From contig JAKJER010000006.1 of assembly GCA_022705325.1 (NCBI GenBank), positions 169,097 through 233,096 on the forward strand: a DNA stretch of 64,000 nt. The letters are read 5' to 3'. Source of the stretch: Planctomycetota bacterium. Lineage in GTDB: Bacteria; Planctomycetota; Phycisphaerae; SM23-33. Both the position numbers and the translations under genes were made by a program. The stretch's first letter is position 1. Every line of letters starts with the position of its first letter. Shown piece after piece: positions 1-64,000 of this stretch. Under the pieces are notes generated by a model. It saw only the letters and a list, made by a program, of their open reading frames with translations. It made no database searches and was not told the DNA's origin.

Positions 1-2175
<2,175 letters not shown>

Positions 2176-2240
2176 GTCCGTCGCTCCTGGCGTCGTTGTC
2201 GTGTAGGTAAATCTATCCCGATGCCGCCGGCTGAATGGGA

Positions 2241-6011
<3,771 letters not shown>

Positions 6012-6282
6012 GTCCTCGTATCAAAAGTCGGTCCGACCCGTGTTGCGGACGTCTGGCGAACGAAACCCAAAAACTCACCACGCACGAACAACCGGCGCGG
6101 AACGGGCCAGGGGCCCGTCTGCCGGTCGATTGACCCCACGCGCGACCATCACCGGCAGGCAAGACCCCGTCCGGTACCAGGCGAGACTTGGGAACTCGCC
6201 TGGACGGGATCGCGGCCCTGACCGCCGGTGATGCGTCGCTGTGCTGTAGGTCAATCTCGATAGCTTTCCTGCCTTCGCGGCC

Positions 6283-6304
6283 GCGGGCGGTGCGTCGCCC
6301 GCGA
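6283..6304 (-). terminator. GC-rich hairpin (CGCGGGCG-GTGCGT-CGCCCGCG) in the rplL-rpoB spacer; candidate partial terminator/attenuator
   Basis: Perfect 8-bp inverted repeat 17 nt downstream of the rplL stop on the coding strand, with no strong U-tract. An attenuator at this position is classical in the rplJL-rpoBC operon. Confidence 0.35.
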
Positions 6305-6320
6305 CAGGCACTGGCCCGTC

Positions 6321-6713
6321 TTACTTGATCTCGACGGCGCCGCCGGCCTCTTCCAACTGCTTCTTGGCGTCCTCGGCCTCTTCCTTCGACACGCCCGTCT
6401 TGACCGGCTTGGGCGCGCCGTCGACCAGGTCCTTGGCCTCCTTGAGGCCCAGGTTGGTCAGGGCCCGGACGACCTTGATGACCTGGATCTTCTTGTCGCC
6501 GGCGCCGGTGAGGACGACGTCGAACGAGGTCTTCTCTTCCTCGGCCGGGGCGGCAGCGGCGCCCGGACCGGCCGCCATCATGACGGCGCCGCCGGCGGCG
6601 GGTTCGATCCCGTAGGCTTCCTTCAGGTAATCCTTCAGTTCGACGGCTTCCTTCAGGGTCAGCCCAGCCAGCTTGTCGCCCAGTTCCTTGATTGCAGCAC
6701 TTGCTTCTGCCAT
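6321..6713 (-). CDS. rplL: 50S ribosomal protein L7/L12
   Basis: 130 aa. The N-terminal dimerisation helix, an Ala/Pro/Glu-rich hinge and the C-terminal domain (…[23 protein letters not shown]…) are all present. Confidence 0.96.
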
Positions 6714-6847
6714 GGTTCCAAACCTTCCAAAACGTCACGGGAATCGTCAGCCCGTGTTCCCTGCCGGCCTGATAGGCGAGCACCCCGTTGGCGCTCATTT
6801 AATCCCTGAGGGACCAATCTGCAGCCGGATAAGTTTCTCTCTCTCGT

Positions 6848-7471
6848 TCAGGCCGAAGCCTCGCCCGCGGGGGCGGCTTCCGCGGCCGGGGGAGCTTCCG
6901 CGGCCGGGGCGGCTTCGGCGGCCGGAGCAGCTTCGGCTTCCAGCTTCTCGCCGGCTTCCTCTCGCTTCTCCTGGATGGCCTTGACCAGCGAGGCGATGGC
7001 CCCGCCGGGCCCGATCAGGCAGCCGGCCAGGTTGGCGCCGCTGGACAGCACGCACGAGACCGCCTGCCCGATGGCTTCGGGGCGGGTCGGGTACTTGCTG
7101 AGAGCCTCGATCTCTTCTTCCCGGAAGGGGTTGCCTTCGAGGACCGCGGCCTTGACCACCAGCTTGGGCGTCTCGCGATGGATGTCCAGCAGTTCGCGAA
7201 CGATGGTGACGACGCTGTCGGCCCCGTAGGCCAGGGCGCAAGGCCCGTCCAGCAGGTCGCCGGCGGCATCGAGCTTGATCTCGCGGAAGGCCGAGCGGGC
7301 CAGCGAGTTCTTGACCACCATCAGGCGGATGTCCTTCTGGAGCAGGCGAGAGCGGATCTGGTGGGTGGTGACCGCGTCGACGCCGGTGAATCCGACCACC
7401 GCCAGCGAATCCACGCCGGCCAGGCGATCGGTAATCTCTTTGCGAAGCAGTTCCTTGACTGGTTTGCTCAT
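6848..7471 (-). CDS. rplJ: 50S ribosomal protein L10 with an extra C-terminal EAAPA-type repeat tail
   Basis: 207 aa. It is L10-like throughout and ends in …EAEAAPAAEAAPAAEAPPAAEAAPAGEASA. It sits between rplA and rplL. Confidence 0.92.
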   Translation of the reverse strand: MSKPVKELLRKEITDRLAGVDSLAVVGFTGVDAVTTHQIRSRLLQKDIRLMVVKNSLARSAFREIKLDAAGDLLDGPCALAYGADSVVTIVRELLDIHRETPKLVVKAAVLEGNPFREEEIEALSKYPTRPEAIGQAVSCVLSSGANLAGCLIGPGGAIASLVKAIQEKREEAGEKLEAEAAPAAEAAPAAEAPPAAEAAPAGEASA

Positions 7472-7482
7472 GGTTTCACCTG

Positions 7483-8166
7483 TTACTGCACGTCCATCTG
7501 GACGCCGGGGGTCATCGCACCGGACAACACCGCGTTCTTGATATAGGTTCCCTTGGCCGCGGAGGGCTTGATGTGCTTTATGTGGCTGACGAAGGCGTTG
7601 ATGTTGTCCACCAGCTTCTCGTCGGCAAAGCTCATCTTGCCCACCGGCACGTGGATGTTGCCACCGGCGTCGTTGCGATACTCGATCTTGCCGGCCGAGT
7701 ACTCCCGCACGGCCTGGGCGACGTCGGTGACGACGGTGCCGGCCTTGGGCGAGGGCATCTTGCCCTGGGGTCCGAGGACCCGGCCCAGCCGGGAGACGTT
7801 CTTCATCACCGCGGGGGTGGCAACGGCGACGTCGAAGTCGGTCCAGCCGTCCTGAACCTTCTTGATCAGCTCGTCGTTGCCGGCCTCGATGGCGCCGGCG
7901 GCCTTGGCCTTCTCGATCTCGCTCTCGTCGCAGAAGGCGATGACCTTCTTGCTGGAGCCGATGCCGTGGGGCAGGCTGATCGAGCCGCGGAGGGCTTGGT
8001 CGGCCTGCTTGGGGTCGATGCCGAGGTGCAGGACCAGATTGACGGTCATGTCGAACTTAATGGCCTTGAAGGTCTTGAGGGCCGCGACGGCGTCGCCGAC
8101 GGGGACCTTGCCTTGCGGCACCTTCGGCAGGTCGGCCTTGTATCGCTTGCTTCGTTCCTTACCCAT
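7483..8166 (-). CDS. rplA: 50S ribosomal protein L1
   Basis: 227 aa with typical L1 sequence (…KFDMTVNLVLHLGIDPKQADQALRGSISLPHG…). The conserved rplK-rplA order is kept. Confidence 0.95.
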   Translation of the reverse strand: MGKERSKRYKADLPKVPQGKVPVGDAVAALKTFKAIKFDMTVNLVLHLGIDPKQADQALRGSISLPHGIGSSKKVIAFCDESEIEKAKAAGAIEAGNDELIKKVQDGWTDFDVAVATPAVMKNVSRLGRVLGPQGKMPSPKAGTVVTDVAQAVREYSAGKIEYRNDAGGNIHVPVGKMSFADEKLVDNINAFVSHIKHIKPSAAKGTYIKNAVLSGAMTPGVQMDVQ

Positions 8167-8288
8167 ACGGGTTTCTCCTGTCGTCCCGGGGGACTCCCAC
8201 TGTTGTTGGTGACGGGCCCGTGGTGGGGCCCGGCCCGCAGCCGGCAGTCAGGGCGGACCGTCCGCCCGGCGCCGGCAGATGCGGACGG

Positions 8289-8714
8289 TTATTTTTCGAC
8301 CACCAGCCCCATGGAGCGGGCGGTGCCTTCGATGATCCGGCAGGCGTGGTCCAGGTCGTGGGCGTTGAGATCGGCCTTCTTCTTCTCGGCGATGGCCCGG
8401 ACCTGGTCCATGGTGACCTTGCCGACCTTCTCCTTGTTGGGCGTGCCGCTGCCCTTGGCGATCTGGGCGGCTTCCTTGAGCAGGGCGGACGCGGGCGGGC
8501 TCTTGGTGATGAAGGTGAAGGACTTGTCCTTGTAGACCGTGATCACCACGGGGATCGGGGTGCCGGCGTACTCGCGGGTGCGGTCGTTGAACTGCGAGAC
8601 GAACTGCCCGATGTTGACGTTGTGCTGGCCCAGGGCCGGCCCGATGGGCGGCGCGGGGGTCGCCTGTCCGCCGGCGGCCTGCAGCTTGATCTGTGCGACG
8701 ATTTCTTTTGCCAT
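8289..8714 (-). CDS. rplK: 50S ribosomal protein L11
   Basis: 141 aa beginning [35 protein letters not shown]…, the canonical L11 N-terminal domain with the PPIGPALG motif. Confidence 0.96.
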
Positions 8715-8821
8715 GGGTGTGAACCTTTCCGGATTCCGCTATGTCGCCTGGGTTATCCGCCCGTACGGCCAACGTCCGGGCGGGGCGGCTCACGGCCACC
8801 GGTCTGTAGGGTTTCGCATTC

Positions 8822-9373
8822 TCAGGCCTTTTCGACCTGCCAGTACCCCAGTTCGACGGGTGTGGCGCGCCCGAAGATTGTCACGATGACGCGGATCAGT
8901 CCCCGATCCAGCAGCACCTCGTCCACCGTGCCCTCGAAGTTTTCGAAGGCCCCTTCCTTGATCTTTACGCTGTCGCCCTTCTCGAACTCGACGCTGACGG
9001 GCCCGCCTTCCTCGGCCTTCTCCACCTGCATCAGCATCTTGTCGACGTCCGCCTGCTGCATGGGCGAGGGCTTGCCCGCGGCGCCGATGAAGTCGCCCAC
9101 GCCGGTGGTTTCCTTGATGAGGAACCAGGCCTTGTCGCCGATCGTCCCGTCGCTCTCGAGTTCCATCTCGATGAAGACGTAGCCGGGATACATCTTGCGC
9201 TCGACGAACTTCTTCTCCCCGCGCCCGCGGGGGCTGGGACGACGCTCGGTGGGCACCAGGATGCGACCGATGCGGTCTTCCAGACCCTCGATCTTCACCT
9301 TTCGCTCCAGCGCGCGGCGAACCTCGTCCTCCTTGTTCGACGCCACCCGCAGCACATACCATTGCTTGGCCAT
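8822..9373 (-). CDS. nusG: Transcription termination/antitermination factor NusG
   Basis: 183 aa with an NGN domain (MAKQWYVLRVASNKEDEV…GYVFIEM) and a C-terminal KOW domain (…GDSVKIKEGAFENFEGTV…). It is adjacent to secE. Confidence 0.94.
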   Translation of the reverse strand: MAKQWYVLRVASNKEDEVRRALERKVKIEGLEDRIGRILVPTERRPSPRGRGEKKFVERKMYPGYVFIEMELESDGTIGDKAWFLIKETTGVGDFIGAAGKPSPMQQADVDKMLMQVEKAEEGGPVSVEFEKGDSVKIKEGAFENFEGTVDEVLLDRGLIRVIVTIFGRATPVELGYWQVEKA

Positions 9374-9390
9374 GACCGTCCTTTAGGGCT

Positions 9391-9792
9391 CTAGCCCATC
9401 ACGCCCAGCCACCGGAACAGGACCACGAACAGCAGGTCCACGCCGAAGATGATCACCGCCAGGATGAACGTGGTCACGATCACGACCTTGGTCGAGCCGA
9501 CGACTTCCTTCCGGCTGGACCAGGAGACCTTCTTCATCTCGCCCTCGGTGGCGATCAGGAAGTCCGCCGTCCTGGGCCGATTGACGATCCAGAAGCTGAA
9601 CAGGCCGAAGGCCAGCACCACCAAGGTGGGGATGCCGAACTGGACGTAGGTCTTCATCGCCCCCAGGCCGCCGATGGCTCCCAGTTGGGCGCTCAGAACC
9701 ACCGCGCCGGCCAGCGCCAGTCCGAAAATCGTCACCGCGGTGATGATCCGGGTGTACTTGCCTTGACCGCGTTTGTAGATTTCAATTTTCAC
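9391..9792 (-). CDS. secE: Preprotein translocase subunit SecE (long, 3-TM form)
   Basis: 133 aa with three predicted TM helices. It occupies the conserved position between tRNA-Trp and nusG, and the C-terminal TM carries the SecE-like …KVSWSSRKEVVGSTKVVIVTTFIL…. Confidence 0.85.
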   Translation of the reverse strand: MKIEIYKRGQGKYTRIITAVTIFGLALAGAVVLSAQLGAIGGLGAMKTYVQFGIPTLVVLAFGLFSFWIVNRPRTADFLIATEGEMKKVSWSSRKEVVGSTKVVIVTTFILAVIIFGVDLLFVVLFRWLGVMG

Positions 9793-9857
9793 GTTTCACC
9801 GCACAGCCGCTTGATCCGGCGACAGCCCGCCGACCGGGCCGCCTGTTGCTCGTCCAC

Positions 9858-9930
9858 CACGGCAGGGAGGACTTGAACCCCCAACCTGCGGTTTTGGAGA
9901 CCGCTGCTCTACCAATTGAGCTACTGCCGT
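9858..9930 (-). tRNA. tRNA-Trp (anticodon CCA)
   Basis: Reverse complement folds as a cloverleaf: ACGGCAG-TA-GCTC-AATTGGTA-GAGC-A-GCGGT-CTCCAAA-ACCGC-AGGTT-GGGGG-TTCAAGT-CCTCC-CTGCCGT-G. The anticodon loop is CUCCAAA, the discriminator is G, and CCA is not encoded. Confidence 0.9.
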
Positions 9931-9985
9931 GTGCCGCCCGCGGGAGGGCGGGGTTCCGTCCCGCGGGCGAGTCTGCACGCTGCTG

Positions 9986-10153
9986 TTATTTCCGCTTGAG
10001 CTTATGCTCCGTGTGGTTGCGCGAGCGGGGGCAGTACTTCTTCAGCGTCAGCTTGGGCGTACCGCCGGCGGTGCGGACCTGGATGCGGTAATTCAGGTCG
10101 CCGCACTCGGTGCATTGCAGCCACACGTATTCGCGAGCCTTGGCCTTGGCCAT
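9986..10153 (-). CDS. rpmG: 50S ribosomal protein L33
   Basis: 55-aa ORF (MAKAKAREYVWLQCTECGDLNYRIQVRTAGGTPKLTLKKYCPRSRNHTEHKLKRK) with the C-x2-C…C-x2-C zinc ribbon. It is too small for the ORF track and occupies the classical tuf-rpmG-secE position. Confidence 0.9.
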   Translation of the reverse strand: MAKAKAREYVWLQCTECGDLNYRIQVRTAGGTPKLTLKKYCPRSRNHTEHKLKRK

Positions 10154-10156
10154 CGT

Positions 10157-11362
<1,206 letters not shown>

Positions 11363-11511
11363 CAGTAACGCTCCTCTTGTACGAGTTCTTGAATACTGCG
11401 TTTGTTTTGGGGCTTCCTGTCTATCGCTGACACCGCGTTGCTGCCCATCCTGCCGGGCCGGCCAAGCGTCGGCCTGTCCGCCATCCGGCTCGGCGGCCCC
11501 TGGGCCACCAG

Positions 11512-11583
<72 letters not shown>

Positions 11584-11933
11584 GCAAAGAAAAACTGACC
11601 ACAAAGCCCCTCCCCATCACACCGGCCCGGGGCCCGGCTGACTGAGGGTGCACTGCGACCTTGGCTTTGAGATAGACCGGCTAGTATACGCCCCAAAATG
11701 ATCCTGTCAAAAGAAATTTCAAGCCCGCCTCCAAGATTTTTGCCCGCAGGAAAGGCTGATTCGCCGCGCCGAGACCGCGTGTTGCGGATCGCCGCCCCTC
11801 GGGGTATCCTGTGCCCGCAGGGAAGCCCCTCGCGGCGCAGGGCAGGGCCGGCGTGTGCCCGGCCCCGCCGGACCACGGGCGCTGGGCAGATCATGAGAGT
11901 CAGGACACTGGGAACCCGAAGGACAGGATCGAC

Positions 11934-14900
11934 ATGATGACAAGGTTGAAGGGCGTCGCGACGGTCGTATGGGTCCTCGCTCTGGCGTCGCCGGCGAGGG
12001 CGGGTGAAAGCTACCCCCTGCTGGGCAAGGTCCGTCCGCGGCATGCCAGGGAGATCGCCGCCTCGCCCTGGTCGGTCGGCGGGGAGACGCTCGACCGCGA
12101 CTACGCGATCTACGCCAACTACAAGGGCTACCTCGGGCCGCTGGGGGTCAAGAAGATCCGCCTCCAGGCCGGCTGGGCCAAGTGCGAGAAGAAGCCCGGC
12201 CGGTACGACTGGACCTGGCTGGACGAGGTGGTGGACGATGCCCTCGCCCAGGGAGTGGCGCCCTGGCTGGAGACGTCGTACGGCAATCCCATCTACGAAG
12301 GCGGCGGCGGGGCCGGCCTCGGCGGGGGCCTGCCCACCGGCGAGAAGGCCCTGGCCGCCTGGGACGCGTGGGTGGCGGCCCTGGTCGGGCGCTACCGTGA
12401 CCGCGTGTTGGAGTGGGAGATCTGGAACGAGCCCGATCTCAACAAGAAGAACACCGCCGCCGACTACGCCGCCTTCTACATCCGCACGGCCGAGATCATC
12501 CGCCGCGAGCAACCCAAGGCCAGGCTGCTGGCCCTGGCCATCGCGGGGATCGGCAACACGGCCTACGTCGAGAGCTTCCTCAAGCCGCTGGCCGATCAGA
12601 AGAAGCTGCACCTGGTGGACCAGATCACGGTGCACGGGTACCCGGAGAACCCCGACTCGTCGTACCCCACCCTGGCCAAGCTGCTGAAGGTGGTGCGGAA
12701 GTACGACCCGAAGATCCCGCTGCGCCAGGGCGAGAACGGGGCGCCGTCGACGAAGACCGTCGGAGCCCTGTCCAAGCTCAAGACGTCCGAGACCGTCCAG
12801 GCCAAGTGGGACCTGCGCCGGATGATGGGCGATCTCGGCCACGACATGGAGTCCAACGTCTTCACGCTGATGGAGCTTCGTTACCGCGGCGGGCGGATGG
12901 ACGGATGGAACACCAAGGGCATCCTCAAGGCCGCTCCGGACATGACCGTGGAGAGGCCCAAGCAGGCGTATTACGCCGTGCAGAACGTGACGGCGATCTT
13001 CGACAGCACGCTGGCCCGCGTCGCGGACTTCGCCTGCAAGGCCGACCTGGACCAGCCGCTGGCGGCCTACGCCTACAAGCGGGCCGACGGGGCGTGCGCC
13101 GCGACGCTCTGGCTGAGCGGCAGGGTCCCCGCCGACGCCAGCGACAAGACGCCCGCGAACCTCACGCTGACGGGCGTGAAGTTCACCGAGCCGCTCTGGG
13201 TGGACCTGCGGACGGGCGAGGTGCGGGCGATCCCGGCCGACCGCTGGAAGGCCGGCGAGGGCGGCTGCTCGTTCCAGGGCGTGCCCGTCTACGACTCGCC
13301 GGTCGTGATCGCCGAGAAGTCGCTCGTGCCGCTGGCGCCGGCGGCAGCGGCGCGTGGCACGGGCATCCTGCCCGTGCGTCCCACGGGCGTCCCGCCCGTG
13401 GGCCAGGGCCGGGACGGCCCTGCGACGCAGGGGCGAGACGCCCATGCCACGCTTGTGCTCACCAGGCCGGTCCGCATCGCCGGGCCCAAGCAGGACGACG
13501 CCGTCCGCCTGGCCATGGAGGACCTGGCCGGCGACGTCGAGGCCGCCCTCGGCCGAAAGGCCGAGGTGCTGCCCCCGCCGGAAGCGGCCAAGGCCGCCCG
13601 CGCCGACATAGTCGTCCGAATCGACGGCGGCCTGAACGAGCCGGGAAGCTACACCATCGAAGTCACCAAAGACGGCGTGACCATCCGCGGGGCCGACCGG
13701 CTGGGGGCGGTCTACGGCGTCTACCGCTTCAGCCGCGAGTTCCTCGGCGTCGACCCGCTGTGGTTCTGGAAAGGCCACGCCGCCCCCACCGACCGCCGCG
13801 ACCGCATCGTGCTGCCCGCGGGCACGATTCGCTCGCAGCGGCCGGCGTTCCGCTACCGCGGCTGGTTCATCAACGACGAGGACCTGCTGAGCGAGTGGCT
13901 GGCACCCAGCGGCAAGCGGTCGATCGATTACCCGTTCTATGGGCAGGTCATCTCGCTGGAGATCGCCGAGCGGATCTTCGAGGCCCTGCTGCGATGCGAG
14001 GGCAACCTGGTCATCCCCGCGTCGTTCGTCGACGTGATGAACGAGCCGGAAGCCGAACTGGTCCGCCGGGCGGTGCGCCGCGGGCTGTACGTGACTCAGC
14101 ACCACATCGAGCCGCTGGGCGTGAGCCACTTCGGCTTCGAGAACTTCTGGAAGCGCCAGGGCAGGACCGTGCGGATGTCCTACGCGAGCGACCCCCAGGC
14201 CGTCCGGGAGACGTGGACGGCCTTCGCCCGCCGCTGGGCGGAACTGGCGGGCGAGCAGGTCATCTGGCAGCTCGGCCTGCGCGGGCGGGGCGACATGCCG
14301 GTCTGGTCCAGCGACAAGTCCGTCTCGGCCGACAAGGCGGGCGAGATTATCTCCGCCGCCATCGCCGACCAGTGGCGGATCGTCCGCTCGGTGGACAAGC
14401 GCGACCAGCCGCCCACGACGGTAACGCTGTGGATGGAAGGCTCGCAGTTGATGGCCCGCGGCAGCCTGAAGCTGCCCACGGGCGTCACCGTCGTCTTCGC
14501 CGACGAGGGCTCCTCACAGACGCTCCAGGACGACTTCCGCCAGACGCCCCGCGCCGCCGACCACACGTATGGGCTGTACTACCATATCGCGTTCTGGTCT
14601 CGCGGCCCGCACCTGGTGGCCGGCACGCGGATCGGCAAGCTCGCCGACCAGCTCGGGCAGGTCATCGACAAGGGCGACACCCACTACGCCGTCTTCAACG
14701 TCTCGAACATCCGCGAGCACGTGCTGGGGGCAGCCGCCGGCATGGAGATCCTCCGCGACGGGCGCTCGTGGGACCGCAAGGGCTTCATCGGTCGCTGGCC
14801 GGCCCGGCAGGTCGCCCTGCCGGAGTGCCTGCTGGAGCTGCCCGGCGACCGGTTGTTGCAGGACGGCACGGCCTGGGTGCTGGCCCGCAAGCTGCTGGAC

Positions 14901-15284
14901 CAGCTCGCCAGGAAGAAGACCGCCTTCCCCAGGGATTACCTGCCCGCGGGCGCCGCCACTGCCGGGGACTTCGCCGCCGCCCTGGACCGTTGCATCCAGA
15001 AGCTCGACGCGCTGGTCAAGCAGGCGGACGCGGGCGCCGCCGACAGGTTCTACACTCACACCCAGCCGCTGATGCTGCGCCAGTACTACGCCTACCTGCG
15101 GGAACTGGCGATGGCGATGGAGGACCGCTCCCGCCTGGCTGCCGCCTGTAAGGAACTGGAGGCCCTGTTGGCGATCCGCAACGAGGCCCAGGCCGGCCGA
15201 TGGGCGAACTGGTATCGCGGAGACAAGAAGGAGAACCTGCCCGCCCTGCTGGAGCGAACGCGGACATTGACCAGCGACCATTGA
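11934..15284 (+). CDS. Secreted two-module glycoside hydrolase: N-terminal clan GH-A TIM-barrel domain (…WEIWNEPD…) plus a C-terminal domain of uncertain family (GH115/DUF4838-like?)
   Basis: Start trimmed to MMTRLKGVATVVWVLALASPARA (signal peptide) with AAGGA upstream. The NEP catalytic acid/base motif is typical of GH5/30/39. The second half (…FRYRGWFINDEDLL…NLVIPASF…) resembles large accessory GH domains. The ORF ends …LTSDH* inside a CATTGA heptamer array. Confidence 0.6.
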   Translation: MMTRLKGVATVVWVLALASPARAGESYPLLGKVRPRHAREIAASPWSVGGETLDRDYAIYANYKGYLGPLGVKKIRLQAGWAKCEKKPGRYDWTWLDEVVDDALAQGVAPWLETSYGNPIYEGGGGAGLGGGLPTGEKALAAWDAWVAALVGRYRDRVLEWEIWNEPDLNKKNTAADYAAFYIRTAEIIRREQPKARLLALAIAGIGNTAYVESFLKPLADQKKLHLVDQITVHGYPENPDSSYPTLAKLLKVVRKYDPKIPLRQGENGAPSTKTVGALSKLKTSETVQAKWDLRRMMGDLGHDMESNVFTLMELRYRGGRMDGWNTKGILKAAPDMTVERPKQAYYAVQNVTAIFDSTLARVADFACKADLDQPLAAYAYKRADGACAATLWLSGRVPADASDKTPANLTLTGVKFTEPLWVDLRTGEVRAIPADRWKAGEGGCSFQGVPVYDSPVVIAEKSLVPLAPAAAARGTGILPVRPTGVPPVGQGRDGPATQGRDAHATLVLTRPVRIAGPKQDDAVRLAMEDLAGDVEAALGRKAEVLPPPEAAKAARADIVVRIDGGLNEPGSYTIEVTKDGVTIRGADRLGAVYGVYRFSREFLGVDPLWFWKGHAAPTDRRDRIVLPAGTIRSQRPAFRYRGWFINDEDLLSEWLAPSGKRSIDYPFYGQVISLEIAERIFEALLRCEGNLVIPASFVDVMNEPEAELVRRAVRRGLYVTQHHIEPLGVSHFGFENFWKRQGRTVRMSYASDPQAVRETWTAFARRWAELAGEQVIWQLGLRGRGDMPVWSSDKSVSADKAGEIISAAIADQWRIVRSVDKRDQPPTTVTLWMEGSQLMARGSLKLPTGVTVVFADEGSSQTLQDDFRQTPRAADHTYGLYYHIAFWSRGPHLVAGTRIGKLADQLGQVIDKGDTHYAVFNVSNIREHVLGAAAGMEILRDGRSWDRKGFIGRWPARQVALPECLLELPGDRLLQDGTAWVLARKLLDQLARKKTAFPRDYLPAGAATAGDFAAALDRCIQKLDALVKQADAGAADRFYTHTQPLMLRQYYAYLRELAMAMEDRSRLAAACKELEALLAIRNEAQAGRWANWYRGDKKENLPALLERTRTLTSDH

Positions 15285-15312
15285 ACATTGACCGTTGATC
15301 ATTGACCATTGA
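15264..15312. repeat. Heptanucleotide tandem array, 7 x (N)CATTGA, straddling the stop codon of the upstream GH gene
   Basis: ACATTGA CCAGCGA CCATTGA ACATTGA CCGTTGA TCATTGA CCATTGA read directly from the sequence; the TGA stop at 15282-15284 is part of the third unit. Confidence 0.8.
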
Positions 15313-15344
15313 AGACTCGTCTTGGGGCGCCGGTTCACTCGTGT

Positions 15345-15414
15345 CTCGTCCCTCGTCCCTATTCCCTGTTCCCTAGTCCCTGTTCCCTCGTCCCTCATCC
15401 CTATTCGCCGTTCG
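15345..15414. repeat. Heptanucleotide tandem array, 10 x TNNTCCC-type units
   Basis: TCGTCCC TCGTCCC TATTCCC TGTTCCC TAGTCCC TGTTCCC TCGTCCC TCATCCC TATTCGC CGTTCGA, strictly 7-nt periodic, in the spacer between the GH gene and argB. Confidence 0.85.
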
Positions 15415-15500
15415 ATGTTTTTCTTTCAGTGTCGTCTTGACCCCCCGTCGCTCGGCGGGTATGTTGCGCTGTTTCTCTTTTTGCACAAGGCACAGCGGAT

Positions 15501-16373
15501 ATGGAAGAAGCAATCGCGAAAGCACAGACGCTGGTCGAGGCGCTGGGGTACATCCAGCGCTTCTCGGACAAGATCATCGTGGTCAAGATGGGCGGCTCGG
15601 TGATGGACGACGAGCGCGCCATGAGCGACATCATGACCGACATCGTGTTCATGAACACGGTGGGGATGCGTCCGGTGATCATCCACGGCGGGGGCAAGGC
15701 CATCAACAACGCCATGGAGGCCCGCGGGCTCCAGGTGGAGTTCGTCCAGGGACGGCGCTACACGGACCAGCGGACGTTGACGGTGGTCGAGCACGTCCTG
15801 TGCAACGAGATCAACCGCCAGCTCGTGAACATGATCGAGGCCATGGGCTCCAGCGCGATGGGCCTGCACACGCTCAGCTCGACGGTGCTGTTCGGCGAGA
15901 AGCTGTTCCTGGAGTCCGAGGGGCGCAAGATCGACCTGGGCTTCGTCGGGCGGGTCACCAGCGTGAACGCCCGGCTGATCGAGCTGCTCTGCCAGGCCGA
16001 CACCGTCCCGGTGATCGCCCCGCTGGCCCGCGACAGGACGGGCACCAAGCTCAACTGCAACGCCGACACCGCCGCGGGCGAAGTGGCCGCCGCGCTGAAG
16101 GCCGAGAAGTTCGTCGTCGTCAGCGACACGCACGGCATCCGGCGCGACCCGAAGGACCCCGCCAGCCTCATCGCCCAGGTCAGCGAGGCCGAGATCCGCG
16201 CCATGATCCAGGACGGGACGATCTCCTCGGGCATGTTGCCCAAGGTCGAGGCGTGCCTGCGGGCGCTGGACGGCGGGGTCCAGCGGACCCACATCATCGA
16301 CGGACGATTCCCCCACTCGCTGCTGCTGGAGATCTTCTCCGACGGCGGCGTCGGCACGCTCATTCAGAAGTAA
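15501..16373 (+). CDS. argB: Acetylglutamate kinase
   Basis: 290 aa with …KIIVVKMGGSVM… and …VIIHGGG…, the amino-acid kinase family signatures of NAGK. It is followed by argF. Confidence 0.92.
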   Translation: MEEAIAKAQTLVEALGYIQRFSDKIIVVKMGGSVMDDERAMSDIMTDIVFMNTVGMRPVIIHGGGKAINNAMEARGLQVEFVQGRRYTDQRTLTVVEHVLCNEINRQLVNMIEAMGSSAMGLHTLSSTVLFGEKLFLESEGRKIDLGFVGRVTSVNARLIELLCQADTVPVIAPLARDRTGTKLNCNADTAAGEVAAALKAEKFVVVSDTHGIRRDPKDPASLIAQVSEAEIRAMIQDGTISSGMLPKVEACLRALDGGVQRTHIIDGRFPHSLLLEIFSDGGVGTLIQK

Positions 16374-16386
16374 AGCCGGGTGACCC

Positions 16387-17304
16387 ATGATGAAGGATTT
16401 CGTGAATCTCGATCCGTTTTCCGGCGAGCAGTTGCAGGACCTGATCGATCGGGCCATCGCGGACAAGGCCCTCTTCCGACAGGGCAAGCTCCAGCCCACC
16501 CTTGAGCGCAAGACGCTGGCCATGATCTTCGAGAAGCCCTCCCTGCGGACGAGGGTCAGCTTCGAGACGGCCATGACGCACCTCGGCGGGCACGCCATCT
16601 ACATGACCCAGGGCGACATCGGGCTGGGCAAGCGTGAGTCGGCCGAGGATACCGCCGCCGTCCTCGGGCGGATGTGCGACGCCATCATGGCCCGCACCTT
16701 CAGCCACGAGATGGTCGAGCGGCTGGCGGCCGCCAGCCCCACCCCGGTCATCAACGCCCTGACCGACTACAGCCACCCCTGCCAGGCGATGGCGGACCTG
16801 ATGACCGCCCAGGAGCACTTCGGCCCGCTGCAGGGGCGGACGCTGGTCTTCGTGGGCGACGGCAACAACGTGGCCCGCAGCCTGGCCCAGGGCTGCGCCG
16901 CCCTGGGCATGAGGTTCATCCTGGCCGCGCCCGAGGGCTACGAGTTGGAACAGGCCTTCGTGGACTCGCTGCCGGGCGGCTGCTACAGCCTCGTCCGCGA
17001 GCCCGCCCGCGCCGTCAAGGACGCCGACGTGCTCTACACCGACACCTGGGTCTCCATGGGCCAGGAGAAGGAAGGCCAGAAGCGCAAGAGCGACCTGTCA
17101 GCCTTCCAGATCAACGCGGAACTGCTGCGGGCCGCCCCGTCGCACGCCGTCGTCATGCATTGCCTGCCCGCCTACAAGGGCTGCGAGATCACCGCCGAGG
17201 CCTTCGACGCCCACGCCGAGACCATCTTCGCCGAGGCCGAGAACCGCCTGCACTTCCAGCGGACGCTGCTGAACGTGCTCATCGCCGAGGGCGGAATCCG
17301 ATAG
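16387..17304 (+). CDS. argF: Ornithine carbamoyltransferase
   Basis: 305 aa with the carbamoyl-phosphate-binding SLRTRVSFE (STRTR-type) and ornithine-binding …DYSHPCQAMADL… (HPxQ) motifs. Confidence 0.9.
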   Translation: MMKDFVNLDPFSGEQLQDLIDRAIADKALFRQGKLQPTLERKTLAMIFEKPSLRTRVSFETAMTHLGGHAIYMTQGDIGLGKRESAEDTAAVLGRMCDAIMARTFSHEMVERLAAASPTPVINALTDYSHPCQAMADLMTAQEHFGPLQGRTLVFVGDGNNVARSLAQGCAALGMRFILAAPEGYELEQAFVDSLPGGCYSLVREPARAVKDADVLYTDTWVSMGQEKEGQKRKSDLSAFQINAELLRAAPSHAVVMHCLPAYKGCEITAEAFDAHAETIFAEAENRLHFQRTLLNVLIAEGGIR

Positions 17305-17446
17305 CAGTCCGATTCGGTGTCTGCCGCCCATCTCCGAGCAGTCCTTGCCGGCTGGTCGACACATCCCCCCTGTCGTCGCCCCGGCCGATTTGCCTGTTGA
17401 TAGCGGCGGCCGTTGGCGACATCATACGGGCGCAAGGAGAATCGAC

Positions 17447-18811
17447 ATGAACGCACGCGTGCGGCTTGCGGGTTTTGCATTGTGGGCATGCGTCCTGTTG
17501 TCGTTGGCGGGCGGCGCCCGGGCCCAGGCGCAGACGTCGTCGGAGAAGTTGTGGCGCGAGCCGGCCCTGCAGAAACGGATCGACCAGAACATCGAGAAGT
17601 ACCGCAAGGGCGAGGCCGCCGTCGAGATCGTCGACGCCGCCGGCAAGCCTCTGCCCGGCCTGCGGATCACGGCCACACAGACCGGCCACGAGTTCCTCTT
17701 CGGCTGCAACGCCTTCGTCCTGGGCCAGCTCAAGACGCCTGAGATGAACCGGCGATACGAGGAGGCGTTCCTGAAGGTGTGCAACTTCGCCACCGTGCCC
17801 TTCTACTGGGCGGGCACCGAGCCGGCCCGCGGCGAGCTGCGCTACGCGGAGGGCTGTCGCGACATCTGGCGCAGGCCCCCGGGCGAGCGGTTCGTGGCAT
17901 TCGCAGCCAGGCACGGCCTGACGCTGAAGGGCCACCCGCTGCTGTGGCACGCGCACAATCCGTCCTGGCTGCCCAAGGACGCCGACGAACTCCGCGCGCT
18001 CTACCGCAAACGCTTCGGCGAGTTGGCGGAGCGGTTCGGCAGGCACGTCCCGATCTGGGACGTGGTCAACGAGTCGCTCGTCTGCCCCAAGACCTATCCG
18101 CTGTACACGCCCGACCGCGGGTACGTCGCGTGGGCGTTCGCGCAGGCCGTGCCGCTCTTCCCGCCCGGCAACGTGATGATGATCAACGAGGTGACCTCGT
18201 TCAACTTCCAGCCGGCCGGGCGGAACGCCTACCTCGCGCAGGTCAAGACCCTGCTGGCCGGCGGGGCCAAGGTCCGCGGCGTGGGGCTGCAGTTCCACTT
18301 CTTCCGGCGCCCGCACCTGGACGCCTACCTGAAGGGGCCCAACTGCGACCCCGACAAGCTGCTGGACCTCTACGAGGCGTTCAGCGAGTTGAACCTGCCG
18401 CTCTACATCACCGAGATCACGATCCCCTCCAGCGGCGAGGGCGGCGACGAACTCCAGGCCCGCGTCGTCCGCGACCACTACCGCCTGTGGTTCGCCGCGC
18501 CCGCGATGGCCGGGATCACCTGGTGGAACCTGGGCGACGGCACGGCCGTGCAGGGCGAGAACGAAGCCAAGGGCGGCCTGCTGGACGAGGAGCTGAAGCC
18601 CAAGCCCGCCTACGCCGCTCTCGACGAACTCATCAACAAGGAATGGAAGACGACCGCCGACCTCCGCAGCGACCCCAAAGGGGCCGCCTCCTTCCGCGGG
18701 TTCTACGGAACGTACCGGCTGGAGGCGAGCGACGGCGCCAAGACGCAGAGCTTCGAGATCCGCCACTTCCGCGGCCAGAACAAGCCCCACCGCCTGACCT
18801 TCGCGCCATGA
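17447..18811 (+). CDS. Secreted endo-1,4-beta-xylanase, glycoside hydrolase family 10
   Basis: Signal peptide MNARVRLAGFALWACVLLSLAGGARAQA. The GH10 catalytic motifs WDVVNESL (acid/base) and YITEITI (nucleophile) are present. Start trimmed from the 488-aa track ORF. Confidence 0.88.
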   Translation: MNARVRLAGFALWACVLLSLAGGARAQAQTSSEKLWREPALQKRIDQNIEKYRKGEAAVEIVDAAGKPLPGLRITATQTGHEFLFGCNAFVLGQLKTPEMNRRYEEAFLKVCNFATVPFYWAGTEPARGELRYAEGCRDIWRRPPGERFVAFAARHGLTLKGHPLLWHAHNPSWLPKDADELRALYRKRFGELAERFGRHVPIWDVVNESLVCPKTYPLYTPDRGYVAWAFAQAVPLFPPGNVMMINEVTSFNFQPAGRNAYLAQVKTLLAGGAKVRGVGLQFHFFRRPHLDAYLKGPNCDPDKLLDLYEAFSELNLPLYITEITIPSSGEGGDELQARVVRDHYRLWFAAPAMAGITWWNLGDGTAVQGENEAKGGLLDEELKPKPAYAALDELINKEWKTTADLRSDPKGAASFRGFYGTYRLEASDGAKTQSFEIRHFRGQNKPHRLTFAP

Positions 18812-18854
18812 CGGCTCGCCCGGTGAATGTCGGCGGCCGCTACCGGCCGTAATC

Positions 18855-18886
18855 GGGGAATACCATACCTATTCCCCTTCCTTTGG
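18855..18886 (+). terminator. Candidate intrinsic terminator downstream of the xylanase gene
   Basis: Perfect 8-bp stem GGGGAATA / TATTCCCC with a 7-nt loop, followed by TTCCTTTGG, 44 nt after the stop codon. Confidence 0.5.
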
Positions 18887-19530
18887 TGGGCGGGCGCTCC
18901 GCCGCAGACGGAGCCGCTACGGGCAAAGGGCCTGTGCCAACGCGGAAGAGGACAGGCGGGACGGCTGTCGTACCATAGTTGCGGCAGAGACGCGCGTTGT
19001 GCCCGAACGTTGCCATGCGTCGGCCTCGGATGACGCTAAGATATCCCCCGGCGAGCACGTTGAGAAGCAGAAACGGTTCTGGGCAAAGGCAAGCGGCAGC
19101 AAGCGAAAGAGACCCGAAGGGTCCAAAGCAGGTAGCCGGGGCGTACGGGTGCGTCGCTTGTAGTGTGCCCGTGAGGGCATCGCAGACCGTAAGCGTGTGG
19201 GCATCCCGAAGACCGCCTTACGGCGGGACTACGAGCGCCGCATTCGGAGCTCAAGCCGACGGCGTACGGGGAATTCAGGGAAAGGGAATTCCGCGGTCGC
19301 CCTGGGCTTTCCGAGACGCCCCCTGGGGGCTATTCCCGCCCACCGTCGCCCTTGCGGCGGCCCCTTGGGGGCAAGCGGTGATCCTGGGCCGCCCGTACGG
19401 CCCCCACCGGCCAGGTGATCGCGCGATTTCCGACGCCCTTCCACGACTTGGGTGTGGCACGAGCGGCGTCTTCCGGCCGGCGTGTCTTTCGGGTATCGTG
19501 GTGCGCTCAACGCCTTCAAGGAGCATCGCC

Positions 19531-20757
19531 ATGACGAAGTCCTCTCTTTCACGTCTGTTCGTCCCAGCCCTGGTCGCGGTGGCGAGTGTGTCGGCGGCCC
19601 TGGGCGCGGCGCAGGGGCCGGCGGCGGCAACCGCGGTCGCCATCGACGCCGACTACGGCGGCGGGAACGTGATCGTCGAGAAGATCGAAGGCGACGTGGT
19701 GCAGCTTCGCCCGGACCTGCGCGACACCAACGGATGGTGGTTCTACTTCAACTTCCGCGTGCGCGGGGCGGCTGGGCGGACGCTCACCTTCCGCTTCAGC
19801 GGGAACAATCCGATCGGCGTTCGCGGCCCGGCCGTCAGCGTCGACGGGGGTAAGAGCTGGTCGTGGCTGGGCGCGGAGACGGTCAAGGGGGCGGCGTTCA
19901 CGTACGCTTTCGGGCCCGGCGCGGGCGAGGTGCGTTTCTCGTTCGCCATCCCCTACCTGGAGCGGGACCTGAAGGAGTTCCTGGATCGCCACAAGGGCGA
20001 CAAGCACCTGGCCGTGCGGGAACACTGCAAGAGCAAGGCTGGGCGCAGCGTCGAGCGGATCCACGCGGGCAAGCTCGAAGGCGAGCCGCGGTTCCGCGTG
20101 CTGACGACCTCGCGACATCACGCCTGCGAGTCCATGGGCACCTACGCGATGGAGGGCCTGCTGGAGGCGGTGCTGGCTGACAGCGAAGACGGGCGGTGGT
20201 TCCGCGAGAACGTCGAGCTGGCGGCCGTGCCGTTCATGGACAAAGACGGCGTGGAGCAAGGCGACCAGGGCAAGAACCGCAAGCCCCGCGACCACAACCG
20301 CGACTACGCGGGCACGAGCGTGCACCCGGAGGTGGCGGCCATGCGGGAGTTTGCGCCCAGGTGGTCCGGGGGCCGGCTGGCGGCGGCGTTCGACCTGCAC
20401 TGCCCGTGGATCCGCGGGCCGCACAACGAGGTGATCTACATCGTGGGCAGCCGGCACGCGAAGATCTGGGAGCAGCAGCAGGCGTTCGCCAAGCTGCTGG
20501 AGAAGCTCCAGAGCGGCCCGCTGGCGTACAAGGCGGCGGACAATCTACCCTTCGGCCAGGCGTGGAACACCGGCGCCAACACCGGGGCCAACAAGAGCTT
20601 CGCCCTGTGGGCGAGCGAGTTGGAAGGCGTGCGGCTGGCAGCCTCGTTCGAGATCCCCTACGCCAACGCGGGCGGGCGGGTCGTCACGGGCGACGCGGCC
20701 CGCCAGTTCGGACGCAGCCTGGCCGGGGCGATCCGGGCCTACCTGGAGGGACGGTAG
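19531..20757 (+). CDS. M14-family zinc carboxypeptidase-like protein with an N-terminal beta-rich domain and signal peptide
   Basis: MTKSSLSRLFVPALVAVASVSAALGAAQG signal. An HxxE zinc motif (…TTSRHHACESMG…) and a downstream His fit the M14/succinylglutamate-desuccinylase superfamily. Start trimmed from the 592-aa ORF after a 720-nt non-coding stretch. Confidence 0.5.
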   Translation: MTKSSLSRLFVPALVAVASVSAALGAAQGPAAATAVAIDADYGGGNVIVEKIEGDVVQLRPDLRDTNGWWFYFNFRVRGAAGRTLTFRFSGNNPIGVRGPAVSVDGGKSWSWLGAETVKGAAFTYAFGPGAGEVRFSFAIPYLERDLKEFLDRHKGDKHLAVREHCKSKAGRSVERIHAGKLEGEPRFRVLTTSRHHACESMGTYAMEGLLEAVLADSEDGRWFRENVELAAVPFMDKDGVEQGDQGKNRKPRDHNRDYAGTSVHPEVAAMREFAPRWSGGRLAAAFDLHCPWIRGPHNEVIYIVGSRHAKIWEQQQAFAKLLEKLQSGPLAYKAADNLPFGQAWNTGANTGANKSFALWASELEGVRLAASFEIPYANAGGRVVTGDAARQFGRSLAGAIRAYLEGR

Positions 20758-20809
20758 CGAACGGGCCTGTTCGTCGCAGGGGGCGGTCGCGCCGGCTGCT
20801 CGTCGGGGG

Positions 20810-21754
20810 TCAACCCTGGCGGGACCCTTGCGGGCGGAGGTACTTCACGATCTTGTCCATCATGGCGTCGAAGAACTCGTGGGAGTAGGTCACGCCGTGG
20901 TGGAGCCGAAGCGGGCGGATGTCCTCCGGGAGGTCGCCGCCCTGGGGGAAGGCGAAGTCGGGCATCATCAGGGGGATGATGTTGCTCTTGACGCGGATCG
21001 CCTGGGCGATCTCTTTGCGGACCCAGTCCTCGTCGTCGCGGCAATGGGCGAGCGAGTTGGGCGACAGGATGAGCAGGAAGTTCGGCGCGTAGGCGATTTC
21101 CGCGAGCAAGGCTTCGTCGAAGTGCCCGGTGGACAGGTCGTCCACGTCGAGGAACACGCTGAAGCCGCGCTGTCGCAGTTCCGCGCGGATGAGCCGGGCG
21201 GTCTGGCCGCCCTCGCGGCGTCGATAGCTGATGAACACGTCGCTGCCCTGCGGGGCGGGGGCGGCGGGGCTTGGCGGCGCGGGAGCAGCAGGCGGCCGGG
21301 CCGGCGCCTGCACGGGCGGTGGGGTCGCGGACGGCCTTGAGGGGGCCGACGTCGATGGCGGAAGCTTGCGGAGAATAGCAATCAGCCGCTCGACGTGCTT
21401 GGCCAGGGGCGGCGGGAAGAGGTCCATCCACGGGGCGTTGCCCAGCAGATACTCCAGCGTGCCGCGCGGTTGCACCTTCTCCAGGCGGCACGGGATGACG
21501 ACCTTGCCGCGGGCTGTCGCACACTCGATCTCGCGGATGATCTGCCGCGATTCGTTGGCCTCCTGGCTGAACAGGAAGACCACGACCCGGGCCGACTGAA
21601 TGGCGTCCAGGATGGACGTGGACCACTCCGCGCCCTCGGGGAGGTCCCTGGGGGCGAACCAACACCGCAGGCCGGCAGCCTCCAGTTGCTCACAGACGGC
21701 CTTGCGCTTGTCGGACTGCCGCAGCGGACACGTGATGAAGACGTCGTGCGCCAT
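20810..21754 (-). CDS. Tandem TIR-TIR domain protein: two Toll/interleukin-1-receptor-like domains joined by a Pro/Ala-rich linker
   Basis: Domain 1 is MAHDVFITCP…VVVFLFSQEANESRQIIREIE… and domain 2 is …SDVFISYRRREGG…FLLILSPNSLAHCRDDEDWVRKEI…. Both have the DVFIS/T betaA motif and the S-x-x-S…E (alphaC catalytic Glu) pattern of NAD-cleaving TIR domains. The linker is PPSTSAPSRPSATPPPVQAPARPPAAPAPPSPAAPAP. Confidence 0.7.
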   Translation of the reverse strand: MAHDVFITCPLRQSDKRKAVCEQLEAAGLRCWFAPRDLPEGAEWSTSILDAIQSARVVVFLFSQEANESRQIIREIECATARGKVVIPCRLEKVQPRGTLEYLLGNAPWMDLFPPPLAKHVERLIAILRKLPPSTSAPSRPSATPPPVQAPARPPAAPAPPSPAAPAPQGSDVFISYRRREGGQTARLIRAELRQRGFSVFLDVDDLSTGHFDEALLAEIAYAPNFLLILSPNSLAHCRDDEDWVRKEIAQAIRVKSNIIPLMMPDFAFPQGGDLPEDIRPLRLHHGVTYSHEFFDAMMDKIVKYLRPQGSRQG

Positions 21755-21864
21755 CGCTCCTGCACGATAACAGAATCGAACGAGGCTCGCCAGTTAAAGC
21801 CTTCGCGCGCGGACCCGCGGGAGCGCAGAACGCTCGGGCGGCGAGAACCGAACGGCGAATGTCT

Positions 21865-22030
21865 CAATGTCCCATTTTTTCGGAAGTTGTCCTGACGGAT
21901 TGGGAGGGCAAGACAGACTGCAACCGACCCTTCGTACGGCACTTACAGTCGCCTCTTCGAAAGCGTAAAAACAAGATTACCCTGAAATATCGGCGCAAAA
22001 ATGGGACATTCAGACCCTAAATGGGACATT
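21865..22030. promoter_or_regulatory. Operator-like repeats in a locally AT-richer spacer upstream of the TIR-TIR gene: 2 x AAATGGGACATT (direct, 20-nt phase) plus an inverted AATGTCCCATT copy
   Basis: AAATGGGACATT at 21999-22010 and 22019-22030; CAATGTCCCATTTTTT at 21865-21880. ATGGGACAT is itself a near-palindrome, and the 20-nt phasing equals two helical turns. Confidence 0.3.
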
Positions 22031-22085
22031 GGGACGTTCGGCTCTGTCGCGCCGGAGGCCAGGCCGGGCGTGGGCCTGGAAGTTC

Positions 22086-24284
22086 TCAGATCAGTTGGCC
22101 CTGGAAGGGGCCGCTGTTGCGGACGAAGACGGTGGTGGGCAGCTCGCCGACCAGCTCGTGCAGGCTCAGGGCGTAGGCGGCCTCCTCGCCCTCGGCGGGG
22201 GTCCGCAGGCCGATGAAGACGAGGTCGGCGTGGCGGCTGGTGTCCTGGACGATGCGGCTGATGGGCTTGTCGTCGTCTCGGACGTGGACGCTGGCGCGGG
22301 CCTGGATGCGGACCGAATGGATCAGATCGGACAGGCTTCGCTCCATGTCCTCGCGCGAGTCCTCTCGCATGACGATGGACCGCAGGACGATCTCGGCGCC
22401 GCGCCAGAGGGGGTTGAGGCGGAGCAGGTGGGCCAGCAGGAGCATGAGGTCGCCGTTTCGCTGCTTGCCGCGCCACCAGATGTCGATCCGCTGGTGGCGA
22501 GGCGGGTGCGGGCCGGGATGGATGATCAGCGTGGCCTTGCCCAGGCGGTCGAGCGTCCGCAGGACGCGAAGCTGGGCCTCCGTGCGGGCCAGGTCGCCGG
22601 GCCATCCGAAGGCGATGGTGTTCGAGCGCAGCGTTCCCACGCCGTTGGCCTGGGCGATGTCGATCAGCCCGGTCTCGTACTTCTCGACCACGTCGACCTC
22701 GGCGAAGGCGAGGATGCCTTCCTGCCCGAGCAGGTCGGCCATTGTCTGCTCGCGCTGCTCGGCGGCCTGGCGGCGGTCCTCGGGCCGGCCGGTCATGACC
22801 TCGCAGACCGTCAGCAGCCCGTGCTCCTGGTTGAAGGCGGAGGCCAGCCGGACCAGGGCCAGGCGCTCCTCCAGGCGATCGGCGAAGAGCAGGATGTGAG
22901 GCCGCCAGCTCCGCGGCGAGCGGATGCGCTGCGTGAGCTGGTGAAGCCCCAGCCGCACCAGGCTCGCCCACGCGCCGGTCCAGACGTCGCCCCAACTGGC
23001 CTGGTAGACCCGCCGCCGCAGATACAGCCAGAGCACCAGCTCCAGGACCAGGGCGGCGACGCAGGCGACGGGATTGATGAGGAACATGACGGCCATCGCC
23101 CCGCCCACGCCGACCAGCGAGACCCACCAGGGCACGCGGATGGTCGGGCGGTAGGACGGATCGCGGACGAGCCTCTCGGCGGCGGCGACGAGGTTGATGA
23201 TCATGTACAGCGTGAGAAAAAAGACGGTGACGACGGTGGCGACGGTATTGAGGTTGCCCAGGGCGACGGCTGACAGGGCGATCGCCCCGCCGACCCAGGT
23301 GGCCACGGTGGGCTGGCCGGTGCGGGAGGTCCGCTCGAGCCGTCGCGGGGCCAGGCCGTCGCGGGCCAGGGCCTGGAGCACGCGGGCGCCGTTGAGGACG
23401 CTGCCGAAGGCGGAGGACAGGATGGCGGCCCACATGCCGGGGTAGATGAGCACCGCGCCCAGCCAGGCGACACGGGTCCACACGGGGGGCGATTGGGGAT
23501 TGATGTCGCCCAGCAGCTCGGGGTTGAGCACCGCGCTGACGGCCAGCAGAACGGGCACCAGCATGTAGATCGCCGCCCCCGCGCCCACGGCCGACAGCGT
23601 GCCCAGGGGAATGGACCGCTGGGGGTCTCTGAGGTCGCCGCTCATGCCGATGCCGGCGGTGAAGCCGGTGACGGCTGGGAAGTAGACGGCCAGCACCGTC
23701 CAGAACCCGCCCGCCGCGACGAGGCGGTCCGCGTCGCCCAGCCACTGGGGCGTCCGCAGGGGCCCGCCCAGCACGCCCCCGCCCAGGGCCACCAGCGACA
23801 GCCCGACCAGGACCATCAGCGGGAGCTGGAGCTGGAGCGACAACGACGCGCTCTTGCCCGCGATGGCGGTGGTGGCCAGGACGAACCCCGCCGCCAGCCA
23901 GGGCACCGGCGGCGCGCCCCAATGGGCGGGCCAGAACATGGCGATGGCCTCGGCCAGCCCGTAACAGTAGAGCGTGACGCTGAAGGTGCGGCAGAGGAAC
24001 AGGGGGATGCCGATGGCCCCGCCGATCGTCAGCCCGAGGCTGCGGCTGATGAGGTAGTACTCGCCTCCGGTGCCCAGGCGCATGTTGGTGGCCACCGCCG
24101 ACGCGCTGAGGGCCGTGATGAGGGCGATCGAGCTGCACAGGACGACGATGATCAGGGCGCCGACGAGCCCGGCGTTGGCCACGACCCACCCGAAACGAAG
24201 ATACATGATCACGCCCAGGATGGTCAGGATGCTGGGCGTGAAGACGCCCAGGAACGTGCCGAATTTCCTGGTTTCGCTTTCCAT
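22086..24284 (-). CDS. APC-superfamily / cation-chloride-cotransporter (SLC12)-like permease with a C-terminal cytoplasmic regulatory domain
   Basis: Start trimmed to MESETRKFGTFLGVFTPSILTILGVIMY… (ATG 24282-24284; GAGAAGG RBS; perfect TATAAT on the coding strand about 35 nt upstream). There are 12 predicted TM helices followed by an SLC12-type C-terminal domain. The 979-aa track ORF includes a non-coding 5' read-through. Confidence 0.7.
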   Translation of the reverse strand: MESETRKFGTFLGVFTPSILTILGVIMYLRFGWVVANAGLVGALIIVVLCSSIALITALSASAVATNMRLGTGGEYYLISRSLGLTIGGAIGIPLFLCRTFSVTLYCYGLAEAIAMFWPAHWGAPPVPWLAAGFVLATTAIAGKSASLSLQLQLPLMVLVGLSLVALGGGVLGGPLRTPQWLGDADRLVAAGGFWTVLAVYFPAVTGFTAGIGMSGDLRDPQRSIPLGTLSAVGAGAAIYMLVPVLLAVSAVLNPELLGDINPQSPPVWTRVAWLGAVLIYPGMWAAILSSAFGSVLNGARVLQALARDGLAPRRLERTSRTGQPTVATWVGGAIALSAVALGNLNTVATVVTVFFLTLYMIINLVAAAERLVRDPSYRPTIRVPWWVSLVGVGGAMAVMFLINPVACVAALVLELVLWLYLRRRVYQASWGDVWTGAWASLVRLGLHQLTQRIRSPRSWRPHILLFADRLEERLALVRLASAFNQEHGLLTVCEVMTGRPEDRRQAAEQREQTMADLLGQEGILAFAEVDVVEKYETGLIDIAQANGVGTLRSNTIAFGWPGDLARTEAQLRVLRTLDRLGKATLIIHPGPHPPRHQRIDIWWRGKQRNGDLMLLLAHLLRLNPLWRGAEIVLRSIVMREDSREDMERSLSDLIHSVRIQARASVHVRDDDKPISRIVQDTSRHADLVFIGLRTPAEGEEAAYALSLHELVGELPTTVFVRNSGPFQGQLI

Positions 24285-24401
24285 GTCTTGTGCCTTCTCG
24301 GGCGGCGGCTGACGGCGGATTATACAGGAGCCGGCCCGAAAGGCTACGCGTTTTGGCGACCCGGCGCCGGGGCCCGGAGTGCACCAGTGCCCGGGCGCGA
24401 C

Positions 24402-24430
24402 TTGAATTGTCCGTCCGCATCGGCGATACT
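24402..24430 (+). promoter_or_regulatory. Sigma70-like promoter TTGAAT-17-GATACT placing the TSS at or next to the tmk ATG (possible leaderless mRNA)
   Basis: -35 TTGAAT (24402-24407), 17-nt spacer, -10 GATACT (24425-24430); only 7 nt separate the -10 from the ATG at 24438. Confidence 0.35.
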
Positions 24431-24437
24431 CGCGGCC

Positions 24438-25076
24438 ATGCTCGACCTGGCGAAACGACTTTCCGGCAAGTTTATCGTGATCGACGGCCCCGACGGGGCC
24501 GGCAAAAGCACGCAGGCCAAGCTGCTGGCCGAGCACCTCCACGGGCGGAACATCCCCGTCCGCCAGGTGCGGGACCCGGGGGGTACGGCGATCGGCGACC
24601 AGATCCGCCACATCCTGCTGGACACCGCCCACCACCGCATGAGCGTGCCCTGCGAGCTGCTGCTGTACATGGCCAGCCGGGCGCAGTTGGCCGCCGAGGT
24701 GATCCGCCCGGCGCTGGCGAGCGGCTACTGCGTGCTCGGCGACCGGTACGTATCGTCCACGGTCGCCTACCAGGGCGCCGGCGGGCTGCCGGCCAACCAG
24801 GTGCTGGCGATGGCGGAGATCGCCGTCGGCTCGACCATGCCCGACCTGACGGTCGTGCTGGACCTGCCCTCGGAGGCCGGGCTGGCCCGCCTGGCCCGGG
24901 CCCGCGACCGCATGGAGTCCAAGGACCTCGCCTTCCACCGGCGCGTGCGGGAGTTGTTCCTCCAGCAGGCCAAGCGCGACCCGCGCCACTTCATGATCCT
25001 GGACGCCAACGACACCGTCGCTCACGTCCAGCAGCGGCTTCGCGACGCGATCGAGATGTGGGAGTTCCAGCGGTGA
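24438..25076 (+). CDS. tmk: Thymidylate kinase
   Basis: MLDLAKRLSGKFIVIDGPDGAGKSTQAKLLAEHL… gives a P-loop plus the DRY motif (…VLGDRYVSSTVAYQG…). The stop overlaps the holB GTG start (GTGA). Confidence 0.92.
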   Translation: MLDLAKRLSGKFIVIDGPDGAGKSTQAKLLAEHLHGRNIPVRQVRDPGGTAIGDQIRHILLDTAHHRMSVPCELLLYMASRAQLAAEVIRPALASGYCVLGDRYVSSTVAYQGAGGLPANQVLAMAEIAVGSTMPDLTVVLDLPSEAGLARLARARDRMESKDLAFHRRVRELFLQQAKRDPRHFMILDANDTVAHVQQRLRDAIEMWEFQR

Positions 25077-26227
25077 CCGAGCTGCTGGACATCGTCGGCC
25101 AGGACGAAGCGCTCGCCCGCCTGCAGCGCGGGCTGGGCGGGCAGCGGCGCCCGCACGCGTGGCTGTTCGTCGGACCCGTCGGCGTGGGCAAGCGGACGAC
25201 GGCCCTGGCTTACGCCCGCACGCTGCTGTGCAAACAGCCGGTCCGCCGCCCCAACGACGGCAGGATCGAGCGGCTGGACCGCGACTTTTCCCTCGCCCAG
25301 GCCTGCGGGCAGTGCGAGGACTGTCGGATGGCCGCCGCCGGCTCGCACCCGGACCTCCAACTCGTCTACAAGGAACTCGCCCAGTACCACGAGGACGCCA
25401 ACGTCCGCAACCGCGTGATGCAGGAACTGGGCATCGACGTGATCCGCAGCTTCCTGATCGCCCCGGCCGGGCGGTCGTCCAGCCGCGGCGATCAGAAGGT
25501 CTTCGTCGTCTGCGAGGCGGACCTGCTGAGCACGGCCGCCCAGAACTCCCTGCTCAAGACGCTGGAGGAGCCGCCTCCCGGCACGACGATCATCCTGCTG
25601 GCCCAGCAGGTCGAGGAACTGCTGCCCACGACGATCAGCCGCTGCTCGGTGGTGCGCTTCGGCCCCCTGCCGCGGGAGTTCGTCGTGAGCCGGCTGACCG
25701 AACAAGGCGTCGAGCCGGCCCGCGCGGAGTTCTGGGCGGGCCTGACGGGCGGCTCGCTGGGCCAGGCCCTGCGCCTGGACCAGCAGGGCATGTACGACGT
25801 GAAGTGCGACATCCTGGAGCGGGTCGGCCAGCTCACGCCTGCGGGCGACGCCGAGCTGGGCGAGTACCTGGCCAAGCTGATGGAGAAGCTGGCCGGCGAC
25901 GCCGTCGCCCGCGCCAAGGCCGAAGCGGGCGGCGACCTGTCGATGAACCTGGCCAAGCGCCAGGTGACGGCCACCCTGCTGGAGATCATCGGCTCGGCCT
26001 TCCGCGACGCGCTCTGCCTGGCCAGCGGCGCCCAGTTGCCCGTCATCCACGCCGACCAGCGACGCTGCGTGGAGGCCATCGCGAGGCGTCTCTCGCCCAC
26101 CCATCTCGCCGACGCCATCGAGCAGCTCAGCGAGTACGAGACGCTCCTGTGGCGCAACGTCAACCAGAAGATCGTCTGGGACAACGTCGTCATCACCTGC
26201 GCCTCCGCCGCCCCGCTGCGGGTCTGA
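25073..26227 (+). CDS. holB: DNA polymerase III delta' subunit
   Basis: VTELLDIVGQDEALARLQ…HAWLFVGPVGVGKRTTALAYARTLLC…CGQCEDCRMAAAGSHPDLQLV… shows an AAA+ clamp-loader fold with a zinc module and a modified Walker A, as in delta'. GTG start overlaps the tmk stop. Confidence 0.85.
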   Translation: MTELLDIVGQDEALARLQRGLGGQRRPHAWLFVGPVGVGKRTTALAYARTLLCKQPVRRPNDGRIERLDRDFSLAQACGQCEDCRMAAAGSHPDLQLVYKELAQYHEDANVRNRVMQELGIDVIRSFLIAPAGRSSSRGDQKVFVVCEADLLSTAAQNSLLKTLEEPPPGTTIILLAQQVEELLPTTISRCSVVRFGPLPREFVVSRLTEQGVEPARAEFWAGLTGGSLGQALRLDQQGMYDVKCDILERVGQLTPAGDAELGEYLAKLMEKLAGDAVARAKAEAGGDLSMNLAKRQVTATLLEIIGSAFRDALCLASGAQLPVIHADQRRCVEAIARRLSPTHLADAIEQLSEYETLLWRNVNQKIVWDNVVITCASAAPLRV

Positions 26228-26275
26228 TCATCAGTGCCCTTGACGCCCTGTTCGGGCGGCGGGAAGATATCTCCC

Positions 26276-28597
26276 ATGAGAAGGCACATCCTTATCGTGC
26301 TCGTGTCTCTGGAACCCCTATTCGCTTCCGCACTTTCCGCCGCCCCGCCGGCGCAGTTTGCAGCCTGGGGCACGACCTGCGGGCCGCTCAAGCCCGTGCC
26401 CGCGGGCTGGAGACTCATCCAACCATCGCCCGCCCCCCCGCCGCCGCCGACCGAGCTCGACCGCAAGCGAGGCTTCCAGATCCTCAGTGACTCCGGATCG
26501 ACCAACGGCGAGCTGCGGCCGATCACCGCGCTTAACCTCTCAGCCGCGGTCGCCGAGTACGAGAGCGCCAGCTTCGTCCTCCACGCACTGCGGCCACTGG
26601 AGGGCGTGACGCTGCGGATCGTCGAACCGCCGGGCCCGCCAGGAGGGCCGGGCGTCGAGAAGACGGACCCGGCGTCGGCTGGCTGGCCGCTCTCGCCTGC
26701 GAACGTCGACATCCGCGTCGCCCGCGCCATACCCTTCCCGCTGGACGCCAAGGCCAAGACGTACCGCAAGGAAGACTGGGTGCTGGAGAAACTTCCGACG
26801 CTGACCCTCGCCGCCGGCGAGCGGGTGCGAGTCTGGCTGACCTTGCGGGCGGACGAGGTGGCGGAGCACCGCGGCAGATTGGAGGTCGCGGCCAACGACG
26901 CCGCGACGAGTCTGGAGGTGATCCTCCGCATCCTGCCGTTTTCCTTGCCCCCGCCGGCTGTCGAGTTCGCGATGTACTACCCGCGCCCGCCGGCCGACGA
27001 CGCCCAACTCGCCCGCGAGTTGATCGACATGCGCGAGCACGGCATGAACTCGATCCTGCCCGCGATTGAGGCGGTGATCAAGACACGCGACCGGAAGTTC
27101 AGCGCCGATGACATGCGGGCGACCCGCGAGCATGCCGAGCGGATGCTGCGGGCCGTGCGCGAGCACCTGGGGCCGCCGCGCTTTCCGCCCCTGGCGGCGG
27201 CCGGGCACCAGATCGCCTACTACTGGAACCAGCGGACCAACTGGTTCGAGTATTGGCCGCACACGCCGCAGATCGAGGCCGACCTGTTGGCTGCCTGCCG
27301 GCTGCTGGACGAGTTGGCCCGCGACCGCGGGGCCGCACGCACGCGGATCTACCTGGCCGACGAAGCCGCCGCTCACAACCTGCTCGACCAGGCTGCGCGG
27401 AGCTACGCCCTGGTCAAGCAGCGCCTGCCCGAGATGGAGACGTGGACCACGATCGGGGGCGGGCTGGCCATGGGCGTCGACGAGTTGGGGCCGCTGGACA
27501 AGTGTGTGGATTTCTTCGCGACCAACCGCTTCACGCCGCAGGTCGCCCGGCGGTTGGTAGGCCGTGGCAAGGCGTTCGGGGTGTATAACGGGGCGGGCCA
27601 CGCCCCCGAGCAGGCCCGCTTCTTCTTCGGCTTTTACGGGTGGAAGACGGCGGCAGCCCAGGTCTCGCAGTGGTGCTACCACTTCGGCGACTCGCCCTTC
27701 GCCGGCAACGGCCTGCGCAAGGAGGATGAGGGCTTCGTCTACCGCGCCGCCGACGGCCCTGTGCCAACGTTGATGTGGGAGGCTGTCCGCGAGGGCGTCG
27801 ACGACTTCCGCTACATGCAACTCCTCGCCCAATTCGTAGTCGCCGCCACGCTGCACGGCGGCGCCGCACCCCAGGCCGTCCATGACGCCCAGGCATGGTT
27901 GCGGGCGACGCTCGCAACGATCGACTGGAACGTCCAGCCACTTCGGTCCGAGGACCGCTCCGCCCCGCCGACCATGGCGCGCATGAACCAGTGGCGCCGC
28001 GAGGCGGTCGACCACATCCTCAAGCTCTCGCCGCAGGGCAAGCCTGCGCCCCTGCCGGAACTCGTCCGCTCGCCCTTCGACCACCCCTGGGCGTCGGCCG
28101 CCCAGCCGGTCAAGCTCGGCGAGGAACTCCTGCCCCAGGTGGGCTTCGAGACCGGCCTGGAACCTTGGCGCGTCGAGGCGTGGAACGGCAAGAGCAGTCA
28201 CCGCCTGGATGACCGCCAGCCGCACGCGGGCAAGCAGTCGGTCCGCATCGACATCCCTGCCGGCCAGCCCAGCACGGCCGTCACCGTCCTGGTCTTGCCG
28301 GGCTACGGTCCCAAGCCCTTCACCCGCACGCTGGCCGGCGGGAGCGGATACGAGCTTTCCGCCTGGGTCAATGCGCCCGCGAGACTCCCGCCGCAGCTCC
28401 GCGTTGCCCTCCCGGACGGCGCCACCGCAAAGACCCAGTCCGGTCAGGACGAGCCCGGCCCGGACGGTTGGCAGCGTCTGTGGCTGCGCGTCTGGCCCAA
28501 GGAGGACGCCAAGCCCAAGTACCTCGCCCTTTGGGTCCAGGGGCCGGGAACGGTGTGGGCGGACGACGTCAGCCTCCGGACGATCATTGACCATTGA
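26276..28597 (+). CDS. Secreted hypothetical glycoside-hydrolase-like protein (DUF4091/GH123-like?) with a C-terminal CBM4/9-like domain
   Basis: Signal peptide MRRHILIVLVSLEPLFASALSA. The central region (…IYLADEAAAH…) looks like a TIM barrel. The C-terminus (…WNGKSSHRLDD…YELSAWVNAP…VWADDVSL) resembles a carbohydrate-binding module. It ends …IIDH* inside a CATTGA heptamer array. Confidence 0.4.
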   Translation: MRRHILIVLVSLEPLFASALSAAPPAQFAAWGTTCGPLKPVPAGWRLIQPSPAPPPPPTELDRKRGFQILSDSGSTNGELRPITALNLSAAVAEYESASFVLHALRPLEGVTLRIVEPPGPPGGPGVEKTDPASAGWPLSPANVDIRVARAIPFPLDAKAKTYRKEDWVLEKLPTLTLAAGERVRVWLTLRADEVAEHRGRLEVAANDAATSLEVILRILPFSLPPPAVEFAMYYPRPPADDAQLARELIDMREHGMNSILPAIEAVIKTRDRKFSADDMRATREHAERMLRAVREHLGPPRFPPLAAAGHQIAYYWNQRTNWFEYWPHTPQIEADLLAACRLLDELARDRGAARTRIYLADEAAAHNLLDQAARSYALVKQRLPEMETWTTIGGGLAMGVDELGPLDKCVDFFATNRFTPQVARRLVGRGKAFGVYNGAGHAPEQARFFFGFYGWKTAAAQVSQWCYHFGDSPFAGNGLRKEDEGFVYRAADGPVPTLMWEAVREGVDDFRYMQLLAQFVVAATLHGGAAPQAVHDAQAWLRATLATIDWNVQPLRSEDRSAPPTMARMNQWRREAVDHILKLSPQGKPAPLPELVRSPFDHPWASAAQPVKLGEELLPQVGFETGLEPWRVEAWNGKSSHRLDDRQPHAGKQSVRIDIPAGQPSTAVTVLVLPGYGPKPFTRTLAGGSGYELSAWVNAPARLPPQLRVALPDGATAKTQSGQDEPGPDGWQRLWLRVWPKEDAKPKYLALWVQGPGTVWADDVSLRTIIDH

Positions 28598-28618
28598 CTA
28601 TTGGCCATTGAACGTTCC
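28584..28618. repeat. Heptanucleotide array (TCATTGA CCATTGA CTATTGG CCATTGA ACGTTCC) overlapping the stop codon of the upstream gene
   Basis: Direct reading; the TGA stop (28595-28597) is embedded in the second unit. Confidence 0.7.
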
Positions 28619-28715
28619 TCTGTTGGACCTTCTCCTCTTCTCTGCCGCGGTTGATCCATCTTGACGCCGCGCGGGCCGGCGGGGAACATGTCGGCGACAC
28701 CCGAGGTATACGCCT

Positions 28716-29513
28716 ATGACCCTGCGCAAGCGGATCCACGAGATCATCCAGCCGGCCGCCGGCGACGACTGGCTCAGCCGGCTCTTCGACCTGTTCATCC
28801 TTTCCCTCATCGCTCTCAACGTCGCCAGCATCGTCCTGGAATCGGTGCGGGAACTGCGGGAGACGTACGCGCGGACCTTCTGGCGGTTCGAGATGTTCAG
28901 CGTGTGCGTGTTCACGGCGGAGTACGTGCTGCGGCTGTGGACCTGCGTGGAGGAGCCGCGCTACGCCCGCCCGGTCGCGGGGCGGATCCGGGCGGCGCTG
29001 TCGCCGCTGCTGCTGATCGACCTGCTGGCGATCCTGCCGTTCTACCTGCCCTTCTTCGCGGTGGACCTGCGGTTCCTGCGATCGTTGCGGCTGTTCCGGG
29101 TCTTCCGCGTGGCCAAGGTGGCCCGCTACTCCACGGCGCTTCAGACCATCGGGCGGGTGATGGCCAGCCGCCGCAGCGAGCTGCTGGTGACGGCCTTTGC
29201 CATGGGCCTGCTGCTGATCCTGTCGGCGACGGTGATGTACTACGTGGAGAACGAGGCCCAGCCGGAGAGCTTCTCGAGCATCCCGGCGACGATGTGGTGG
29301 GCGGTGACGACCATGACGACGGTGGGCTACGGCGACGCCTGTCCGATCACGCCGCTGGGCAAGGTGCTGGCCTCGTTCATCGCGATCCTGGGCATCGGGA
29401 TGTTCGCGGTGCCCACGGGCATCCTGGGGGCGGGCTTTACCGACGAGATGCGCCGAAAGAACGCCCCCCCGCGCAGGTGCCCCCACTGCGGAGGAGACTT
29501 GCCGCCGGAATAA
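28716..29513 (+). CDS. Voltage-gated potassium channel (6TM, Kv-like)
   Basis: S4 voltage sensor with Arg every third residue (LRFLRSLRLFRVFRVAKVAR), pore helix plus selectivity filter TTVGYGD, and 6 TM segments; 265 aa. Confidence 0.85.
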   Translation: MTLRKRIHEIIQPAAGDDWLSRLFDLFILSLIALNVASIVLESVRELRETYARTFWRFEMFSVCVFTAEYVLRLWTCVEEPRYARPVAGRIRAALSPLLLIDLLAILPFYLPFFAVDLRFLRSLRLFRVFRVAKVARYSTALQTIGRVMASRRSELLVTAFAMGLLLILSATVMYYVENEAQPESFSSIPATMWWAVTTMTTVGYGDACPITPLGKVLASFIAILGIGMFAVPTGILGAGFTDEMRRKNAPPRRCPHCGGDLPPE

Positions 29514-29570
29514 GACCCTGCTGGACAATGCTGTGCTTTGGGTATCAAGGGACTTTCTCGAGGACCGACC

Positions 29571-29810
29571 ATGGCGGACATACTGATTCAAGGGTTGCAG
29601 GGGCGAACCCTGAACCGCCTCAAGGCCAGAGCCAAGCGCAACAACCGCTCGCTTCAGAGCGAAGTCAAACAACTGCTGGAACAGGCCGCCGGGCCCACCC
29701 CTGAAGAGATCAAGGCCATGTTCGACCGCTGGGACAGACGATTCGACGGGCGACGTTTCCCGGACAGCGCGGAGATGATTCGAGAGGACCGGGAGCGACA
29801 GGTCCTGTAA
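29571..29810 (+). CDS. Ribbon-helix-helix (Arc/MetJ, FitA/VapB-like) antitoxin-type DNA-binding protein, with no adjacent toxin gene
   Basis: MADILIQGLQGRTLNRLKARAKRNNRSLQSEVKQLLEQAA matches the beta-strand/helix/helix pattern (x-L-I-x-x-L…L-K-x-R-A…R-S…E…L) of RHH antitoxins, followed by a charged C-terminal tail. GAGGA RBS 8 nt upstream. 58 nt downstream of the K+ channel gene. Confidence 0.55.
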   Translation: MADILIQGLQGRTLNRLKARAKRNNRSLQSEVKQLLEQAAGPTPEEIKAMFDRWDRRFDGRRFPDSAEMIREDRERQVL

Positions 29811-29894
29811 TGCCCCGCTCTCTGCTGCGTTCATTGTGACAGGTCGCCCGCCGGTGGCGCCGGCCTGGGTCTATCTTCTTCTGGAGACGGTTTC

Positions 29895-31538
29895 ATGACG
29901 CCTGTTCGCTTCTCAGGGCTGGGGTATTTTCGTTTCGTGCTCGTGTGCGCCTGCCTGCCGGCGTTGGCGGCCGCCCTGCGGCCGGCCCGGGCGGCGGACT
30001 GGCCCCAGTGGGGCGGCGGCAATGCGCGAAACGCCTGCTCGGGCGAGAAGAACCTGCCCGAGTCGTTCGAGCCGGGCGACAAGGACCCCAAGAGCGGCGA
30101 GATCCGCGCCGACACCACCCGCAACGTCAAGTGGTCCGCCCGCCTGGGGGGCGGGTGCTACGGCAACACCACCGTCGCCAACGGGCGCGTCTTCGCCGGC
30201 ACCGACGACCAGACGCTTCGCGAGGACGAGCGCTTCGGCCGGCCCAACACCGCCGGCATGGTCAAGTGCTTCGACGAGAAGACGGGCAAGCTGCTGTGGC
30301 AGTTGCCCATCGCCCCGATCAAGACCCCCAAGGAATGGCACTACGGCTTCCAGAAGCTCGGGGTCTGCTCCTCCCCCACCGTCGACGGCGACCGCGTCTA
30401 CATCGTCTCCCACACCAACGACGTGCTCTGTCTGGACGTCCGCGGCCAGGCCAACGGCAACGACGGGCCCTTCACCGACGAGGCCAAGCTCATGGTCAAG
30501 GCCGACCAGAAGCCGGTTGAGCTCCAGCCCACCGACGGCGACGTGATCTGGCGCTTCAGCGTCAACGAGGAGCTGAAGGTCATCCCCCACGACGTGGCGA
30601 GCTGCTCGGTGGTCGTCCATGGCGACTTCGTCTACCTCTCTACGTCCAACGGGGTCAACCACGCCCACGACAAGCCTCTGTCGCCCGACGCGCCGGCGTT
30701 CATCGCGCTGAACAAGCACACGGGCAAGCTGGCGGCCGTCGAGGACGAGGGGATCAGCAAGCGGATGTTCCACACGCAGTGGTCCTCGCCCTGCCTGGCG
30801 ACGGTGGGCGGGCGGACGCTGGTGGTGGTCGGCGCGACCGACGGCTTCTGCTACGCCTTCGAGCCGCTGGACAAGATGCCCGACGCGCCCGCCAAGCTCA
30901 AGAAGGTCTGGCAGTACGACTGCAACCCCCCCGAGTACCGCCTCCGCGACGGCAAGCGCATCAACTACCTCGACGGCGACAAGCGCAAGAAGACCAGCCC
31001 CAACAAGAACGACGGCACCTACCTGGGCCCCAGCGAGGTCATCGCCACGCCCGCCTTCTCCAACGGGCGCGTCTACGTGGCCATCGGGCAGGACCCCCTC
31101 CACGGCCGGGGAAGGGGCCTGCTCCACTGCATCGACGCCTCCAAGACCGGCGACATCACCAAGACCGGCTGCGTGTGGACCTACGACGGCCTGGACCGCA
31201 CCATCGCCAACGCCGTCGTCGCCGGCGGACTGGTCTACATCCCCGACATCGCCGGAAGACTCCACTGCGTCGACGCCGACACGGGCAAACCGCACTGGGT
31301 GCACGAGATGAAGGCCGAGACCTGGGGCAGCCCCATGGTCGCAGACGGCAAGGTCTACCAGGGCACGCAGAAGGCGCTGCATGTGCTCGCCGCGGGCAAG
31401 GAGGCCAAGGAACTGGCCCGCATCAATCTCGGCTCGCCCATCTACAGCACCCCCATCGCGGCCAACGGCACGCTCTATTTCGCTTCGCAGAAGTACCTGT
31501 GGGCGGTGGCGAAGCAGCCGGTAGCCTCCAGCCGGTAG
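29895..31538 (+). CDS. Secreted PQQ-like beta-propeller repeat protein
   Basis: Signal peptide, then DWPQWGGGNARN… and repeated …G.VY.G..DG.L.A.D..TGK..W… blades. It ends PVASSR* within a GTAGCCT heptamer array. Confidence 0.6.
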   Translation: MTPVRFSGLGYFRFVLVCACLPALAAALRPARAADWPQWGGGNARNACSGEKNLPESFEPGDKDPKSGEIRADTTRNVKWSARLGGGCYGNTTVANGRVFAGTDDQTLREDERFGRPNTAGMVKCFDEKTGKLLWQLPIAPIKTPKEWHYGFQKLGVCSSPTVDGDRVYIVSHTNDVLCLDVRGQANGNDGPFTDEAKLMVKADQKPVELQPTDGDVIWRFSVNEELKVIPHDVASCSVVVHGDFVYLSTSNGVNHAHDKPLSPDAPAFIALNKHTGKLAAVEDEGISKRMFHTQWSSPCLATVGGRTLVVVGATDGFCYAFEPLDKMPDAPAKLKKVWQYDCNPPEYRLRDGKRINYLDGDKRKKTSPNKNDGTYLGPSEVIATPAFSNGRVYVAIGQDPLHGRGRGLLHCIDASKTGDITKTGCVWTYDGLDRTIANAVVAGGLVYIPDIAGRLHCVDADTGKPHWVHEMKAETWGSPMVADGKVYQGTQKALHVLAAGKEAKELARINLGSPIYSTPIAANGTLYFASQKYLWAVAKQPVASSR

Positions 31539-31717
31539 CCTGTGGTCTGTAGCCTGCCGGCAGGCATAAGGTCGGTGGGGTCGCAGGAAGGGCGCAACCC
31601 TTGCCAGCCGCTCAATCCCTTTCTCCGCCGCCATGAAGGCGGTGGGATCAAACAACGAGGCGATTCTCGGACAACCCTTCGGCTACAGGCTACTGACTAC
31701 AGGCTACTGGCTACCGG
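31521..31717. repeat. About 200-bp element with inverted heptamer-array arms (5 x GTAGCCT-type at 31521-31555; 5 x GGCTACN at 31681-31717) around a core carrying the CCTGCCGGCAGG palindrome (31553-31564); MITE-like/REP-like
   Basis: The left arm CCGGTAGCCTCCAGCCGGTAGCCTGTGGTCTGTAGCC is approximately the reverse complement of the right arm GGCTACAGGCTACTGACTACAGGCTACTGGCTACCGG. Both arms are 7-nt periodic. Confidence 0.6.
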
Positions 31718-31765
31718 ATTGTCTCTGGCGTATACTACCAGCATGCCGCCTGACAGGGAGAGAAC

Positions 31766-33778
31766 ATGACCGCAGAATCGCTCCCGGCCCTGCCGCCGCC
31801 GATCGTCGTGTCCGGCCAGGAAAGCCTCGACAGCCTGCTGAGCAAGGAGTGGCTGATCGCGAACCGGCTCGGCGCGTACGCCTCCTCCACCGCGGCCGGG
31901 TGCAACGCCCGTCGCTACCACGCGCTGCTGGTGGCCGCCACCGCCCCGCCCGTCGGGCGGATGGTCATGCTGTCGACCGTCATGGAGCAGCTCACCTGCG
32001 GGCAGACCACCTACCACCTGGCCACCAACGAGTTCTCCGGCGCCTTCTCGCCCCTGGGCGCGGTGCACCTGGTCGAGTACCGCGACGAGGTCGCCCCCAC
32101 GTTCATCTACCGCGCCGGGCCGCTCACGCTGACCAAGGAAATCCTGCTGGCCGACGCCGCCAACGCCGTGGCCGTCCGCTACACCCTCCGCGGCGGCCAG
32201 GCGAGCCTGTCCCTGTGGCCCTTCACGCCCCTGCGAGACTTCCACCACCTCCGCAAGGTCCACCAGCCGCACCAGATGATGTTCGAGCTGACCGAGGGCG
32301 GACTGGTCGTCCAGGACCGCATCCGCAACTCGCCCGCCCTGCACCTGACCAGCAAGGAAGCGAAGTTCGAAGGCCGCCCGCAGTGGTGGTACCAGTTCCA
32401 TTACCGCATCGACGCCAGCCGGGGACAGGACAGCTTCGAAGACCTCTACACGCCCGGGTTCTTCCGCATCGAACTGGCCGACGGGCAGTCCTGCCAGCTC
32501 AACGCCTCGCTCGCCGAGCCCGTGCCGGTGGGCTTCGCGACCACGCTGGACCTCCGCCGCCGCCGGCTGGAGGAACTGGCCGCCTCGGTCGGCGCCGACG
32601 CCGACGAGACCACCCGCCGCCTGGCCGTCGCGACCGACGCCTTCGTGGTCCAGCGGAGCTTCCCCAACGCGCCGTCGTCGGCCACCATCGTCGCGGGCTA
32701 TCCCTGGTTCGCCGACTGGGGGCGCGACGCCTTCATCGCCCTGCCGGGGCTCCTGCTGTGCACCGGGCGATTCGACCTCGCCCGCCAGGTCTTCCGAACC
32801 TTCACGCTGCATCTCGAAGGCGGGATGATCCCCAACCGCTTCGACGACTACTCCTTCTCCGCCCACTACAACTCCATCGACGCCTCGCTGTGGTTCATCC
32901 TGGCGGCCGACGCCTACGTCCGCGCCAGCGGCGACACCGCCTTCTGGGACGACCTGCTGGGCCCCACCGCCCACGCCATCCTCCAGGCCTACCAGAACGG
33001 CACGCTCTTCGACATCCACGCCGACGCCGACGGCCTGCTCATGGGCGGATCGCCCAAGACCCAGCTCACCTGGATGGACGCCGCCCTGGGCGACGAAGTC
33101 GTCACGCCCCGCCACGGCAAGGCCGTCGAGATCAACGCCCTGTGGTACGCCGCTCACCGCATCCTGGCCGAGCGGACGCGGGGCCACGACGCCGGCGCCG
33201 CCAACGCCCTGGACCACCAGGCGGACCTCATCCAGACCGCCTTCCGCGCCGCCTTCTGGAACCCGGCCTTCCGCTGCCTGTACGACTGCATCAGCGAGAC
33301 CGGGCCCGACGACGCCTTCCGCCCCAACCAGATCTACGCCGTCGCCCTGCCCTACAGCCCGCTGTCGGACGAGCAGCAGGCGGCGATCGTCCGCGCCGTC
33401 GCGCAGCGCCTGCTTACGCCCTGCGGTCTGCGCACCCTCGCGCCGGAGGACCGCCGCTACAAACGCCGCTACGGCGGCTCGTGCGAAAACCGGGACCGCG
33501 CCTACCACCAGGGCACCGTCTGGTCCCACCTCATGGGGGCCTTCATCGAGGCTTACCTCAAGGTCGAGACCGGCCCCGAGGCCGTCGAGAACGCCCGCCA
33601 GATGCTTGTCGCCTTCGCCGGCCACCTCCACGAGGCCGGGCTGGGACAGGTCAGCGAGATCTTCGACGGCGACCCGCCCCACCATCCCGCCGGCTGCTTC
33701 GCCCAGGCCTGGTCGGTGGCCGAGGTCCTGCGGGCCAAGCTCCTGGTCCGCCAGGCGCAGCGGAACTTGAAGACATGA
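31766..33778 (+). CDS. Glycogen debranching enzyme (amylo-alpha-1,6-glucosidase, GH133/GDE_C type)
   Basis: N-terminus …EWLIANRLGAYASSTAAGCNARRYHALLVAA… is the conserved GDE N-terminal domain. There is a C-terminal (alpha/alpha)6 barrel. 670 aa. Confidence 0.8.
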   Translation: MTAESLPALPPPIVVSGQESLDSLLSKEWLIANRLGAYASSTAAGCNARRYHALLVAATAPPVGRMVMLSTVMEQLTCGQTTYHLATNEFSGAFSPLGAVHLVEYRDEVAPTFIYRAGPLTLTKEILLADAANAVAVRYTLRGGQASLSLWPFTPLRDFHHLRKVHQPHQMMFELTEGGLVVQDRIRNSPALHLTSKEAKFEGRPQWWYQFHYRIDASRGQDSFEDLYTPGFFRIELADGQSCQLNASLAEPVPVGFATTLDLRRRRLEELAASVGADADETTRRLAVATDAFVVQRSFPNAPSSATIVAGYPWFADWGRDAFIALPGLLLCTGRFDLARQVFRTFTLHLEGGMIPNRFDDYSFSAHYNSIDASLWFILAADAYVRASGDTAFWDDLLGPTAHAILQAYQNGTLFDIHADADGLLMGGSPKTQLTWMDAALGDEVVTPRHGKAVEINALWYAAHRILAERTRGHDAGAANALDHQADLIQTAFRAAFWNPAFRCLYDCISETGPDDAFRPNQIYAVALPYSPLSDEQQAAIVRAVAQRLLTPCGLRTLAPEDRRYKRRYGGSCENRDRAYHQGTVWSHLMGAFIEAYLKVETGPEAVENARQMLVAFAGHLHEAGLGQVSEIFDGDPPHHPAGCFAQAWSVAEVLRAKLLVRQAQRNLKT

Positions 33779-34662
33779 ACCTCACCGCTCGCGACCGCGT
33801 TGCAGCCGGGCCTGCCGTTCGGCGGGCGGGCCGGCTCGTGTGCGCCGTCCTGCTGTGCCTGTGTGCCCGGACCGCCCAGCCGCAGAGCGGCCCCGCAGGC
33901 GCCGCCATCGAGCTTTCCGTCGCCCCCACCCAGGTCGCCGGCAACGCCCCCTACCGCCTGGCTCTCCTTCGCGTGACCGTGCCGGCCGGCCAACCGCTCG
34001 TGCGGGCGGTGCGACTCCGCGAAGCCCAGGGCGGCCCCACGATCCTTCAACCGCTGACGGTGCCGCCGGAATCGACCCAGACCGCCCTGGTTCCCTTGCC
34101 CGCCTGGTCCCAACAGCACGCCTATCGCGTCGAACTGCTGGCGGAGGACCGGGACGACGCGAACGCGATTCTTCCCGCCCGGCAGGTCGCCCTGTCCTGG
34201 CCGGCCGACATCCTCGACCGCGACGCCGTCTTCGCCCCCTGGCAGTACGAGCCCTACCAGGAACTGCCCCGCTGGCCCGCCCCCCTGCTGCGCAACGTCT
34301 TCCTGGCGGCCGCCCTGTTCGCCCTGGCCTGCACGGGCCTGCTCCTGGTCCGCCGTCCGCTCGCCCGGTCGCTCCTGCTGATCGTCCTGGCCGCCCTGGC
34401 CGGCGCGGGGACGTGGCTGCTTCTGGACCAGGCCCCGCTGGTCGTCCATCGCGAGGTGGCCCGCGACGGTTCCTCCCTCCACGTCCTGACCTCGCGCCGC
34501 ACCGTCCAGTGGAGCGTCGACCAGCCCCTCTGGCCCGTCTACTTCAACCTCCGCCAGATGCGCGACGACAGCCTGGTCGTTCACGTCGGGCGAGCCACCC
34601 GGCTCACGCTCCTTCCCGACGACGTGAGGATTCTCCGCCCGGGGCCTCCGATCAGCCGCTGA
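33775..34662 (+). CDS. Hypothetical secreted/membrane-anchored protein, translationally coupled (ATGA) to the debranching enzyme
   Basis: MNLTARDRVAAGPAVRRAGRLVCAVLLCLCARTAQ signal and two C-terminal hydrophobic helices (…VFLAAALFALACTGLLLV…LLLIVLAALAGAGTWLLL…). No recognisable domain. It forms the in-frame tail of the 1009-aa off-frame track ORF. Confidence 0.45.
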   Translation: MNLTARDRVAAGPAVRRAGRLVCAVLLCLCARTAQPQSGPAGAAIELSVAPTQVAGNAPYRLALLRVTVPAGQPLVRAVRLREAQGGPTILQPLTVPPESTQTALVPLPAWSQQHAYRVELLAEDRDDANAILPARQVALSWPADILDRDAVFAPWQYEPYQELPRWPAPLLRNVFLAAALFALACTGLLLVRRPLARSLLLIVLAALAGAGTWLLLDQAPLVVHREVARDGSSLHVLTSRRTVQWSVDQPLWPVYFNLRQMRDDSLVVHVGRATRLTLLPDDVRILRPGPPISR

Positions 34663-34749
34663 ACCTCTCCGCCCGCCAGGTGATTGGTGATTGCGCCCCG
34701 GCGCGGACGGCTTGCCTGCCAGCCGGGAGGCGGGTATCATGCTGCGACT

Positions 34750-35955
34750 ATGTCTTCCTCTCGAAAGGCCGTCGCCCCGATCATCACCGACAGCAGGGAG
34801 TTCGCCGCCCTGTGCCAGACCCTGCGCGAGGCGGGCGCCTTCGGCTTCGACACGGAGTTCATCCGCGAGCGCAGCTATCGCCCGCAGCTCTGCCTGCTCC
34901 AGGTCGCCACGCCAAGCCGCGTGGACCTGGTCGACCCCTTCCGCGTCGACACCCGCGAGTTCTGGCAGCTCGTCGCCGATCCCGCCGTCGTCAAGGTCGT
35001 CCACGCCGGCAACCAGGACCTGGAGATCGGCTACCTCCACACGCAACTCGTGCCGGCCAACATCTTCGACGTCCAGGTCGCCGCCGCCCTCGCCGGGCTG
35101 CACTATCCGCTGCCCTACGGCAAGCTGGTGCACAACCTGCTCGGCGTCCGGGCGCCGCAGGACCACACCGTCAGCGACTGGTCGCGCCGCCCCCTCTCGC
35201 CCGGGCAGATCGAGTACGCCATCGCCGACGTCGCCCACCTGCTGGGCGCCTATGACAAGCTCCGCGCTCAACTGGGGAAACTCGCCCGCCTGGACTGGCT
35301 GCGAGAAGAGATGCAGCCGCTGGAGTCGCCCGCCACCTACGAGGTCGACCCGCGGCTGGCGTACCTCCGCGTGCGGGGACACGAGCGTCTGCGCCCGCGC
35401 GAGCTGGCCGTCCTTCGCGAACTGGTGGACCTGCGCGACCAGGGGGCCCGGAAGGCCGATCTGCCCGTCCGCACGTTCCTCAAGGACGAGGTGCTGGTGG
35501 CCATCGCCCGGCAGATGCCCCAGACGCTCAATCAGCTCGACGAGGTCCGCGGCTTCCCCACGCCCCTGGTCCGCCAGATGGGCCAGGCCATCCTCGACGC
35601 CGTCCGCGCCGGTCAACAGATCCAAAGCGACCTGCACCCCCGCGCCGGACGCGACGACGACGATGACCCCGCCAACCGGATGCTGGTGGACCTCGCCTGC
35701 GCCGCCGGGCAGTCGCTGTGTCTGAGCGGGCAGCTCAACCACGCCCTGCTGGCCAGCCGCAGCGACTACGCGGAACTGGTCCGTTTCGTCCGCCGCTCCC
35801 CCAAGAGCGACGCGCCCGCCGACGCCGATCAGCCGCACCTCCTGGCCGGTTGGCGCCGACACTTCGCCGGGGACCGCCTGGTGGAGCTTCTTCGCGGCCA
35901 GGCCGCCCTCCACGTCAAGGGCCTGCCCAGGAAGCCCACCCTGGAACTTGGCTAG
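34750..35955 (+). CDS. rnd: Ribonuclease D (DEDDy 3'-5' exonuclease plus HRDC domain)
   Basis: Exo motif I AFGFDTEF, motif II …VKVVHAGNQDLEI…, motif III …YAIADVAHLL…, then an HRDC-like C-terminus. Start trimmed to MSSSRKAV. Confidence 0.8.
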   Translation: MSSSRKAVAPIITDSREFAALCQTLREAGAFGFDTEFIRERSYRPQLCLLQVATPSRVDLVDPFRVDTREFWQLVADPAVVKVVHAGNQDLEIGYLHTQLVPANIFDVQVAAALAGLHYPLPYGKLVHNLLGVRAPQDHTVSDWSRRPLSPGQIEYAIADVAHLLGAYDKLRAQLGKLARLDWLREEMQPLESPATYEVDPRLAYLRVRGHERLRPRELAVLRELVDLRDQGARKADLPVRTFLKDEVLVAIARQMPQTLNQLDEVRGFPTPLVRQMGQAILDAVRAGQQIQSDLHPRAGRDDDDDPANRMLVDLACAAGQSLCLSGQLNHALLASRSDYAELVRFVRRSPKSDAPADADQPHLLAGWRRHFAGDRLVELLRGQAALHVKGLPRKPTLELG

Positions 35956-36010
35956 GCGATGTCGTCGCAACTGACACGGCAGGCCGGGCAAAAAATCTCG
36001 GCCCCCCACC

Positions 36011-36038
36011 TTGACACTCCTGCCATGCCCCGTATACA
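36011..36038 (+). promoter_or_regulatory. Sigma70-like promoter TTGACA-16-TATACA upstream of tRNA-Val
   Basis: Consensus -35 TTGACA (36011-36016), 16-nt spacer, -10 TATACA (36033-36038), 16 nt before the tRNA 5' end. Confidence 0.5.
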
Positions 36039-36054
36039 GTAGAGGGTCTACGAT

Positions 36055-36128
36055 GGGCCGTTAGCTCAGTTGGCTAGAGCGCCTGCTCGACACGCAGGAG
36101 GTCACTTGTTCAAGTCAAGTACGGCCCA
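36055..36128 (+). tRNA. tRNA-Val (anticodon GAC), with an unusual C at position 33
   Basis: GGGCCGT-TA-GCTC-AGTTGGCTA-GAGC-G-CCTGC-TCGACAC-GCAGG-AGGTC-ACTTG-TTCAAGT-CAAGT-ACGGCCC-A. All four arms pair. Anticodon-loop positions 34-36 are GAC. Confidence 0.65.
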
Positions 36129-36133
36129 CTTGA

Positions 36134-36170
36134 AAGCCCCGTAAGGACGGCAACTTGCGGGGCTTCTTCA
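36134..36170. terminator. Hairpin (AAGCCCCG…CGGGGCTT, 16-nt loop) plus CTTCTTC; possible bidirectional terminator for tRNA-Val (+) and the metallophosphoesterase gene (-)
   Basis: Perfect 8-bp GC-rich inverted repeat 5 nt after the tRNA 3' end; a T-rich tract follows on the + strand. Confidence 0.45.
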
Positions 36171-36219
36171 TGGGGCGAGTCCTCGTGACGCGCCCCGGCC
36201 TCCGGCCGCCGCATCGGAC

Positions 36220-37158
36220 CTACCGAACCGGTTGCGAGGCGGGCTTCGCGGCCTGCCCCCTCAGCGAGGGATAGCTCTTCTGCTTTCGCCATCCGGTGAT
36301 GCGGGCGGCAACATCGGGGAAGAGGTCCATCACGGCATAGCTGTTGTTGTCCGGCCCGGAGCCCTCGATCATTCCCCGCAGGGTGCAGTAGTGGATCCCG
36401 CCGATCTCACTGTAGCCGCCCTGATGATGGTGGCCCTGAAGGACGGCCAGCACCTTGCCCGACGCCTCCAGGATCCGGCGAATCTGCGGGGCGTTTTTGA
36501 TCCCCATCGGCGGGTCCACGTCCAGGCGCTGGTGCACGAACACGACGGTCTTGTGCGCGGTCTTGCCCAGGTCCTCCCGCAGCCACTTGGCCTCCGCGGG
36601 CGGGATGTTCGCGTCGGTCCAGTCGTAGTTCTTTCGGCCGTAGGGTTCGCCGTCCTCCCGGAAGCAGGCGTCGAGGATGACGAAGTGCCACCCGCCGGCG
36701 TCGAAGGAGTAGAAGGATTCCTTGCGGCCCACAATCTCAAGGAACTCGCCCTTGGTCAGGCTGTAGACGCAGTGGTTGCCCAGCACGTAGTGATGCTGTC
36801 CCGGCCCGGTTGAGAAGTCCTTGACGATCCGCCGGAGCCAGGCCTTCTCGGTCTCGACGGAGTCCGCGCCGTCGATGATGTCGCCGAGTTCCACGACCAG
36901 GTCGACCTTCTCCTTCTCGAACTGCCCGGCTGCCTCGGCGAACTTGGTGAGCGTCTGGCGGTAGTGCCTCTTGCTGCGGGCGTCCTTGTCGGCGTAGTGC
37001 ATGTCGGTCACGAGGCCCAGGCGGAGGTCGGGCTTGGGAAGGTTCTCGCCCGCCAGCCGGCCAGGCAGCACAGCCGCGCCGGTCAGCAGGATCGCGCCGT
37101 CGCGCAGAAACGCTCTGCGGGAGGTTCGCCGGGCCGGGTTGGGGCCGCGTCTTGTCAT
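36220..37158 (-). CDS. Tat-secreted calcineurin-like metallophosphoesterase
   Basis: Twin-arginine signal (RRAFLRDGAILLTGAAVL). Metallophosphatase motifs are present (…GLVTDMHY… D-x-H; …VELGDIIDG… GD-x-x-D; …VLGNHC… GNH; …VFVHQ…; …GHHHQG…). Confidence 0.75.
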   Translation of the reverse strand: MTRRGPNPARRTSRRAFLRDGAILLTGAAVLPGRLAGENLPKPDLRLGLVTDMHYADKDARSKRHYRQTLTKFAEAAGQFEKEKVDLVVELGDIIDGADSVETEKAWLRRIVKDFSTGPGQHHYVLGNHCVYSLTKGEFLEIVGRKESFYSFDAGGWHFVILDACFREDGEPYGRKNYDWTDANIPPAEAKWLREDLGKTAHKTVVFVHQRLDVDPPMGIKNAPQIRRILEASGKVLAVLQGHHHQGGYSEIGGIHYCTLRGMIEGSGPDNNSYAVMDLFPDVAARITGWRKQKSYPSLRGQAAKPASQPVR

Positions 37159-37170
37159 GCAGGCAAGGTC

Positions 37171-40100
37171 CTACTTTCCGATGCGATACAAGTGCTTCTC
37201 GGTTCGCACGATCAGGCTCCGGCCGATGGCGACCGGGCAGGCGGAGATGGCGCTGTCGAGCTTCGTCTCGGATAGTTTTTCGACCGAGGGATCGGCCTTG
37301 AGCACCGTCACCACGCCGTCCCGGTTGGCCAGGTACAGTCTCCCCGCGGCCCACAGGGGCGAGGCGAGGAACTTGCCGCTCAACCGGCAGCGGCCCCGGG
37401 GCTCGCCCGTTGCGGTATCGAGACAGACGAGCGTTCCGGTGTCGCTCAGGACGTAGAGCAGCTTGTCCTTGAGCAGGGGCGAGGGCATGGTGGGAATGCC
37501 TTCGGTGCGCCGCCAGAGGACGTGGCTCTGAGGCAGCTCGCCCTGCCCGTCGGTGCGGGCGGCGAGCAGTTGCGACGGCAGGCAGCCGGTGCAGAAGTAG
37601 ACCACGCCATCGGCCCAGGCGGGCCCGGGAGCGATGGACCACCCTTTGCTGTGACGAAGGCGCCACAGTTCCTTGCCGGTGGCGGGGTCGTAGGCGACCA
37701 TGAACTGGGCGCAGGTGGCCAACATCTGCGTCTTCCCGTCCGTCTCGATCATCAGCGGCGTGATGAAGGACTTGCTGGCGTCGGGGCGGGCCTGGATCGC
37801 CGGGCGCGGCGTCTTCCACACGTCCTTGCCGGTCCGCTTGTCCAGGGCTGCGATATACTGCTGGTCGCACCCGTCGCGGACGAGGATGAGCAGGTCGCGA
37901 TGCAGGATGGGCGAGCTGCCGGACCCGACCATGTGGGAGATCTTGAGCCTCCGCTTCCACAGGATCCTGCCCGTGCCCGAGTCCAGGCACGCGGTGCCCA
38001 TCTCGCCGAAGTCGCAGTACAGCCGGCCCGGCTCGACGGTGCACGTGGGCGTGGCGAAGCTGTTGATCTGGTGCGTGGGGTCAGGCTTCTCGCAGTGGAA
38101 GATCTCTTTTTCCCACAGCTTCTTTCCGCTGGCCAGGTCCACGCACACCGCGGCCAGGCGGAGCGTGGAGCAGAGGTCCATCTCCCGGGCCTGCGAGTGC
38201 CCCTTCAGGCGGACCTTTGCGATCTCCTTGTCCTCGGGGTGCTCGTAGGCGGCGGTCAGGAAGACCTTGCCGTCCAGCACGACCGGCGAGCTGTGCCCGC
38301 GCCCGCCGACGGGCAGCTTCCAGGCCACGTCGGTCAGCTCCGCGGGAGGCTCGGCGGGCGAGATGTTGTCCCCCCGGGGCCCGCGGAAGCGCGTCCAGTC
38401 CGCGGGGCCGGGCTTCCAGTCGGCGCTCGCGGCGGGCGCTGTGGCGTCCGCCTCGGCCGCCTCCATCTCCACCTGCTGCGAGTCGAAGCCCAGGTCCTCG
38501 CCCTCGTGAACGGCCAGGCCGATCTGTTCCAGGCTGCCGCGCCGTCCGTTGTACCAGAGCATCCACTTCAGGCCGTCGAAGACGGCAAAGGGCTTGTAGC
38601 AGGCATCGTGGTCCCACTGGTCCTGCCCGGGACGGATCACCGGGTTCGCCCAGTGGCGCTGCCATCCGCCGATGCCGTCGGCCGAGCGGGCCAGGCAGAT
38701 CTGCGCGGTACGCTCGTCTCGAAAGCCGATGTAGAACATCACGTAGCCGTCCTTCGTCTTCACGATCTGGGCGGCGGTGACCTTGCGCTTCTCGTGCTCC
38801 AGCTTGCGGTCGGGCGCAAAGACGGGGTTGGCGGGGTGCTTGGTCCAGGCCACGCCGTCGCGACTGGTCGCGTAGCCGATCGCGTCCGGCTCGTTGCGCT
38901 CCCCGCCGCTGTACCACATTTTGTACAGCCCCTCCTGCTCGTCCCAGTTGACGTGCGGGCACATCACGCACGTCTTCTCCCAGGGCTGGTCGGCCTTCAG
39001 GACGGGCTTCTCGCTCACGCGCTTCCAGGTCCGCCCGTCGGCGCTGGTCGCGTAGCCGATGGCGGAGCCCTCGGCGTTGAAGCCGGTGTACCACATGTGA
39101 TAGGCGCCGTCGCGACGGACGACCCCCGGGCGATTGATGTCGTCCTCCCAGCCGCTGTCCGGATTGGGCGCCAGGACGATCTGCGGCTTGCTCCAGGTTG
39201 CGCCGTCGGCGCTTTCGCTGAGGGCGATGGCCTTCCTGGGCCGCCACGACAGCCACATCCGCCACTGCTGGCCCTCGCGGAGAACGGCGACGTCGAAACA
39301 CGTCCCCAGTTCGCCCCCCAGCACCGGGTTCCCCGCGTGCTTGACCCATCCCGCCGTGGTCTGCGGCCCGGAGGTGGAAGCGGGCGGTTGCGACCCGGCA
39401 TGAGAGGCGACATTCGCGGGCCAGGTCTTGGGCGTCAGTCCGCCCGCGGTCGCGTGGGCGGCCACGCGCGGAGCGTCGAGCACGCGGCCGTAGACGGCCA
39501 GTTCGGCGACCGACCCGACCAGGAACTTGGCCCCCGGCTCGACCCTGTCGCCGCCGACGCGAAAGGGATTGGAGTTGGCGATGCTGCCGCCTCCGTCATG
39601 GAGCGTGGCGGTCAGCCCGCCGTCGACGTACAGCCGGCACTCGCCCCGGGCCGACCGCGTCCAGACGACGTGGCGCCAGGCGCCGTCGTTGAGCTTGCCG
39701 GACGATTCCGTCGGCTCGTCCCGCCCGCCGACCGGGCCCGACCCGGCCAGCACGCAGCCCTGCCGCCCGCCAGCCCGCGCCGAGCCGCCCAGGATCGTCC
39801 AGTCGCTCGACGCGTTTCCCACGGTGGACTTGGCCACCAGCGTCGCGCTGCCCGGCCAGTAGGGCGAGGTCCACGCCTGGGTCGACTTGAACCAGAACTC
39901 GACGCTCAGTTCGTTGAGATCGAAGTCCTTGTGGTGAGCGATCTCGACCAGCCCCTTGCCCTCGAACGCCGCCGCCCGCCCTTTGACGCCGGTTGGGCCC
40001 GCCTCCAGCGAGACGCTGCCCTTGTAGAGCCCGGCATGGCCGGCGATCTCGTCCTTGACGGCTGAGCCGTCGGCGGAATCGCTTTCCTGAAAGCGCCACC

Positions 40101-40212
40101 AGGCGAGCGGCTTGTCCGCGGCGACCTCCCGATCGTATGACTCGCCCAGGGCGACGGTGGAGAGCGGCACGGCGGCCAAGAGGACGCAGAAGAAGCCCAC
40201 GATTCGGTTCAT
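37171..40212 (-). CDS. Secreted multidomain protein: LamG/concanavalin-like lectin domain, 5-bladed GH130/GH43-type beta-propeller glycosidase-like domain and a C-terminal PQQ-type beta-propeller
   Basis: Signal peptide MNRIVGFFCVLLAAVPLSTVALG. The LamG-like region is …LSVEFWFK…WRHVVWTRSARGECRLYVDG…. The GH130/DUF377-like repeats read …WEDDINRPGVVRRDGAYHMWYTG…IGYATSADGRTW…. The C-terminal PQQ repeats read …GHSSPVVLDGKVFL…. Confidence 0.55.
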   Translation of the reverse strand: MNRIVGFFCVLLAAVPLSTVALGESYDREVAADKPLAWWRFQESDSADGSAVKDEIAGHAGLYKGSVSLEAGPTGVKGRAAAFEGKGLVEIAHHKDFDLNELSVEFWFKSTQAWTSPYWPGSATLVAKSTVGNASSDWTILGGSARAGGRQGCVLAGSGPVGGRDEPTESSGKLNDGAWRHVVWTRSARGECRLYVDGGLTATLHDGGGSIANSNPFRVGGDRVEPGAKFLVGSVAELAVYGRVLDAPRVAAHATAGGLTPKTWPANVASHAGSQPPASTSGPQTTAGWVKHAGNPVLGGELGTCFDVAVLREGQQWRMWLSWRPRKAIALSESADGATWSKPQIVLAPNPDSGWEDDINRPGVVRRDGAYHMWYTGFNAEGSAIGYATSADGRTWKRVSEKPVLKADQPWEKTCVMCPHVNWDEQEGLYKMWYSGGERNEPDAIGYATSRDGVAWTKHPANPVFAPDRKLEHEKRKVTAAQIVKTKDGYVMFYIGFRDERTAQICLARSADGIGGWQRHWANPVIRPGQDQWDHDACYKPFAVFDGLKWMLWYNGRRGSLEQIGLAVHEGEDLGFDSQQVEMEAAEADATAPAASADWKPGPADWTRFRGPRGDNISPAEPPAELTDVAWKLPVGGRGHSSPVVLDGKVFLTAAYEHPEDKEIAKVRLKGHSQAREMDLCSTLRLAAVCVDLASGKKLWEKEIFHCEKPDPTHQINSFATPTCTVEPGRLYCDFGEMGTACLDSGTGRILWKRRLKISHMVGSGSSPILHRDLLILVRDGCDQQYIAALDKRTGKDVWKTPRPAIQARPDASKSFITPLMIETDGKTQMLATCAQFMVAYDPATGKELWRLRHSKGWSIAPGPAWADGVVYFCTGCLPSQLLAARTDGQGELPQSHVLWRRTEGIPTMPSPLLKDKLLYVLSDTGTLVCLDTATGEPRGRCRLSGKFLASPLWAAGRLYLANRDGVVTVLKADPSVEKLSETKLDSAISACPVAIGRSLIVRTEKHLYRIGK

Positions 40213-40273
40213 GTACTGGACCCTTGTTTCGCCGACACGTCCGGCGGTCGTCTGGCCAAACGCTCGGACCGCC

Positions 40274-41131
40274 TCAGACTTCGCGGAATTCCTGCTCCGC
40301 CTTTTGGGGCTGAGCCTTGTGCAGCGACGCCCTTCCGCTGGCCAGCACGATCAACTGGCGGATGCGGTTGGGATGGATCAGCAGGATGGCCAGCCCCCCG
40401 ACAATGTTGCCCAGCGTGACCGGCAGGATGTTGCGGAACATCACGTACTGCCCGCCCAGCGACGTGCCCTTGGCCAGCAGACCCAGGGGGATGAGGAACA
40501 TGTTGGCCACGCAGTGCTCGAAGCCGCACGCCACGAAGGTCATGATCGGCAGGACGCAGCAGACGATCTTGGAGATCACGTCCTTGGAGATGGTGGCCAG
40601 GATGATCGCCATGATGACCAGGATGTTGCAGAACACCCCTCGGAGGAAGGCCTCGCCGAAGGACTGCGCGATCTTGCCCTCGGCGACCTTGGAGGCAAGC
40701 TGGCCCAGGGCGTTGGGGGAGCCGGCCGAGCCCAGCAACCCGCTCTGGTAAATCAGCAGGGCCACCAGGAACGACCCGACGAAGTTGCCCAGGTAGACGA
40801 TGACCCAGTTCCGCAGCAGCCGGCCGATGCGGACCAGCGACGACATGGCGGCGACGATCATGATGATGTTGCCGGTGAACAGCTCCGCCCCGGCCACCAC
40901 CACCAGGACCAGCCCGACGCCGAAGACGGCCCCGCCGACGATTCGGCCCAGGCCCTCGGCGATGGCGACGAGGTACACGTGCCCGCCCAGGGCGATGTAC
41001 AGGCCCGCCAGGATGGCCAGCAGGAAGAGTTGCCACGGCTGGGTGTTGGCCTTCTTGATGCCCAGCACGGAGATGGACCTACTGGCTTCCAGATAGCTCA
41101 GCTTTGGGTCGTAGGGCGGCTGACTGGTCAC
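40274..41131 (-). CDS. Formate/nitrite transporter (FNT) family channel
   Basis: 6-TM FNT fold (…LAILAGLYIALGGHVYLV…GAELFTGN…FVACGFEHCVANMF…). A GTG start with AAGGAGA RBS is proposed at 41129-41131; the longer track ORF has no Met near the conserved N-terminus. Confidence 0.75.
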   Translation of the reverse strand: MTSQPPYDPKLSYLEASRSISVLGIKKANTQPWQLFLLAILAGLYIALGGHVYLVAIAEGLGRIVGGAVFGVGLVLVVVAGAELFTGNIIMIVAAMSSLVRIGRLLRNWVIVYLGNFVGSFLVALLIYQSGLLGSAGSPNALGQLASKVAEGKIAQSFGEAFLRGVFCNILVIMAIILATISKDVISKIVCCVLPIMTFVACGFEHCVANMFLIPLGLLAKGTSLGGQYVMFRNILPVTLGNIVGGLAILLIHPNRIRQLIVLASGRASLHKAQPQKAEQEFREV

Positions 41132-41157
41132 GCGGATGTCTCCTTGCGGCGGCGGGC

Positions 41158-44100
41158 TCACGGACGGCCCGGCACGACGACCAGTCGGGCGGCCTTCGGC
41201 GCCTGGGGCAGGATCACGACGGCGTTCTTGCCCGCCCGGAGCTGGGCGGTCACGTTCACGCGCGCGGGCAGGCCGATGCATCCGCCGGCGAACTGCCCGT
41301 TGACCCGCACGGCGGCGGCCGTATCGGGCAACTCGTCCATCTCCAGGTAGACGCGGGCGGTCTTGAGGTCCACCTCGGCGGGCAACTCGACCGTGCCGAC
41401 GAACGGGTCGCTGACAGCGGGGCTGCGCGTGAGCCGCCGGGCGCCGCCGCCCTTGCCCTCGAAGTCGCCCCACGGCCCGCCGCCGTACTTGGCCAGGACC
41501 TTGGCAGCCGTCCAGGAGGAGTCGTCGAACTCCGGCGCGGTCCAGCCGGGCACTTCCTTGTCGCACGACTTCCACGACGCGTCGGTGCAAACGACAAGCG
41601 GCTGGCCACGCTCGAACTCGACGCGGATGACGGCGATCATCCCGCAGGGGTTGGCCGTCTGCGAGTCGAAGTTCTCGCCCCGCACAGCCAGCACGTTGGG
41701 CCCGGCCTTCAGGAGCCCCGTCAGGTCGACCTGCTGCACGTTTCGCCAGCCGGCGTTGAGTTCGTCGTCGGTCTTGCCCGCCTTCTTGCCGTTCACGTGC
41801 AGCACGGCCAGGTTGTCGCAGGTGATGGCGGCGGTGGCGGACTTGACGGGCCTGCCCTCGGGCAGGTCCAGCCGCCCGCGGAAGTAGCGGACCGCGGCCT
41901 TGTCCTCGCCCGACTTGTGCCAGATCCACGAGCCCGACTTGACGGAAAGCCGCCGGCCCCCGGAGGCCGGGGCTTGCTCGGGCGGGCCGGACGGCACGAT
42001 CATGGACTCGGGCGTGGGCTGGCGGACCACCTCGATGGGCGGGCGGGCCGCCTGGAGCTGCGCGGGCAGGCGCGCGGGCAGAGGACGGGCCTGCTCCCGG
42101 AAGACGATCAGCACGCTCTCGTTGGCCTCCAGCGTGAGCTCCAGCTCGACCGCGTCGCCCTTGCGCTCGAAGGGCACGGAGGTGATCTCATTCCGCATGG
42201 CGTCCCAGATCTCGGGCGTGCCGGCCGCGGTGACGCGGAAACGGAAACTCCGGGCCGGACCCTCGTGGTTCTGGTTGCAGACCAGGAACACGTCGCGCCC
42301 GCTCTTGACACGGTGGAGGACGTGCAGCCAGTTGTTGGTCTCGCCCTGGAGCACCTCCAGGGTGGGGTGAAGGGCGGCGTCGCCGGTCAGGGCGGCGGCG
42401 AAGTCGGCGGGCGCGGGCTTCTCGGCCAGCAAGTAGGCCCGCCCGCCGGCCGGGCTGGTCTTGCAGGCCTTCGTGCCGACCTGCGGAGTCTCGCCCCAGA
42501 CGGCTGCGCGAAGGGCGGCGATGTCGGCGGCGGTCTTGCCAACGGTCGCCGAACGGGTCGGCAGCTCGCCGCAGGCGATGACGATCCCGCCGGCGTCGAA
42601 GAACGCCTTCAGGCGGGCCAGCACCTCGTGCGGGATGACCTCCACGCCGGGCAACACCACGACCCTGTATCGCTCCTGGTGGAGCCTGACGGCCTTGTCC
42701 GCAATGGTGCATGTGTCACTGGCAAAAGCTTCCATGGGGAGCCAGTCGCTGTCGAAGAGGACGTCCTGGAGGCTGGAGGTGATGTCCTCGGGCGTGGTCA
42801 TCCGGCCCACGCGTTTGAGGTTGCCCGAGAAGAGGATCGCGACCGGACACACGTGCCGCCCGCCGCTCAGCAGCAGCGCCAGCCGGCTGGTGTAGTCCGT
42901 CCAGGCGCGATGGAGCGGGAAGCGAGGCTCGAACCCGCTGTTGTAGAAGTACGGCGGATAGTCCCTGTCGTACGGGGCCTTGGGGTTGAACGAATGCTGG
43001 ATGAGGAAGTTCACGCCGCGCACCTGCATCTGGTCGGTCAGCCACTTCATCTGGGAGTAGGTCAGCTCCTGGTTGTAGCCGCCGAAGATCTCGCACATGG
43101 TGATGTCGTCGGCCTTGCCGAAGGCGTGCGTGATCGAGCTGCCCAGCTTGGGCGTCTGGTAGATGTCGCGCGGGCGCTGGCCGGGGTACATCTGGCGGCA
43201 GACCAGGTCGATCCCGCCCATGTCGCTGTACTTCTCGAGGCGCATCATGTCGCCCGCGCAGAACTGCGGGTGCAGGTACAGGTAGCCGTGCTCCATGAAG
43301 TGGCCCATCGACTTGACCTTGTGCTCCTGGCACCAGCGGCTCATCGTGCCGTACATCGTCCGCCCCCACGCCTCGGCGAACGCATCGACGTACTGGAACT
43401 TCGCGGCCGCGTCGTCCTCGCCCGCCAGCTTGAACTTGTGGGCCACGTAGGCCTTCTTCCAATCGACCTTCCATTCGGCCAGCACCTTGTTCAGCTCGGT
43501 GCCCCAGTCGCCGCGGGTCTCGGGCTCGTCGTAGAAGAAGCCCGGAATAGTCTTGCCGAAGTCGTCCTTGAAACGGTCCCAGTGGGGCTGATAGACGGTC
43601 TGGATGAAGTAGTCCACGCAGTCCTGGCTGGCCCCGTCGATGGAGGGCTTGTTGCCCTGCCCCAGGCCCGGGCCCTGCTTGTGGGTGAACTTGATCACCT
43701 TCCACGCGCCCGCCGGCGCCTGCCAGCGGAGCGCGCCGTCCCGGATGTGTCCGGCCAGGTCCACCAGGCTCTCGCCGTCGATCGCCCCGCCGTCGACCAC
43801 CTTGCCCGCCACCGCCGCGACGTACCGCTCGCCGACGAAGCCGTCGGCCTCGTACGCCTTGGGCCCCTCGACGTCCACCGCCTCGGCCACCAGCACCTTG
43901 GTGGCGTATTGTGCGGGCACCAACCCGCCGATCATCTGGCTGGGCCACCATTTCTCGTCGAAGATCCACATCTCCATGTTGTTCTTCCTGGCGGCCTCCA
44001 GGCAGATGCCCAGATCGCGGTACCAGCCCTCGCCCAGCCAGTCGCGGTGAGGGCGGCTTTCGGCGGTGAAGCTGCCGTTGCCCGCCTCGGCCGTCTTGGC

Positions 44101-44295
44101 GATGTATTCCTCCAGGCGGTCCTTGGTCTCCTCTCCGTGGAGCCAGAACAGCGGCCCGGTCAGCCGCCTGGCCTCCTGGGGCAGCTCGCGGAAGAGCTGC
44201 TCCATGCGGGCCATGTCGCCCTGGGGAAGCTGCTGGGCGAAGGCGAGCGAAGAAAAGAAGAAGAGGACGAGGGCAAGACAATGCGACGTTTTCAT
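41158..44295 (-). CDS. Large secreted glycoside hydrolase, putatively alpha-L-rhamnosidase-like (GH106-like), with C-terminal galactose-binding-like domains
   Basis: Signal peptide MKTSHCLALVLFFFSSLAFAQQ. It is about 1045 aa with no close family motif I can name with certainty. The rhamnosidase suggestion comes from the adjacent RhaT symporter and overall architecture. Confidence 0.45.
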   Translation of the reverse strand: MKTSHCLALVLFFFSSLAFAQQLPQGDMARMEQLFRELPQEARRLTGPLFWLHGEETKDRLEEYIAKTAEAGNGSFTAESRPHRDWLGEGWYRDLGICLEAARKNNMEMWIFDEKWWPSQMIGGLVPAQYATKVLVAEAVDVEGPKAYEADGFVGERYVAAVAGKVVDGGAIDGESLVDLAGHIRDGALRWQAPAGAWKVIKFTHKQGPGLGQGNKPSIDGASQDCVDYFIQTVYQPHWDRFKDDFGKTIPGFFYDEPETRGDWGTELNKVLAEWKVDWKKAYVAHKFKLAGEDDAAAKFQYVDAFAEAWGRTMYGTMSRWCQEHKVKSMGHFMEHGYLYLHPQFCAGDMMRLEKYSDMGGIDLVCRQMYPGQRPRDIYQTPKLGSSITHAFGKADDITMCEIFGGYNQELTYSQMKWLTDQMQVRGVNFLIQHSFNPKAPYDRDYPPYFYNSGFEPRFPLHRAWTDYTSRLALLLSGGRHVCPVAILFSGNLKRVGRMTTPEDITSSLQDVLFDSDWLPMEAFASDTCTIADKAVRLHQERYRVVVLPGVEVIPHEVLARLKAFFDAGGIVIACGELPTRSATVGKTAADIAALRAAVWGETPQVGTKACKTSPAGGRAYLLAEKPAPADFAAALTGDAALHPTLEVLQGETNNWLHVLHRVKSGRDVFLVCNQNHEGPARSFRFRVTAAGTPEIWDAMRNEITSVPFERKGDAVELELTLEANESVLIVFREQARPLPARLPAQLQAARPPIEVVRQPTPESMIVPSGPPEQAPASGGRRLSVKSGSWIWHKSGEDKAAVRYFRGRLDLPEGRPVKSATAAITCDNLAVLHVNGKKAGKTDDELNAGWRNVQQVDLTGLLKAGPNVLAVRGENFDSQTANPCGMIAVIRVEFERGQPLVVCTDASWKSCDKEVPGWTAPEFDDSSWTAAKVLAKYGGGPWGDFEGKGGGARRLTRSPAVSDPFVGTVELPAEVDLKTARVYLEMDELPDTAAAVRVNGQFAGGCIGLPARVNVTAQLRAGKNAVVILPQAPKAARLVVVPGRP

Positions 44296-44316
44296 AGTCT
44301 CTCCTTGAAGCAATTC

Positions 44317-44418
44317 TCGATTGTCGATTTGCGATTGTCGATTGACCCACCCGTCTTGGCAGGCCCTGCTCAAATCGACAATCGAAAACCTGCCGGCAGG
44401 CAGGTCGACAATCGTCAA
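44317..44418. repeat. REP-like element: heptamer array 4 x TCGATTG-type, inverted copies (AATCGAC AATCGAA … TCGACAA TCGTCAA) and the 23-nt core AACCTGCCGGCAGGCAGGTCGAC (44387-44409)
   Basis: CGATTGTCGATTTG (44316-44329) is the exact reverse complement of CAAATCGACAATCG (44371-44384). The core is identical to 58063-58085. It sits between the URO-D-family stop and the GH106-like start. Confidence 0.75.
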
Positions 44419-45581
44419 TACCATCCGTACTCGTACGCCGCGTCGTACATCGCGACGATGTTCTCAGGCGGCACGCCGGCCTGGATGTTGTGGACGTTGT
44501 TGAACACGTACCCGCCGCCGGGCTTGAACAGCTCGATGTTGCGCCGGACGTGCTCGCGGACCTGGTCCGGCGTGGCCCTCGGCAGGACGCGCTGCGCGTC
44601 GATCGCCCCGCCCCAGAACGTCAGGCGCTCGCCGAACTCCCGCTTGAGCCGCCCCGGGTCCATGTCGGCGGCGCTGATCTGCACCGGGTTGAGGATGTCG
44701 ACGCCGTTGTCGACCAGGTCGCCGATGTACTCGGTGCAGTTGCCGCACGTGTGGTACCAGATCTTCGCCTTCGTCCGCGAGCGGATGTACTGCACGAGTC
44801 GTTTGTGGCGCGGCTTCACGAGCTGACGGTAGAGCGCCGGGCGGAACAGGGGCCCCTGCTGCCCGGCCAGGTCGTCGCCGATCATGATCACGTCCACCAC
44901 GTCGCCGACCTCGTCCAGGAACACCCGGAACCAGTCCATCCAGAACTTGAGCGTCTGGTCCAGCACCGCCTGGCAGAACTCCGGCTCGGTCATCAGGTCC
45001 ACGTACCACTGTTCCAGGCCGCGCATGTACCAGCAGACCTCGTACACCACGCCGCAGATGCCGCTGACCACGGCGTAGGGCGTGTGGTTCTTCAGTTCCA
45101 GGGCCCGCTCGCGCAGGCCCACGAACCGCCCCGGGTCGTCGCCCCTGGGGAACGGGTAGGCCTTCACGTCCTCGATGGTCGCGTTGGCCAGCGGGTGGTG
45201 CGTGATGTCCATGTACAGCCCGTCCTCGGCCGGCATGGACCAGCGGACGCCGAACTCGTCGACCAGGTCGAACCACCGCCTCCCATCGTGCTCGCCCTCG
45301 ACGATGCCGCCCTTCCAGTCGCCCGCCGCCCCGGCCGCGATGTACCGCGTGTCCACGCGGAATCGCTGGAGGAGTTCCTCGCTGGGCTTGGCGAGTTGCT
45401 GGACGGCGTCCATGATCTCGACCGGGCCGTTCATCCCCAGGTGCCGGATCAGCTCGCGGTAGGCGTCGCGATGGATGCCTGTCTGGTTGCCGCCCAGGTC
45501 GATGGGCACGCGGTCCGGCTGCTTGTGGTCCAGGGCGGTCAGGACGCGCTGGCGGGGTGTCATGGTCTCGGTGCGGCTCAT
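44415..45581 (-). CDS. Uroporphyrinogen-decarboxylase (URO-D)/MtaA-CmuA-family protein
   Basis: 388 aa; …TPRQRVLTALDHKQPDRVPIDLGG… plus a TIM-barrel-length body typical of PF01208 members. GGAG RBS. Its start overlaps the rhaT stop by 4 nt. Confidence 0.6.
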   Translation of the reverse strand: MSRTETMTPRQRVLTALDHKQPDRVPIDLGGNQTGIHRDAYRELIRHLGMNGPVEIMDAVQQLAKPSEELLQRFRVDTRYIAAGAAGDWKGGIVEGEHDGRRWFDLVDEFGVRWSMPAEDGLYMDITHHPLANATIEDVKAYPFPRGDDPGRFVGLRERALELKNHTPYAVVSGICGVVYEVCWYMRGLEQWYVDLMTEPEFCQAVLDQTLKFWMDWFRVFLDEVGDVVDVIMIGDDLAGQQGPLFRPALYRQLVKPRHKRLVQYIRSRTKAKIWYHTCGNCTEYIGDLVDNGVDILNPVQISAADMDPGRLKREFGERLTFWGGAIDAQRVLPRATPDQVREHVRRNIELFKPGGGYVFNNVHNIQAGVPPENIVAMYDAAYEYGWY

Positions 45582-46714
45582 TGGATCTCCTTTGCGGTCT
45601 GTGTCTGGGCAGCCTTGGCCGCCTCCGCATCCACCGTCCGGCGGTCCGTGCCGTAGCCGATCACGGCCATCGACAGCACCAGCAGGGCCAGGCCAACGGC
45701 GACAAGCTTCTTCGTGCGTCTGCTCGTGCCATGCCATTCCTTCAGCCCCAGGCCCCAGAACGTGCTGAAGATGATGATGCTGCCCATGTGCAGCGACCAG
45801 CTCGAAAAGCCGTACTTGCCCATCTTGGTCGCGCCCATGCCGTAGAAGAAGAACTGGAGATACCACATCGTGCCGGCCAGGGCGCAGAGGGCGTAGTTGA
45901 CCACAACCGAAGCGAGCGTGCCGGCCGGCTCACCCGCGGAGGCCGGCAGGCAGCCCCGCCCGACATATTGGCCCCACGACTTGTTTCGGATGTTGAGGAT
46001 GACGCACCAGATGAAGTTGGTCGTGAACCCGCCGGCCATGATGACCACCCAGACGGGTTGGTTCTTCCACAGATCCGGGGTGTTGTTCGCGACCGCCAGC
46101 TTCGCGATGTCCTCGCCGGCGCTGAACCCGTACGACATCGAGGCGCTCATCACGCCGGCGAAGACGGCGACCAGGAGGCCCTTGACCAGATTGAACTCGC
46201 GGACCGACTCCTTCTTCTTCTCCGGGCTCAGTTCCCGTTCCTTGCTGATGCCCGCCAGCCCGCTGCCCGCGATCCCGACCAGGCACACCAGGACTCCCGC
46301 CAGTTCGATCTGGCCGCCCAGGCTGGTCGCGATCTGCCCGAACTCGCCCTTGAAGATGGGCGGCACGAGCGTGCCGAAGAGCGCGCATAATCCCAGGGCG
46401 ACCGCATAGCCCAGCGCGATGCCCAGGTAGCGCATGGTCAGCCCGAACGTCAGCCCGCCGATCCCCCACAGCACGCCGAAGAAGTAGGTCCAGAACAATG
46501 TCTTGGGCGGGGTCTGCGCCAGGACCTCCAGACCCTTGGGCGCCAGCAGGAGCATCAGCACCCAGGGGGCGACGATCCAGGCGAAGAAGCCGCCTGCCAG
46601 CCAGTAGGTCTCCCACGACCATCTGCGGACGCGCTTGTAGGGGATGTAGAAGCTCGCCGAAGCAAGTCCACCGATCGCGTGCAGCATGACGCCCAGGGCC
46701 GGGTTGGCCTCCAT
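45578..46714 (-). CDS. rhaT: L-rhamnose-proton symporter
   Basis: Strong similarity to the E. coli RhaT pattern: …GGLASASFYIPYKRVRRWSWETYWLAGGFFAWIVAPW…GLTMRYLG…MWYLQFFFYGMGA…LKEW…; 10 TM helices. Confidence 0.85.
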   Translation of the reverse strand: MEANPALGVMLHAIGGLASASFYIPYKRVRRWSWETYWLAGGFFAWIVAPWVLMLLLAPKGLEVLAQTPPKTLFWTYFFGVLWGIGGLTFGLTMRYLGIALGYAVALGLCALFGTLVPPIFKGEFGQIATSLGGQIELAGVLVCLVGIAGSGLAGISKERELSPEKKKESVREFNLVKGLLVAVFAGVMSASMSYGFSAGEDIAKLAVANNTPDLWKNQPVWVVIMAGGFTTNFIWCVILNIRNKSWGQYVGRGCLPASAGEPAGTLASVVVNYALCALAGTMWYLQFFFYGMGATKMGKYGFSSWSLHMGSIIIFSTFWGLGLKEWHGTSRRTKKLVAVGLALLVLSMAVIGYGTDRRTVDAEAAKAAQTQTAKEIQ

Positions 46715-46807
46715 ATGCGGTCCTTTCTCTGTTACACGACTGGTGAATGTGGATTGTCGTTTCGCCCTGGGCGGTTGTCAACCGACTGGCGGCCCGCGGC
46801 CGCATCC

Positions 46808-49300
46808 TCACCCGCCTTGCAGGGCGCGCAGTTGTGCCTGGAGCCTGGCCCGCTCCTGCGGCGGCAGCGACGGACGCAGCAGCGCCTGGCGATAGACCTG
46901 GGCGGCCTCCTGCTTCTTGCCCGCCCGGGCGTAGAGGTCACCCAGCAGGTGATAAGCGTCGAGGTACTCCGGATGCCGCCCCAGCAGGTCCCTCAGCCGC
47001 TCGGCGGCCTCGCTCGTCTGCCCCGCCTCGACCAGCAGGAACGCCAGCGTGTAGGCGTAGCGCGGCTCGTCTTGTCGCAGGGCGGCGGCCTTGCGGCACC
47101 ACTCGATCGCCTCGGCGGGCCGGTCCTTCGAGATCAGCACGCCCAGGTTGAAGGCCGCCTGGGCCATGGTCGGCTCGGCCTGCAGGGCGGCCCGGAGGTG
47201 CTGCTCGGCCTGCTCGTTCTTGCCCTGCTCAGCCCGCAGGAGGGCCAGATTGAACAGGGCGGCTGCGTTCTTCGGCTGGATCGCCACCGCCTTGGCCAGG
47301 GCCTGGTCGGCCTGCTCGGTGCGCCCCAGGCGGGCCTGGACGATGGCGGCATTCACCAGCGGCTGGACGGCGTCCGGGCGGAATCGCGCCGCCAGGTCGT
47401 ACGCGGTCAGGGCCTCTTCCAGCCGCCCCAGGTCGCTGAAAAGGTTGCCCAGGTTGTACTGCGAGGCCCAGTCGTCGCTGCGGGCCCGCAGCGAAGCCTC
47501 CAGTTCCTTCAGGGCGGCCGACACGCGCGTGCGGTCGGCGGGCGGCAACGACGTCGGGGGCAGGCCCGCCAGGACCGAGGCGGCCCGGATGCGGACCAGG
47601 CGGAAGTCGTCGCCGGTCGCCCGCACCAGGGCTGACACGACTTTCGGATCGCCCGAGGCCCCCACTCCCATGGCCGCCGACGCCCGCACCAGCGGCGAGC
47701 GGTCCTTGATCGCCTCCAACAGCACGGGCAGCTTGTCGTCGCTGGAACATGTCGCCATCAGGCGGGCCAGCGAGGAGGCGACGATCCGGTCCCGGCCGGG
47801 GCCGATCAACTCCTCGCCCATCTGCCCCAGTTGGGTCCAGTCGCAGCGTCGGGCGGCGGCGACCAGGGCGGCGCGGCGCAGGACCGGGGCCTGGTAGTCG
47901 TCCTTGTGCCACTTGCGCACGTGCTCGTCGGCCCAGGCGGGTCCTTCCTTGGCGTGGCAGATGGTGCAGGCGTTGGGCGACTTGTGGGCCAGGGTCGCCG
48001 CCGGCGTGGGCGGGAGCATGGAGTGGTCGCTACGGCGCATGCGGGCGAAGTCGGTCATGGGCATGTGGCAGTCGACGCACCGCCCGCCGGGCGTGCCCGC
48101 CTTGTGTCGCGTGTGGGCGGGCGCGGCGGCCACCCGCTCGGCGTGGCAGGGCAGACAGGCGTCGTTGGCCTTGTCGCCCTGGAAGCGATATCGCCCGCTG
48201 GAGGTGTGGCAGTGCAGGCAGCTCAGCTTGCCGGAGAGCCCGCACGGGCTGCGCAGCCAGCTCGTGAACGTGTAGTTCTCGCCCAGGTCGCGCCCGTCGA
48301 CGTGGTAGTCGAGGCTCTCGTAGGTGGTCAGGTCGAAGTGGTCGAAGAACCGCCCGCCGGGCTGGAAGGCGTGGGTGATGTGCCCCGCCTTGGCGTGGCA
48401 ACTCGCGCAGGCGTCGTTCTGCTGGGTGACGCTGAACTTGAGAGGGCTGACGATCTGGGGATCGGCGGGCTTTTGCCCGGGCGCAAGGGAGCGGCACAGG
48501 CGGACGTGCTCGCCGGCCGGGCCGTGACACGTCTCGCAGTTGATGCCCGCCTCGGACCAGGTCGTGCGGTACGTGTCGCTGGCCAGGTCGTAGTTGGTGA
48601 GGATCTGGCTGACGTGGCAGCCGTGGCAGGACGTGTTGAACGTGTACATCGGGTCGCGCCAGTCCAGGGCCTGGTCGGATGCCCCCGGAAAGTGGCGGAT
48701 GGCGCTGGCGGCCGTGTCAAACCACTGCTTGTGCCGCATGTCGTAGGCCAGGGGCAGCACCTGGAGACGCCCCCGCGTCCAGGGCGTAAGGAAGTAGTAG
48801 ACGTTCTTGCCGCCCATCACGTGCGCGATGGGATACCGCTTCGCCCCCTCGGGGCCTTCCTCCTGGATGAACCCCTCGCCTTCACCGACGTGGGCGGTGT
48901 ACTTGACCTTCGTCACCTCGATCGGCGGGCACGGCTCCGTCAGGTCGCGCCGGGCCAGGTCAGCCGAGAACGGCTGCATCGCCAGCCCGTGGCGGGATGT
49001 GCTCCACTTGTCGTGGAAGACCTTGTGGCACTCGACGCAGACGGCCGACGCGACCGACGCCGGGGACGCAGGCAGAGACGACCCAGCCGGCGCCGAATCG
49101 GGAGCAGCCCGGTCGCTCTCCGCCTGGGGAGACGAGATCGTCTTCCCCGACGGCCGGGCCGATTGCGTGAGCACCCATACCGACAGCCCTGCCAGGGCCG
49201 CCGCCGCCAGCGCAAGCAAGACAACGCCCCTGGTCCCGCCCGAGCAACGCGGGCCGAACGCGGCGGACGGATCGTTCGCGGCCTTGTTCCTAGACCTCAT
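46808..49300 (-). CDS. Membrane-anchored multihaem cytochrome c (8 CxxCH) with C-terminal HEAT and TPR repeats
   Basis: CVECH, CHGCH, CETCH, CASCH, CLHCH, CLPCH, CVDCH and CTICH motifs, followed by HEAT-like and TPR repeats (…AYDLAARFRPDAVQPLVNAAIVQARLGR…). Start trimmed to MRSRNKAANDP… with a signal-anchor. Confidence 0.75.
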   Translation of the reverse strand: MRSRNKAANDPSAAFGPRCSGGTRGVVLLALAAAALAGLSVWVLTQSARPSGKTISSPQAESDRAAPDSAPAGSSLPASPASVASAVCVECHKVFHDKWSTSRHGLAMQPFSADLARRDLTEPCPPIEVTKVKYTAHVGEGEGFIQEEGPEGAKRYPIAHVMGGKNVYYFLTPWTRGRLQVLPLAYDMRHKQWFDTAASAIRHFPGASDQALDWRDPMYTFNTSCHGCHVSQILTNYDLASDTYRTTWSEAGINCETCHGPAGEHVRLCRSLAPGQKPADPQIVSPLKFSVTQQNDACASCHAKAGHITHAFQPGGRFFDHFDLTTYESLDYHVDGRDLGENYTFTSWLRSPCGLSGKLSCLHCHTSSGRYRFQGDKANDACLPCHAERVAAAPAHTRHKAGTPGGRCVDCHMPMTDFARMRRSDHSMLPPTPAATLAHKSPNACTICHAKEGPAWADEHVRKWHKDDYQAPVLRRAALVAAARRCDWTQLGQMGEELIGPGRDRIVASSLARLMATCSSDDKLPVLLEAIKDRSPLVRASAAMGVGASGDPKVVSALVRATGDDFRLVRIRAASVLAGLPPTSLPPADRTRVSAALKELEASLRARSDDWASQYNLGNLFSDLGRLEEALTAYDLAARFRPDAVQPLVNAAIVQARLGRTEQADQALAKAVAIQPKNAAALFNLALLRAEQGKNEQAEQHLRAALQAEPTMAQAAFNLGVLISKDRPAEAIEWCRKAAALRQDEPRYAYTLAFLLVEAGQTSEAAERLRDLLGRHPEYLDAYHLLGDLYARAGKKQEAAQVYRQALLRPSLPPQERARLQAQLRALQGG

Positions 49301-49509
49301 GTGCCGCCTACTGTACCGCGTACGCGGGACGGAATGCCTGTCTTTTTTTGACTCGCCGGGCGGTCGTACGCCTTGGGATCGTGCGAAATATACAGCCTGC
49401 GAGACCCTCGCAGGGACCCGGCAGCCCGTGCGGCCTTGCTCATTCTTCCCATGCTTCCCATCCGTCTGCGTGGTACACTTTGCCCCTTGCACAACAGAGA
49501 AAGGCATTC

Positions 49510-52500
49510 ATGCGGGACCATCGGTTGACGTGGATACTGTTTCTGCCGGCCCTTTGGGCCGGTGCGTGTCGTGCGGAGACTGGAGAGGCGGACCTGGTGC
49601 TCGTTTCGACCGCGGCCTCGCCGCGCGTGGCCTACGCACTGGACCGCGGAGGCGGCGCCCTGGAAGCGGTGGTGGCGGTGGACTGGTTCCGCCCGGACGT
49701 CGACGAGGGCGTGGCCGTCGAACTGGGCCTGGCCGCCGACCGCGAAGTGCGGCTGGGCGGCACCGACGCCCGCGTCCGCAAGGCGGATGGCCGAACGTTC
49801 TTCGCCTTCACCGTGCCGGCGGACAAACTGGTGGCCGGCCCGGCCGGGTGGGACCGCCTGCGGATGGCCTTGGCCGTCGAGTGGTCCGGCGGGCCGAACG
49901 GCCTGCCCCGTCAGCGGGAGTCGTTCCTCCAGGGCGCCGCGCTGGCTCCTCATGCCGGCCTGGCCTCGACCGACCGCTGGCAGCCGATCCACCTGGGCGA
50001 GTTCGAGAAGATGCTCGCCGACCGGCGTCTCCAGATCGCCTTCACCCTCGATCAGCCGGTGGAAGGCAAGGCGACGGTCGTCATCGAAGACGAGCGGGGC
50101 AATCGCGTGCGGAACCTGATGGGCGGACGGACGATGGCCAAGGGCCCCCACCGCATCGTCTGGGACGCTGCCGACGACGCCGGGCGCATCCAGCCCCCCG
50201 GCCGCTACCGCTGGCGGGCCCTGGCCCACCCGGGCCTGAGGCCCCGGTACGTCATGTCCTTCTGCGACGGGCCCGGATCGAACCACGGCACGTTCCACGC
50301 CGCCGCCACCAACGGCAAGTGCCTGTTCTTCGGCACGCCGGTCTCCGAGGGCGGCTACCAGCTCGTGCAGCTCGATCCGGACGGCCGCATGGTCCGCGGC
50401 TTCAACGCCCCGCACGGCACGGGCCTCAATCGCGTCGCCCTGGCCGCCGACGACAAGTCCCTCTACGCCGCCTACGACGGCAGCTTCTGGGGCCAGCACG
50501 TCGACCGCTCCAAGCCCAACTGGCAGGCGGAGTACAAAATCACGCTGCTGCGGGTCGACCTGGCCGCCGGGGCGTTCAAGGAGTACGGCAAATCGCGATC
50601 CGCCGAGATCCGCCGCTACAGCGTCGGCCCGGGCTCGCCCGACAAGCGGCTCGACCGCCTGGCCCTGGCAGGGTTGGCGCTGCTGAGCGGCAAGCTGTAC
50701 CTGGCCGACGCGGGCGAGAACGCGGTGCTCGTGATCGATCCGGCCACGGGCGCCGTCGAGCGGACGTTCGGCCTGCCTGACCCGGTTGCCCTGGCAGCCG
50801 GCAGGGACAGGCTCTTCGCCCTTTCCGGGTCGAAACTGGTCGAGTTGGACGCGTCCAAGGGAAGCCTCAGCCGAGAGATCGCCACGCTCCCGGGCAGGCC
50901 CGCGGGTCTGGCCGTCGCGACGGAGGGGCGCTTCTTCGTCAGCGACGCCGAGTCGCACACCGTCCGTGTCTTCGACTCCGCCGGAAAGCAGACGGCCGCA
51001 GTCGGCCTGGCCGGCGGGATCAAGAGCGGGCCCTACGACCCGCGCCGGCTGGACAACCCAGCCGGGCTCGTACTCTCGCCGGACGGGCATCTGTGGATCA
51101 CCGAATCGGGTCGCTGGACGCCCAAGCGGCTGGCGGCGTTCGACATCGCGAGCGGCAACGTCTGGAAGGAGTTCTTCGGCCCCACCTCCTACGGGGCGTC
51201 CGGGGCCGGTTTCGACCCCACCGACGCCTCGCGCTGGTTCGGCCAGGGGACGCTGTTCAAGCTGGACATGACCGCCGGGACCGCCCAGCCGCTGGCGATC
51301 CTGGGCGGCAAGGAAGGGCGGAGCTATCGCTACTGGCGACAGGATGGACGGACCTTCGTCATCGCGTGCGGCAAGGCGACGTGGATCCAGGAGCTGCGGA
51401 GCGACAACACGCTCAAGCCGCTCGCGATGGTCAGCTCGGCCCACCAGTTCGCCTACGCCTGCGACTGGAAACCGCCCGAGGCGTTCGTTGAGGCCTTCCG
51501 GCGGGCCTACCCCGACAAGAAGTACACCCGCGGGACCTCGGGCCAGCCGACCCACGGCTTTGGGATGATGTGGGTGGACCGCAGCGGCGACGGGGAACTC
51601 CAGGCCGACGAGATCGAGTTCTCGACCGCGGCCGACAACTTCGGCGGCTCGGGGTGGGGACACGACTTCCACGACCTCACGCTCCGCGTGGCGGGCAAGG
51701 TGGACGGCAAGACGGTGCTGGTGACACTGAAACCCGACGGCTGGCATCCGTCCGGCGCGCCCAGGTACCCCGCCCTGAACGACGCAGTGAAGGCCGGCGT
51801 ACCCATCGACCTGACCCACTGCAACGTGGAAAGCACGACCGATCGTTTCGGCAACGTGATCGTCAACAGCGACCCGGTGATGAAGGCGTTCGCTCCGGAC
51901 GGCCGGCTGCTGTGGACCTATCCCAACCGCTGGTCGAACGTGCACGGCTCGCACCGGGCCCCGCTGCCCAGCGCGGGCGAGTTGCAGGGCGTGCTGTTCT
52001 TCACGGGCGCGGCCCCGCTGGACGAGCGGTCGGACGTGGTGGCGATGAACGGCAACCACGGGCGGGCGTTCTTCATGACCAGCGACGGGCTGTACGTCGA
52101 CGAGATGTTCCCGGACGTCCGCCTGATGAGCAACCCGCAGGCCGGGGGCGTGGGCATCCTGGGCGGCGAGTGTTTCGGCGGGGCCTTCGGCCGCGACGAG
52201 AAGTCGGGAACCTGTTACTACCAGGGCGGCGGGATCGAGTACCGCATCTACCGCGTGGAAGGGCTGGACCGGGTGGCGCGAAGCGGCGGCGAGTTGACCG
52301 TCAGCGCCGAGCAGGTGACAGCCGCCGAACGCAACCAGGTCCGCCAGGCCGCCGCAGCAGCCGCCCCGGCCAAGGCGACCATCCGCTATCTGGCCACGCC
52401 GCCCGCCATCGACGGCAAGCTGGAGGACTGGCCCGGCGAGCCGGCGGCGAGTTGGAACCGCGGCGAGCGGTTCCCCGTCAGCGTCCGGGCCGGTCACGAC

Positions 52501-53064
52501 GGCAAGACGCTGTACCTGGCCTGGACCGTCCGCGACGCCTCGCCGTGGGTCAACGGCGGCAAGGACTGGCAGGCGGTGTTCAAGACGGGCGACAGCGTGG
52601 ACATCCAGCTCGGCACGGACGCCAGGGCCAACCCGCGCCGCAGCGGCCCCGTGCCGGGCGACCTGCGGCTGCTGGTCGCCCCGTTCCAGAAGGAGAACAT
52701 CGCGGTCCTGTACCGCCACCGCCTGAGCGGCGCGAGCGACGGCGTGGTCTTCCAGAGCCCCTGGCGCAGCGAGAAGGTCGACAGCGTCCGCCGCCTGGCC
52801 TCCGCCCGCATCGCCGTCCAGCGGCGCGGCGACTCGTACCAGGTGGAGCTGGCCGTCCCGTTGACCGACCTGGGCCTGCCGGCGCCCCTCCCCAACGGGC
52901 TGCGGGGCGACTTCGGCGTGCTCTACGGCGACGCAGAAGGCACGGCCACCGTCTACCGAAACTACTGGTCCAACCAGGCCACCGCCCTGGTCAACGACGT
53001 GCCCGGCGAGATCATGCTCTCGCCCAACCTGTGGGGAGATCTGACGGTGGAGGTGAAGGAATGA
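49510..53064 (+). CDS. Large secreted beta-propeller (NHL-like repeat) protein with a C-terminal CBM9/DOMON-like domain
   Basis: Signal peptide MRDHRLTWILFLPALWAGACRA. NHL-like blades (…LYLADAGENAVLVIDPATG…, …FFVSDAESHTVRVFDSAGK…, …HLWITESGRW…). The C-terminus …IDGKLEDWPGEPAASWNRGERFPV…LYLAWTVRD… is CBM9-like. Confidence 0.5.
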   Translation: MRDHRLTWILFLPALWAGACRAETGEADLVLVSTAASPRVAYALDRGGGALEAVVAVDWFRPDVDEGVAVELGLAADREVRLGGTDARVRKADGRTFFAFTVPADKLVAGPAGWDRLRMALAVEWSGGPNGLPRQRESFLQGAALAPHAGLASTDRWQPIHLGEFEKMLADRRLQIAFTLDQPVEGKATVVIEDERGNRVRNLMGGRTMAKGPHRIVWDAADDAGRIQPPGRYRWRALAHPGLRPRYVMSFCDGPGSNHGTFHAAATNGKCLFFGTPVSEGGYQLVQLDPDGRMVRGFNAPHGTGLNRVALAADDKSLYAAYDGSFWGQHVDRSKPNWQAEYKITLLRVDLAAGAFKEYGKSRSAEIRRYSVGPGSPDKRLDRLALAGLALLSGKLYLADAGENAVLVIDPATGAVERTFGLPDPVALAAGRDRLFALSGSKLVELDASKGSLSREIATLPGRPAGLAVATEGRFFVSDAESHTVRVFDSAGKQTAAVGLAGGIKSGPYDPRRLDNPAGLVLSPDGHLWITESGRWTPKRLAAFDIASGNVWKEFFGPTSYGASGAGFDPTDASRWFGQGTLFKLDMTAGTAQPLAILGGKEGRSYRYWRQDGRTFVIACGKATWIQELRSDNTLKPLAMVSSAHQFAYACDWKPPEAFVEAFRRAYPDKKYTRGTSGQPTHGFGMMWVDRSGDGELQADEIEFSTAADNFGGSGWGHDFHDLTLRVAGKVDGKTVLVTLKPDGWHPSGAPRYPALNDAVKAGVPIDLTHCNVESTTDRFGNVIVNSDPVMKAFAPDGRLLWTYPNRWSNVHGSHRAPLPSAGELQGVLFFTGAAPLDERSDVVAMNGNHGRAFFMTSDGLYVDEMFPDVRLMSNPQAGGVGILGGECFGGAFGRDEKSGTCYYQGGGIEYRIYRVEGLDRVARSGGELTVSAEQVTAAERNQVRQAAAAAAPAKATIRYLATPPAIDGKLEDWPGEPAASWNRGERFPVSVRAGHDGKTLYLAWTVRDASPWVNGGKDWQAVFKTGDSVDIQLGTDARANPRRSGPVPGDLRLLVAPFQKENIAVLYRHRLSGASDGVVFQSPWRSEKVDSVRRLASARIAVQRRGDSYQVELAVPLTDLGLPAPLPNGLRGDFGVLYGDAEGTATVYRNYWSNQATALVNDVPGEIMLSPNLWGDLTVEVKE

Positions 53065-54788
53065 GCACGCGAGGACTCACACTGGGTTGTGTCCTGCTGG
53101 GCCTGTTGCAGGCCGTAGCTCCGGCCGCCGACGCGACGGCGCTTCGCTGCGCCGGCGTCCTGGGCAACTCCGGCGAGCAGGGCAAGACGCTGGTGCGGCT
53201 GGGCCCGGAAGAGGCCAGCGGCATCGGCGTGGTGGTCGACAAGTACGGCACGCTGTGGGACCGCGGCGGCGCGGGCACGCTTAACCGCTATGCCCCCGAC
53301 GGGCGCCTGCTGGGCTCGTATCCCATCGCCGGCGGGCGGGGCAATCGAGGCTCCGACGTCATCGCCCTGCTGGGCGACACGATCGTCCTGCGGCTGGGCG
53401 ACGGCCTGTACGCCTTGAACGTGGACGACAAGCCGGGCACGCCGGCCCGGCCGCTGAACGTGCCGGCCGACCGCCTGTCGCTGACCGCCCGCGACGGATG
53501 GCTGGCGGCGTCCAAGGGCAAGGACGTGTTCCTGGTCAACGCCGAGGGCAAGACCAAACCGCTGGCGACCCTGCCGTCTGAGCCGCACCTGGGCGTGTCG
53601 TTCGACGCCGAGGGCAACGTCTGCGCGGACCTGGAATGGAAGCTGCATCGTGTCGTCGCCGGCGGCTCGCCGGTGCTGCTGGGCCCCGTGCCGGGCGAAC
53701 GTCCGCTGCTGGTGGACGGCTACTGGTACGGCAGCGCGTGGCACAGCACGCTGCGGCGGTTCGACGCGTCGCTCCAGCCGGCGCCGGGCGTGGTGCTGGG
53801 AGGCAACAGCGGCTCGTTCATCGGGCACGTGGCCGAGCAGGCGGAGATCGTCAACTCCCGCGGCCTGGCCCGCGTGCGGGGCGACCTGTTCGCGATCTCC
53901 GGGCTCACGGGCGTGCTGCACCTGGCGGCCTGGAACGGCGACGACCTGCGATTCGAGGTGGTGCGGCGCATCGGGGCGGCCGGCGCCTGTTCCGCGCTGG
54001 CCCTGGACAGCGAGGGGCGGACCTGGTTCCGCGCCGGCTCGTGGAACTGGGACGACGGCCCGGCCAGCCCGCTGCGATGGGGCATCCCCGAGCCGGACAG
54101 CGTCTTCGGTCTGGCCGTGCGGGACGACGACGCGGTCGTCGGCTACGGCGTGAAGTACGGCAAGTGCTCCATCTTCTGCGGCAAGCTGGACAAGGAAATC
54201 CGCGTCTGGCAGATCGAGGGCAACAGTGCGCTGCCCAAGTCGGCTGTCGCCGTCGCCGCCATCCAGGAGAAGGGCCGGCACACGCTGCTGGTGCTGGACA
54301 ACCAGGGGCGTCTGGCAGGCTTCCGCGTCGGCGGCGACGGGCGCCCTGAAGGCGACGCAGCCCCCACGACCGTCAGGACCGCCAAGCCGGTCAAGGAGTG
54401 GACGTCGCTGGCCGCCCTCTCGGACGACAAGCTCGTGGCTGCCGGCGACGGACAGGTCATCGAACTTGCCCGCAACGGGGCCGACTGGAAAGAGACCGCC
54501 CGCTGGAACTCCTGGGGCGAAGGGCCGGGCGAGAAGCTTGGCGGCAGCATTCGCCTGGCGAGCGAATCGGGACGGCTGTGGGTTGCCGACGCCACCCGCC
54601 ACCGCGTCGTCTGCCTGTCGCTGGACGGACGGAAGTTACTGGGAACGTTCGGGCAGACGGACCGCGCGGGCGACGACCTGGCCCATCTCAGCGCCCCCGC
54701 CGCCCTGGCCGCCCGCGGCGGGCGGGCCGTCGTGTTCGACAGCGGCAACCAGCGACTCGTGCGGATTCAATTGTCAAGCGGCCATTGA
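53061..54788 (+). CDS. Secreted beta-propeller repeat protein, translationally coupled (ATGA, GGAGGTGAAGGA RBS) to the upstream gene
   Basis: MSTRGLTLGCVLLGLLQAVAPAADA signal. Repeated …LWVADATRHRVVCLSLDGRKLLGTFG… blades. It ends …QLSSGH* in a TTGTCAA/TTGACAA repeat. Confidence 0.5.
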   Translation: MSTRGLTLGCVLLGLLQAVAPAADATALRCAGVLGNSGEQGKTLVRLGPEEASGIGVVVDKYGTLWDRGGAGTLNRYAPDGRLLGSYPIAGGRGNRGSDVIALLGDTIVLRLGDGLYALNVDDKPGTPARPLNVPADRLSLTARDGWLAASKGKDVFLVNAEGKTKPLATLPSEPHLGVSFDAEGNVCADLEWKLHRVVAGGSPVLLGPVPGERPLLVDGYWYGSAWHSTLRRFDASLQPAPGVVLGGNSGSFIGHVAEQAEIVNSRGLARVRGDLFAISGLTGVLHLAAWNGDDLRFEVVRRIGAAGACSALALDSEGRTWFRAGSWNWDDGPASPLRWGIPEPDSVFGLAVRDDDAVVGYGVKYGKCSIFCGKLDKEIRVWQIEGNSALPKSAVAVAAIQEKGRHTLLVLDNQGRLAGFRVGGDGRPEGDAAPTTVRTAKPVKEWTSLAALSDDKLVAAGDGQVIELARNGADWKETARWNSWGEGPGEKLGGSIRLASESGRLWVADATRHRVVCLSLDGRKLLGTFGQTDRAGDDLAHLSAPAALAARGGRAVVFDSGNQRLVRIQLSSGH

Positions 54789-54791
54789 CAA
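54771..54791. repeat. 7-7-7 inverted heptamer (TTGTCAA GCGGCCA TTGACAA) overlapping the stop codon
   Basis: Direct reading; the stop TGA is at 54786-54788 inside the third unit. Confidence 0.5.
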
Positions 54792-54806
54792 CGGACAATC
54801 AAGTCC

Positions 54807-56030
54807 ATGTGGATGTTGTGGACAACGCTGAAGATTGCCCTGGCCTCGCTGGCGAGCAACAAGCTGCGCAGCATCCTGACGATGCTGGGGGTGATCATCG
54901 GCGTGGGAGCGGTCATCGCCATGCTCTCGCTGGGCTCGGCCTTCGGGCAGTTCATCGAGAGCCAGATCTCCTCGCTGGGCACCAACGTGCTGTTCGTGCG
55001 GGCCACGCACCAGAAGCACGGGCCGCCGGTGGCCCTGATCCAGACGATGACCGTCGAGGACGCCGAGGCCGTTCTCGCCCTGGACGGCGTGCGAGCGGTC
55101 AGCCCGATGGCCATGAACGGCGGGACCATCAAGGCGGGCAACAAGTCCAGCGGATCGGCCGCCATCGTCGGCATCGCCCCCTCGCTGTTCGACATCCAGA
55201 ACATCCAGATCGCCCGCGGGCGGATCTTCACCGACGCCGAGGTCCGCCGCCAGGCCCGCGTGGGCGTGATCGGGCCCAAGCTGGCCGACGACCTCTTCGG
55301 CGACCAGGACCCCATCGGGCGCGAACTCCGCATCGAGACCGTGCACTTCCGCGTGATCGGCCTGACCACCCGCATCGGCGATCAGGGAGGCTACAACCCC
55401 GACGACCGCATCCTCATCCCCTACACCGTGGCCATGCGCCAACTCACCCCGCGACGAGACTACCTCGCCGTCGTCGCCGTCGCGGTGGCCGAGAAGGACC
55501 AGATCGACCCGGTCAAGGAGAGGATGACCTCCCTGCTCCGCCAGCGCCACCGCCTCCGTCATGACGAAGCCGACGACTTCTCCATCGCCGACCTCGCCCA
55601 GATCCTCGCCACCTTCCAGAAGGTCAGCCTCGGGCTCACCCTCTTCCTGGGCATGGTGGCGGCCATCAGCCTCATCGTCGGCGGAATCGGGATCATGAAC
55701 ATCATGCTGGCCACGGTGGCCGAGCGGACGCGGGAGATCGGCATCCGCAAGGCCCTGGGGGCCAAGGACCGCGACATCCTCCAGCAGTTCCTCATCGAGG
55801 CCCTGGTGATCACGCTGGGCGGCGGGCTGATCGGCCTGGGGCTGGGTTGGCTGCTCATGGTCGGCGGCGGCAAGGTGGTGGCCAACTGGCTCGCGCTGGA
55901 CACGGCCCTCCAGTGGTGGGCCGTCGCCATGGCGATCGCCATCTCCACCGTCGTCGGGCTGGTCAGCGGGCTCTACCCCGCCTTCCGCGCCAGCCGGCTG
56001 GACCCGATCGTCGCGCTGCGATACGAGTAA
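54807..56030 (+). CDS. ABC-transporter permease of the FtsX/MacB/LolCE family, with no ATPase gene adjacent
   Basis: N-terminal TM, about 220-aa periplasmic domain, then the FtsX 3-TM bundle (…ISLIVGGIGIMNIMLATVAERTREIGIRKALGA…). Confidence 0.8.
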   Translation: MWMLWTTLKIALASLASNKLRSILTMLGVIIGVGAVIAMLSLGSAFGQFIESQISSLGTNVLFVRATHQKHGPPVALIQTMTVEDAEAVLALDGVRAVSPMAMNGGTIKAGNKSSGSAAIVGIAPSLFDIQNIQIARGRIFTDAEVRRQARVGVIGPKLADDLFGDQDPIGRELRIETVHFRVIGLTTRIGDQGGYNPDDRILIPYTVAMRQLTPRRDYLAVVAVAVAEKDQIDPVKERMTSLLRQRHRLRHDEADDFSIADLAQILATFQKVSLGLTLFLGMVAAISLIVGGIGIMNIMLATVAERTREIGIRKALGAKDRDILQQFLIEALVITLGGGLIGLGLGWLLMVGGGKVVANWLALDTALQWWAVAMAIAISTVVGLVSGLYPAFRASRLDPIVALRYE

Positions 56031-56105
56031 TAGTGGTTCGTGCACAGTGGATGGCCAAGCGCGTCCTGTTCTCTTCCCTATCCACTATCCACTGTCCACT
56101 ATTCC
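56029..56105. repeat. Inverted heptamer arrays (AATAGTGG…CACAGTGG vs TATCCAC TATCCAC TGTCCAC TATT) between the permease gene and nrdJ
   Basis: AATAGTGGTTCGTGCACAGTGGATGG is approximately the reverse complement of CTATCCACTATCCACTGTCCACTATT. Units are 7-nt periodic and contain CACTAT / ATAGTG, which resemble NrdR half-sites. Confidence 0.55.
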
Positions 56106-56140
56106 GCGCGTTAGAATGTCGGAGAGCAAAGCGTCACCCA

Positions 56141-58036
56141 ATGCAGACATTCGAGCCCATTTTGTCCCCCAATGCCCTGCGGGCGCTGGAGGCGCGGTAT
56201 TTGCGGAAGGACATCTCCGGGCGGCTCCTCGAGACGCCGGGCGGAATGTTCCAGCGCGTGGCCCGGGCGGTGGCCGCTGCCGAGCCGGCCTACGGGGCCT
56301 CGCCGGCTGAAGTCGAGCAAACCGAGCGCGACTTCTACGAGATGATGGCCCGCACGGAGTTCCTGCCCAACAGCCCCACGCTGATGAACGCGGGACGCCG
56401 GCTCGGAATGCTCAGCGCGTGCTTCGTGCTGCCTATCGACGACTCGATCGACGCCATCTTCGAGTCGGTCAAGCACACCGCGCTGATCCAGAAGGCCGGC
56501 GGGGGCACGGGCTTCTCCTTCGACCGCCTCCGCCCCACGGGCGATTACGTGGCCTCCTCGGGCGGCACGACCAGCGGGCCCATCAGCTTCTGGCGGGTCT
56601 TTTGCGAGGCCACCCGCGCCATCCAGCAGGGGGCGTTCCGGCGCGGGGCCAACATGGGCATGATGTCCGTCGACCGCCCCGACATTCTCAAATTCATCTC
56701 GGCCAAGGAAAGGCCGGGCGAGTTCGAGAACTTCAACATCTCCGTCAAGGTCACCGACGCGTTCATGTGCGATCTGCGAAGCGACGGCGACCGTCCGCAC
56801 GTGGTCACCAACCCTCACACGGGCGAGCGGTATACCCTCCCGGCCGGGCTGGACGTGGCCACCTACTCGATCCACGACCTGGCGCCCCACGACGGCCGCC
56901 CCGCCCCGCCCTACGCCGTCACCAGCCGCCAGGTCTGGGACCGCATCGTCCGGGGCGCGTGGGCCACCGGCGAGCCCGGGCTGTGCTTCATCGACCGCGT
57001 CAACGCCGACAACCCCACCCCCCAAGTCGGGCGGATCGAGGCCACCAACCCCTGCGGCGAGCAGCCCCTGCTGGATTACGAGGCCTGCAACCTCGGCTCG
57101 GTGGACGTCTCCAAGTTCGTCCGCGACGGACGGCTCGACGAGGCCGCCTTCTCCCGCACCGTCCGTCTGGGCGTCCGGTTCCTCGACGACGTCATCGACG
57201 TCAACAACTACGTCATCCCAGCCGTGACCGACATCTGCCGCCGCAACCGCAAGATCGGGCTGGGCGTCATGGGTCTGGCCGACGCCTTGATGGAACTGGA
57301 GATCCCCTACGACAGCGAGGAAGGCCTGGCCTTCGGGCGGCGAGTGGCGGAGTTGTTCACGCGCGAGGCCTTCGCCGCCGACGAGGAACTGGCCCGCCGG
57401 CGCGGGTGCTTTGCCAACTGGCCCGGCAGCGTGTGGGATGTCCGCCATCACCGCCCCATGCGCAACGCAGCCGTCACCACCGTGGCCCCCACCGGCACGC
57501 TGAGCCTCATCGCCGGCTGCTCCGGCGGGATCGAGCCCGTCTACGCCCTGGCCTTCTACCGCCACGTGCTGGGCGGGCAGGAGATGCTCGACCTCTGCGG
57601 GCCCTTCCTGCGCTACGCCCGACGGCACGGCATCTGGAATGACGATCTGGCCCGCCGCCTGGCCGGGCGGACAAGCCTGGGCTGCATCGAGGGCCTCGAT
57701 GCCCGCACCCGCGAGATCTTCGTCACCGCCCACGACGTGGCCCCCGCCTGGCACGTTCGAATGCAGGCCGTCTTCCAGGAGCACGTCGACGGGGCCATCT
57801 CCAAGACCATCAACCTCCCCGCCGGCGCCACCCTCAAGGACGTGGAAGACGTCTACCAGCTCGCCTTCGACCTCCGCTGCAAAGGCGTGACCGTCTACCG
57901 CGACGGCTGCCGGACGGGCCAGCCCATGACCACCGAGAAGCTCGACGCCCTCTGCCCACGCTGCCAGGCGCTGCTCGAAGAGATCGACGGCGCCTGCTCG
58001 CGCTGCCCCTCGTGCGGGGCGCCCCTGTGTTCCTGA
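56141..58036 (+). CDS. nrdJ: Adenosylcobalamin-dependent (class II) ribonucleotide reductase with a C-terminal zinc ribbon
   Basis: Active-site …ATNPCGEQPL…, …SNCNLGS-like CNLGSVD…, and a C-terminal CPRCQ…CSRCPSCG. 631 aa. Confidence 0.85.
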   Translation: MQTFEPILSPNALRALEARYLRKDISGRLLETPGGMFQRVARAVAAAEPAYGASPAEVEQTERDFYEMMARTEFLPNSPTLMNAGRRLGMLSACFVLPIDDSIDAIFESVKHTALIQKAGGGTGFSFDRLRPTGDYVASSGGTTSGPISFWRVFCEATRAIQQGAFRRGANMGMMSVDRPDILKFISAKERPGEFENFNISVKVTDAFMCDLRSDGDRPHVVTNPHTGERYTLPAGLDVATYSIHDLAPHDGRPAPPYAVTSRQVWDRIVRGAWATGEPGLCFIDRVNADNPTPQVGRIEATNPCGEQPLLDYEACNLGSVDVSKFVRDGRLDEAAFSRTVRLGVRFLDDVIDVNNYVIPAVTDICRRNRKIGLGVMGLADALMELEIPYDSEEGLAFGRRVAELFTREAFAADEELARRRGCFANWPGSVWDVRHHRPMRNAAVTTVAPTGTLSLIAGCSGGIEPVYALAFYRHVLGGQEMLDLCGPFLRYARRHGIWNDDLARRLAGRTSLGCIEGLDARTREIFVTAHDVAPAWHVRMQAVFQEHVDGAISKTINLPAGATLKDVEDVYQLAFDLRCKGVTVYRDGCRTGQPMTTEKLDALCPRCQALLEEIDGACSRCPSCGAPLCS

Positions 58037-58085
58037 TTGCGGATTGCGAATTGCGGACTGCGAACCTGCCGGCAGGCAGGTCGAC
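58035..58085. repeat. Second copy of the REP-like element: 4 x GATTGCG heptamers plus the identical 23-nt core AACCTGCCGGCAGGCAGGTCGAC (58063-58085)
   Basis: GATTGCG GATTGCG AATTGCG GACTGCG starts at the nrdJ stop (TGA 58034-58036). The core is 23/23 identical to 44387-44409. Confidence 0.75.
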
Positions 58086-58144
58086 TATCCCGCGATTGAT
58101 CTTCCTGCCAGGTGAGACTATCCTCTTGGGCCAGGAGAACGCCC

Positions 58145-59596
58145 ATGACAAGATCACTTCTTCTCACCGCCTGCGTGCTGTGTCTGCTGGTTCACTCCGC
58201 CCCCGCCGCCGAGCTGCACGTGGGAGCAATCGAGGTGGACATCACCCCGCCCCTGCCGGTCGCGCTGGCTGGGCAGTTCCATCTCCGCGTGGCCCAGAAG
58301 GCTGAGACGCCCATCAAGGCCGGCATCCTCGTGCTGGAATCGCGAGAGGGCGACAAGGGCCTCGACCACGCCGTCATGATCTCCTGCGACGTGGTCGGCG
58401 TCCCGCCGGATGTGCTGGAACTGGTCCGCCAGGAAACGCACAAGGTCGTCCCGGACCTGGACGTGAGCAAGTTGTTCATCTCGGCCACCCACACGCACAC
58501 CGCCCCGGTGCTGCGGCGCAACGTGTACGTGATTCCGAAGGGCGTGACGCAGGCGGACGAGTACGGCGCGATCCTGGCCCAGCGCCTCGCCCAGGGCGTG
58601 GCCGCGGCATGGAAGGCCCGCAAGGTCGGCAGCGTCGGCTGGGGACTGGGCCATGCCGTGGTGGCCTACAACCGCCGGGCGTCCTACGCCAGCGGCAAGG
58701 CCCAGATGTACGGCAAGACCGACCGAGCGGACTTCCGCCATCTTGAAGGCTACGAGGACCATGACGTGAACACGCTGCTGGCGTGGGACGCCCAAGGCAA
58801 GCTGTTGGCCGCCGCGGTGAACGTGTCGTGCCCGGCCCAGGAAGTCGAGGGACGCACGTCGCTCAACGCCGACTACTGGCACCCGGCCCGGCAACTGCTG
58901 CGCAAACGATTCGGCGAGGAGTTGTGCGTCCTGGGATGGATCGGGGCAGCCGGCGACCAGTCGCCCCATCTGATGTACCGCAAGGCCTCCGACGAGCGGA
59001 TGATGCGCCTGCGCGGACTGACGCGGCTGGAGGAGATCGCCCGGCGGGTCGATCGCGCGGTCGAGGAGGCGTACGAGGCCGCCGGCCAGGACAGCCACAG
59101 CAACGTGGCGTTCGCACACCGCGTCCAGACGCTCCGCCTGCCGATGCGGCTGGTGCTCGAATCCGAATACGCCGAGGCCAAGGCCGCTGTCGCCGAGGCG
59201 GCTTCGCAGATCGAGAAGGACCCCAAGGCCGCCGACCGCCACCACCGCAAGATGGAGTGGTACCAGAAGACGGTCGACCGCTTCGAGGCCCAAAAGAGCG
59301 AGCCCCATCCGACGCTGGAGATCGAGGTGCACGTGCTTCGCATCGGCGATGTCGCGATCTGCACGAACCCCTTTGAGTTGTTCACCGACTACGGCATCCG
59401 GATCAAGGCCCGCAGCAAGGCGGTGCAGACGTTCGTGGTGCAGTTGACCGGCGGATTGAGCGGCTACCTGCCCACCGAGCGGGCGGTGGCCGGCGGGCAT
59501 TACAGCGCCGTGGTGCACTCCAGCCAGGTCGGGCCCGAGGGCGGGCAGGTGCTCGTCGACAAGACGGTGGAGACGATCAACTCCATGTGGCCGTGA
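58145..59596 (+). CDS. Secreted hydrolase, neutral/alkaline-ceramidase-like (tentative)
   Basis: Signal peptide MTRSLLLTACVLCLLVHSAPAAE. The N-terminal region (…ISATHTHTAP…) resembles neutral ceramidase N-terminal domains. The family assignment is weak. Confidence 0.4.
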   Translation: MTRSLLLTACVLCLLVHSAPAAELHVGAIEVDITPPLPVALAGQFHLRVAQKAETPIKAGILVLESREGDKGLDHAVMISCDVVGVPPDVLELVRQETHKVVPDLDVSKLFISATHTHTAPVLRRNVYVIPKGVTQADEYGAILAQRLAQGVAAAWKARKVGSVGWGLGHAVVAYNRRASYASGKAQMYGKTDRADFRHLEGYEDHDVNTLLAWDAQGKLLAAAVNVSCPAQEVEGRTSLNADYWHPARQLLRKRFGEELCVLGWIGAAGDQSPHLMYRKASDERMMRLRGLTRLEEIARRVDRAVEEAYEAAGQDSHSNVAFAHRVQTLRLPMRLVLESEYAEAKAAVAEAASQIEKDPKAADRHHRKMEWYQKTVDRFEAQKSEPHPTLEIEVHVLRIGDVAICTNPFELFTDYGIRIKARSKAVQTFVVQLTGGLSGYLPTERAVAGGHYSAVVHSSQVGPEGGQVLVDKTVETINSMWP

Positions 59597-59631
59597 TCGT
59601 CGTTCGTTGTTCGCTATTCGTTGTTTGTCAC
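59597..59631. repeat. Heptamer array TCGTCGT TCGTTGT TCGCTAT TCGTTGT TTGTCAC starting immediately after the stop codon
   Basis: Direct reading; it begins at the nucleotide after TGA (59594-59596). Confidence 0.7.
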
Positions 59632-59648
59632 GGAAGCGATGGAACTCC

Positions 59649-62396
59649 ATGGGAAGAATGGGAAACGCGTCGGCATTCCTGTTTGCATCGCTGCTTTTGC
59701 CGAGCGCAGCGGGCGCGGCTGAGAACGTTCGGTTGTTCGTGGCCCCGAGCGGGAAGGACACCAGCGCCGGCACTGCGGATCAGCCGTTTGCCACGCTCGA
59801 GCGTGCTCGCGACGCGGTCCGGGCGATGAAGGCCAAGGGTCCGCTCACCGGGCCGGTCACGGTCGTGCTGGCCGGCGGGACCTACCGGCTGGACAAGACG
59901 CTGGAGTTCGGCCCGGAGGACTCCGGATCGGCCGACGCGCCGATCACCTACAGGGCCGCCCCGGGTCAGCGGCCCGTGCTGTCGGGCGGGAGACCCGTCA
60001 CGGGCTGGAGCAAGGCGGACGGGGCGCGGTGGAAGGCGAACGTGCCGGCCGTCAAGGAGGGCCGCTGGTACTTCCACCAACTCTTCGTGAACGGACAGCG
60101 GCGCACGCGGGCCCGCACGCCCAACCAGGGCTTCTTCTACACCGAGGGCATCCTCGCCCCGTACGATCGGGCCAAGTGGTGGGCGGCCGACATCGAGGCC
60201 AAGCGCGGCTTCCTTTACCGCCCGGGCGACATCCGCCGCTGGAGCAACTTCGACGACGCCATGATCGTCGTCTATCACTCGTGGACCACGTCGATCCATC
60301 TCATCACCGCCCTGGACGAGCGGGAGCGGGCCGTGCGGCTGGCGCCGCGGTCCGGCTGGCCCATCGGGCACTGGTGGGAGTACAACACCCGCTACCACGT
60401 GGAGAACGTGGGCGAGGCCCTGGACGCACCGGGCGAGTGGTATCTCGACCGCGAGAGCGGCGAGCTGACGTATTGGCCCCTGCCGGACGAGGACATGACC
60501 AGGGCGGAGGTTGTCGCCCCATTCGTGCGCCAGACACTGGTGGCCTTTCGCGGCGACCCCGCGGCGAAGAAGCACGTCGAGCACCTGCGGTTCGAGGGCG
60601 TCTCCTTCCAGCACACCGACGCGCTGATCGCGCCGGACATGCCCGTGGACCACCAGGGCGCGACCGGGCAGAAGCCCCTGATCGAGGCCCAGGGACTGCG
60701 CCACGCGGCCTTCGAGAACTGCGAGATCGCCCACGCGGGCGAGAACGGCGTGTGGCTGGGCGCCGGCTGCACCGACAACGTCATCCGTCGCTGCCACGTG
60801 CACGACCTGGGCGGCGGGGGCGTGTACGTGGGCATAACGCACGGGCCGCCCGCGGGGCAGGCGGTCGAGCGGAACGTGATCGACAACTGCTTCATCCACG
60901 ATGGCTCGCACATCTTCCGCGGCAGCCAGGGCGTGTGGATCGGGCGGGCATCGTACAACCAGGTGACCCACAACGAGATCAGCGACTTTCACCACCTGGG
61001 CGTGTCGGCGGGCTACTCGTGGGGCTACGCGCCCAGCAGCGCCAATCACAACCGTATCGAGTTCAACCACATCCACCACATCTGCAACGGCTATTTCAGC
61101 GACGGCGGCGGGATCTACGCGCTGGGCGTCTCGCCCGGCACGATGATCCGCAACAATCACGTGCACGACGTGCGGCCCACGCCGCAGATGCCCATCGGCG
61201 GCTGCGGGATCTACCTCGACGAGGGCTCGACGACCATTCTCGTCGAGAACAACGTCGTCCACGACGTCGGGGCCGGCGCGTTCACCCAGCACTACGGGCG
61301 CGAGAACGTCGTCCGCAACAACATCTTCGCCTTCGGCGGCAAGCACGTGGTCTGCTGCTGCCGAATCGAGGAGCATCTGTCGTACACGTTCGAGGGGAAC
61401 ATCGTCCTCAGCGACGAGGGGCAGATCACCAGCGACCACTACAGCCCGCTGCGCGCGAAGACCGCGTTCAATCGCAACGTCTACTGGGACACGTCCGCCA
61501 AGCCGCCGCTCTTTGGCGGCGTGAGCTGGGACGAGTGGCGCAAGACCGGCCGCGACGCCGATTCGCGAATCGCCGACCCGCTCTTCGTCGATGTAGCCAA
61601 GCGCGACTTCGCCCTCAAGGCCGGCTCGCCCGCGCTGGCCATGGGCTTTCGGCCTATCGAAATCGAAAAGGCCGGACTGTACGGAGAGCCCGCCTGGACG
61701 GCCCGGCCGAAGGCCGTGACGCGTCAGCCGATATTCGACCCGGGGCAACTGCCCCCGCCCCCGCCCCCGCGCCCGCTCGTGGAGGACTTCGAGTCCACCA
61801 AGGCCGGCAAGACGCCTGTCACGCTGCACCTCTCGCCGGGCGACCGGCCGGACGCGATCCAGGTATGCACGGAGGCGGCCGGCGGCGGCAAGCAGTCGCT
61901 GAAGATGACCAAGACGCCCAACCTGCCGCACGGCTTCCAGCCGCACGTCTACTACGGAACGCAGCGGTACACGGGGGGCAAGGCACGATTCGTCTGCGAA
62001 CTGATGAGCAGCGCCGCTCACCCCGCCGACGTGTACGTGGGTCTGCGCGACTACAAAGTGCCCGGGCGGGAGTATGCCGACGGGCCGGTTGTGCGGGTCC
62101 TGGAGAGCGGCGACCTGGTCGCGGGGGGCAAGACGCTGGCGAGAGTCCCGCCTGGAACGTGGGTGCGGATGGAGTTCCTGGTGGACATGGACCCGCCGGC
62201 CGCCTCCGCCACGACTACCCGCCCCGCCAGGACGTACGACCTGACGGTAACGATCGCCGGCGCCAAGCCGCAAGCGTTCACGGCCCTTCCTTACGCTGAC
62301 GAGCGGTTCAGCCGCCTCACCTGGTTCGGCTTCTCCAGCGTGGGCAAGCCAGGCAGCGTGTTCTACATCGACAACCTGCGCCTCGAGCCCCGGTGA
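59649..62396 (+). CDS. Secreted right-handed parallel beta-helix (pectin-lyase-fold) protein, putative polysaccharide-active enzyme
   Basis: Signal peptide MGRMGNASAFLFASLLLPSAAGAAE. Beta-helix repeats with Asn/His ladders (…NCEIAHAGENGVWLG…NVIRRCHVHDLGGGGVYVG…NCFIHDGSHIF…THNEISDFHHLGV…), then a PPPPPPRP linker and a C-terminal beta-sandwich. Confidence 0.6.
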   Translation: MGRMGNASAFLFASLLLPSAAGAAENVRLFVAPSGKDTSAGTADQPFATLERARDAVRAMKAKGPLTGPVTVVLAGGTYRLDKTLEFGPEDSGSADAPITYRAAPGQRPVLSGGRPVTGWSKADGARWKANVPAVKEGRWYFHQLFVNGQRRTRARTPNQGFFYTEGILAPYDRAKWWAADIEAKRGFLYRPGDIRRWSNFDDAMIVVYHSWTTSIHLITALDERERAVRLAPRSGWPIGHWWEYNTRYHVENVGEALDAPGEWYLDRESGELTYWPLPDEDMTRAEVVAPFVRQTLVAFRGDPAAKKHVEHLRFEGVSFQHTDALIAPDMPVDHQGATGQKPLIEAQGLRHAAFENCEIAHAGENGVWLGAGCTDNVIRRCHVHDLGGGGVYVGITHGPPAGQAVERNVIDNCFIHDGSHIFRGSQGVWIGRASYNQVTHNEISDFHHLGVSAGYSWGYAPSSANHNRIEFNHIHHICNGYFSDGGGIYALGVSPGTMIRNNHVHDVRPTPQMPIGGCGIYLDEGSTTILVENNVVHDVGAGAFTQHYGRENVVRNNIFAFGGKHVVCCCRIEEHLSYTFEGNIVLSDEGQITSDHYSPLRAKTAFNRNVYWDTSAKPPLFGGVSWDEWRKTGRDADSRIADPLFVDVAKRDFALKAGSPALAMGFRPIEIEKAGLYGEPAWTARPKAVTRQPIFDPGQLPPPPPPRPLVEDFESTKAGKTPVTLHLSPGDRPDAIQVCTEAAGGGKQSLKMTKTPNLPHGFQPHVYYGTQRYTGGKARFVCELMSSAAHPADVYVGLRDYKVPGREYADGPVVRVLESGDLVAGGKTLARVPPGTWVRMEFLVDMDPPAASATTTRPARTYDLTVTIAGAKPQAFTALPYADERFSRLTWFGFSSVGKPGSVFYIDNLRLEPR

Positions 62397-62485
62397 CTTG
62401 TGCGATCGGCGGCTCAGGCGATCCTGCCCGAGTTTCCGGATCGCGCGTTTCTCCCGACCTGACGCGCGGGTATACTGATGGGGCT

Positions 62486-63475
62486 ATGGCGAGCGAGTTG
62501 AGACCATTTAGCATAGGCACGGTCCGCGTGCGCTTTCCGGTGGTGCTGGCCCCGATGGCCGGCTACACCGACCTGGCCTACCGCCTTATCTGCCGGCAGA
62601 GGGGGGCGGAGTATTGCACCAGCGAGATGGTGCTGGACCGCTGCGCGCTGATCCACGGCAAGCTTCGCAGCCGCCTGCTGTGCCTGGACCCGGGCGACCA
62701 TCCGGTGGGCGGGCAGTTGATCGGCAACGAGCCGGAGGTGATGGCCGAGGCGGCGCGGGCGATGGAACAGATCGGCTTCGACGTGGTCGACCTGAACTTC
62801 GCCTGCCCGGTGCACAAGGCGCTGTCACGCCGCCGCGGGGGGCACATGATGCGCGAGAGCGAGCAGGTGCTGCGGATCGTGCGGGCGGTGCGGGCAGCCG
62901 TGGACTGCCCCGTGACGCTGAAGGTGCGGCGCAGTTTCGACGAGGCCGACCACGAATGCGAGGCCTTCTGGCGGATCGCCGAAGGCGCCTTCGACGCCGG
63001 CGCCGACGCCCTCACGCTGCACACCCGCAGCGTGGAGGCCAAGTACGCCGGACGGGCCGACTGGGAACTGCTGGCCCGCGTGAAGGAGCACTTCGCGGAC
63101 AAGACGATCATCGGCTCGGGCGACGTGCTTCGCCCGGCCGACGCGCTGGCCATGCTCGAACAGACGGGCGTGGACGCGGCGGCGGTCGCGCGGGGGTGCC
63201 TGGGCAATCCGTGGTTCTTCCGCCAGGCGGCTGATCTGGCCGCCGGGCGGGAGCCCTACCGAGCGAGCCTGGCCGAGCAGCGGGAACTGCTGCTGGAGCA
63301 CCTCGATGCGGCGTGCAAGCTGTACGGGCGGCTTCGAGGCCCGCGGATCATGCGGAAGTTCGGCATCAAGTACGCCCGCCTGCACCCGCATCCGAAGGAG
63401 GTGCGGATGGCGTTCGTGGACGTCAAGTCGCCAGAGGACTGGCGGGCGGTCGTGGAGGAGCACTATCCCGCCTGA
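62486..63475 (+). CDS. dus: tRNA-dihydrouridine synthase (DusB-like)
   Basis: …VVLAPMAGYTDLAYRLICRQRGAEYCTSEMV…DLNFACPVHKA… is the FMN-binding Dus TIM barrel with catalytic Cys. Start trimmed to MASELRPFSIG; TATACT lies 10 nt upstream. Confidence 0.85.
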   Translation: MASELRPFSIGTVRVRFPVVLAPMAGYTDLAYRLICRQRGAEYCTSEMVLDRCALIHGKLRSRLLCLDPGDHPVGGQLIGNEPEVMAEAARAMEQIGFDVVDLNFACPVHKALSRRRGGHMMRESEQVLRIVRAVRAAVDCPVTLKVRRSFDEADHECEAFWRIAEGAFDAGADALTLHTRSVEAKYAGRADWELLARVKEHFADKTIIGSGDVLRPADALAMLEQTGVDAAAVARGCLGNPWFFRQAADLAAGREPYRASLAEQRELLLEHLDAACKLYGRLRGPRIMRKFGIKYARLHPHPKEVRMAFVDVKSPEDWRAVVEEHYPA

Positions 63476-63533
63476 CGGGCCCCGGCGTACCCGGGGAGAG
63501 TCTTGCTCGCGAGGGGGACTTCACGTGCGCCGC

Positions 63534-64000
63534 TTACGCCTGCAGCGTGGTCAGTCCCTCGCGGATGGCGAACTTGGTCAGCTCGGCCACCGTCCGGATG
63601 TTCACGCGGTCCATGATGTTTCGACGGTGCCAGTCGATGGTGCGCTTGGCCACGTGGAGTTCGGCGGCGATCTGCTTGGTGCTCATGCCCTGGGCGACCA
63701 GACAGAGAACCTCTCGTTCGCGCCTGCTCAGGGCGTCAGCAGGCGATTCCTGCTGGAGGAGTTCCTCCAGTCGCTCGAGGGGCAGCTCTCCGGCCAGCAG
63801 CGGGGATACGTATCGCCGCCCATCGACGACGGCGCGGATGCCGACGAGGATGTCCTCGATGGAGTTGCTCTTGACCACGTACCCTCGGGCGCCCGCGCGG
63901 AACATCCGCAGGGCGATCTCGCCGCTGCAGTGCATGGACAGCGCCAGCACCCGGGTGGAGCGCCGGGCGCTGAGGATGGCCCGCGTGGCGGTCACCCCGT
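63534..64000 (-). CDS. LuxR/NarL-family response regulator (C-terminal HTH complete; receiver domain runs off the window end)
   Basis: …LSRREREVLCLVAQGMSTKQIAAELHVAKRTIDWHRRNIMDRVNIRTVAELTKFAI… is a LuxR-type HTH. The upstream part is receiver-domain-like. The frame is open to position 64000. Confidence 0.7.
   Translation of the reverse strand, partial: GVTATRAILSARRSTRVLALSMHCSGEIALRMFRAGARGYVVKSNSIEDILVGIRAVVDGRRYVSPLLAGELPLERLEELLQQESPADALSRREREVLCLVAQGMSTKQIAAELHVAKRTIDWHRRNIMDRVNIRTVAELTKFAIREGLTTLQA

Follow-up and report, generated by a model that had tools for sequence, protein, structure and literature searches.

A repeated intergenic 23-mer as a probable shortened copy of a putatively mobile 20-nt palindrome

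Two intergenic spacers of the window, i.e., of the whole 64-kb stretch of DNA that was analysed, share the 23-mer AACCTGCCGGCAGGCAGGTCGAC. With a probability of roughly 0.62, this feature derives from the perfect 20-nt palindrome (CCTG)2CCGG(CAGG)2 ("PAL"), of which it is a 16-nt copy with one shortened arm, and PAL would be a non-autonomous mobile insertion for which a GIY-YIG nuclease is the best candidate enzyme. The best reading of the sequence comparisons is that PAL represents a non-autonomous mobile palindrome of extremely small size, comparable to REPs or SDRs. As a mobile DNA element it would be unusually small, and no description of it was found in the literature searched. The initial annotation of the 23-mer as a REP-like element was thus only partly supported: the repeat family and its insertion were retained, while the unit, the class and the role were not.

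The repeat unit and its sites in the window

The 23-mer was found twice on the plus strand, at 44387-44409 and 58063-58085. The exact match at all 23 positions, which had been noted before, was borne out: it did not occur in any of 100 dinucleotide shuffles, and the chance expectation is none. Further copies with up to three mismatches were not present in the window. From the comparisons described below, the mobile unit is taken to be the inner 16 nt CCTGCCGGCAGGCAGG ("PAL16") and not the whole 23-mer, as had been assumed. PAL16 is PAL with one arm shortened, i.e., (CCTG)1CCGG(CAGG)2, and the seven remaining identical bases are, at both copies, one heptamer (AA^TCGAC) of the host tandem arrays. 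The two insertions share both the heptamer family and the position within it, and this accounts for the identity over 23 nt. The features of the three sites discussed are:

31553-31564, unstranded: probable PAL12 (CCTGCCGGCAGG), closing a GGTAGCC-type heptamer array, with a stop codon 15 nt before it; assigned by context
41158-44295, minus strand: GH106 (PF17132) gene, downstream of the copy-1 spacer; the ATG is the reverse complement of 44293-44295
44311-44344, minus strand: 3′ arm of the array hairpin, CAATCGA CAATCGC AAATCGA CAATCGA GAATTG (TRF period 7)
44345-44370, minus strand: 26-nt loop of the array hairpin, sequence not kept in the relative (alignment, RNA folds)
44371-44421, minus strand: 5′ arm of the array hairpin in mRNA sense, from the URO-D stop, TATTGAC GATTGTC GA[PAL16]TTTTC GATTGTC GATTTG (alignment of relatives, RNA folds)
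44389-44404, unstranded: PAL16 copy 1, CCTGCCGGCAGGCAGG, exact match; the minus (gene-sense) strand reads CCTGCCTGCCGGCAGG; inside one heptamer (sense GA^TTTTC)
44415-45581, minus strand: URO-D-family (PF01208) gene; the stop is the reverse complement of 44415-44417 and lies inside the first heptamer
58037-58064, plus strand: heptamer array TTGCGGA TTGCGAA TTGCGGA CTGCGAA, directly after the stop (58034-58036) of a class II ribonucleotide reductase-like gene
58065-58080, unstranded: PAL16 copy 2, 16 nt, with the plus-strand orientation and the AA^TCGAC flanks of copy 1
58096-58124, plus strand: promoter-like TTGATC-17-TATCCT for a PF04734-family gene (ATG 58145), conserved in the relatives L282-L284, below the threshold of the consensus scan

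Copy 1 had been described as lying between a URO-D stop and a GH106 start, and it was clarified that both genes are encoded on the minus strand. Therefore, relative to transcription, copy 1 of the 23-mer is antisense and copy 2 is sense. The heptamers TCGATTG TCGATTT GCGATTG TCGATTG reported for this spacer are real (44317-44344, TRF period 7), as are the GTCGAC palindrome at 44404-44409 and the inverted copy CAAATCGACAATCG at 44371-44384, while the partner of the latter, CGATTGTCGATTTG, is located at 44318-44331, two bases to the right of the previously given 44316-44329. The URO-D-family protein is 100% identical to P0001 (Planctomycetes bacterium ADurb.Bin126). The GH106 gene has the ribosome binding site GGAG (reverse complement of 44301-44304) 5 nt upstream of its ATG, and directly upstream of both the 3′ arm holds a promoter-like TCGACA-17-GAGAAT. 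The copy-1 spacer was identical in five independent assemblies, among them a 98% strain. In an 89% relative (protein identity; L161) the spacer is devoid of PAL and its heptamers are uninterrupted, TGA GATTTTC GATTTTC GATTGTC GATTTTC GATTTG, compared with GATTGTC GA[16 nt]TTTTC GATTGTC GATTTG in the window. Deletion of exactly 16 nt from the window sequence brings back the heptamer register, and a target duplication is absent. The array hairpin of copy 1 was predicted to fold with -51.4 kcal/mol (z -4.7), and it is equally stable without PAL (-47.5 kcal/mol). In the models, PAL is locally an added 6-bp GC hairpin, which at copy 1 forms a side branch on a pre-existing intercistronic array hairpin of about 28 bp. 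Its local function is probably minor, and any putative effect on the stability or processing of mRNA 3′-ends would be secondary.

The 93% relatives L282 and L283 retain copy 2 between the same flanks, and its array has four units in the window versus eight in a 93% relative. Copy 2 is missing in a 79% relative (protein identity; L284), which stems from the same sample as L161; in the window, PAL16 takes the place of the loop and the inverted array of the relative. The promoter-like TTGATC-17-TATCCT is situated outside of PAL and borders the variable region of the spacer. The view that a dispersed palindromic repeat family is present, and not a locus-specific signal, was upheld. Both copies are also insertion-like: each of the two sites lacks the element in a relative, and removal restores the surrounding sequence.

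It had also been pointed out that the 12-nt palindrome CCTGCCGGCAGG occurs again at 31553-31564, followed by CA. This is correct, but the match is not significant on its own, as at least three matches were obtained in 11 of 100 shuffles. From its context, this site is a probable member of the PAL family, so that the window holds two clear copies and a probable one, all of them 12–29 nt 3′ of a stop codon. An inverted array is found nearby (31681-31716), and no syntenic relative was available for this site, since the nearest homologue of the upstream gene (70% identity) was not syntenic. A further PAL-like match (17/20) at 34715-34734 overlaps a promoter-like TTGCCT-17-TATCAT and is probably due to chance. 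An ECF-sigma promoter (AAC...GTC) was considered and rejected, because the spacing is too short and the orientation to the genes is opposite at the two copies. An Rfam scan of the window at gathering thresholds retrieved three tRNAs and nothing else, and the E-value mode applied to the spacer gave a chance match to a miRNA only.

Distribution of PAL and properties of its insertion sites

With exact scans PAL was found at no fewer than 120 genome loci, at least 120 metagenome loci and 35 viral loci, and the PAL core is present in at least 275 public loci beyond the window. The identical sequence occurs in unrelated bacterial phyla and on phage contigs; hosts include Patescibacteria, Bacteroidota, Nitrospirota, Proteobacteria and Planctomycetota, and the GC content of the contigs ranges from 0.29 to 0.71. 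Among the copies counted, the form with two repeats in both arms is dominant (156 copies, versus 31 with 1+2 or 2+1). Neither 72,556 isolate plasmids nor 50,697 phage records contained an exact PAL, and nearly all evidence therefore stems from short-read metagenome assemblies. Partial BLAST matches in these records were attributed to chance, namely a terminator of S. meliloti pSymB (sharing the CCTGCCGGCAGG core), a Klebsiella GGDEF coding sequence and ribonucleotide reductase genes of Gordonia phages. In the literature searched, no match to the PAL sequence or parts of it was found in a bacterial context.

The properties of the insertion sites were determined with an unbiased set of 159 PAL copies; the first genome set had been TCG-biased. 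In pairs of filled and empty sites the difference was exactly the element. The palindrome was not continued by its flanks in the 159 copies, and flanking direct repeats were no commoner than in controls. A hint from the biased set that PAL might be the apex of a longer hairpin was unsupported in the unbiased set. At the junctions only a weak purine^pyrimidine bias and no fixed target sequence was observed. Period-7 arrays surround 12–15% of the PAL sites versus about 1% of control positions (odds ratio 14.6, p 1e-13), an enrichment that arises in part because arrays and PAL are both intergenic and of which about 3-fold is left after a rough correction. The arrays are not piled-up 7-bp target duplications of PAL, since insertions into tRNA sequence and into arrays occur without duplication. 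PAL was also found inserted precisely inside other repeats. A hairpin-junction context was enriched 2-fold only. The sites are mostly non-coding, and at low-GC loci 60% of them are located outside of ORFs of at least 100 amino acids, compared with 13% of all positions.

tRNA-like sequences are a further enriched context. They contain PAL at 23 of 305 sites, compared with 0.95% of the controls. An intact tRNA resulted from the removal of PAL at one of 315 sites, and the other cases inspected are half-gene duplicates beside an intact gene, each differing by the exact 20-nt insertion. The position of PAL within the halves varies (D-stem, D-loop, anticodon stem, variable loop, T-loop).

A neighbouring nuclease gene and the competing explanations

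Among the unrelated loci listed, a single protein family is recurrent near PAL, a small UPF0213 GIY-YIG nuclease. The proteins belong to PF01541 (Pfam E-values 1e-15 to 1e-16), have the invariant residues Y, Y, G, R, H and E in an alignment, and match the UPF0213 structures 1ywl and 1zg2 (E 1e-9). They are bare catalytic domains of 80–100 amino acids devoid of a DNA-binding extension. PAL is present within 65 nt of 10 of 24 GIY-YIG genes versus 2.5 expected, a value reached by 1 of 20000 permutations. In a reciprocal test, extra GIY-YIG loci were retrieved by a search with a single protein and thus picked independently of PAL, and at two of the three the adjacent tRNA sequence contained PAL-like hairpins. 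One of these, CCTGCCTACCGGTAGGCAGG, is a PAL with two changes that is still a perfect palindrome. The order of the architecture is a PAL-bearing tRNA half, the GIY-YIG gene and an intact tRNA. The dead tRNA halves beside GIY-YIG genes carry one or two PALs each within about 40 nt, a density far above that of ordinary intergenic DNA. A connection of UPF0213/YhbQ with palindromes or tRNA genes was not found in the literature searched.

These sequence data suggest that a UPF0213-type nuclease possibly mobilises PAL. In the proposed mechanism, single-stranded PAL would fold into a hairpin, which would be excised and reinserted, or else copied, at places where the DNA is structured or exposed as a single strand. 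Slipped tandem arrays, the loops of hairpins and the cruciforms of tRNA genes would be examples of such places. A structure-specific nuclease would act in trans together with host ligation or repair, and a GIY-YIG (SLX1-like) enzyme would be the best candidate. By analogy, the route might resemble that of REP/RAYT or IS200/IS605 hairpin elements. GIY-YIG enzymes cut DNA, and to our knowledge none is known to join it. It is tempting, but doubtful, to go further and to speculate that a formerly unrecognised mobility system exists, in which the bare UPF0213 (SLX1-like) GIY-YIG protein excises and inserts the 20-nt hairpin, and its gene spreads between phyla as a minimal, tRNA-gene-invading cassette that brings along a complementing tRNA half. 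If this were true, PAL would be the smallest known transposable unit and GIY-YIG proteins a new class of DNA transposition enzymes in prokaryotes.

The strongest competitor, although clearly less probable than the preferred reading, is that PAL is mobile without the GIY-YIG nuclease. The closeness of the two could be indirect if both ended up in tRNA halves made by a cassette; cassettes would leave dead tRNA halves behind, and other machinery, e.g., an HUH enzyme, an RNA intermediate or host repair, would move PAL into tolerated or preferred structured, dispensable DNA. This would fit with the observations that about 96% of the PAL copies are solo, with no GIY-YIG gene within 100 nt, that some GIY-YIG genes of the PAL-adjacent family have no nearby PAL, and that the varying positions in tRNA halves do not reveal a fixed cleavage site. 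The window is also devoid of a GIY-YIG gene, and none of the 24 GIY-YIG hits belonged to planctomycete-like GC-rich loci. A precedent are the hairpin elements of Allomyces mitochondria, which also lack flanking duplications and for which an RNA route has been proposed (PMC2800124). However, the presence of one or two PALs in each dead half beside a GIY-YIG gene suggests action near the gene, and a second protein family recurrent near PAL was not observed.

It is unlikely that copy 2 goes back to ectopic gene conversion, or to recombination, involving two spacers of the same heptamer family, with PAL16 dragged along together with a few flanking bases and no transposition. Both copies do share the truncated 16-nt form, the orientation and the host flanks, the identity reaches 27 nt (AACCTGCCGGCAGGCAGGTCGACAATC) with the 93% relative, and the spacers of the relative hold CAATCGA/TCGATTG-type units at both loci. 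Yet the identity ends within one heptamer on either side, the left arrays are unlike (CAATCG-type versus TTGCGGA), and neither the first insertion nor the several hundred loci in other organisms would be explained.

An ordinary REP/BIME of this species spread by a RAYT is improbable; a REP/BIME-like element was one of the classes suggested initially. PAL is short, GC-rich, palindromic, extragenic and dispersed, classical GTAG-type REPs are found beside some PAL copies in other genomes, and two PAL loci hold RAYT-like genes. However, a GTAG or CGTC head neither abuts the PAL copies of the window nor figures in the most frequent 4-mers flanking 318 half-sites. The same sequence recurs unchanged in different phyla and is thus not lineage-specific, and PAL is a perfect palindrome of 16–20 nt, at or under the 20–40 nt typical of the imperfect REPs. 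The recurrent neighbour is a GIY-YIG and not an HUH gene. The window was searched for a RAYT, as had been recommended, and no RAYT-like ORF was found in it, and at the locus L203 such a gene is interrupted, not flanked, by PAL. The alternative label of a MITE was not confirmed either: with its 16–20 nt PAL has no inverted termini around a body (about 50–500 bp) and no target-site duplication.

Still less probable is a selected locus-specific signal, be it an intrinsic terminator, a stabiliser of mRNA 3′ ends or the operator of a DNA-binding protein, although a terminator or an operon regulatory element had been envisaged. It would agree with the position of the three window copies shortly after stop codons, with the predicted PAL16 RNA hairpin (-10.9 kcal/mol), with the replacement of a long hairpin of the relative at copy 2, and with a weak terminator-type match on the sense strand of copy 1 (5 pairs and TTTCGATTGT). 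However, copies 1 and 2 are oppositely oriented to transcription, and copy 2 gave no match to a terminator-type hairpin with T-run. Copy 1 resides within an operon, on an array hairpin that does not need PAL for its stability, the neighbouring genes are functionally unrelated, and a close relative has the same genes without the element. The same 20-mer is also found in tRNA fragments, phages and genomes with 30% GC. An annotation that makes the 23-mer a regulatory element of the rhamnose/GH106 operon is thus not warranted.

A sequencing, library or assembly artefact of short-read metagenomes is very improbable. In its favour, almost all matches come from MAGs or contigs of metagenomes, an exact PAL is lacking in the collections of isolate plasmids and phages, and the sequence is invariant across very different genomes. 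However, the truncated form is found at the same site in five assemblies and in 98% and 93% strains with different array lengths and is missing at this site in another relative, decayed and compensated variants occur, two isolate genomes carry PAL, the insertion is always clean, internal and in continuous sequence, and we know of no sequencing adapter with the PAL sequence. Isolates with a PAL site are Flagellimonas yonaguniensis 334s03 and Aestuariivivens sediminis S-DT1-15.

Comparison with known systems

Very small mobile repeats are poorly understood. It took 25 years before REPs were linked to RAYTs, and the SDRs of cyanobacteria, for which we know of no established mechanism, are seen as an oddity of the Nostocaceae. 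PAL, which is identical in lineages as distant as Patescibacteria and Planctomycetota and in phages, would be of much wider generality, and its physical link to one small nuclease family offers a concrete and testable handle on the mechanism. There are practical consequences as well: in MAGs, tRNA genes and spacers are split by PAL and related elements, which also create spurious ORFs (LPAGRQ-type peptides) and mark sites of recent genome change.

The small dispersed repeats (SDRs) of the Nostocaceae, which are said to have been described by Elhai et al. in 2008 (Genome Res 18:1484), have reportedly also been found inside heptamer tandem arrays. SDR4-6 form hairpins of 21–27 nt, and the insertion point of SDR5 in HIP1 lies between its bases 3 and 4 (PMC4390886, PMC5861425). 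Judged from these descriptions, both SDRs and PAL are tiny hairpins precisely inserted into other repeats, PAL with 16–20 nt being slightly below the SDR size; neither has a gene of its own, and for both mobility is deduced from presence or absence between relatives. SDR-like repeats are not known outside of the Nostocaceae according to the latter report (PMC5861425), whereas PAL is identical across many phyla and phages. In addition, the palindrome of PAL is perfect and composed of CCTG repeats, and PAL has a candidate protein partner, the GIY-YIG nuclease.

REPs are imperfect, lineage-specific palindromes with a GTAG or CGTC head (PMC3733652). REPs and REPINs share with PAL that they are short GC-rich extragenic palindromes, dispersed in the genome and non-autonomous, with a single-copy gene of nuclease type adjoining repeat copies, and a target duplication of PAL is not evident. 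In contrast, PAL is headless and cross-phylum, and RAYTs are HUH tyrosine enzymes, which also join DNA, while the neighbour of PAL encodes a GIY-YIG nuclease. IS200/IS605 elements resemble the working model for PAL, in that a DNA hairpin would be recognised as a structure, single-stranded or structured DNA would be preferred, and no target duplication arises. They differ by having tnpA and two different subterminal hairpins and by inserting 3′ of a fixed tetra- or pentanucleotide, whereas PAL consists of a single hairpin, encodes nothing and lacks a fixed target.

T4 SegB is a free-standing GIY-YIG homing endonuclease whose gene lies in a tRNA gene region. The PAL-neighbouring genes at other loci, which have the PF01541 domain and signature of the GIY-YIG superfamily, are similarly found in or beside tRNA genes, and a duplicated tRNA half keeps one gene intact, in line with the logic of homing into an essential gene. 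However, the proteins near PAL are bare UPF0213 domains, for which homing is putative and suggested by the architecture, and homing endonucleases are not known to be accompanied by a dispersed 20-nt palindrome.

Several mitochondrial genomes contain GC-rich hairpins and also hold free-standing GIY-YIG ORFs with partial gene duplications. These hairpins include the GC clusters of yeast, the double-hairpin elements of Allomyces and the GC-rich palindromes flanking tRNA genes in Neurospora (cited in PMC2800124 and PMC4478555). Like PAL, they are small GC-rich palindromic insertions in AT-richer genomes that are mobile by comparison; the flanking of tRNA genes in Neurospora and the lack of duplications in Allomyces are further parallels. 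They differ in being organellar, about 30–50 nt or longer and lineage-specific, while PAL is a bacterial and phage sequence of 20 nt.

For the host arrays of PAL no report on heptamer arrays in Planctomycetota was found. Elsewhere, heptanucleotide arrays comprise the STRR of cyanobacteria and the TAACTGA repeats of Beggiatoaceae (PMC4679880). The arrays hosting PAL in the window are likewise intergenic, with period 7 and 2–10 units, and the number of units varies between strains. In contrast to the known arrays, each spacer of the window has its own heptamer. The arrays begin at stop codons, and an inverted array is often found opposite them, so that the pair forms a long hairpin.

The repeated 23-mer and its setting

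The 23-mer noticed in the initial annotation was verified to occur exactly twice in the window, at 44387-44409 and 58063-58085, where none is expected by chance. Its 12-nt core was indeed found a third time, at 31553, but this occurrence is not significant by itself, and one reported coordinate was off by two bases. Beyond the inner 16 nt, the shared bases are a left-hand AA and a right-hand TCGAC, which stem from an AATCGAC-type heptamer present in both spacers. Therefore, the 23-mer is made up of a 16-nt form, with one shorter arm, of a perfect 20-nt palindrome (PAL) and of host heptamer bases, the insertion lying at the same position of the same heptamer in both cases. The identity grew to 27 nt when the 93% relative was compared. 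Relative to the host heptamer both copies point the same way; relative to transcription they are opposed.

The GC content of the window is 68%, and genes were placed by codon-position GC content and by the gene calls of public contigs with identical sequence. Tandem Repeats Finder listed nine period-7 arrays, all of which lie in intergenic spacers of the gene map; none was seen in coding sequence within the window.

Genes and period-7 arrays in the window (arrays from Tandem Repeats Finder unless noted)
15265-15312, array
15345-15402, array (also noted as 15345-15413)
28585-28611, array
31515-31553, array noted in passing, outside the nine
31681-31714, array (also noted as 31681-31716)
34679-34693, array
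41158-44295, minus strand, GH106 gene
44313-44344, array of copy 1 (with inverted array, 44311-44421)
44415-45581, minus strand, URO-D-family gene
45578-46714, minus strand, RhaT gene
56078-56102, array
58035-58062, array of copy 2 (also noted as 58037-58064)
59597-59625, array

The spacers have distinct heptamers (CATTGAC, CCCTCGT, GGCTACA, GGTGATT, CGATTGT, CTATCCA, GATTGCG, TCGTTGT), the arrays mostly start at, inside or a few bases from the upstream stop codon, and several have an inverted partner. Among the long simple repeats of prokaryotes, intergenic heptanucleotide arrays are a known class (PMC4679880, summarising Mrazek 2007). P0001 of Planctomycetes bacterium ADurb.Bin126, an anaerobic-digester MAG, shows 100% identity to the URO-D-family protein. 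Judged by ORF sizes and order alone, positions 1-11700 appear to hold a conserved rpoC/rpoB, L7/L12, L10, L1, L11, NusG, SecE and EF-Tu cluster, with tRNA genes at 9858-9930 and 11512-11583. A sequence at 34715-34734, CCTGCCAGCCGGGAGGCGGG, agrees with PAL in 17 of 20 positions; since it overlaps a promoter-like TTGCCT-17-TATCAT directly 5′ of a start codon, it is probably a chance match, not a decayed copy.

Insertion and distribution of PAL

The copy-1 spacer has 119 nt. Its sense strand reads TGA C GATTGTC GA-CCTGCCTGCCGGCAGG-TTTTC GATTGTC GATTTG, followed by a 26-nt loop, CAATCGA CAATCGC AAATCGA CAATCGA GAATTG, the RBS and ATG. It was identical in five independent assemblies, including a strain with a 98% identical URO-D protein. 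In the relative L161 (89% protein identity) the array at this place is uninterrupted (TGA GATTTTC GATTTTC GATTGTC GATTTTC GATTTG), and taking exactly CCTGCCTGCCGGCAGG out of the window sequence restored the heptamer GA-TTTTC, with nothing duplicated. Copy 2 was kept with unchanged flanks in the relatives L282 and L283 (93% identity), where its array has eight units versus four in the window. The 79% relative L284, from the same sample as L161, has no element there; the place is taken by an array, a 23-nt loop and a CAATCGA array in inverted orientation. A promoter-like TTGAYC-17-TATCCT lies downstream of the copy-2 region in the window and all compared relatives. By comparison of these relatives, the element is a 16-nt insertion, and its precise presence or absence without duplication was demonstrated.

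The copy-1 RNA was predicted to fold into a branched hairpin (-51.4 kcal/mol, z = -4.7). After in silico PAL deletion the value was -47.5 kcal/mol, and the PAL-free spacer of a relative gave -48.0 kcal/mol. Comparing 44311-44421 with L161:3876-3992, and 58037-58064 with L282:545-610 and L284:1706-1800, it was observed that array/inverted-array hairpins of 28-35 bp are kept while the loops diverge, and that the units co-vary on both arms (GATTGTC/GACAATC in the window, GATTTTC/GAAAATC in the relative).

The proposal that the core belongs to a dispersed repeat family was borne out. A genome scan with CCTGCCGGCAGGCAGGTCG, using one genome per species, matched at least 120 loci, and exact CCTGCCTGCCGGCAGGCAGG was present in at least 120 further metagenome loci (GC 0.29-0.71 among the matches listed) and in 35 viral loci, with a maximum of six copies on one 29.5-kb contig. 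The genome matches listed include two isolates and span many Patescibacteria, Bacteroidota, Nitrospirota and Thermodesulfovibrionia, Gamma-, Alpha- and Deltaproteobacteria, Planctomycetota, Elusimicrobia, Anaerolineales and Lentisphaeria; in about nine tenths of them the motif is the 20-nt perfect palindrome CCTGCCTGCCGGCAGGCAGG. Arm lengths step by CCTG: among the matches listed, 156 are 2+2, 31 are 1+2 or 2+1 (the window has 1+2), and a few are 1+1, 2+3 or 3+2. In 318 unbiased half-sites TCG was outside the eight commonest 3-nt flanks, each of which occurred at least 10 times, and therefore the TCG-restricted genome scan probably detected no more than a few percent of the existing copies. 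Neither 72,556 isolate plasmids nor 50,697 phage records contained exact PAL, and it was absent from the open-access papers and bioRxiv preprints searched. All evidence on PAL is comparative and comes nearly entirely from short-read assemblies.

Site statistics were based on 159 unbiased copies, in which neither an extension of the palindrome into the flanks nor a flanking direct repeat was found. Only the first flanking position was biased: A is depleted 3′ and T 5′ of PAL, which points to a purine^pyrimidine preference at the junction. In loci below 50% GC, 60% of the sites lie outside ORFs of at least 100 aa versus 13% of all positions. Period-7 arrays surround 12-15% of the sites versus about 1% of random positions (odds ratio 14.6, p ~1e-13), and other periods showed no enrichment; after a rough correction for the common intergenic location the excess was about three-fold. 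Heptamer arrays, often in inverted pairs, likewise frequently accompany PAL in low-GC genomes from other phyla (L018:3960-4200, reverse strand, L046, L063, L120, L164, L207, L221), for example AATGACA/GTCATTT in a 43% GC gammaproteobacterial MAG. In Patescibacteria (including L013, L031, L047, L051, L074, L075, L081, L099 and others) PAL often lies inside or beside members of a widespread repeat family, GTCATTGCGAG...CTCGCAATGAC, with the relatives GTCATCCTGAGCG and GTCATTCCCGC and PAL-free paralogues on the same contig. Rare copies split genes of other mobile elements:

L203:3540-3680, RAYT/IS200-like gene (..GE^FVVMPNHVHG..)
L174:4100-4230 and L083:130-260, IS91/Y2-like zinc-finger C-termini (CPNCGAN^MRIIAFI)

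tRNA halves and GIY-YIG genes

tRNA-like sequence contained 7.5% of the PAL sites versus 0.95% of control positions, and among the matches listed only 1 of 315 sites gave an otherwise intact tRNA after in silico PAL deletion. The inspected cases are half-gene duplicates 50-300 nt from an intact copy of the same tRNA, from which they differ by an exact 20-nt insertion, sometimes by two. The sole intact case is the tRNA-Met gene of L145:2230-2330, with PAL in the variable loop; in L122 (8560-8660), the second of these two related GC-rich phage contigs, PAL occupies this loop as well, and 13 nt beside it are deleted. At L196:230-400 an insert splits an older tRNA gene at the anticodon loop; the insert carries another allele of this tRNA, whose acceptor and T stems show compensating changes. 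PAL lies in the T-loop of the displaced 3′ half, and no nuclease gene is present at this locus.

Clustering of all ORFs up to 1 kb from PAL gave a single family that recurred across unrelated loci, namely GIY-YIG proteins of 80-100 aa with PF01541, which are structurally closest to the UPF0213 proteins 1ywl and 1zg2 and faintly similar to SLX1. Two architectures recurred: a 5′ tRNA half with PAL, the GIY-YIG gene and the intact tRNA, or, in mirror image, the intact tRNA, the gene and a 3′ half with PAL in the T-loop. With an HMM of the family, 24 genes were detected across roughly 1.96 Mb of loci, the window contributing none. Ten of these genes have a PAL no more than 65 nt away versus 2.5 expected, a count reached in 1 of 20,000 random placements. 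Reciprocally, three further viral GIY-YIG loci were chosen without regard to PAL. One has a tRNA with three PAL variants downstream of the gene, including CCTGCCTACCGGTAGGCAGG, in which both arms are changed and the palindrome is still perfect; such paired changes demonstrate, by comparison, that palindromy is kept. The second has the 5′-half/GIY-YIG/tRNA layout with a related hairpin, CCTGTCTGCTGACAGG, and the third has neither feature. In a Nitrospirales locus an unrelated palindrome, TCTACGACTCGTAGA, occupies PAL's position. Hairpin insertions thus seem to form a larger set, with PAL as its most frequent member.

Other palindromes at PAL positions in tRNA halves
L070:5700-6500, TCTACGACTCGTAGA
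L289:230-400, CCTGTCTGCTGACAGG
L290:1230-1300, CCTGCCTACCGGTAGGCAGG

A minimal cassette was observed in unrelated genomes: the UPF0213-type gene inserted near a tRNA anticodon loop plus a duplicated tRNA half, leaving one intact tRNA gene and a displaced half with palindromic insertions (L018:3300-3960, L035:5650-6400, L100:600-1400, L152:200-1100, L205:600-1350, L211:4150-4960, L234:500-1145, L255:100-860, L260:300-1000, L290:1000-1800). The ORF at L260:590-900 has in-frame TGA codons at expected Gly positions (IYV*LT for IYVGxT), suggesting that its host uses code 25 (Gracilibacteria/Absconditabacteria); such copies escape translation table 11. At L085:1958-3574 PAL (translated LPAGRQ) and a complete GIY-YIG domain are in frame within an HsdS-like type I restriction specificity ORF, between the two target-recognition halves.

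Possible mobility and comparison with known systems

The comparisons established identity of PAL across phyla, a preference for non-coding and structured DNA, and proximity to one nuclease family. Single-stranded PAL would fold into a hairpin (8-bp stem; -13.9 kcal/mol as RNA, -8.0 as DNA), be cut at its base and be joined into nicks where single-stranded DNA is exposed, for example in slipped tandem arrays, in hairpin loops or in tRNA-gene cruciforms. Cutting may be performed by a structure-specific nuclease in trans, and joining by host ligation or repair. The best candidate nuclease is the GIY-YIG enzyme, and a cis-proximity effect would fit, since dead tRNA halves adjoining the gene are full of PAL. 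The main rival explanation is an indirect proximity: the cassette would produce dispensable tRNA halves in which PAL, moved otherwise, survives. In the 64-kb window of this Planctomycete no partner gene for PAL was seen.

In its local setting, PAL contributes a GC hairpin directly downstream of stop codons, and at copy 1 it is possibly an mRNA 3′ stabiliser or weak terminator. The suggested terminator or regulator role is inconsistent across copies and unnecessary for explaining the data. The initially considered MITE fails on size and duplication, and membership in REP/RAYT fails on the GTAG/CGTC head, lineage specificity and the partner gene.

PAL was rated among the very small mobile palindromic repeats; there is a minority chance that it represents, through its link to GIY-YIG genes, a new kind of mobility system. 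REP/RAYT and IS200/IS605 are thought to work as proposed here, by a hairpin that is cut and joined into single-stranded DNA. Organelles contain functional look-alikes, namely mitochondrial GC clusters, Allomyces double-hairpin elements and Neurospora tRNA-flanking palindromes (PMC2800124). The closest bacterial analogue is the small dispersed repeat family of Nostocaceae, which is reportedly without counterpart outside Nostocaceae (PMC5861425, PMC4390886).

Follow-up and report, generated by a model that had tools for sequence, protein, structure and literature searches.

Does the short spacer that separates nrdJ from a ceramidase-like gene in this Phycisphaerae genome hold one repeated element, or sequences of different kinds that happen to adjoin? 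The spacer lies in the 64-kb window, by which we mean the whole stretch of DNA analysed, and its features are collected in the table below. The nrdJ reading frame, whose homologues in the Phycisphaerae are named adenosylcobalamin-dependent RNR, opens at 55847 or 56141 and closes with a TGA (58034–58036) that overlaps the first of four tandem heptamers. As the first-pass annotation had it, these heptamers begin at the stop codon and run straight into a 23-nt block, AACCTGCCGGCAGGCAGGTCGAC, that recurs letter for letter on the same strand at 44387–44409; no such match arose in 100 shuffles. Within the block, a palindromic core, CCTGCCGGCAGGCAGG, sits between the AA and the TCGAC of an AATCGAC-type heptamer. 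On its 3' side, TATCCCGCGATTGATCTTCCTGCCAGG contains, again as described, a CGATTG (58093–58098) and a partial CCTGCC-AGG (58104–58112). The statement that both copies are flanked by heptamers containing CGATTG holds in part: both are heptamer-flanked, copy 1 by CGATTGT and AATCGAC units, and CGATTG occurs in the right flank of copy 2 but not in its left array, which is built of GATTGCG and AATTGCG. What had been called a degenerate half-palindrome is present too, although we revise its reading: aligned with its orthologue, CCTGCGTGCCAGGCAGG, in the 79% relative L205, it is best read, from sequence, as an older, decayed core-like copy.

Features of the nrdJ spacer and of the related copies elsewhere in the window
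Feature	Position	Strand	Basis or remark
Core copy 3, minimal 12-nt form CCTGCCGGCAGG; 14-nt palindrome with flanking G and C	31553–31564	+	
Core copy 1, again between AA and TCGAC, within a hairpin of inverted heptamer arrays	44389–44404	+	
Heptamer array 5' of nrdJ, CTATCCA x3.6; same repeat class, different unit	56078–56102	+	
nrdJ, adenosylcobalamin-dependent ribonucleotide reductase	56141–58036	+	Gene call, Pfam PF00317/PF02867
Heptanucleotide array, 4 units: GATTGCG GATTGCG AATTGCG GACTGCG	58035–58062	+	TRF: period 7, 4.0 copies
Extended stem-loop: AATTGCGG (58049–58056) pairs with CCGCGATT (58090–58097), core at apex	58049–58097	+	
23-nt block AACCTGCCGGCAGGCAGGTCGAC: core plus target context AA...TCGAC	58063–58085	+	Identical to 44387–44409
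Core copy 2, CCTGCCGGCAGGCAGG = (CCTG)1 CCGG (CAGG)2, 16-nt form of the 20-nt palindrome family	58065–58080	+	
Core-like remnant, probably decayed, TCTTCCTGCCAGGTGAG	58100–58116	+	Three-way alignment; orthologous to CCTGCGTGCCAGGCAGG of L205
Shine-Dalgarno-like AGGAGA and ATG of downstream gene	58133–58147	+	Sequence reading, gene call
Neutral/alkaline ceramidase-like gene	58145–59596	+	Gene call; PF04734 in homologues
Heptamer array TCGTTGT x4, directly 3' of the ceramidase-like stop codon	59597–59625	+	Also in L205

The core belongs to a family of the form (CCTG)1–2 CCGG (CAGG)1–2, the canonical member of which, CCTGCCTGCCGGCAGGCAGG, is a perfect palindrome of 20 nt. Together with its flanking A and T, copy 2 folds into a 7-bp stem with a 4-nt loop (–13.3 kcal/mol as RNA). 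The extended stem-loop around it reaches –25.6 kcal/mol as RNA (z –4.4; 0 of 200 shuffles as stable) and –13.1 kcal/mol as DNA, and the same fold is found in L203, a 93% relative. Copy 1 lies in a hairpin formed by two arrays (44313–44344 and 44373–44418; fold z –4.7), 10 nt downstream of the TGA of a minus-strand URO-D-family gene (44415–45581). Copy 3, overlooked in the first-pass annotation, follows the TAG of another gene (29895–31538) by 14 nt and is the only one of the three preceded by GTAG; copies 1 and 2 have neither GTAG nor CGTC. The density here is three core copies per 64 kb, all of them 10–28 nt after a stop codon; about 0.03 exact 12-mers CCTGCCGGCAGG would be expected, calculated from base composition, against the three found, and with up to one mismatch the shuffles give 0.89. 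Ten assemblies of one strain agree letter for letter at this site. The earlier proposal of a palindrome that is repeated, lies outside genes, forms a hairpin and has further copies is supported by these window matches, and by the GTDB and viral loci described later.

The heptamers behave as a layer of their own. Strict period-7 arrays number six in the window: five lie mostly between genes and the sixth runs across a stop codon; strict arrays of period 8–12 are absent from the 64 kb. The array after nrdJ has four units in the window versus eight in L203, where the core is unchanged, and L205 carries a different array, TTTGCGA, in its nrdJ spacer; among the 10 assemblies of the same strain, array length does not vary. 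With at least 3–4 tandem 7-nt units, an intergenic position, and a copy number that differs between close relatives, the array at 58035–58062 is an ordinary, slippage-prone, intergenic simple-sequence repeat, separate from the core. Heptanucleotide repeats are known from other bacteria (e.g. the LSSR, Mrazek 2007; the cyanobacterial STRR; GGGAATC of Xanthomonas; TAACTGA of Beggiatoaceae; PMC4679880, PMC4692102). The nrdJ array resembles LSSR and STRR in being a tandem, intergenic 7-mer, near the 3' end of the upstream ORF, whose length varies between relatives. It differs in that many different units occur here in one genome, often as inverted arrays that form long hairpins, and in that the arrays are landing sites for the palindrome.

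The first-pass annotation had joined the heptamer array and the core into one composite unit. Several comparisons fail to support this. Exact excision of the core restores the heptamer register; a relative at 79–89% keeps the arrays without the core at both loci; heptamer copy number varies independently of the core (4 versus 8); and core-bearing spacers hold no more arrays per kilobase (0.29) than other spacers do (0.34). An apparent 5-fold core/array excess within 100 nt vanished on this same per-kilobase scale, and, the coupling being gone, the composite unit was dropped and insertion into arrays taken up in its place.

Presence and absence of the core among relatives are directly demonstrated. 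Both window cores are missing from the 79–89% relative, ERZ27315072, which retains the arrays. The core of copy 2 is absent from the orthologous site in L205 (79%), and its 23-mer is present in L203 (93%); the core of copy 1 is present in L207 and L211 (97–98%) and absent from L208 (89%). Cores are present, then, in relatives of 93% or more, a pattern compatible by itself with gain or with loss; the array alignments are not base-exact, because arrays evolve fast, and at 64% identity or less metagenome relatives have lost synteny.

The boundaries of the insertion are exact. When precisely the core is excised, period-7 register is restored in 16 of 131 copies, 11 of them at the strict score, whereas after cuts displaced by 1–3 nt only 0–5 of the 131 reach the loose score and not one reaches the strict score. 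Copies collected without constraint on their flanks gave the same outcome (8 of 40, versus 0–1 with a displaced cut). As only 10–20% of copies sit in arrays, the test speaks for a minority. Copy 1 scores 18/21 after excision. No target-site duplication was seen in the exact-excision tests of either copy set, since exact excision is what restores the register. Genes disclose the same kind of boundary. In one case (L069), comparison with an intact tRNA-Arg paralogue shows the core to be cleanly inserted. A tRNA-Met gene on a phage contig (L236), in which the insertion forms a 20-nt extra arm, is reduced from 92 nt to the standard 72 nt by removal of exactly 20 nt. Proteins, too, are affected: a Trbp111-like protein has seven additional residues compared with solved Trbp111 homologues (L064), and a DNA ligase has five (L068).

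Certain candidates were set aside. L015, at first regarded as an 'anticodon-loop insertion', L213 and L243 are tRNA-like fragments for which ARAGORN makes no call even after excision, and they are not used as evidence. The 'NLPAGRY' of L063 was rejected as an inserted copy and read as a chance coding match to a native motif, which we take to be that of the Y_Y_Y domain of two-component sensors. The 18-mer query itself forced both an apparent 'CCTA subfamily' and an apparent 'A^T target'; the flank-unconstrained set has only a purine^pyrimidine tendency at the insertion site. Direct extension of the stem from the 18-mer is at chance level, and extended stems occur only where the core lies in the loop of a host hairpin.

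The distribution of the family is wide. It is present in at least 120 loci of GTDB genomes, mostly Bacteroidota, Patescibacteria and Planctomycetota, in a set whose counts and flank preferences are biased because the 18-mer query forced A...T flanks. Among the matches listed, 93 of these loci are below 50% GC, and the motif is calculated to be expected about twice in the whole low-GC collection. The same loci, together with the window, hold 55 further variant copies; some genomes have up to 3–4 copies per 8-kb locus, and the 14-mers that recur in at least five of the 120 loci listed are family k-mers only. The 20-mer CCTGCCTGCCGGCAGGCAGG occurs in 35 viral loci, versus 0 and 0 for two matched control palindromes, and one bona fide phage contig carries six copies in 29.5 kb. 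Cultured carriers include Olivibacter oleidegradans, Sinomicrobium oceani, Muricauda sp. and Gelatiniphilus marinus. No gene accompanies the element consistently: all-against-all clustering found no ORF family in more than 7 of the 120 loci listed, and Pfam found no transposase in the window or in the multi-copy phage contigs. In the window and 18 loci, the Rfam matches that reach gathering score are all tRNAs, and around the element nothing credible appears at E values up to 10. A full-text literature search for the core sequence and its sub-strings produced only unrelated vertebrate primers, and GC skew gave no usable replication-strand signal.

The explanation that we consider probable is that two independent layers meet after nrdJ: a slippage-prone heptamer array and a very small insertional palindrome, CCTGCCGGCAGGCAGG. 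The first layer would be the array that starts at the nrdJ stop codon, one of those found in many spacers of this genome, which would change in copy number by slippage. Into an AATCGAC-type heptamer, presumably at the tip of a pre-existing inverted-heptamer hairpin, the palindrome would have inserted without target-site duplication. It may have spread in trans by means of a candidate enzyme acting on a folded single strand, a substrate favoured by the location of copies in the loops of hairpins and tRNAs. An HUH/Y1-type enzyme working on ssDNA is one conceivable route, and another is an RNA intermediate, which has been suggested for the cyanobacterial SDR. Here, the palindrome might furnish the nrdJ 3' end, or the intercistronic RNA, with a stable stem-loop, lengthened by the heptamer-derived stem, that could act as a 3'-exonuclease barrier or a partial terminator, as REPs do. 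More tentatively, and at somewhat less than even chances, CCTGCCTGCCGGCAGGCAGG and its 12- and 16-nt derivatives may constitute an undescribed family of ultra-small mobile DNA that inserts without target duplication into arrays, hairpin loops and tRNA loops, in several phyla and in their phages.

Alternatively, the hairpin could be an RNA element under host selection, serving nrdJ and other upstream genes as an intrinsic terminator or as a stabiliser of the 3' end, and recurring because its stem works well. The stems are stable, the three window copies closely follow stop codons, and, among the GTDB loci listed, some 74% of copies are intergenic, with tandem (45) and convergent (20) spacers outnumbering divergent ones (13). 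Copy 1, moreover, has the hairpin and U-tract of a Rho-independent terminator, the transcribed strand reading UUUU after the stem, and a terminator scan detects it. Copy 2, however, has no U-tract and no terminator call; the two are oppositely oriented relative to transcription; loop orientation favours one direction by only 29:16 among the loci listed; and the core-less relative keeps the same gene order. Nor would convergent terminators be expected to share an exact 16–20-mer across phyla, and to have it in tRNA genes and CDSs as well. Composition-matched palindromes are absent. We regard this alternative as unlikely. A dimeric regulator bound at the 12-bp palindrome CCTGCCGGCAGG, as an operator for downstream secreted hydrolase genes, is far less credible: the palindrome is perfect, and lies 60–200 nt upstream of GH106-like, ceramidase-like and glycogen-debranching-type gene starts, yet in unrelated phyla it is found also in spacers between convergent genes, in tRNA genes, in coding regions and in phages, the number of its arm repeats varies, and the sites are missing from the 79–89% relative that has the same genes.

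The label 'REP-like', given to the element originally, is apt insofar as this is an extragenic, repeated palindrome. In favour of a classical REP or REPIN, mobilised by a REP-associated tyrosine transposase (RAYT), are also the lack of target duplications and, in some genomes, the presence of several copies per 8-kb locus; entry of REPs into coding sequences is known, too. In this strict sense, however, the label is improbable. There is no GTAG/CGTC tag, the two motifs accompanying 4 and 3 of 115 copies, as at control positions; there is no RAYT or other transposase in the 64-kb window, and no recurrent neighbour gene among the loci listed; the palindromes are single and perfect rather than REP doublets; and the sequence is common to several phyla, not specific to a species or lineage. 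Chance similarity or an assembly artefact is effectively refuted already. The genome is GC-rich (68%), and GC-rich palindromes are commoner in such DNA; a few GTDB matches, such as that in L063, are chance or native coding sequence. But the shuffles never yielded the 23-mer match, the control palindromes had no matches, and most of the loci listed have a low GC content at which the motif is scarcely expected. An artefact of sequencing or assembly is unlikely because 10 independent assemblies agree and cultured isolates carry the 20-mer.

On the two-layer reading, palindrome and heptamer arrays together are a source of strain-level variation in spacer length. The existence of an ultra-small mobile family, if true, would imply that an insertion machinery acting in trans, or a route through RNA, has been conserved or exchanged among phyla. 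Should the palindrome prove mobile, it would equal or undercut in size the smallest mobile elements reported so far, and its range, unlike that of REPs or SDRs, extends beyond one lineage; how repeats some tens of nucleotides long that encode no protein manage to spread would become a testable question. Phylogenetic profiling of the carriers' genomes offers one way to look for the enzymes, and cultured carriers exist. Practical consequences are spurious 'LPAGRQ' peptides, lengthened tRNA genes, extra protein residues and stable hairpins after genes.

Compared with known small elements, the palindrome is unlike a MITE: it makes no target duplication and, at 16–20 nt, is far below MITE size. Rickettsia palindromic elements and the GC clusters of yeast mitochondria are 30–150 nt long and belong to one lineage or organelle. 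Like them, the palindrome is small, GC-rich, and invades spacers and sometimes, in frame, protein or RNA genes; unlike them, it is 16–20 nt and crosses phyla. With REPs and REPINs it shares extragenic palindromic hairpins, absence of target duplication, a position downstream of genes and a possible role in stabilising mRNA 3' ends, while the tag, RAYT, doublet structure and lineage specificity discussed above set the two apart. The closest known kind is the 'very small mobile repeats' (SDR) of cyanobacteria, dispersed, hairpin-forming repeats of 21–27 nt that are not known outside one cyanobacterial subgroup. The palindrome is distinct in sequence, being perfect, composed of CCTG/CAGG tetranucleotides, and 12, 16 or 20 nt in length; and its hosts are Planctomycetota, Bacteroidota, Patescibacteria, other phyla and phages, rather than the heterocystous cyanobacteria of SDR1–8. 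We know of no protein encoded by either. Both the SDRs and the palindrome are some tens of nucleotides long, hairpin-forming and dispersed; SDRs often lie within tandem heptamer repeats, as does the palindrome where it passes the register test; and orthologous sites differ by the exact presence or absence of either element, as do paralogous sites in the case of the palindrome. According to papers that cite the original work (Elhai 2008, Genome Res 18:1484), insertion of SDR5 into HIP1 has been reported for the cyanobacterial repeats.

Two adjoining elements make up the sequence that follows nrdJ. The first-pass annotation placed a heptamer array, GATTGCG GATTGCG AATTGCG GACTGCG, at the nrdJ stop codon, and this is borne out (period 7, 4.0 copies; TRF). 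It also reported that the adjacent 23-mer, which contains the palindromic core, occurs elsewhere; the window holds one such recurrence (copy 1), at 44387-44409 on the same strand, and 100 dinucleotide shuffles gave 0 matches. Ten independent assemblies have the same spacer sequence at every base, which excludes an assembly artefact. Homologues of window proteins bear Phycisphaerae/Planctomycetota names, and one window protein is identical to a ‘Planctomycetes bacterium ADurb.Bin126’ protein. Further downstream, a partial palindrome aligns with CCTGCGTGCCAGGCAGG of the relative with 79% identity, and we read it as a decayed, older copy of the core. The NrdJ protein itself ends in a Cys-rich, zinc-ribbon-like motif, CPRC...CSRCPSCG, that is kept in two relatives (L203 and L205) up to the stop codon adjoining the array. 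The array upstream of nrdJ, cTATCCACTATCCACTGTCCACTATTCC, repeats TATCCAC units similar to the DnaA-box core (TTATCCACA). DnaA controls nrd genes in other bacteria, and the likeness could be coincidence.

Features of the nrdJ–ceramidase spacer and of the rest of the window
Feature	Position	Strand	Basis or remark
Conserved gene cluster	2241-11653
tRNAs of the cluster	9858-9930, 11512-11583		tool-confirmed
Protein with two TIR_2 domains	20810-21754	-	weak ThsB-like match; possibly defence-related
Arrays in which TGA is the upstream gene's stop	15265-15312, 28585-28611, 44405-44417, 58034-58062
Array upstream of nrdJ	56078-56102		~40 nt 5' of nrdJ start
Cys-rich tail of nrdJ	57940-58033
B12-dependent ribonucleotide reductase (nrdJ)	TGA 58034-58036		upstream gene; homologues
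Heptamer array	58035-58062		four units
23-nt block AACCTGCCGGCAGGCAGGTCGAC	58063-58085	+	directly 3' of four heptamers
Partial palindrome	58100-58116
Ceramidase-like protein			downstream gene; homologues

In comparison with related loci the core behaves like a discrete insertion, present or absent between sites; no target-site duplication was seen. At the nrdJ locus of the closer relative (L203, 93% identity), the 23-mer is identical but eight heptamers precede it, versus four in the window. In a relative represented by one ENA sample (79% identity at nrdJ, L205; 89% at the copy 1 locus, L208), the stop codon, heptamer arrays, inverted arms and downstream flank are kept at both loci, and the core is absent from both. 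Relatives at 97–98% retain copy 1. Gain as against loss at these two loci is something we infer from the sequences of only three lineages. In the register test, the core is deleted exactly and period-7/14 identity is scored across the junction, with cut-offs of 12/21 (loose) and 14 (strict). Exact excision restored register in 16 of 131 copies at ≥12/21, and in 11 at ≥14; with the cut moved 1–3 nt, 0–5 copies reached the loose score and none the strict. A flank-unconstrained viral set gave 8/40 at offset 0 versus 0–1 at other offsets.

Both 16-mer copies in the window occupy AA^TCGAC, and GATTGCG arrays host the core at GA^TT in two fetched loci (L118 and L230). Genes, which in fetched loci are simple longest-ORF calls, are also entered. 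The core is cleanly inserted in L069, judged against an intact tRNA-Arg paralogue; it accounts for seven extra residues relative to solved Trbp111 structures (L064) and five in a DNA ligase (L068). In a tRNA-Met(CAT) (L236:2239-2330; IMGVR_UViG_3300033148_008720), the 20-mer forms a class-II-like extra arm in the variable loop, and ARAGORN calls the gene at 92 nt with the 20-mer and at 72 nt once exactly 20 nt are removed. Some in-ORF matches are native coding sequence. In copies flanked by inverted repeats, it is the loop of a host hairpin that holds the core. Overall, the core favours spacers just 3' of genes and occurs in structured, single-strand-prone targets.

The core belongs to a widespread and apparently undescribed family, absent by sequence from the open-access literature searched. 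The 18-mer ACCTGCCGGCAGGCAGGT matches at least 120 loci in species-representative genomes; among the matches listed, 93 loci are below 50% GC, where by calculation about 2 chance matches are expected in the whole collection. Hosts among these matches are mainly Bacteroidota, Patescibacteria and Planctomycetota, with Ignavibacteriota, Omnitrophota, Nitrospirota and others, and include cultured isolates; 14-mers shared by at least five loci are family k-mers only, and no neighbouring gene recurs. Another 55 variant copies lie within the window and matched loci. Variants reduce to (CCTG)1-2 CCGG (CAGG)1-2, the full form being a 20-nt perfect palindrome, CCTGCCTGCCGGCAGGCAGG; the window has two 16-mers and one 12-mer (31553-31564). 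The query imposed A...T flanks on its matches, and a ‘CCTA’ variant and an ‘A^T’ site in that set were rejected as ascertainment artefacts. In IMG/VR, the 20-mer occurs at 35 loci, the A...T-flanked 18-mer at only 2, and two composition-matched control palindromes at none. One 29.5-kb phage contig (IMGVR_UViG_3300037242_000417; L232, L239, L240), which encodes a terminase large subunit as well as an SU10-type adaptor, carries six 20-mers, some within a longer repeated unit (...cccgtag[20]gggcggcacaatctagcccagggcgg...). In Candidatus Thiosymbion, a gammaproteobacterial symbiont (L023, L024, L110), the 18-mer lies within a longer repeat of ~100 nt that also holds CGCAAAT-type short repeats.

The main rival is that hosts selected the core as a terminator or stabiliser. 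Its placement after stop codons favours this, as does the U-tract at copy 1 (TTTT on the transcribed strand). Copy 2 folds into a 7-bp stem capped by a 4-nt loop (RNA -13.3 kcal/mol, DNA -8.1 kcal/mol) and, since heptamer AATTGCGG (58049-58056) pairs with CCGCGATT (58090-58097), tips a longer stem-loop of -25.6 kcal/mol (z -4.4; 0/200 shuffles equally stable); copy 1 sits within a larger structure of inverted heptamer arrays (z -4.7). Yet no U-tract was found 3' of copy 2, and the core was rejected as a consistent terminator. Against host selection stand the lack of orientation bias (copies 1 and 2 are oppositely oriented relative to transcription), the same sequence across phyla, insertions in tRNA and coding sequence, and the relative without the core. 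We favour insertion, in which the core would be propagated in trans, either by an HUH-type reaction on hairpins of single-stranded DNA or by way of an RNA intermediate, a route suggested for the small dispersed repeats (SDRs) of cyanobacteria; the self-complementary 20-mer could also work as a blunt duplex. After nrdJ its likely effect is a stronger stem-loop that blocks exonucleases or partly terminates transcription, which would be incidental to the element's existence.

Heptamers are a general feature, separate from the core. At uniform stringency the window contains six period-7 arrays, five mostly intergenic and one straddling a stop codon, and none of period 8–12. Their units vary (CATTGAC, CCCTxGT, GGCTACA, ATTGTCG, CTATCCA, GATTGCG, TCGTTGT), and several overlap or start at a stop codon; because 7 is coprime to 3, three units of a TGA-bearing array are enough to put a stop in every reading frame. 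Intergenic heptanucleotide repeats are already known in bacteria, often close to where the upstream ORF ends, and are ascribed to polymerase slippage (PMC4679880; PMC4692102). The array after nrdJ is an ordinary simple-sequence repeat of this sort. Array and core had been proposed to form a composite unit; per kb, arrays are no denser in core-bearing than in other spacers, so the two are not one unit, and the arrays are landing sites. The relative without the core has one spacer architecture at both loci (L205:1700-1800, L208:3880-3985; ENA ERZ27315072; compare window 44296-44414): a stop codon, ~5 CGATTTN heptamers, an unrelated centre of 24–26 nt and ~5 inverted AATCGAN heptamers. The arrangement appears to be a ~100-nt ‘heptamer-armed hairpin’ family older than the core. 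The conserved cluster near the window's start comprises EF-Tu, tRNAs, probable secE/nusG, four ribosomal proteins (probably L11, L1, L10 and L7/L12) and probable rpoB, all named, tRNAs excepted, by the size and order of their ORFs. No heptamer arrays occur in the short spacers of this cluster.

The core had been called REP-like, which is correct in part. It resembles REPs in function, but it differs from them in having no GTAG/CGTC tag and in a host range beyond one lineage; the 64-kb window contains no transposase or REP-associated tyrosine transposase (RAYT), and the core matches no Rfam family. Its closest kind is the cyanobacterial SDR elements, reportedly described by Elhai et al. in 2008 as hairpin-forming, 21–27 nt long, often within tandem heptamers and possibly RNA-mediated. 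By that description the core differs from SDRs in sequence, size, perfect symmetry and host range, and it is better described as a tiny insertional palindrome that belongs to a widespread, apparently undescribed family and lies in a slippage-prone heptamer array.
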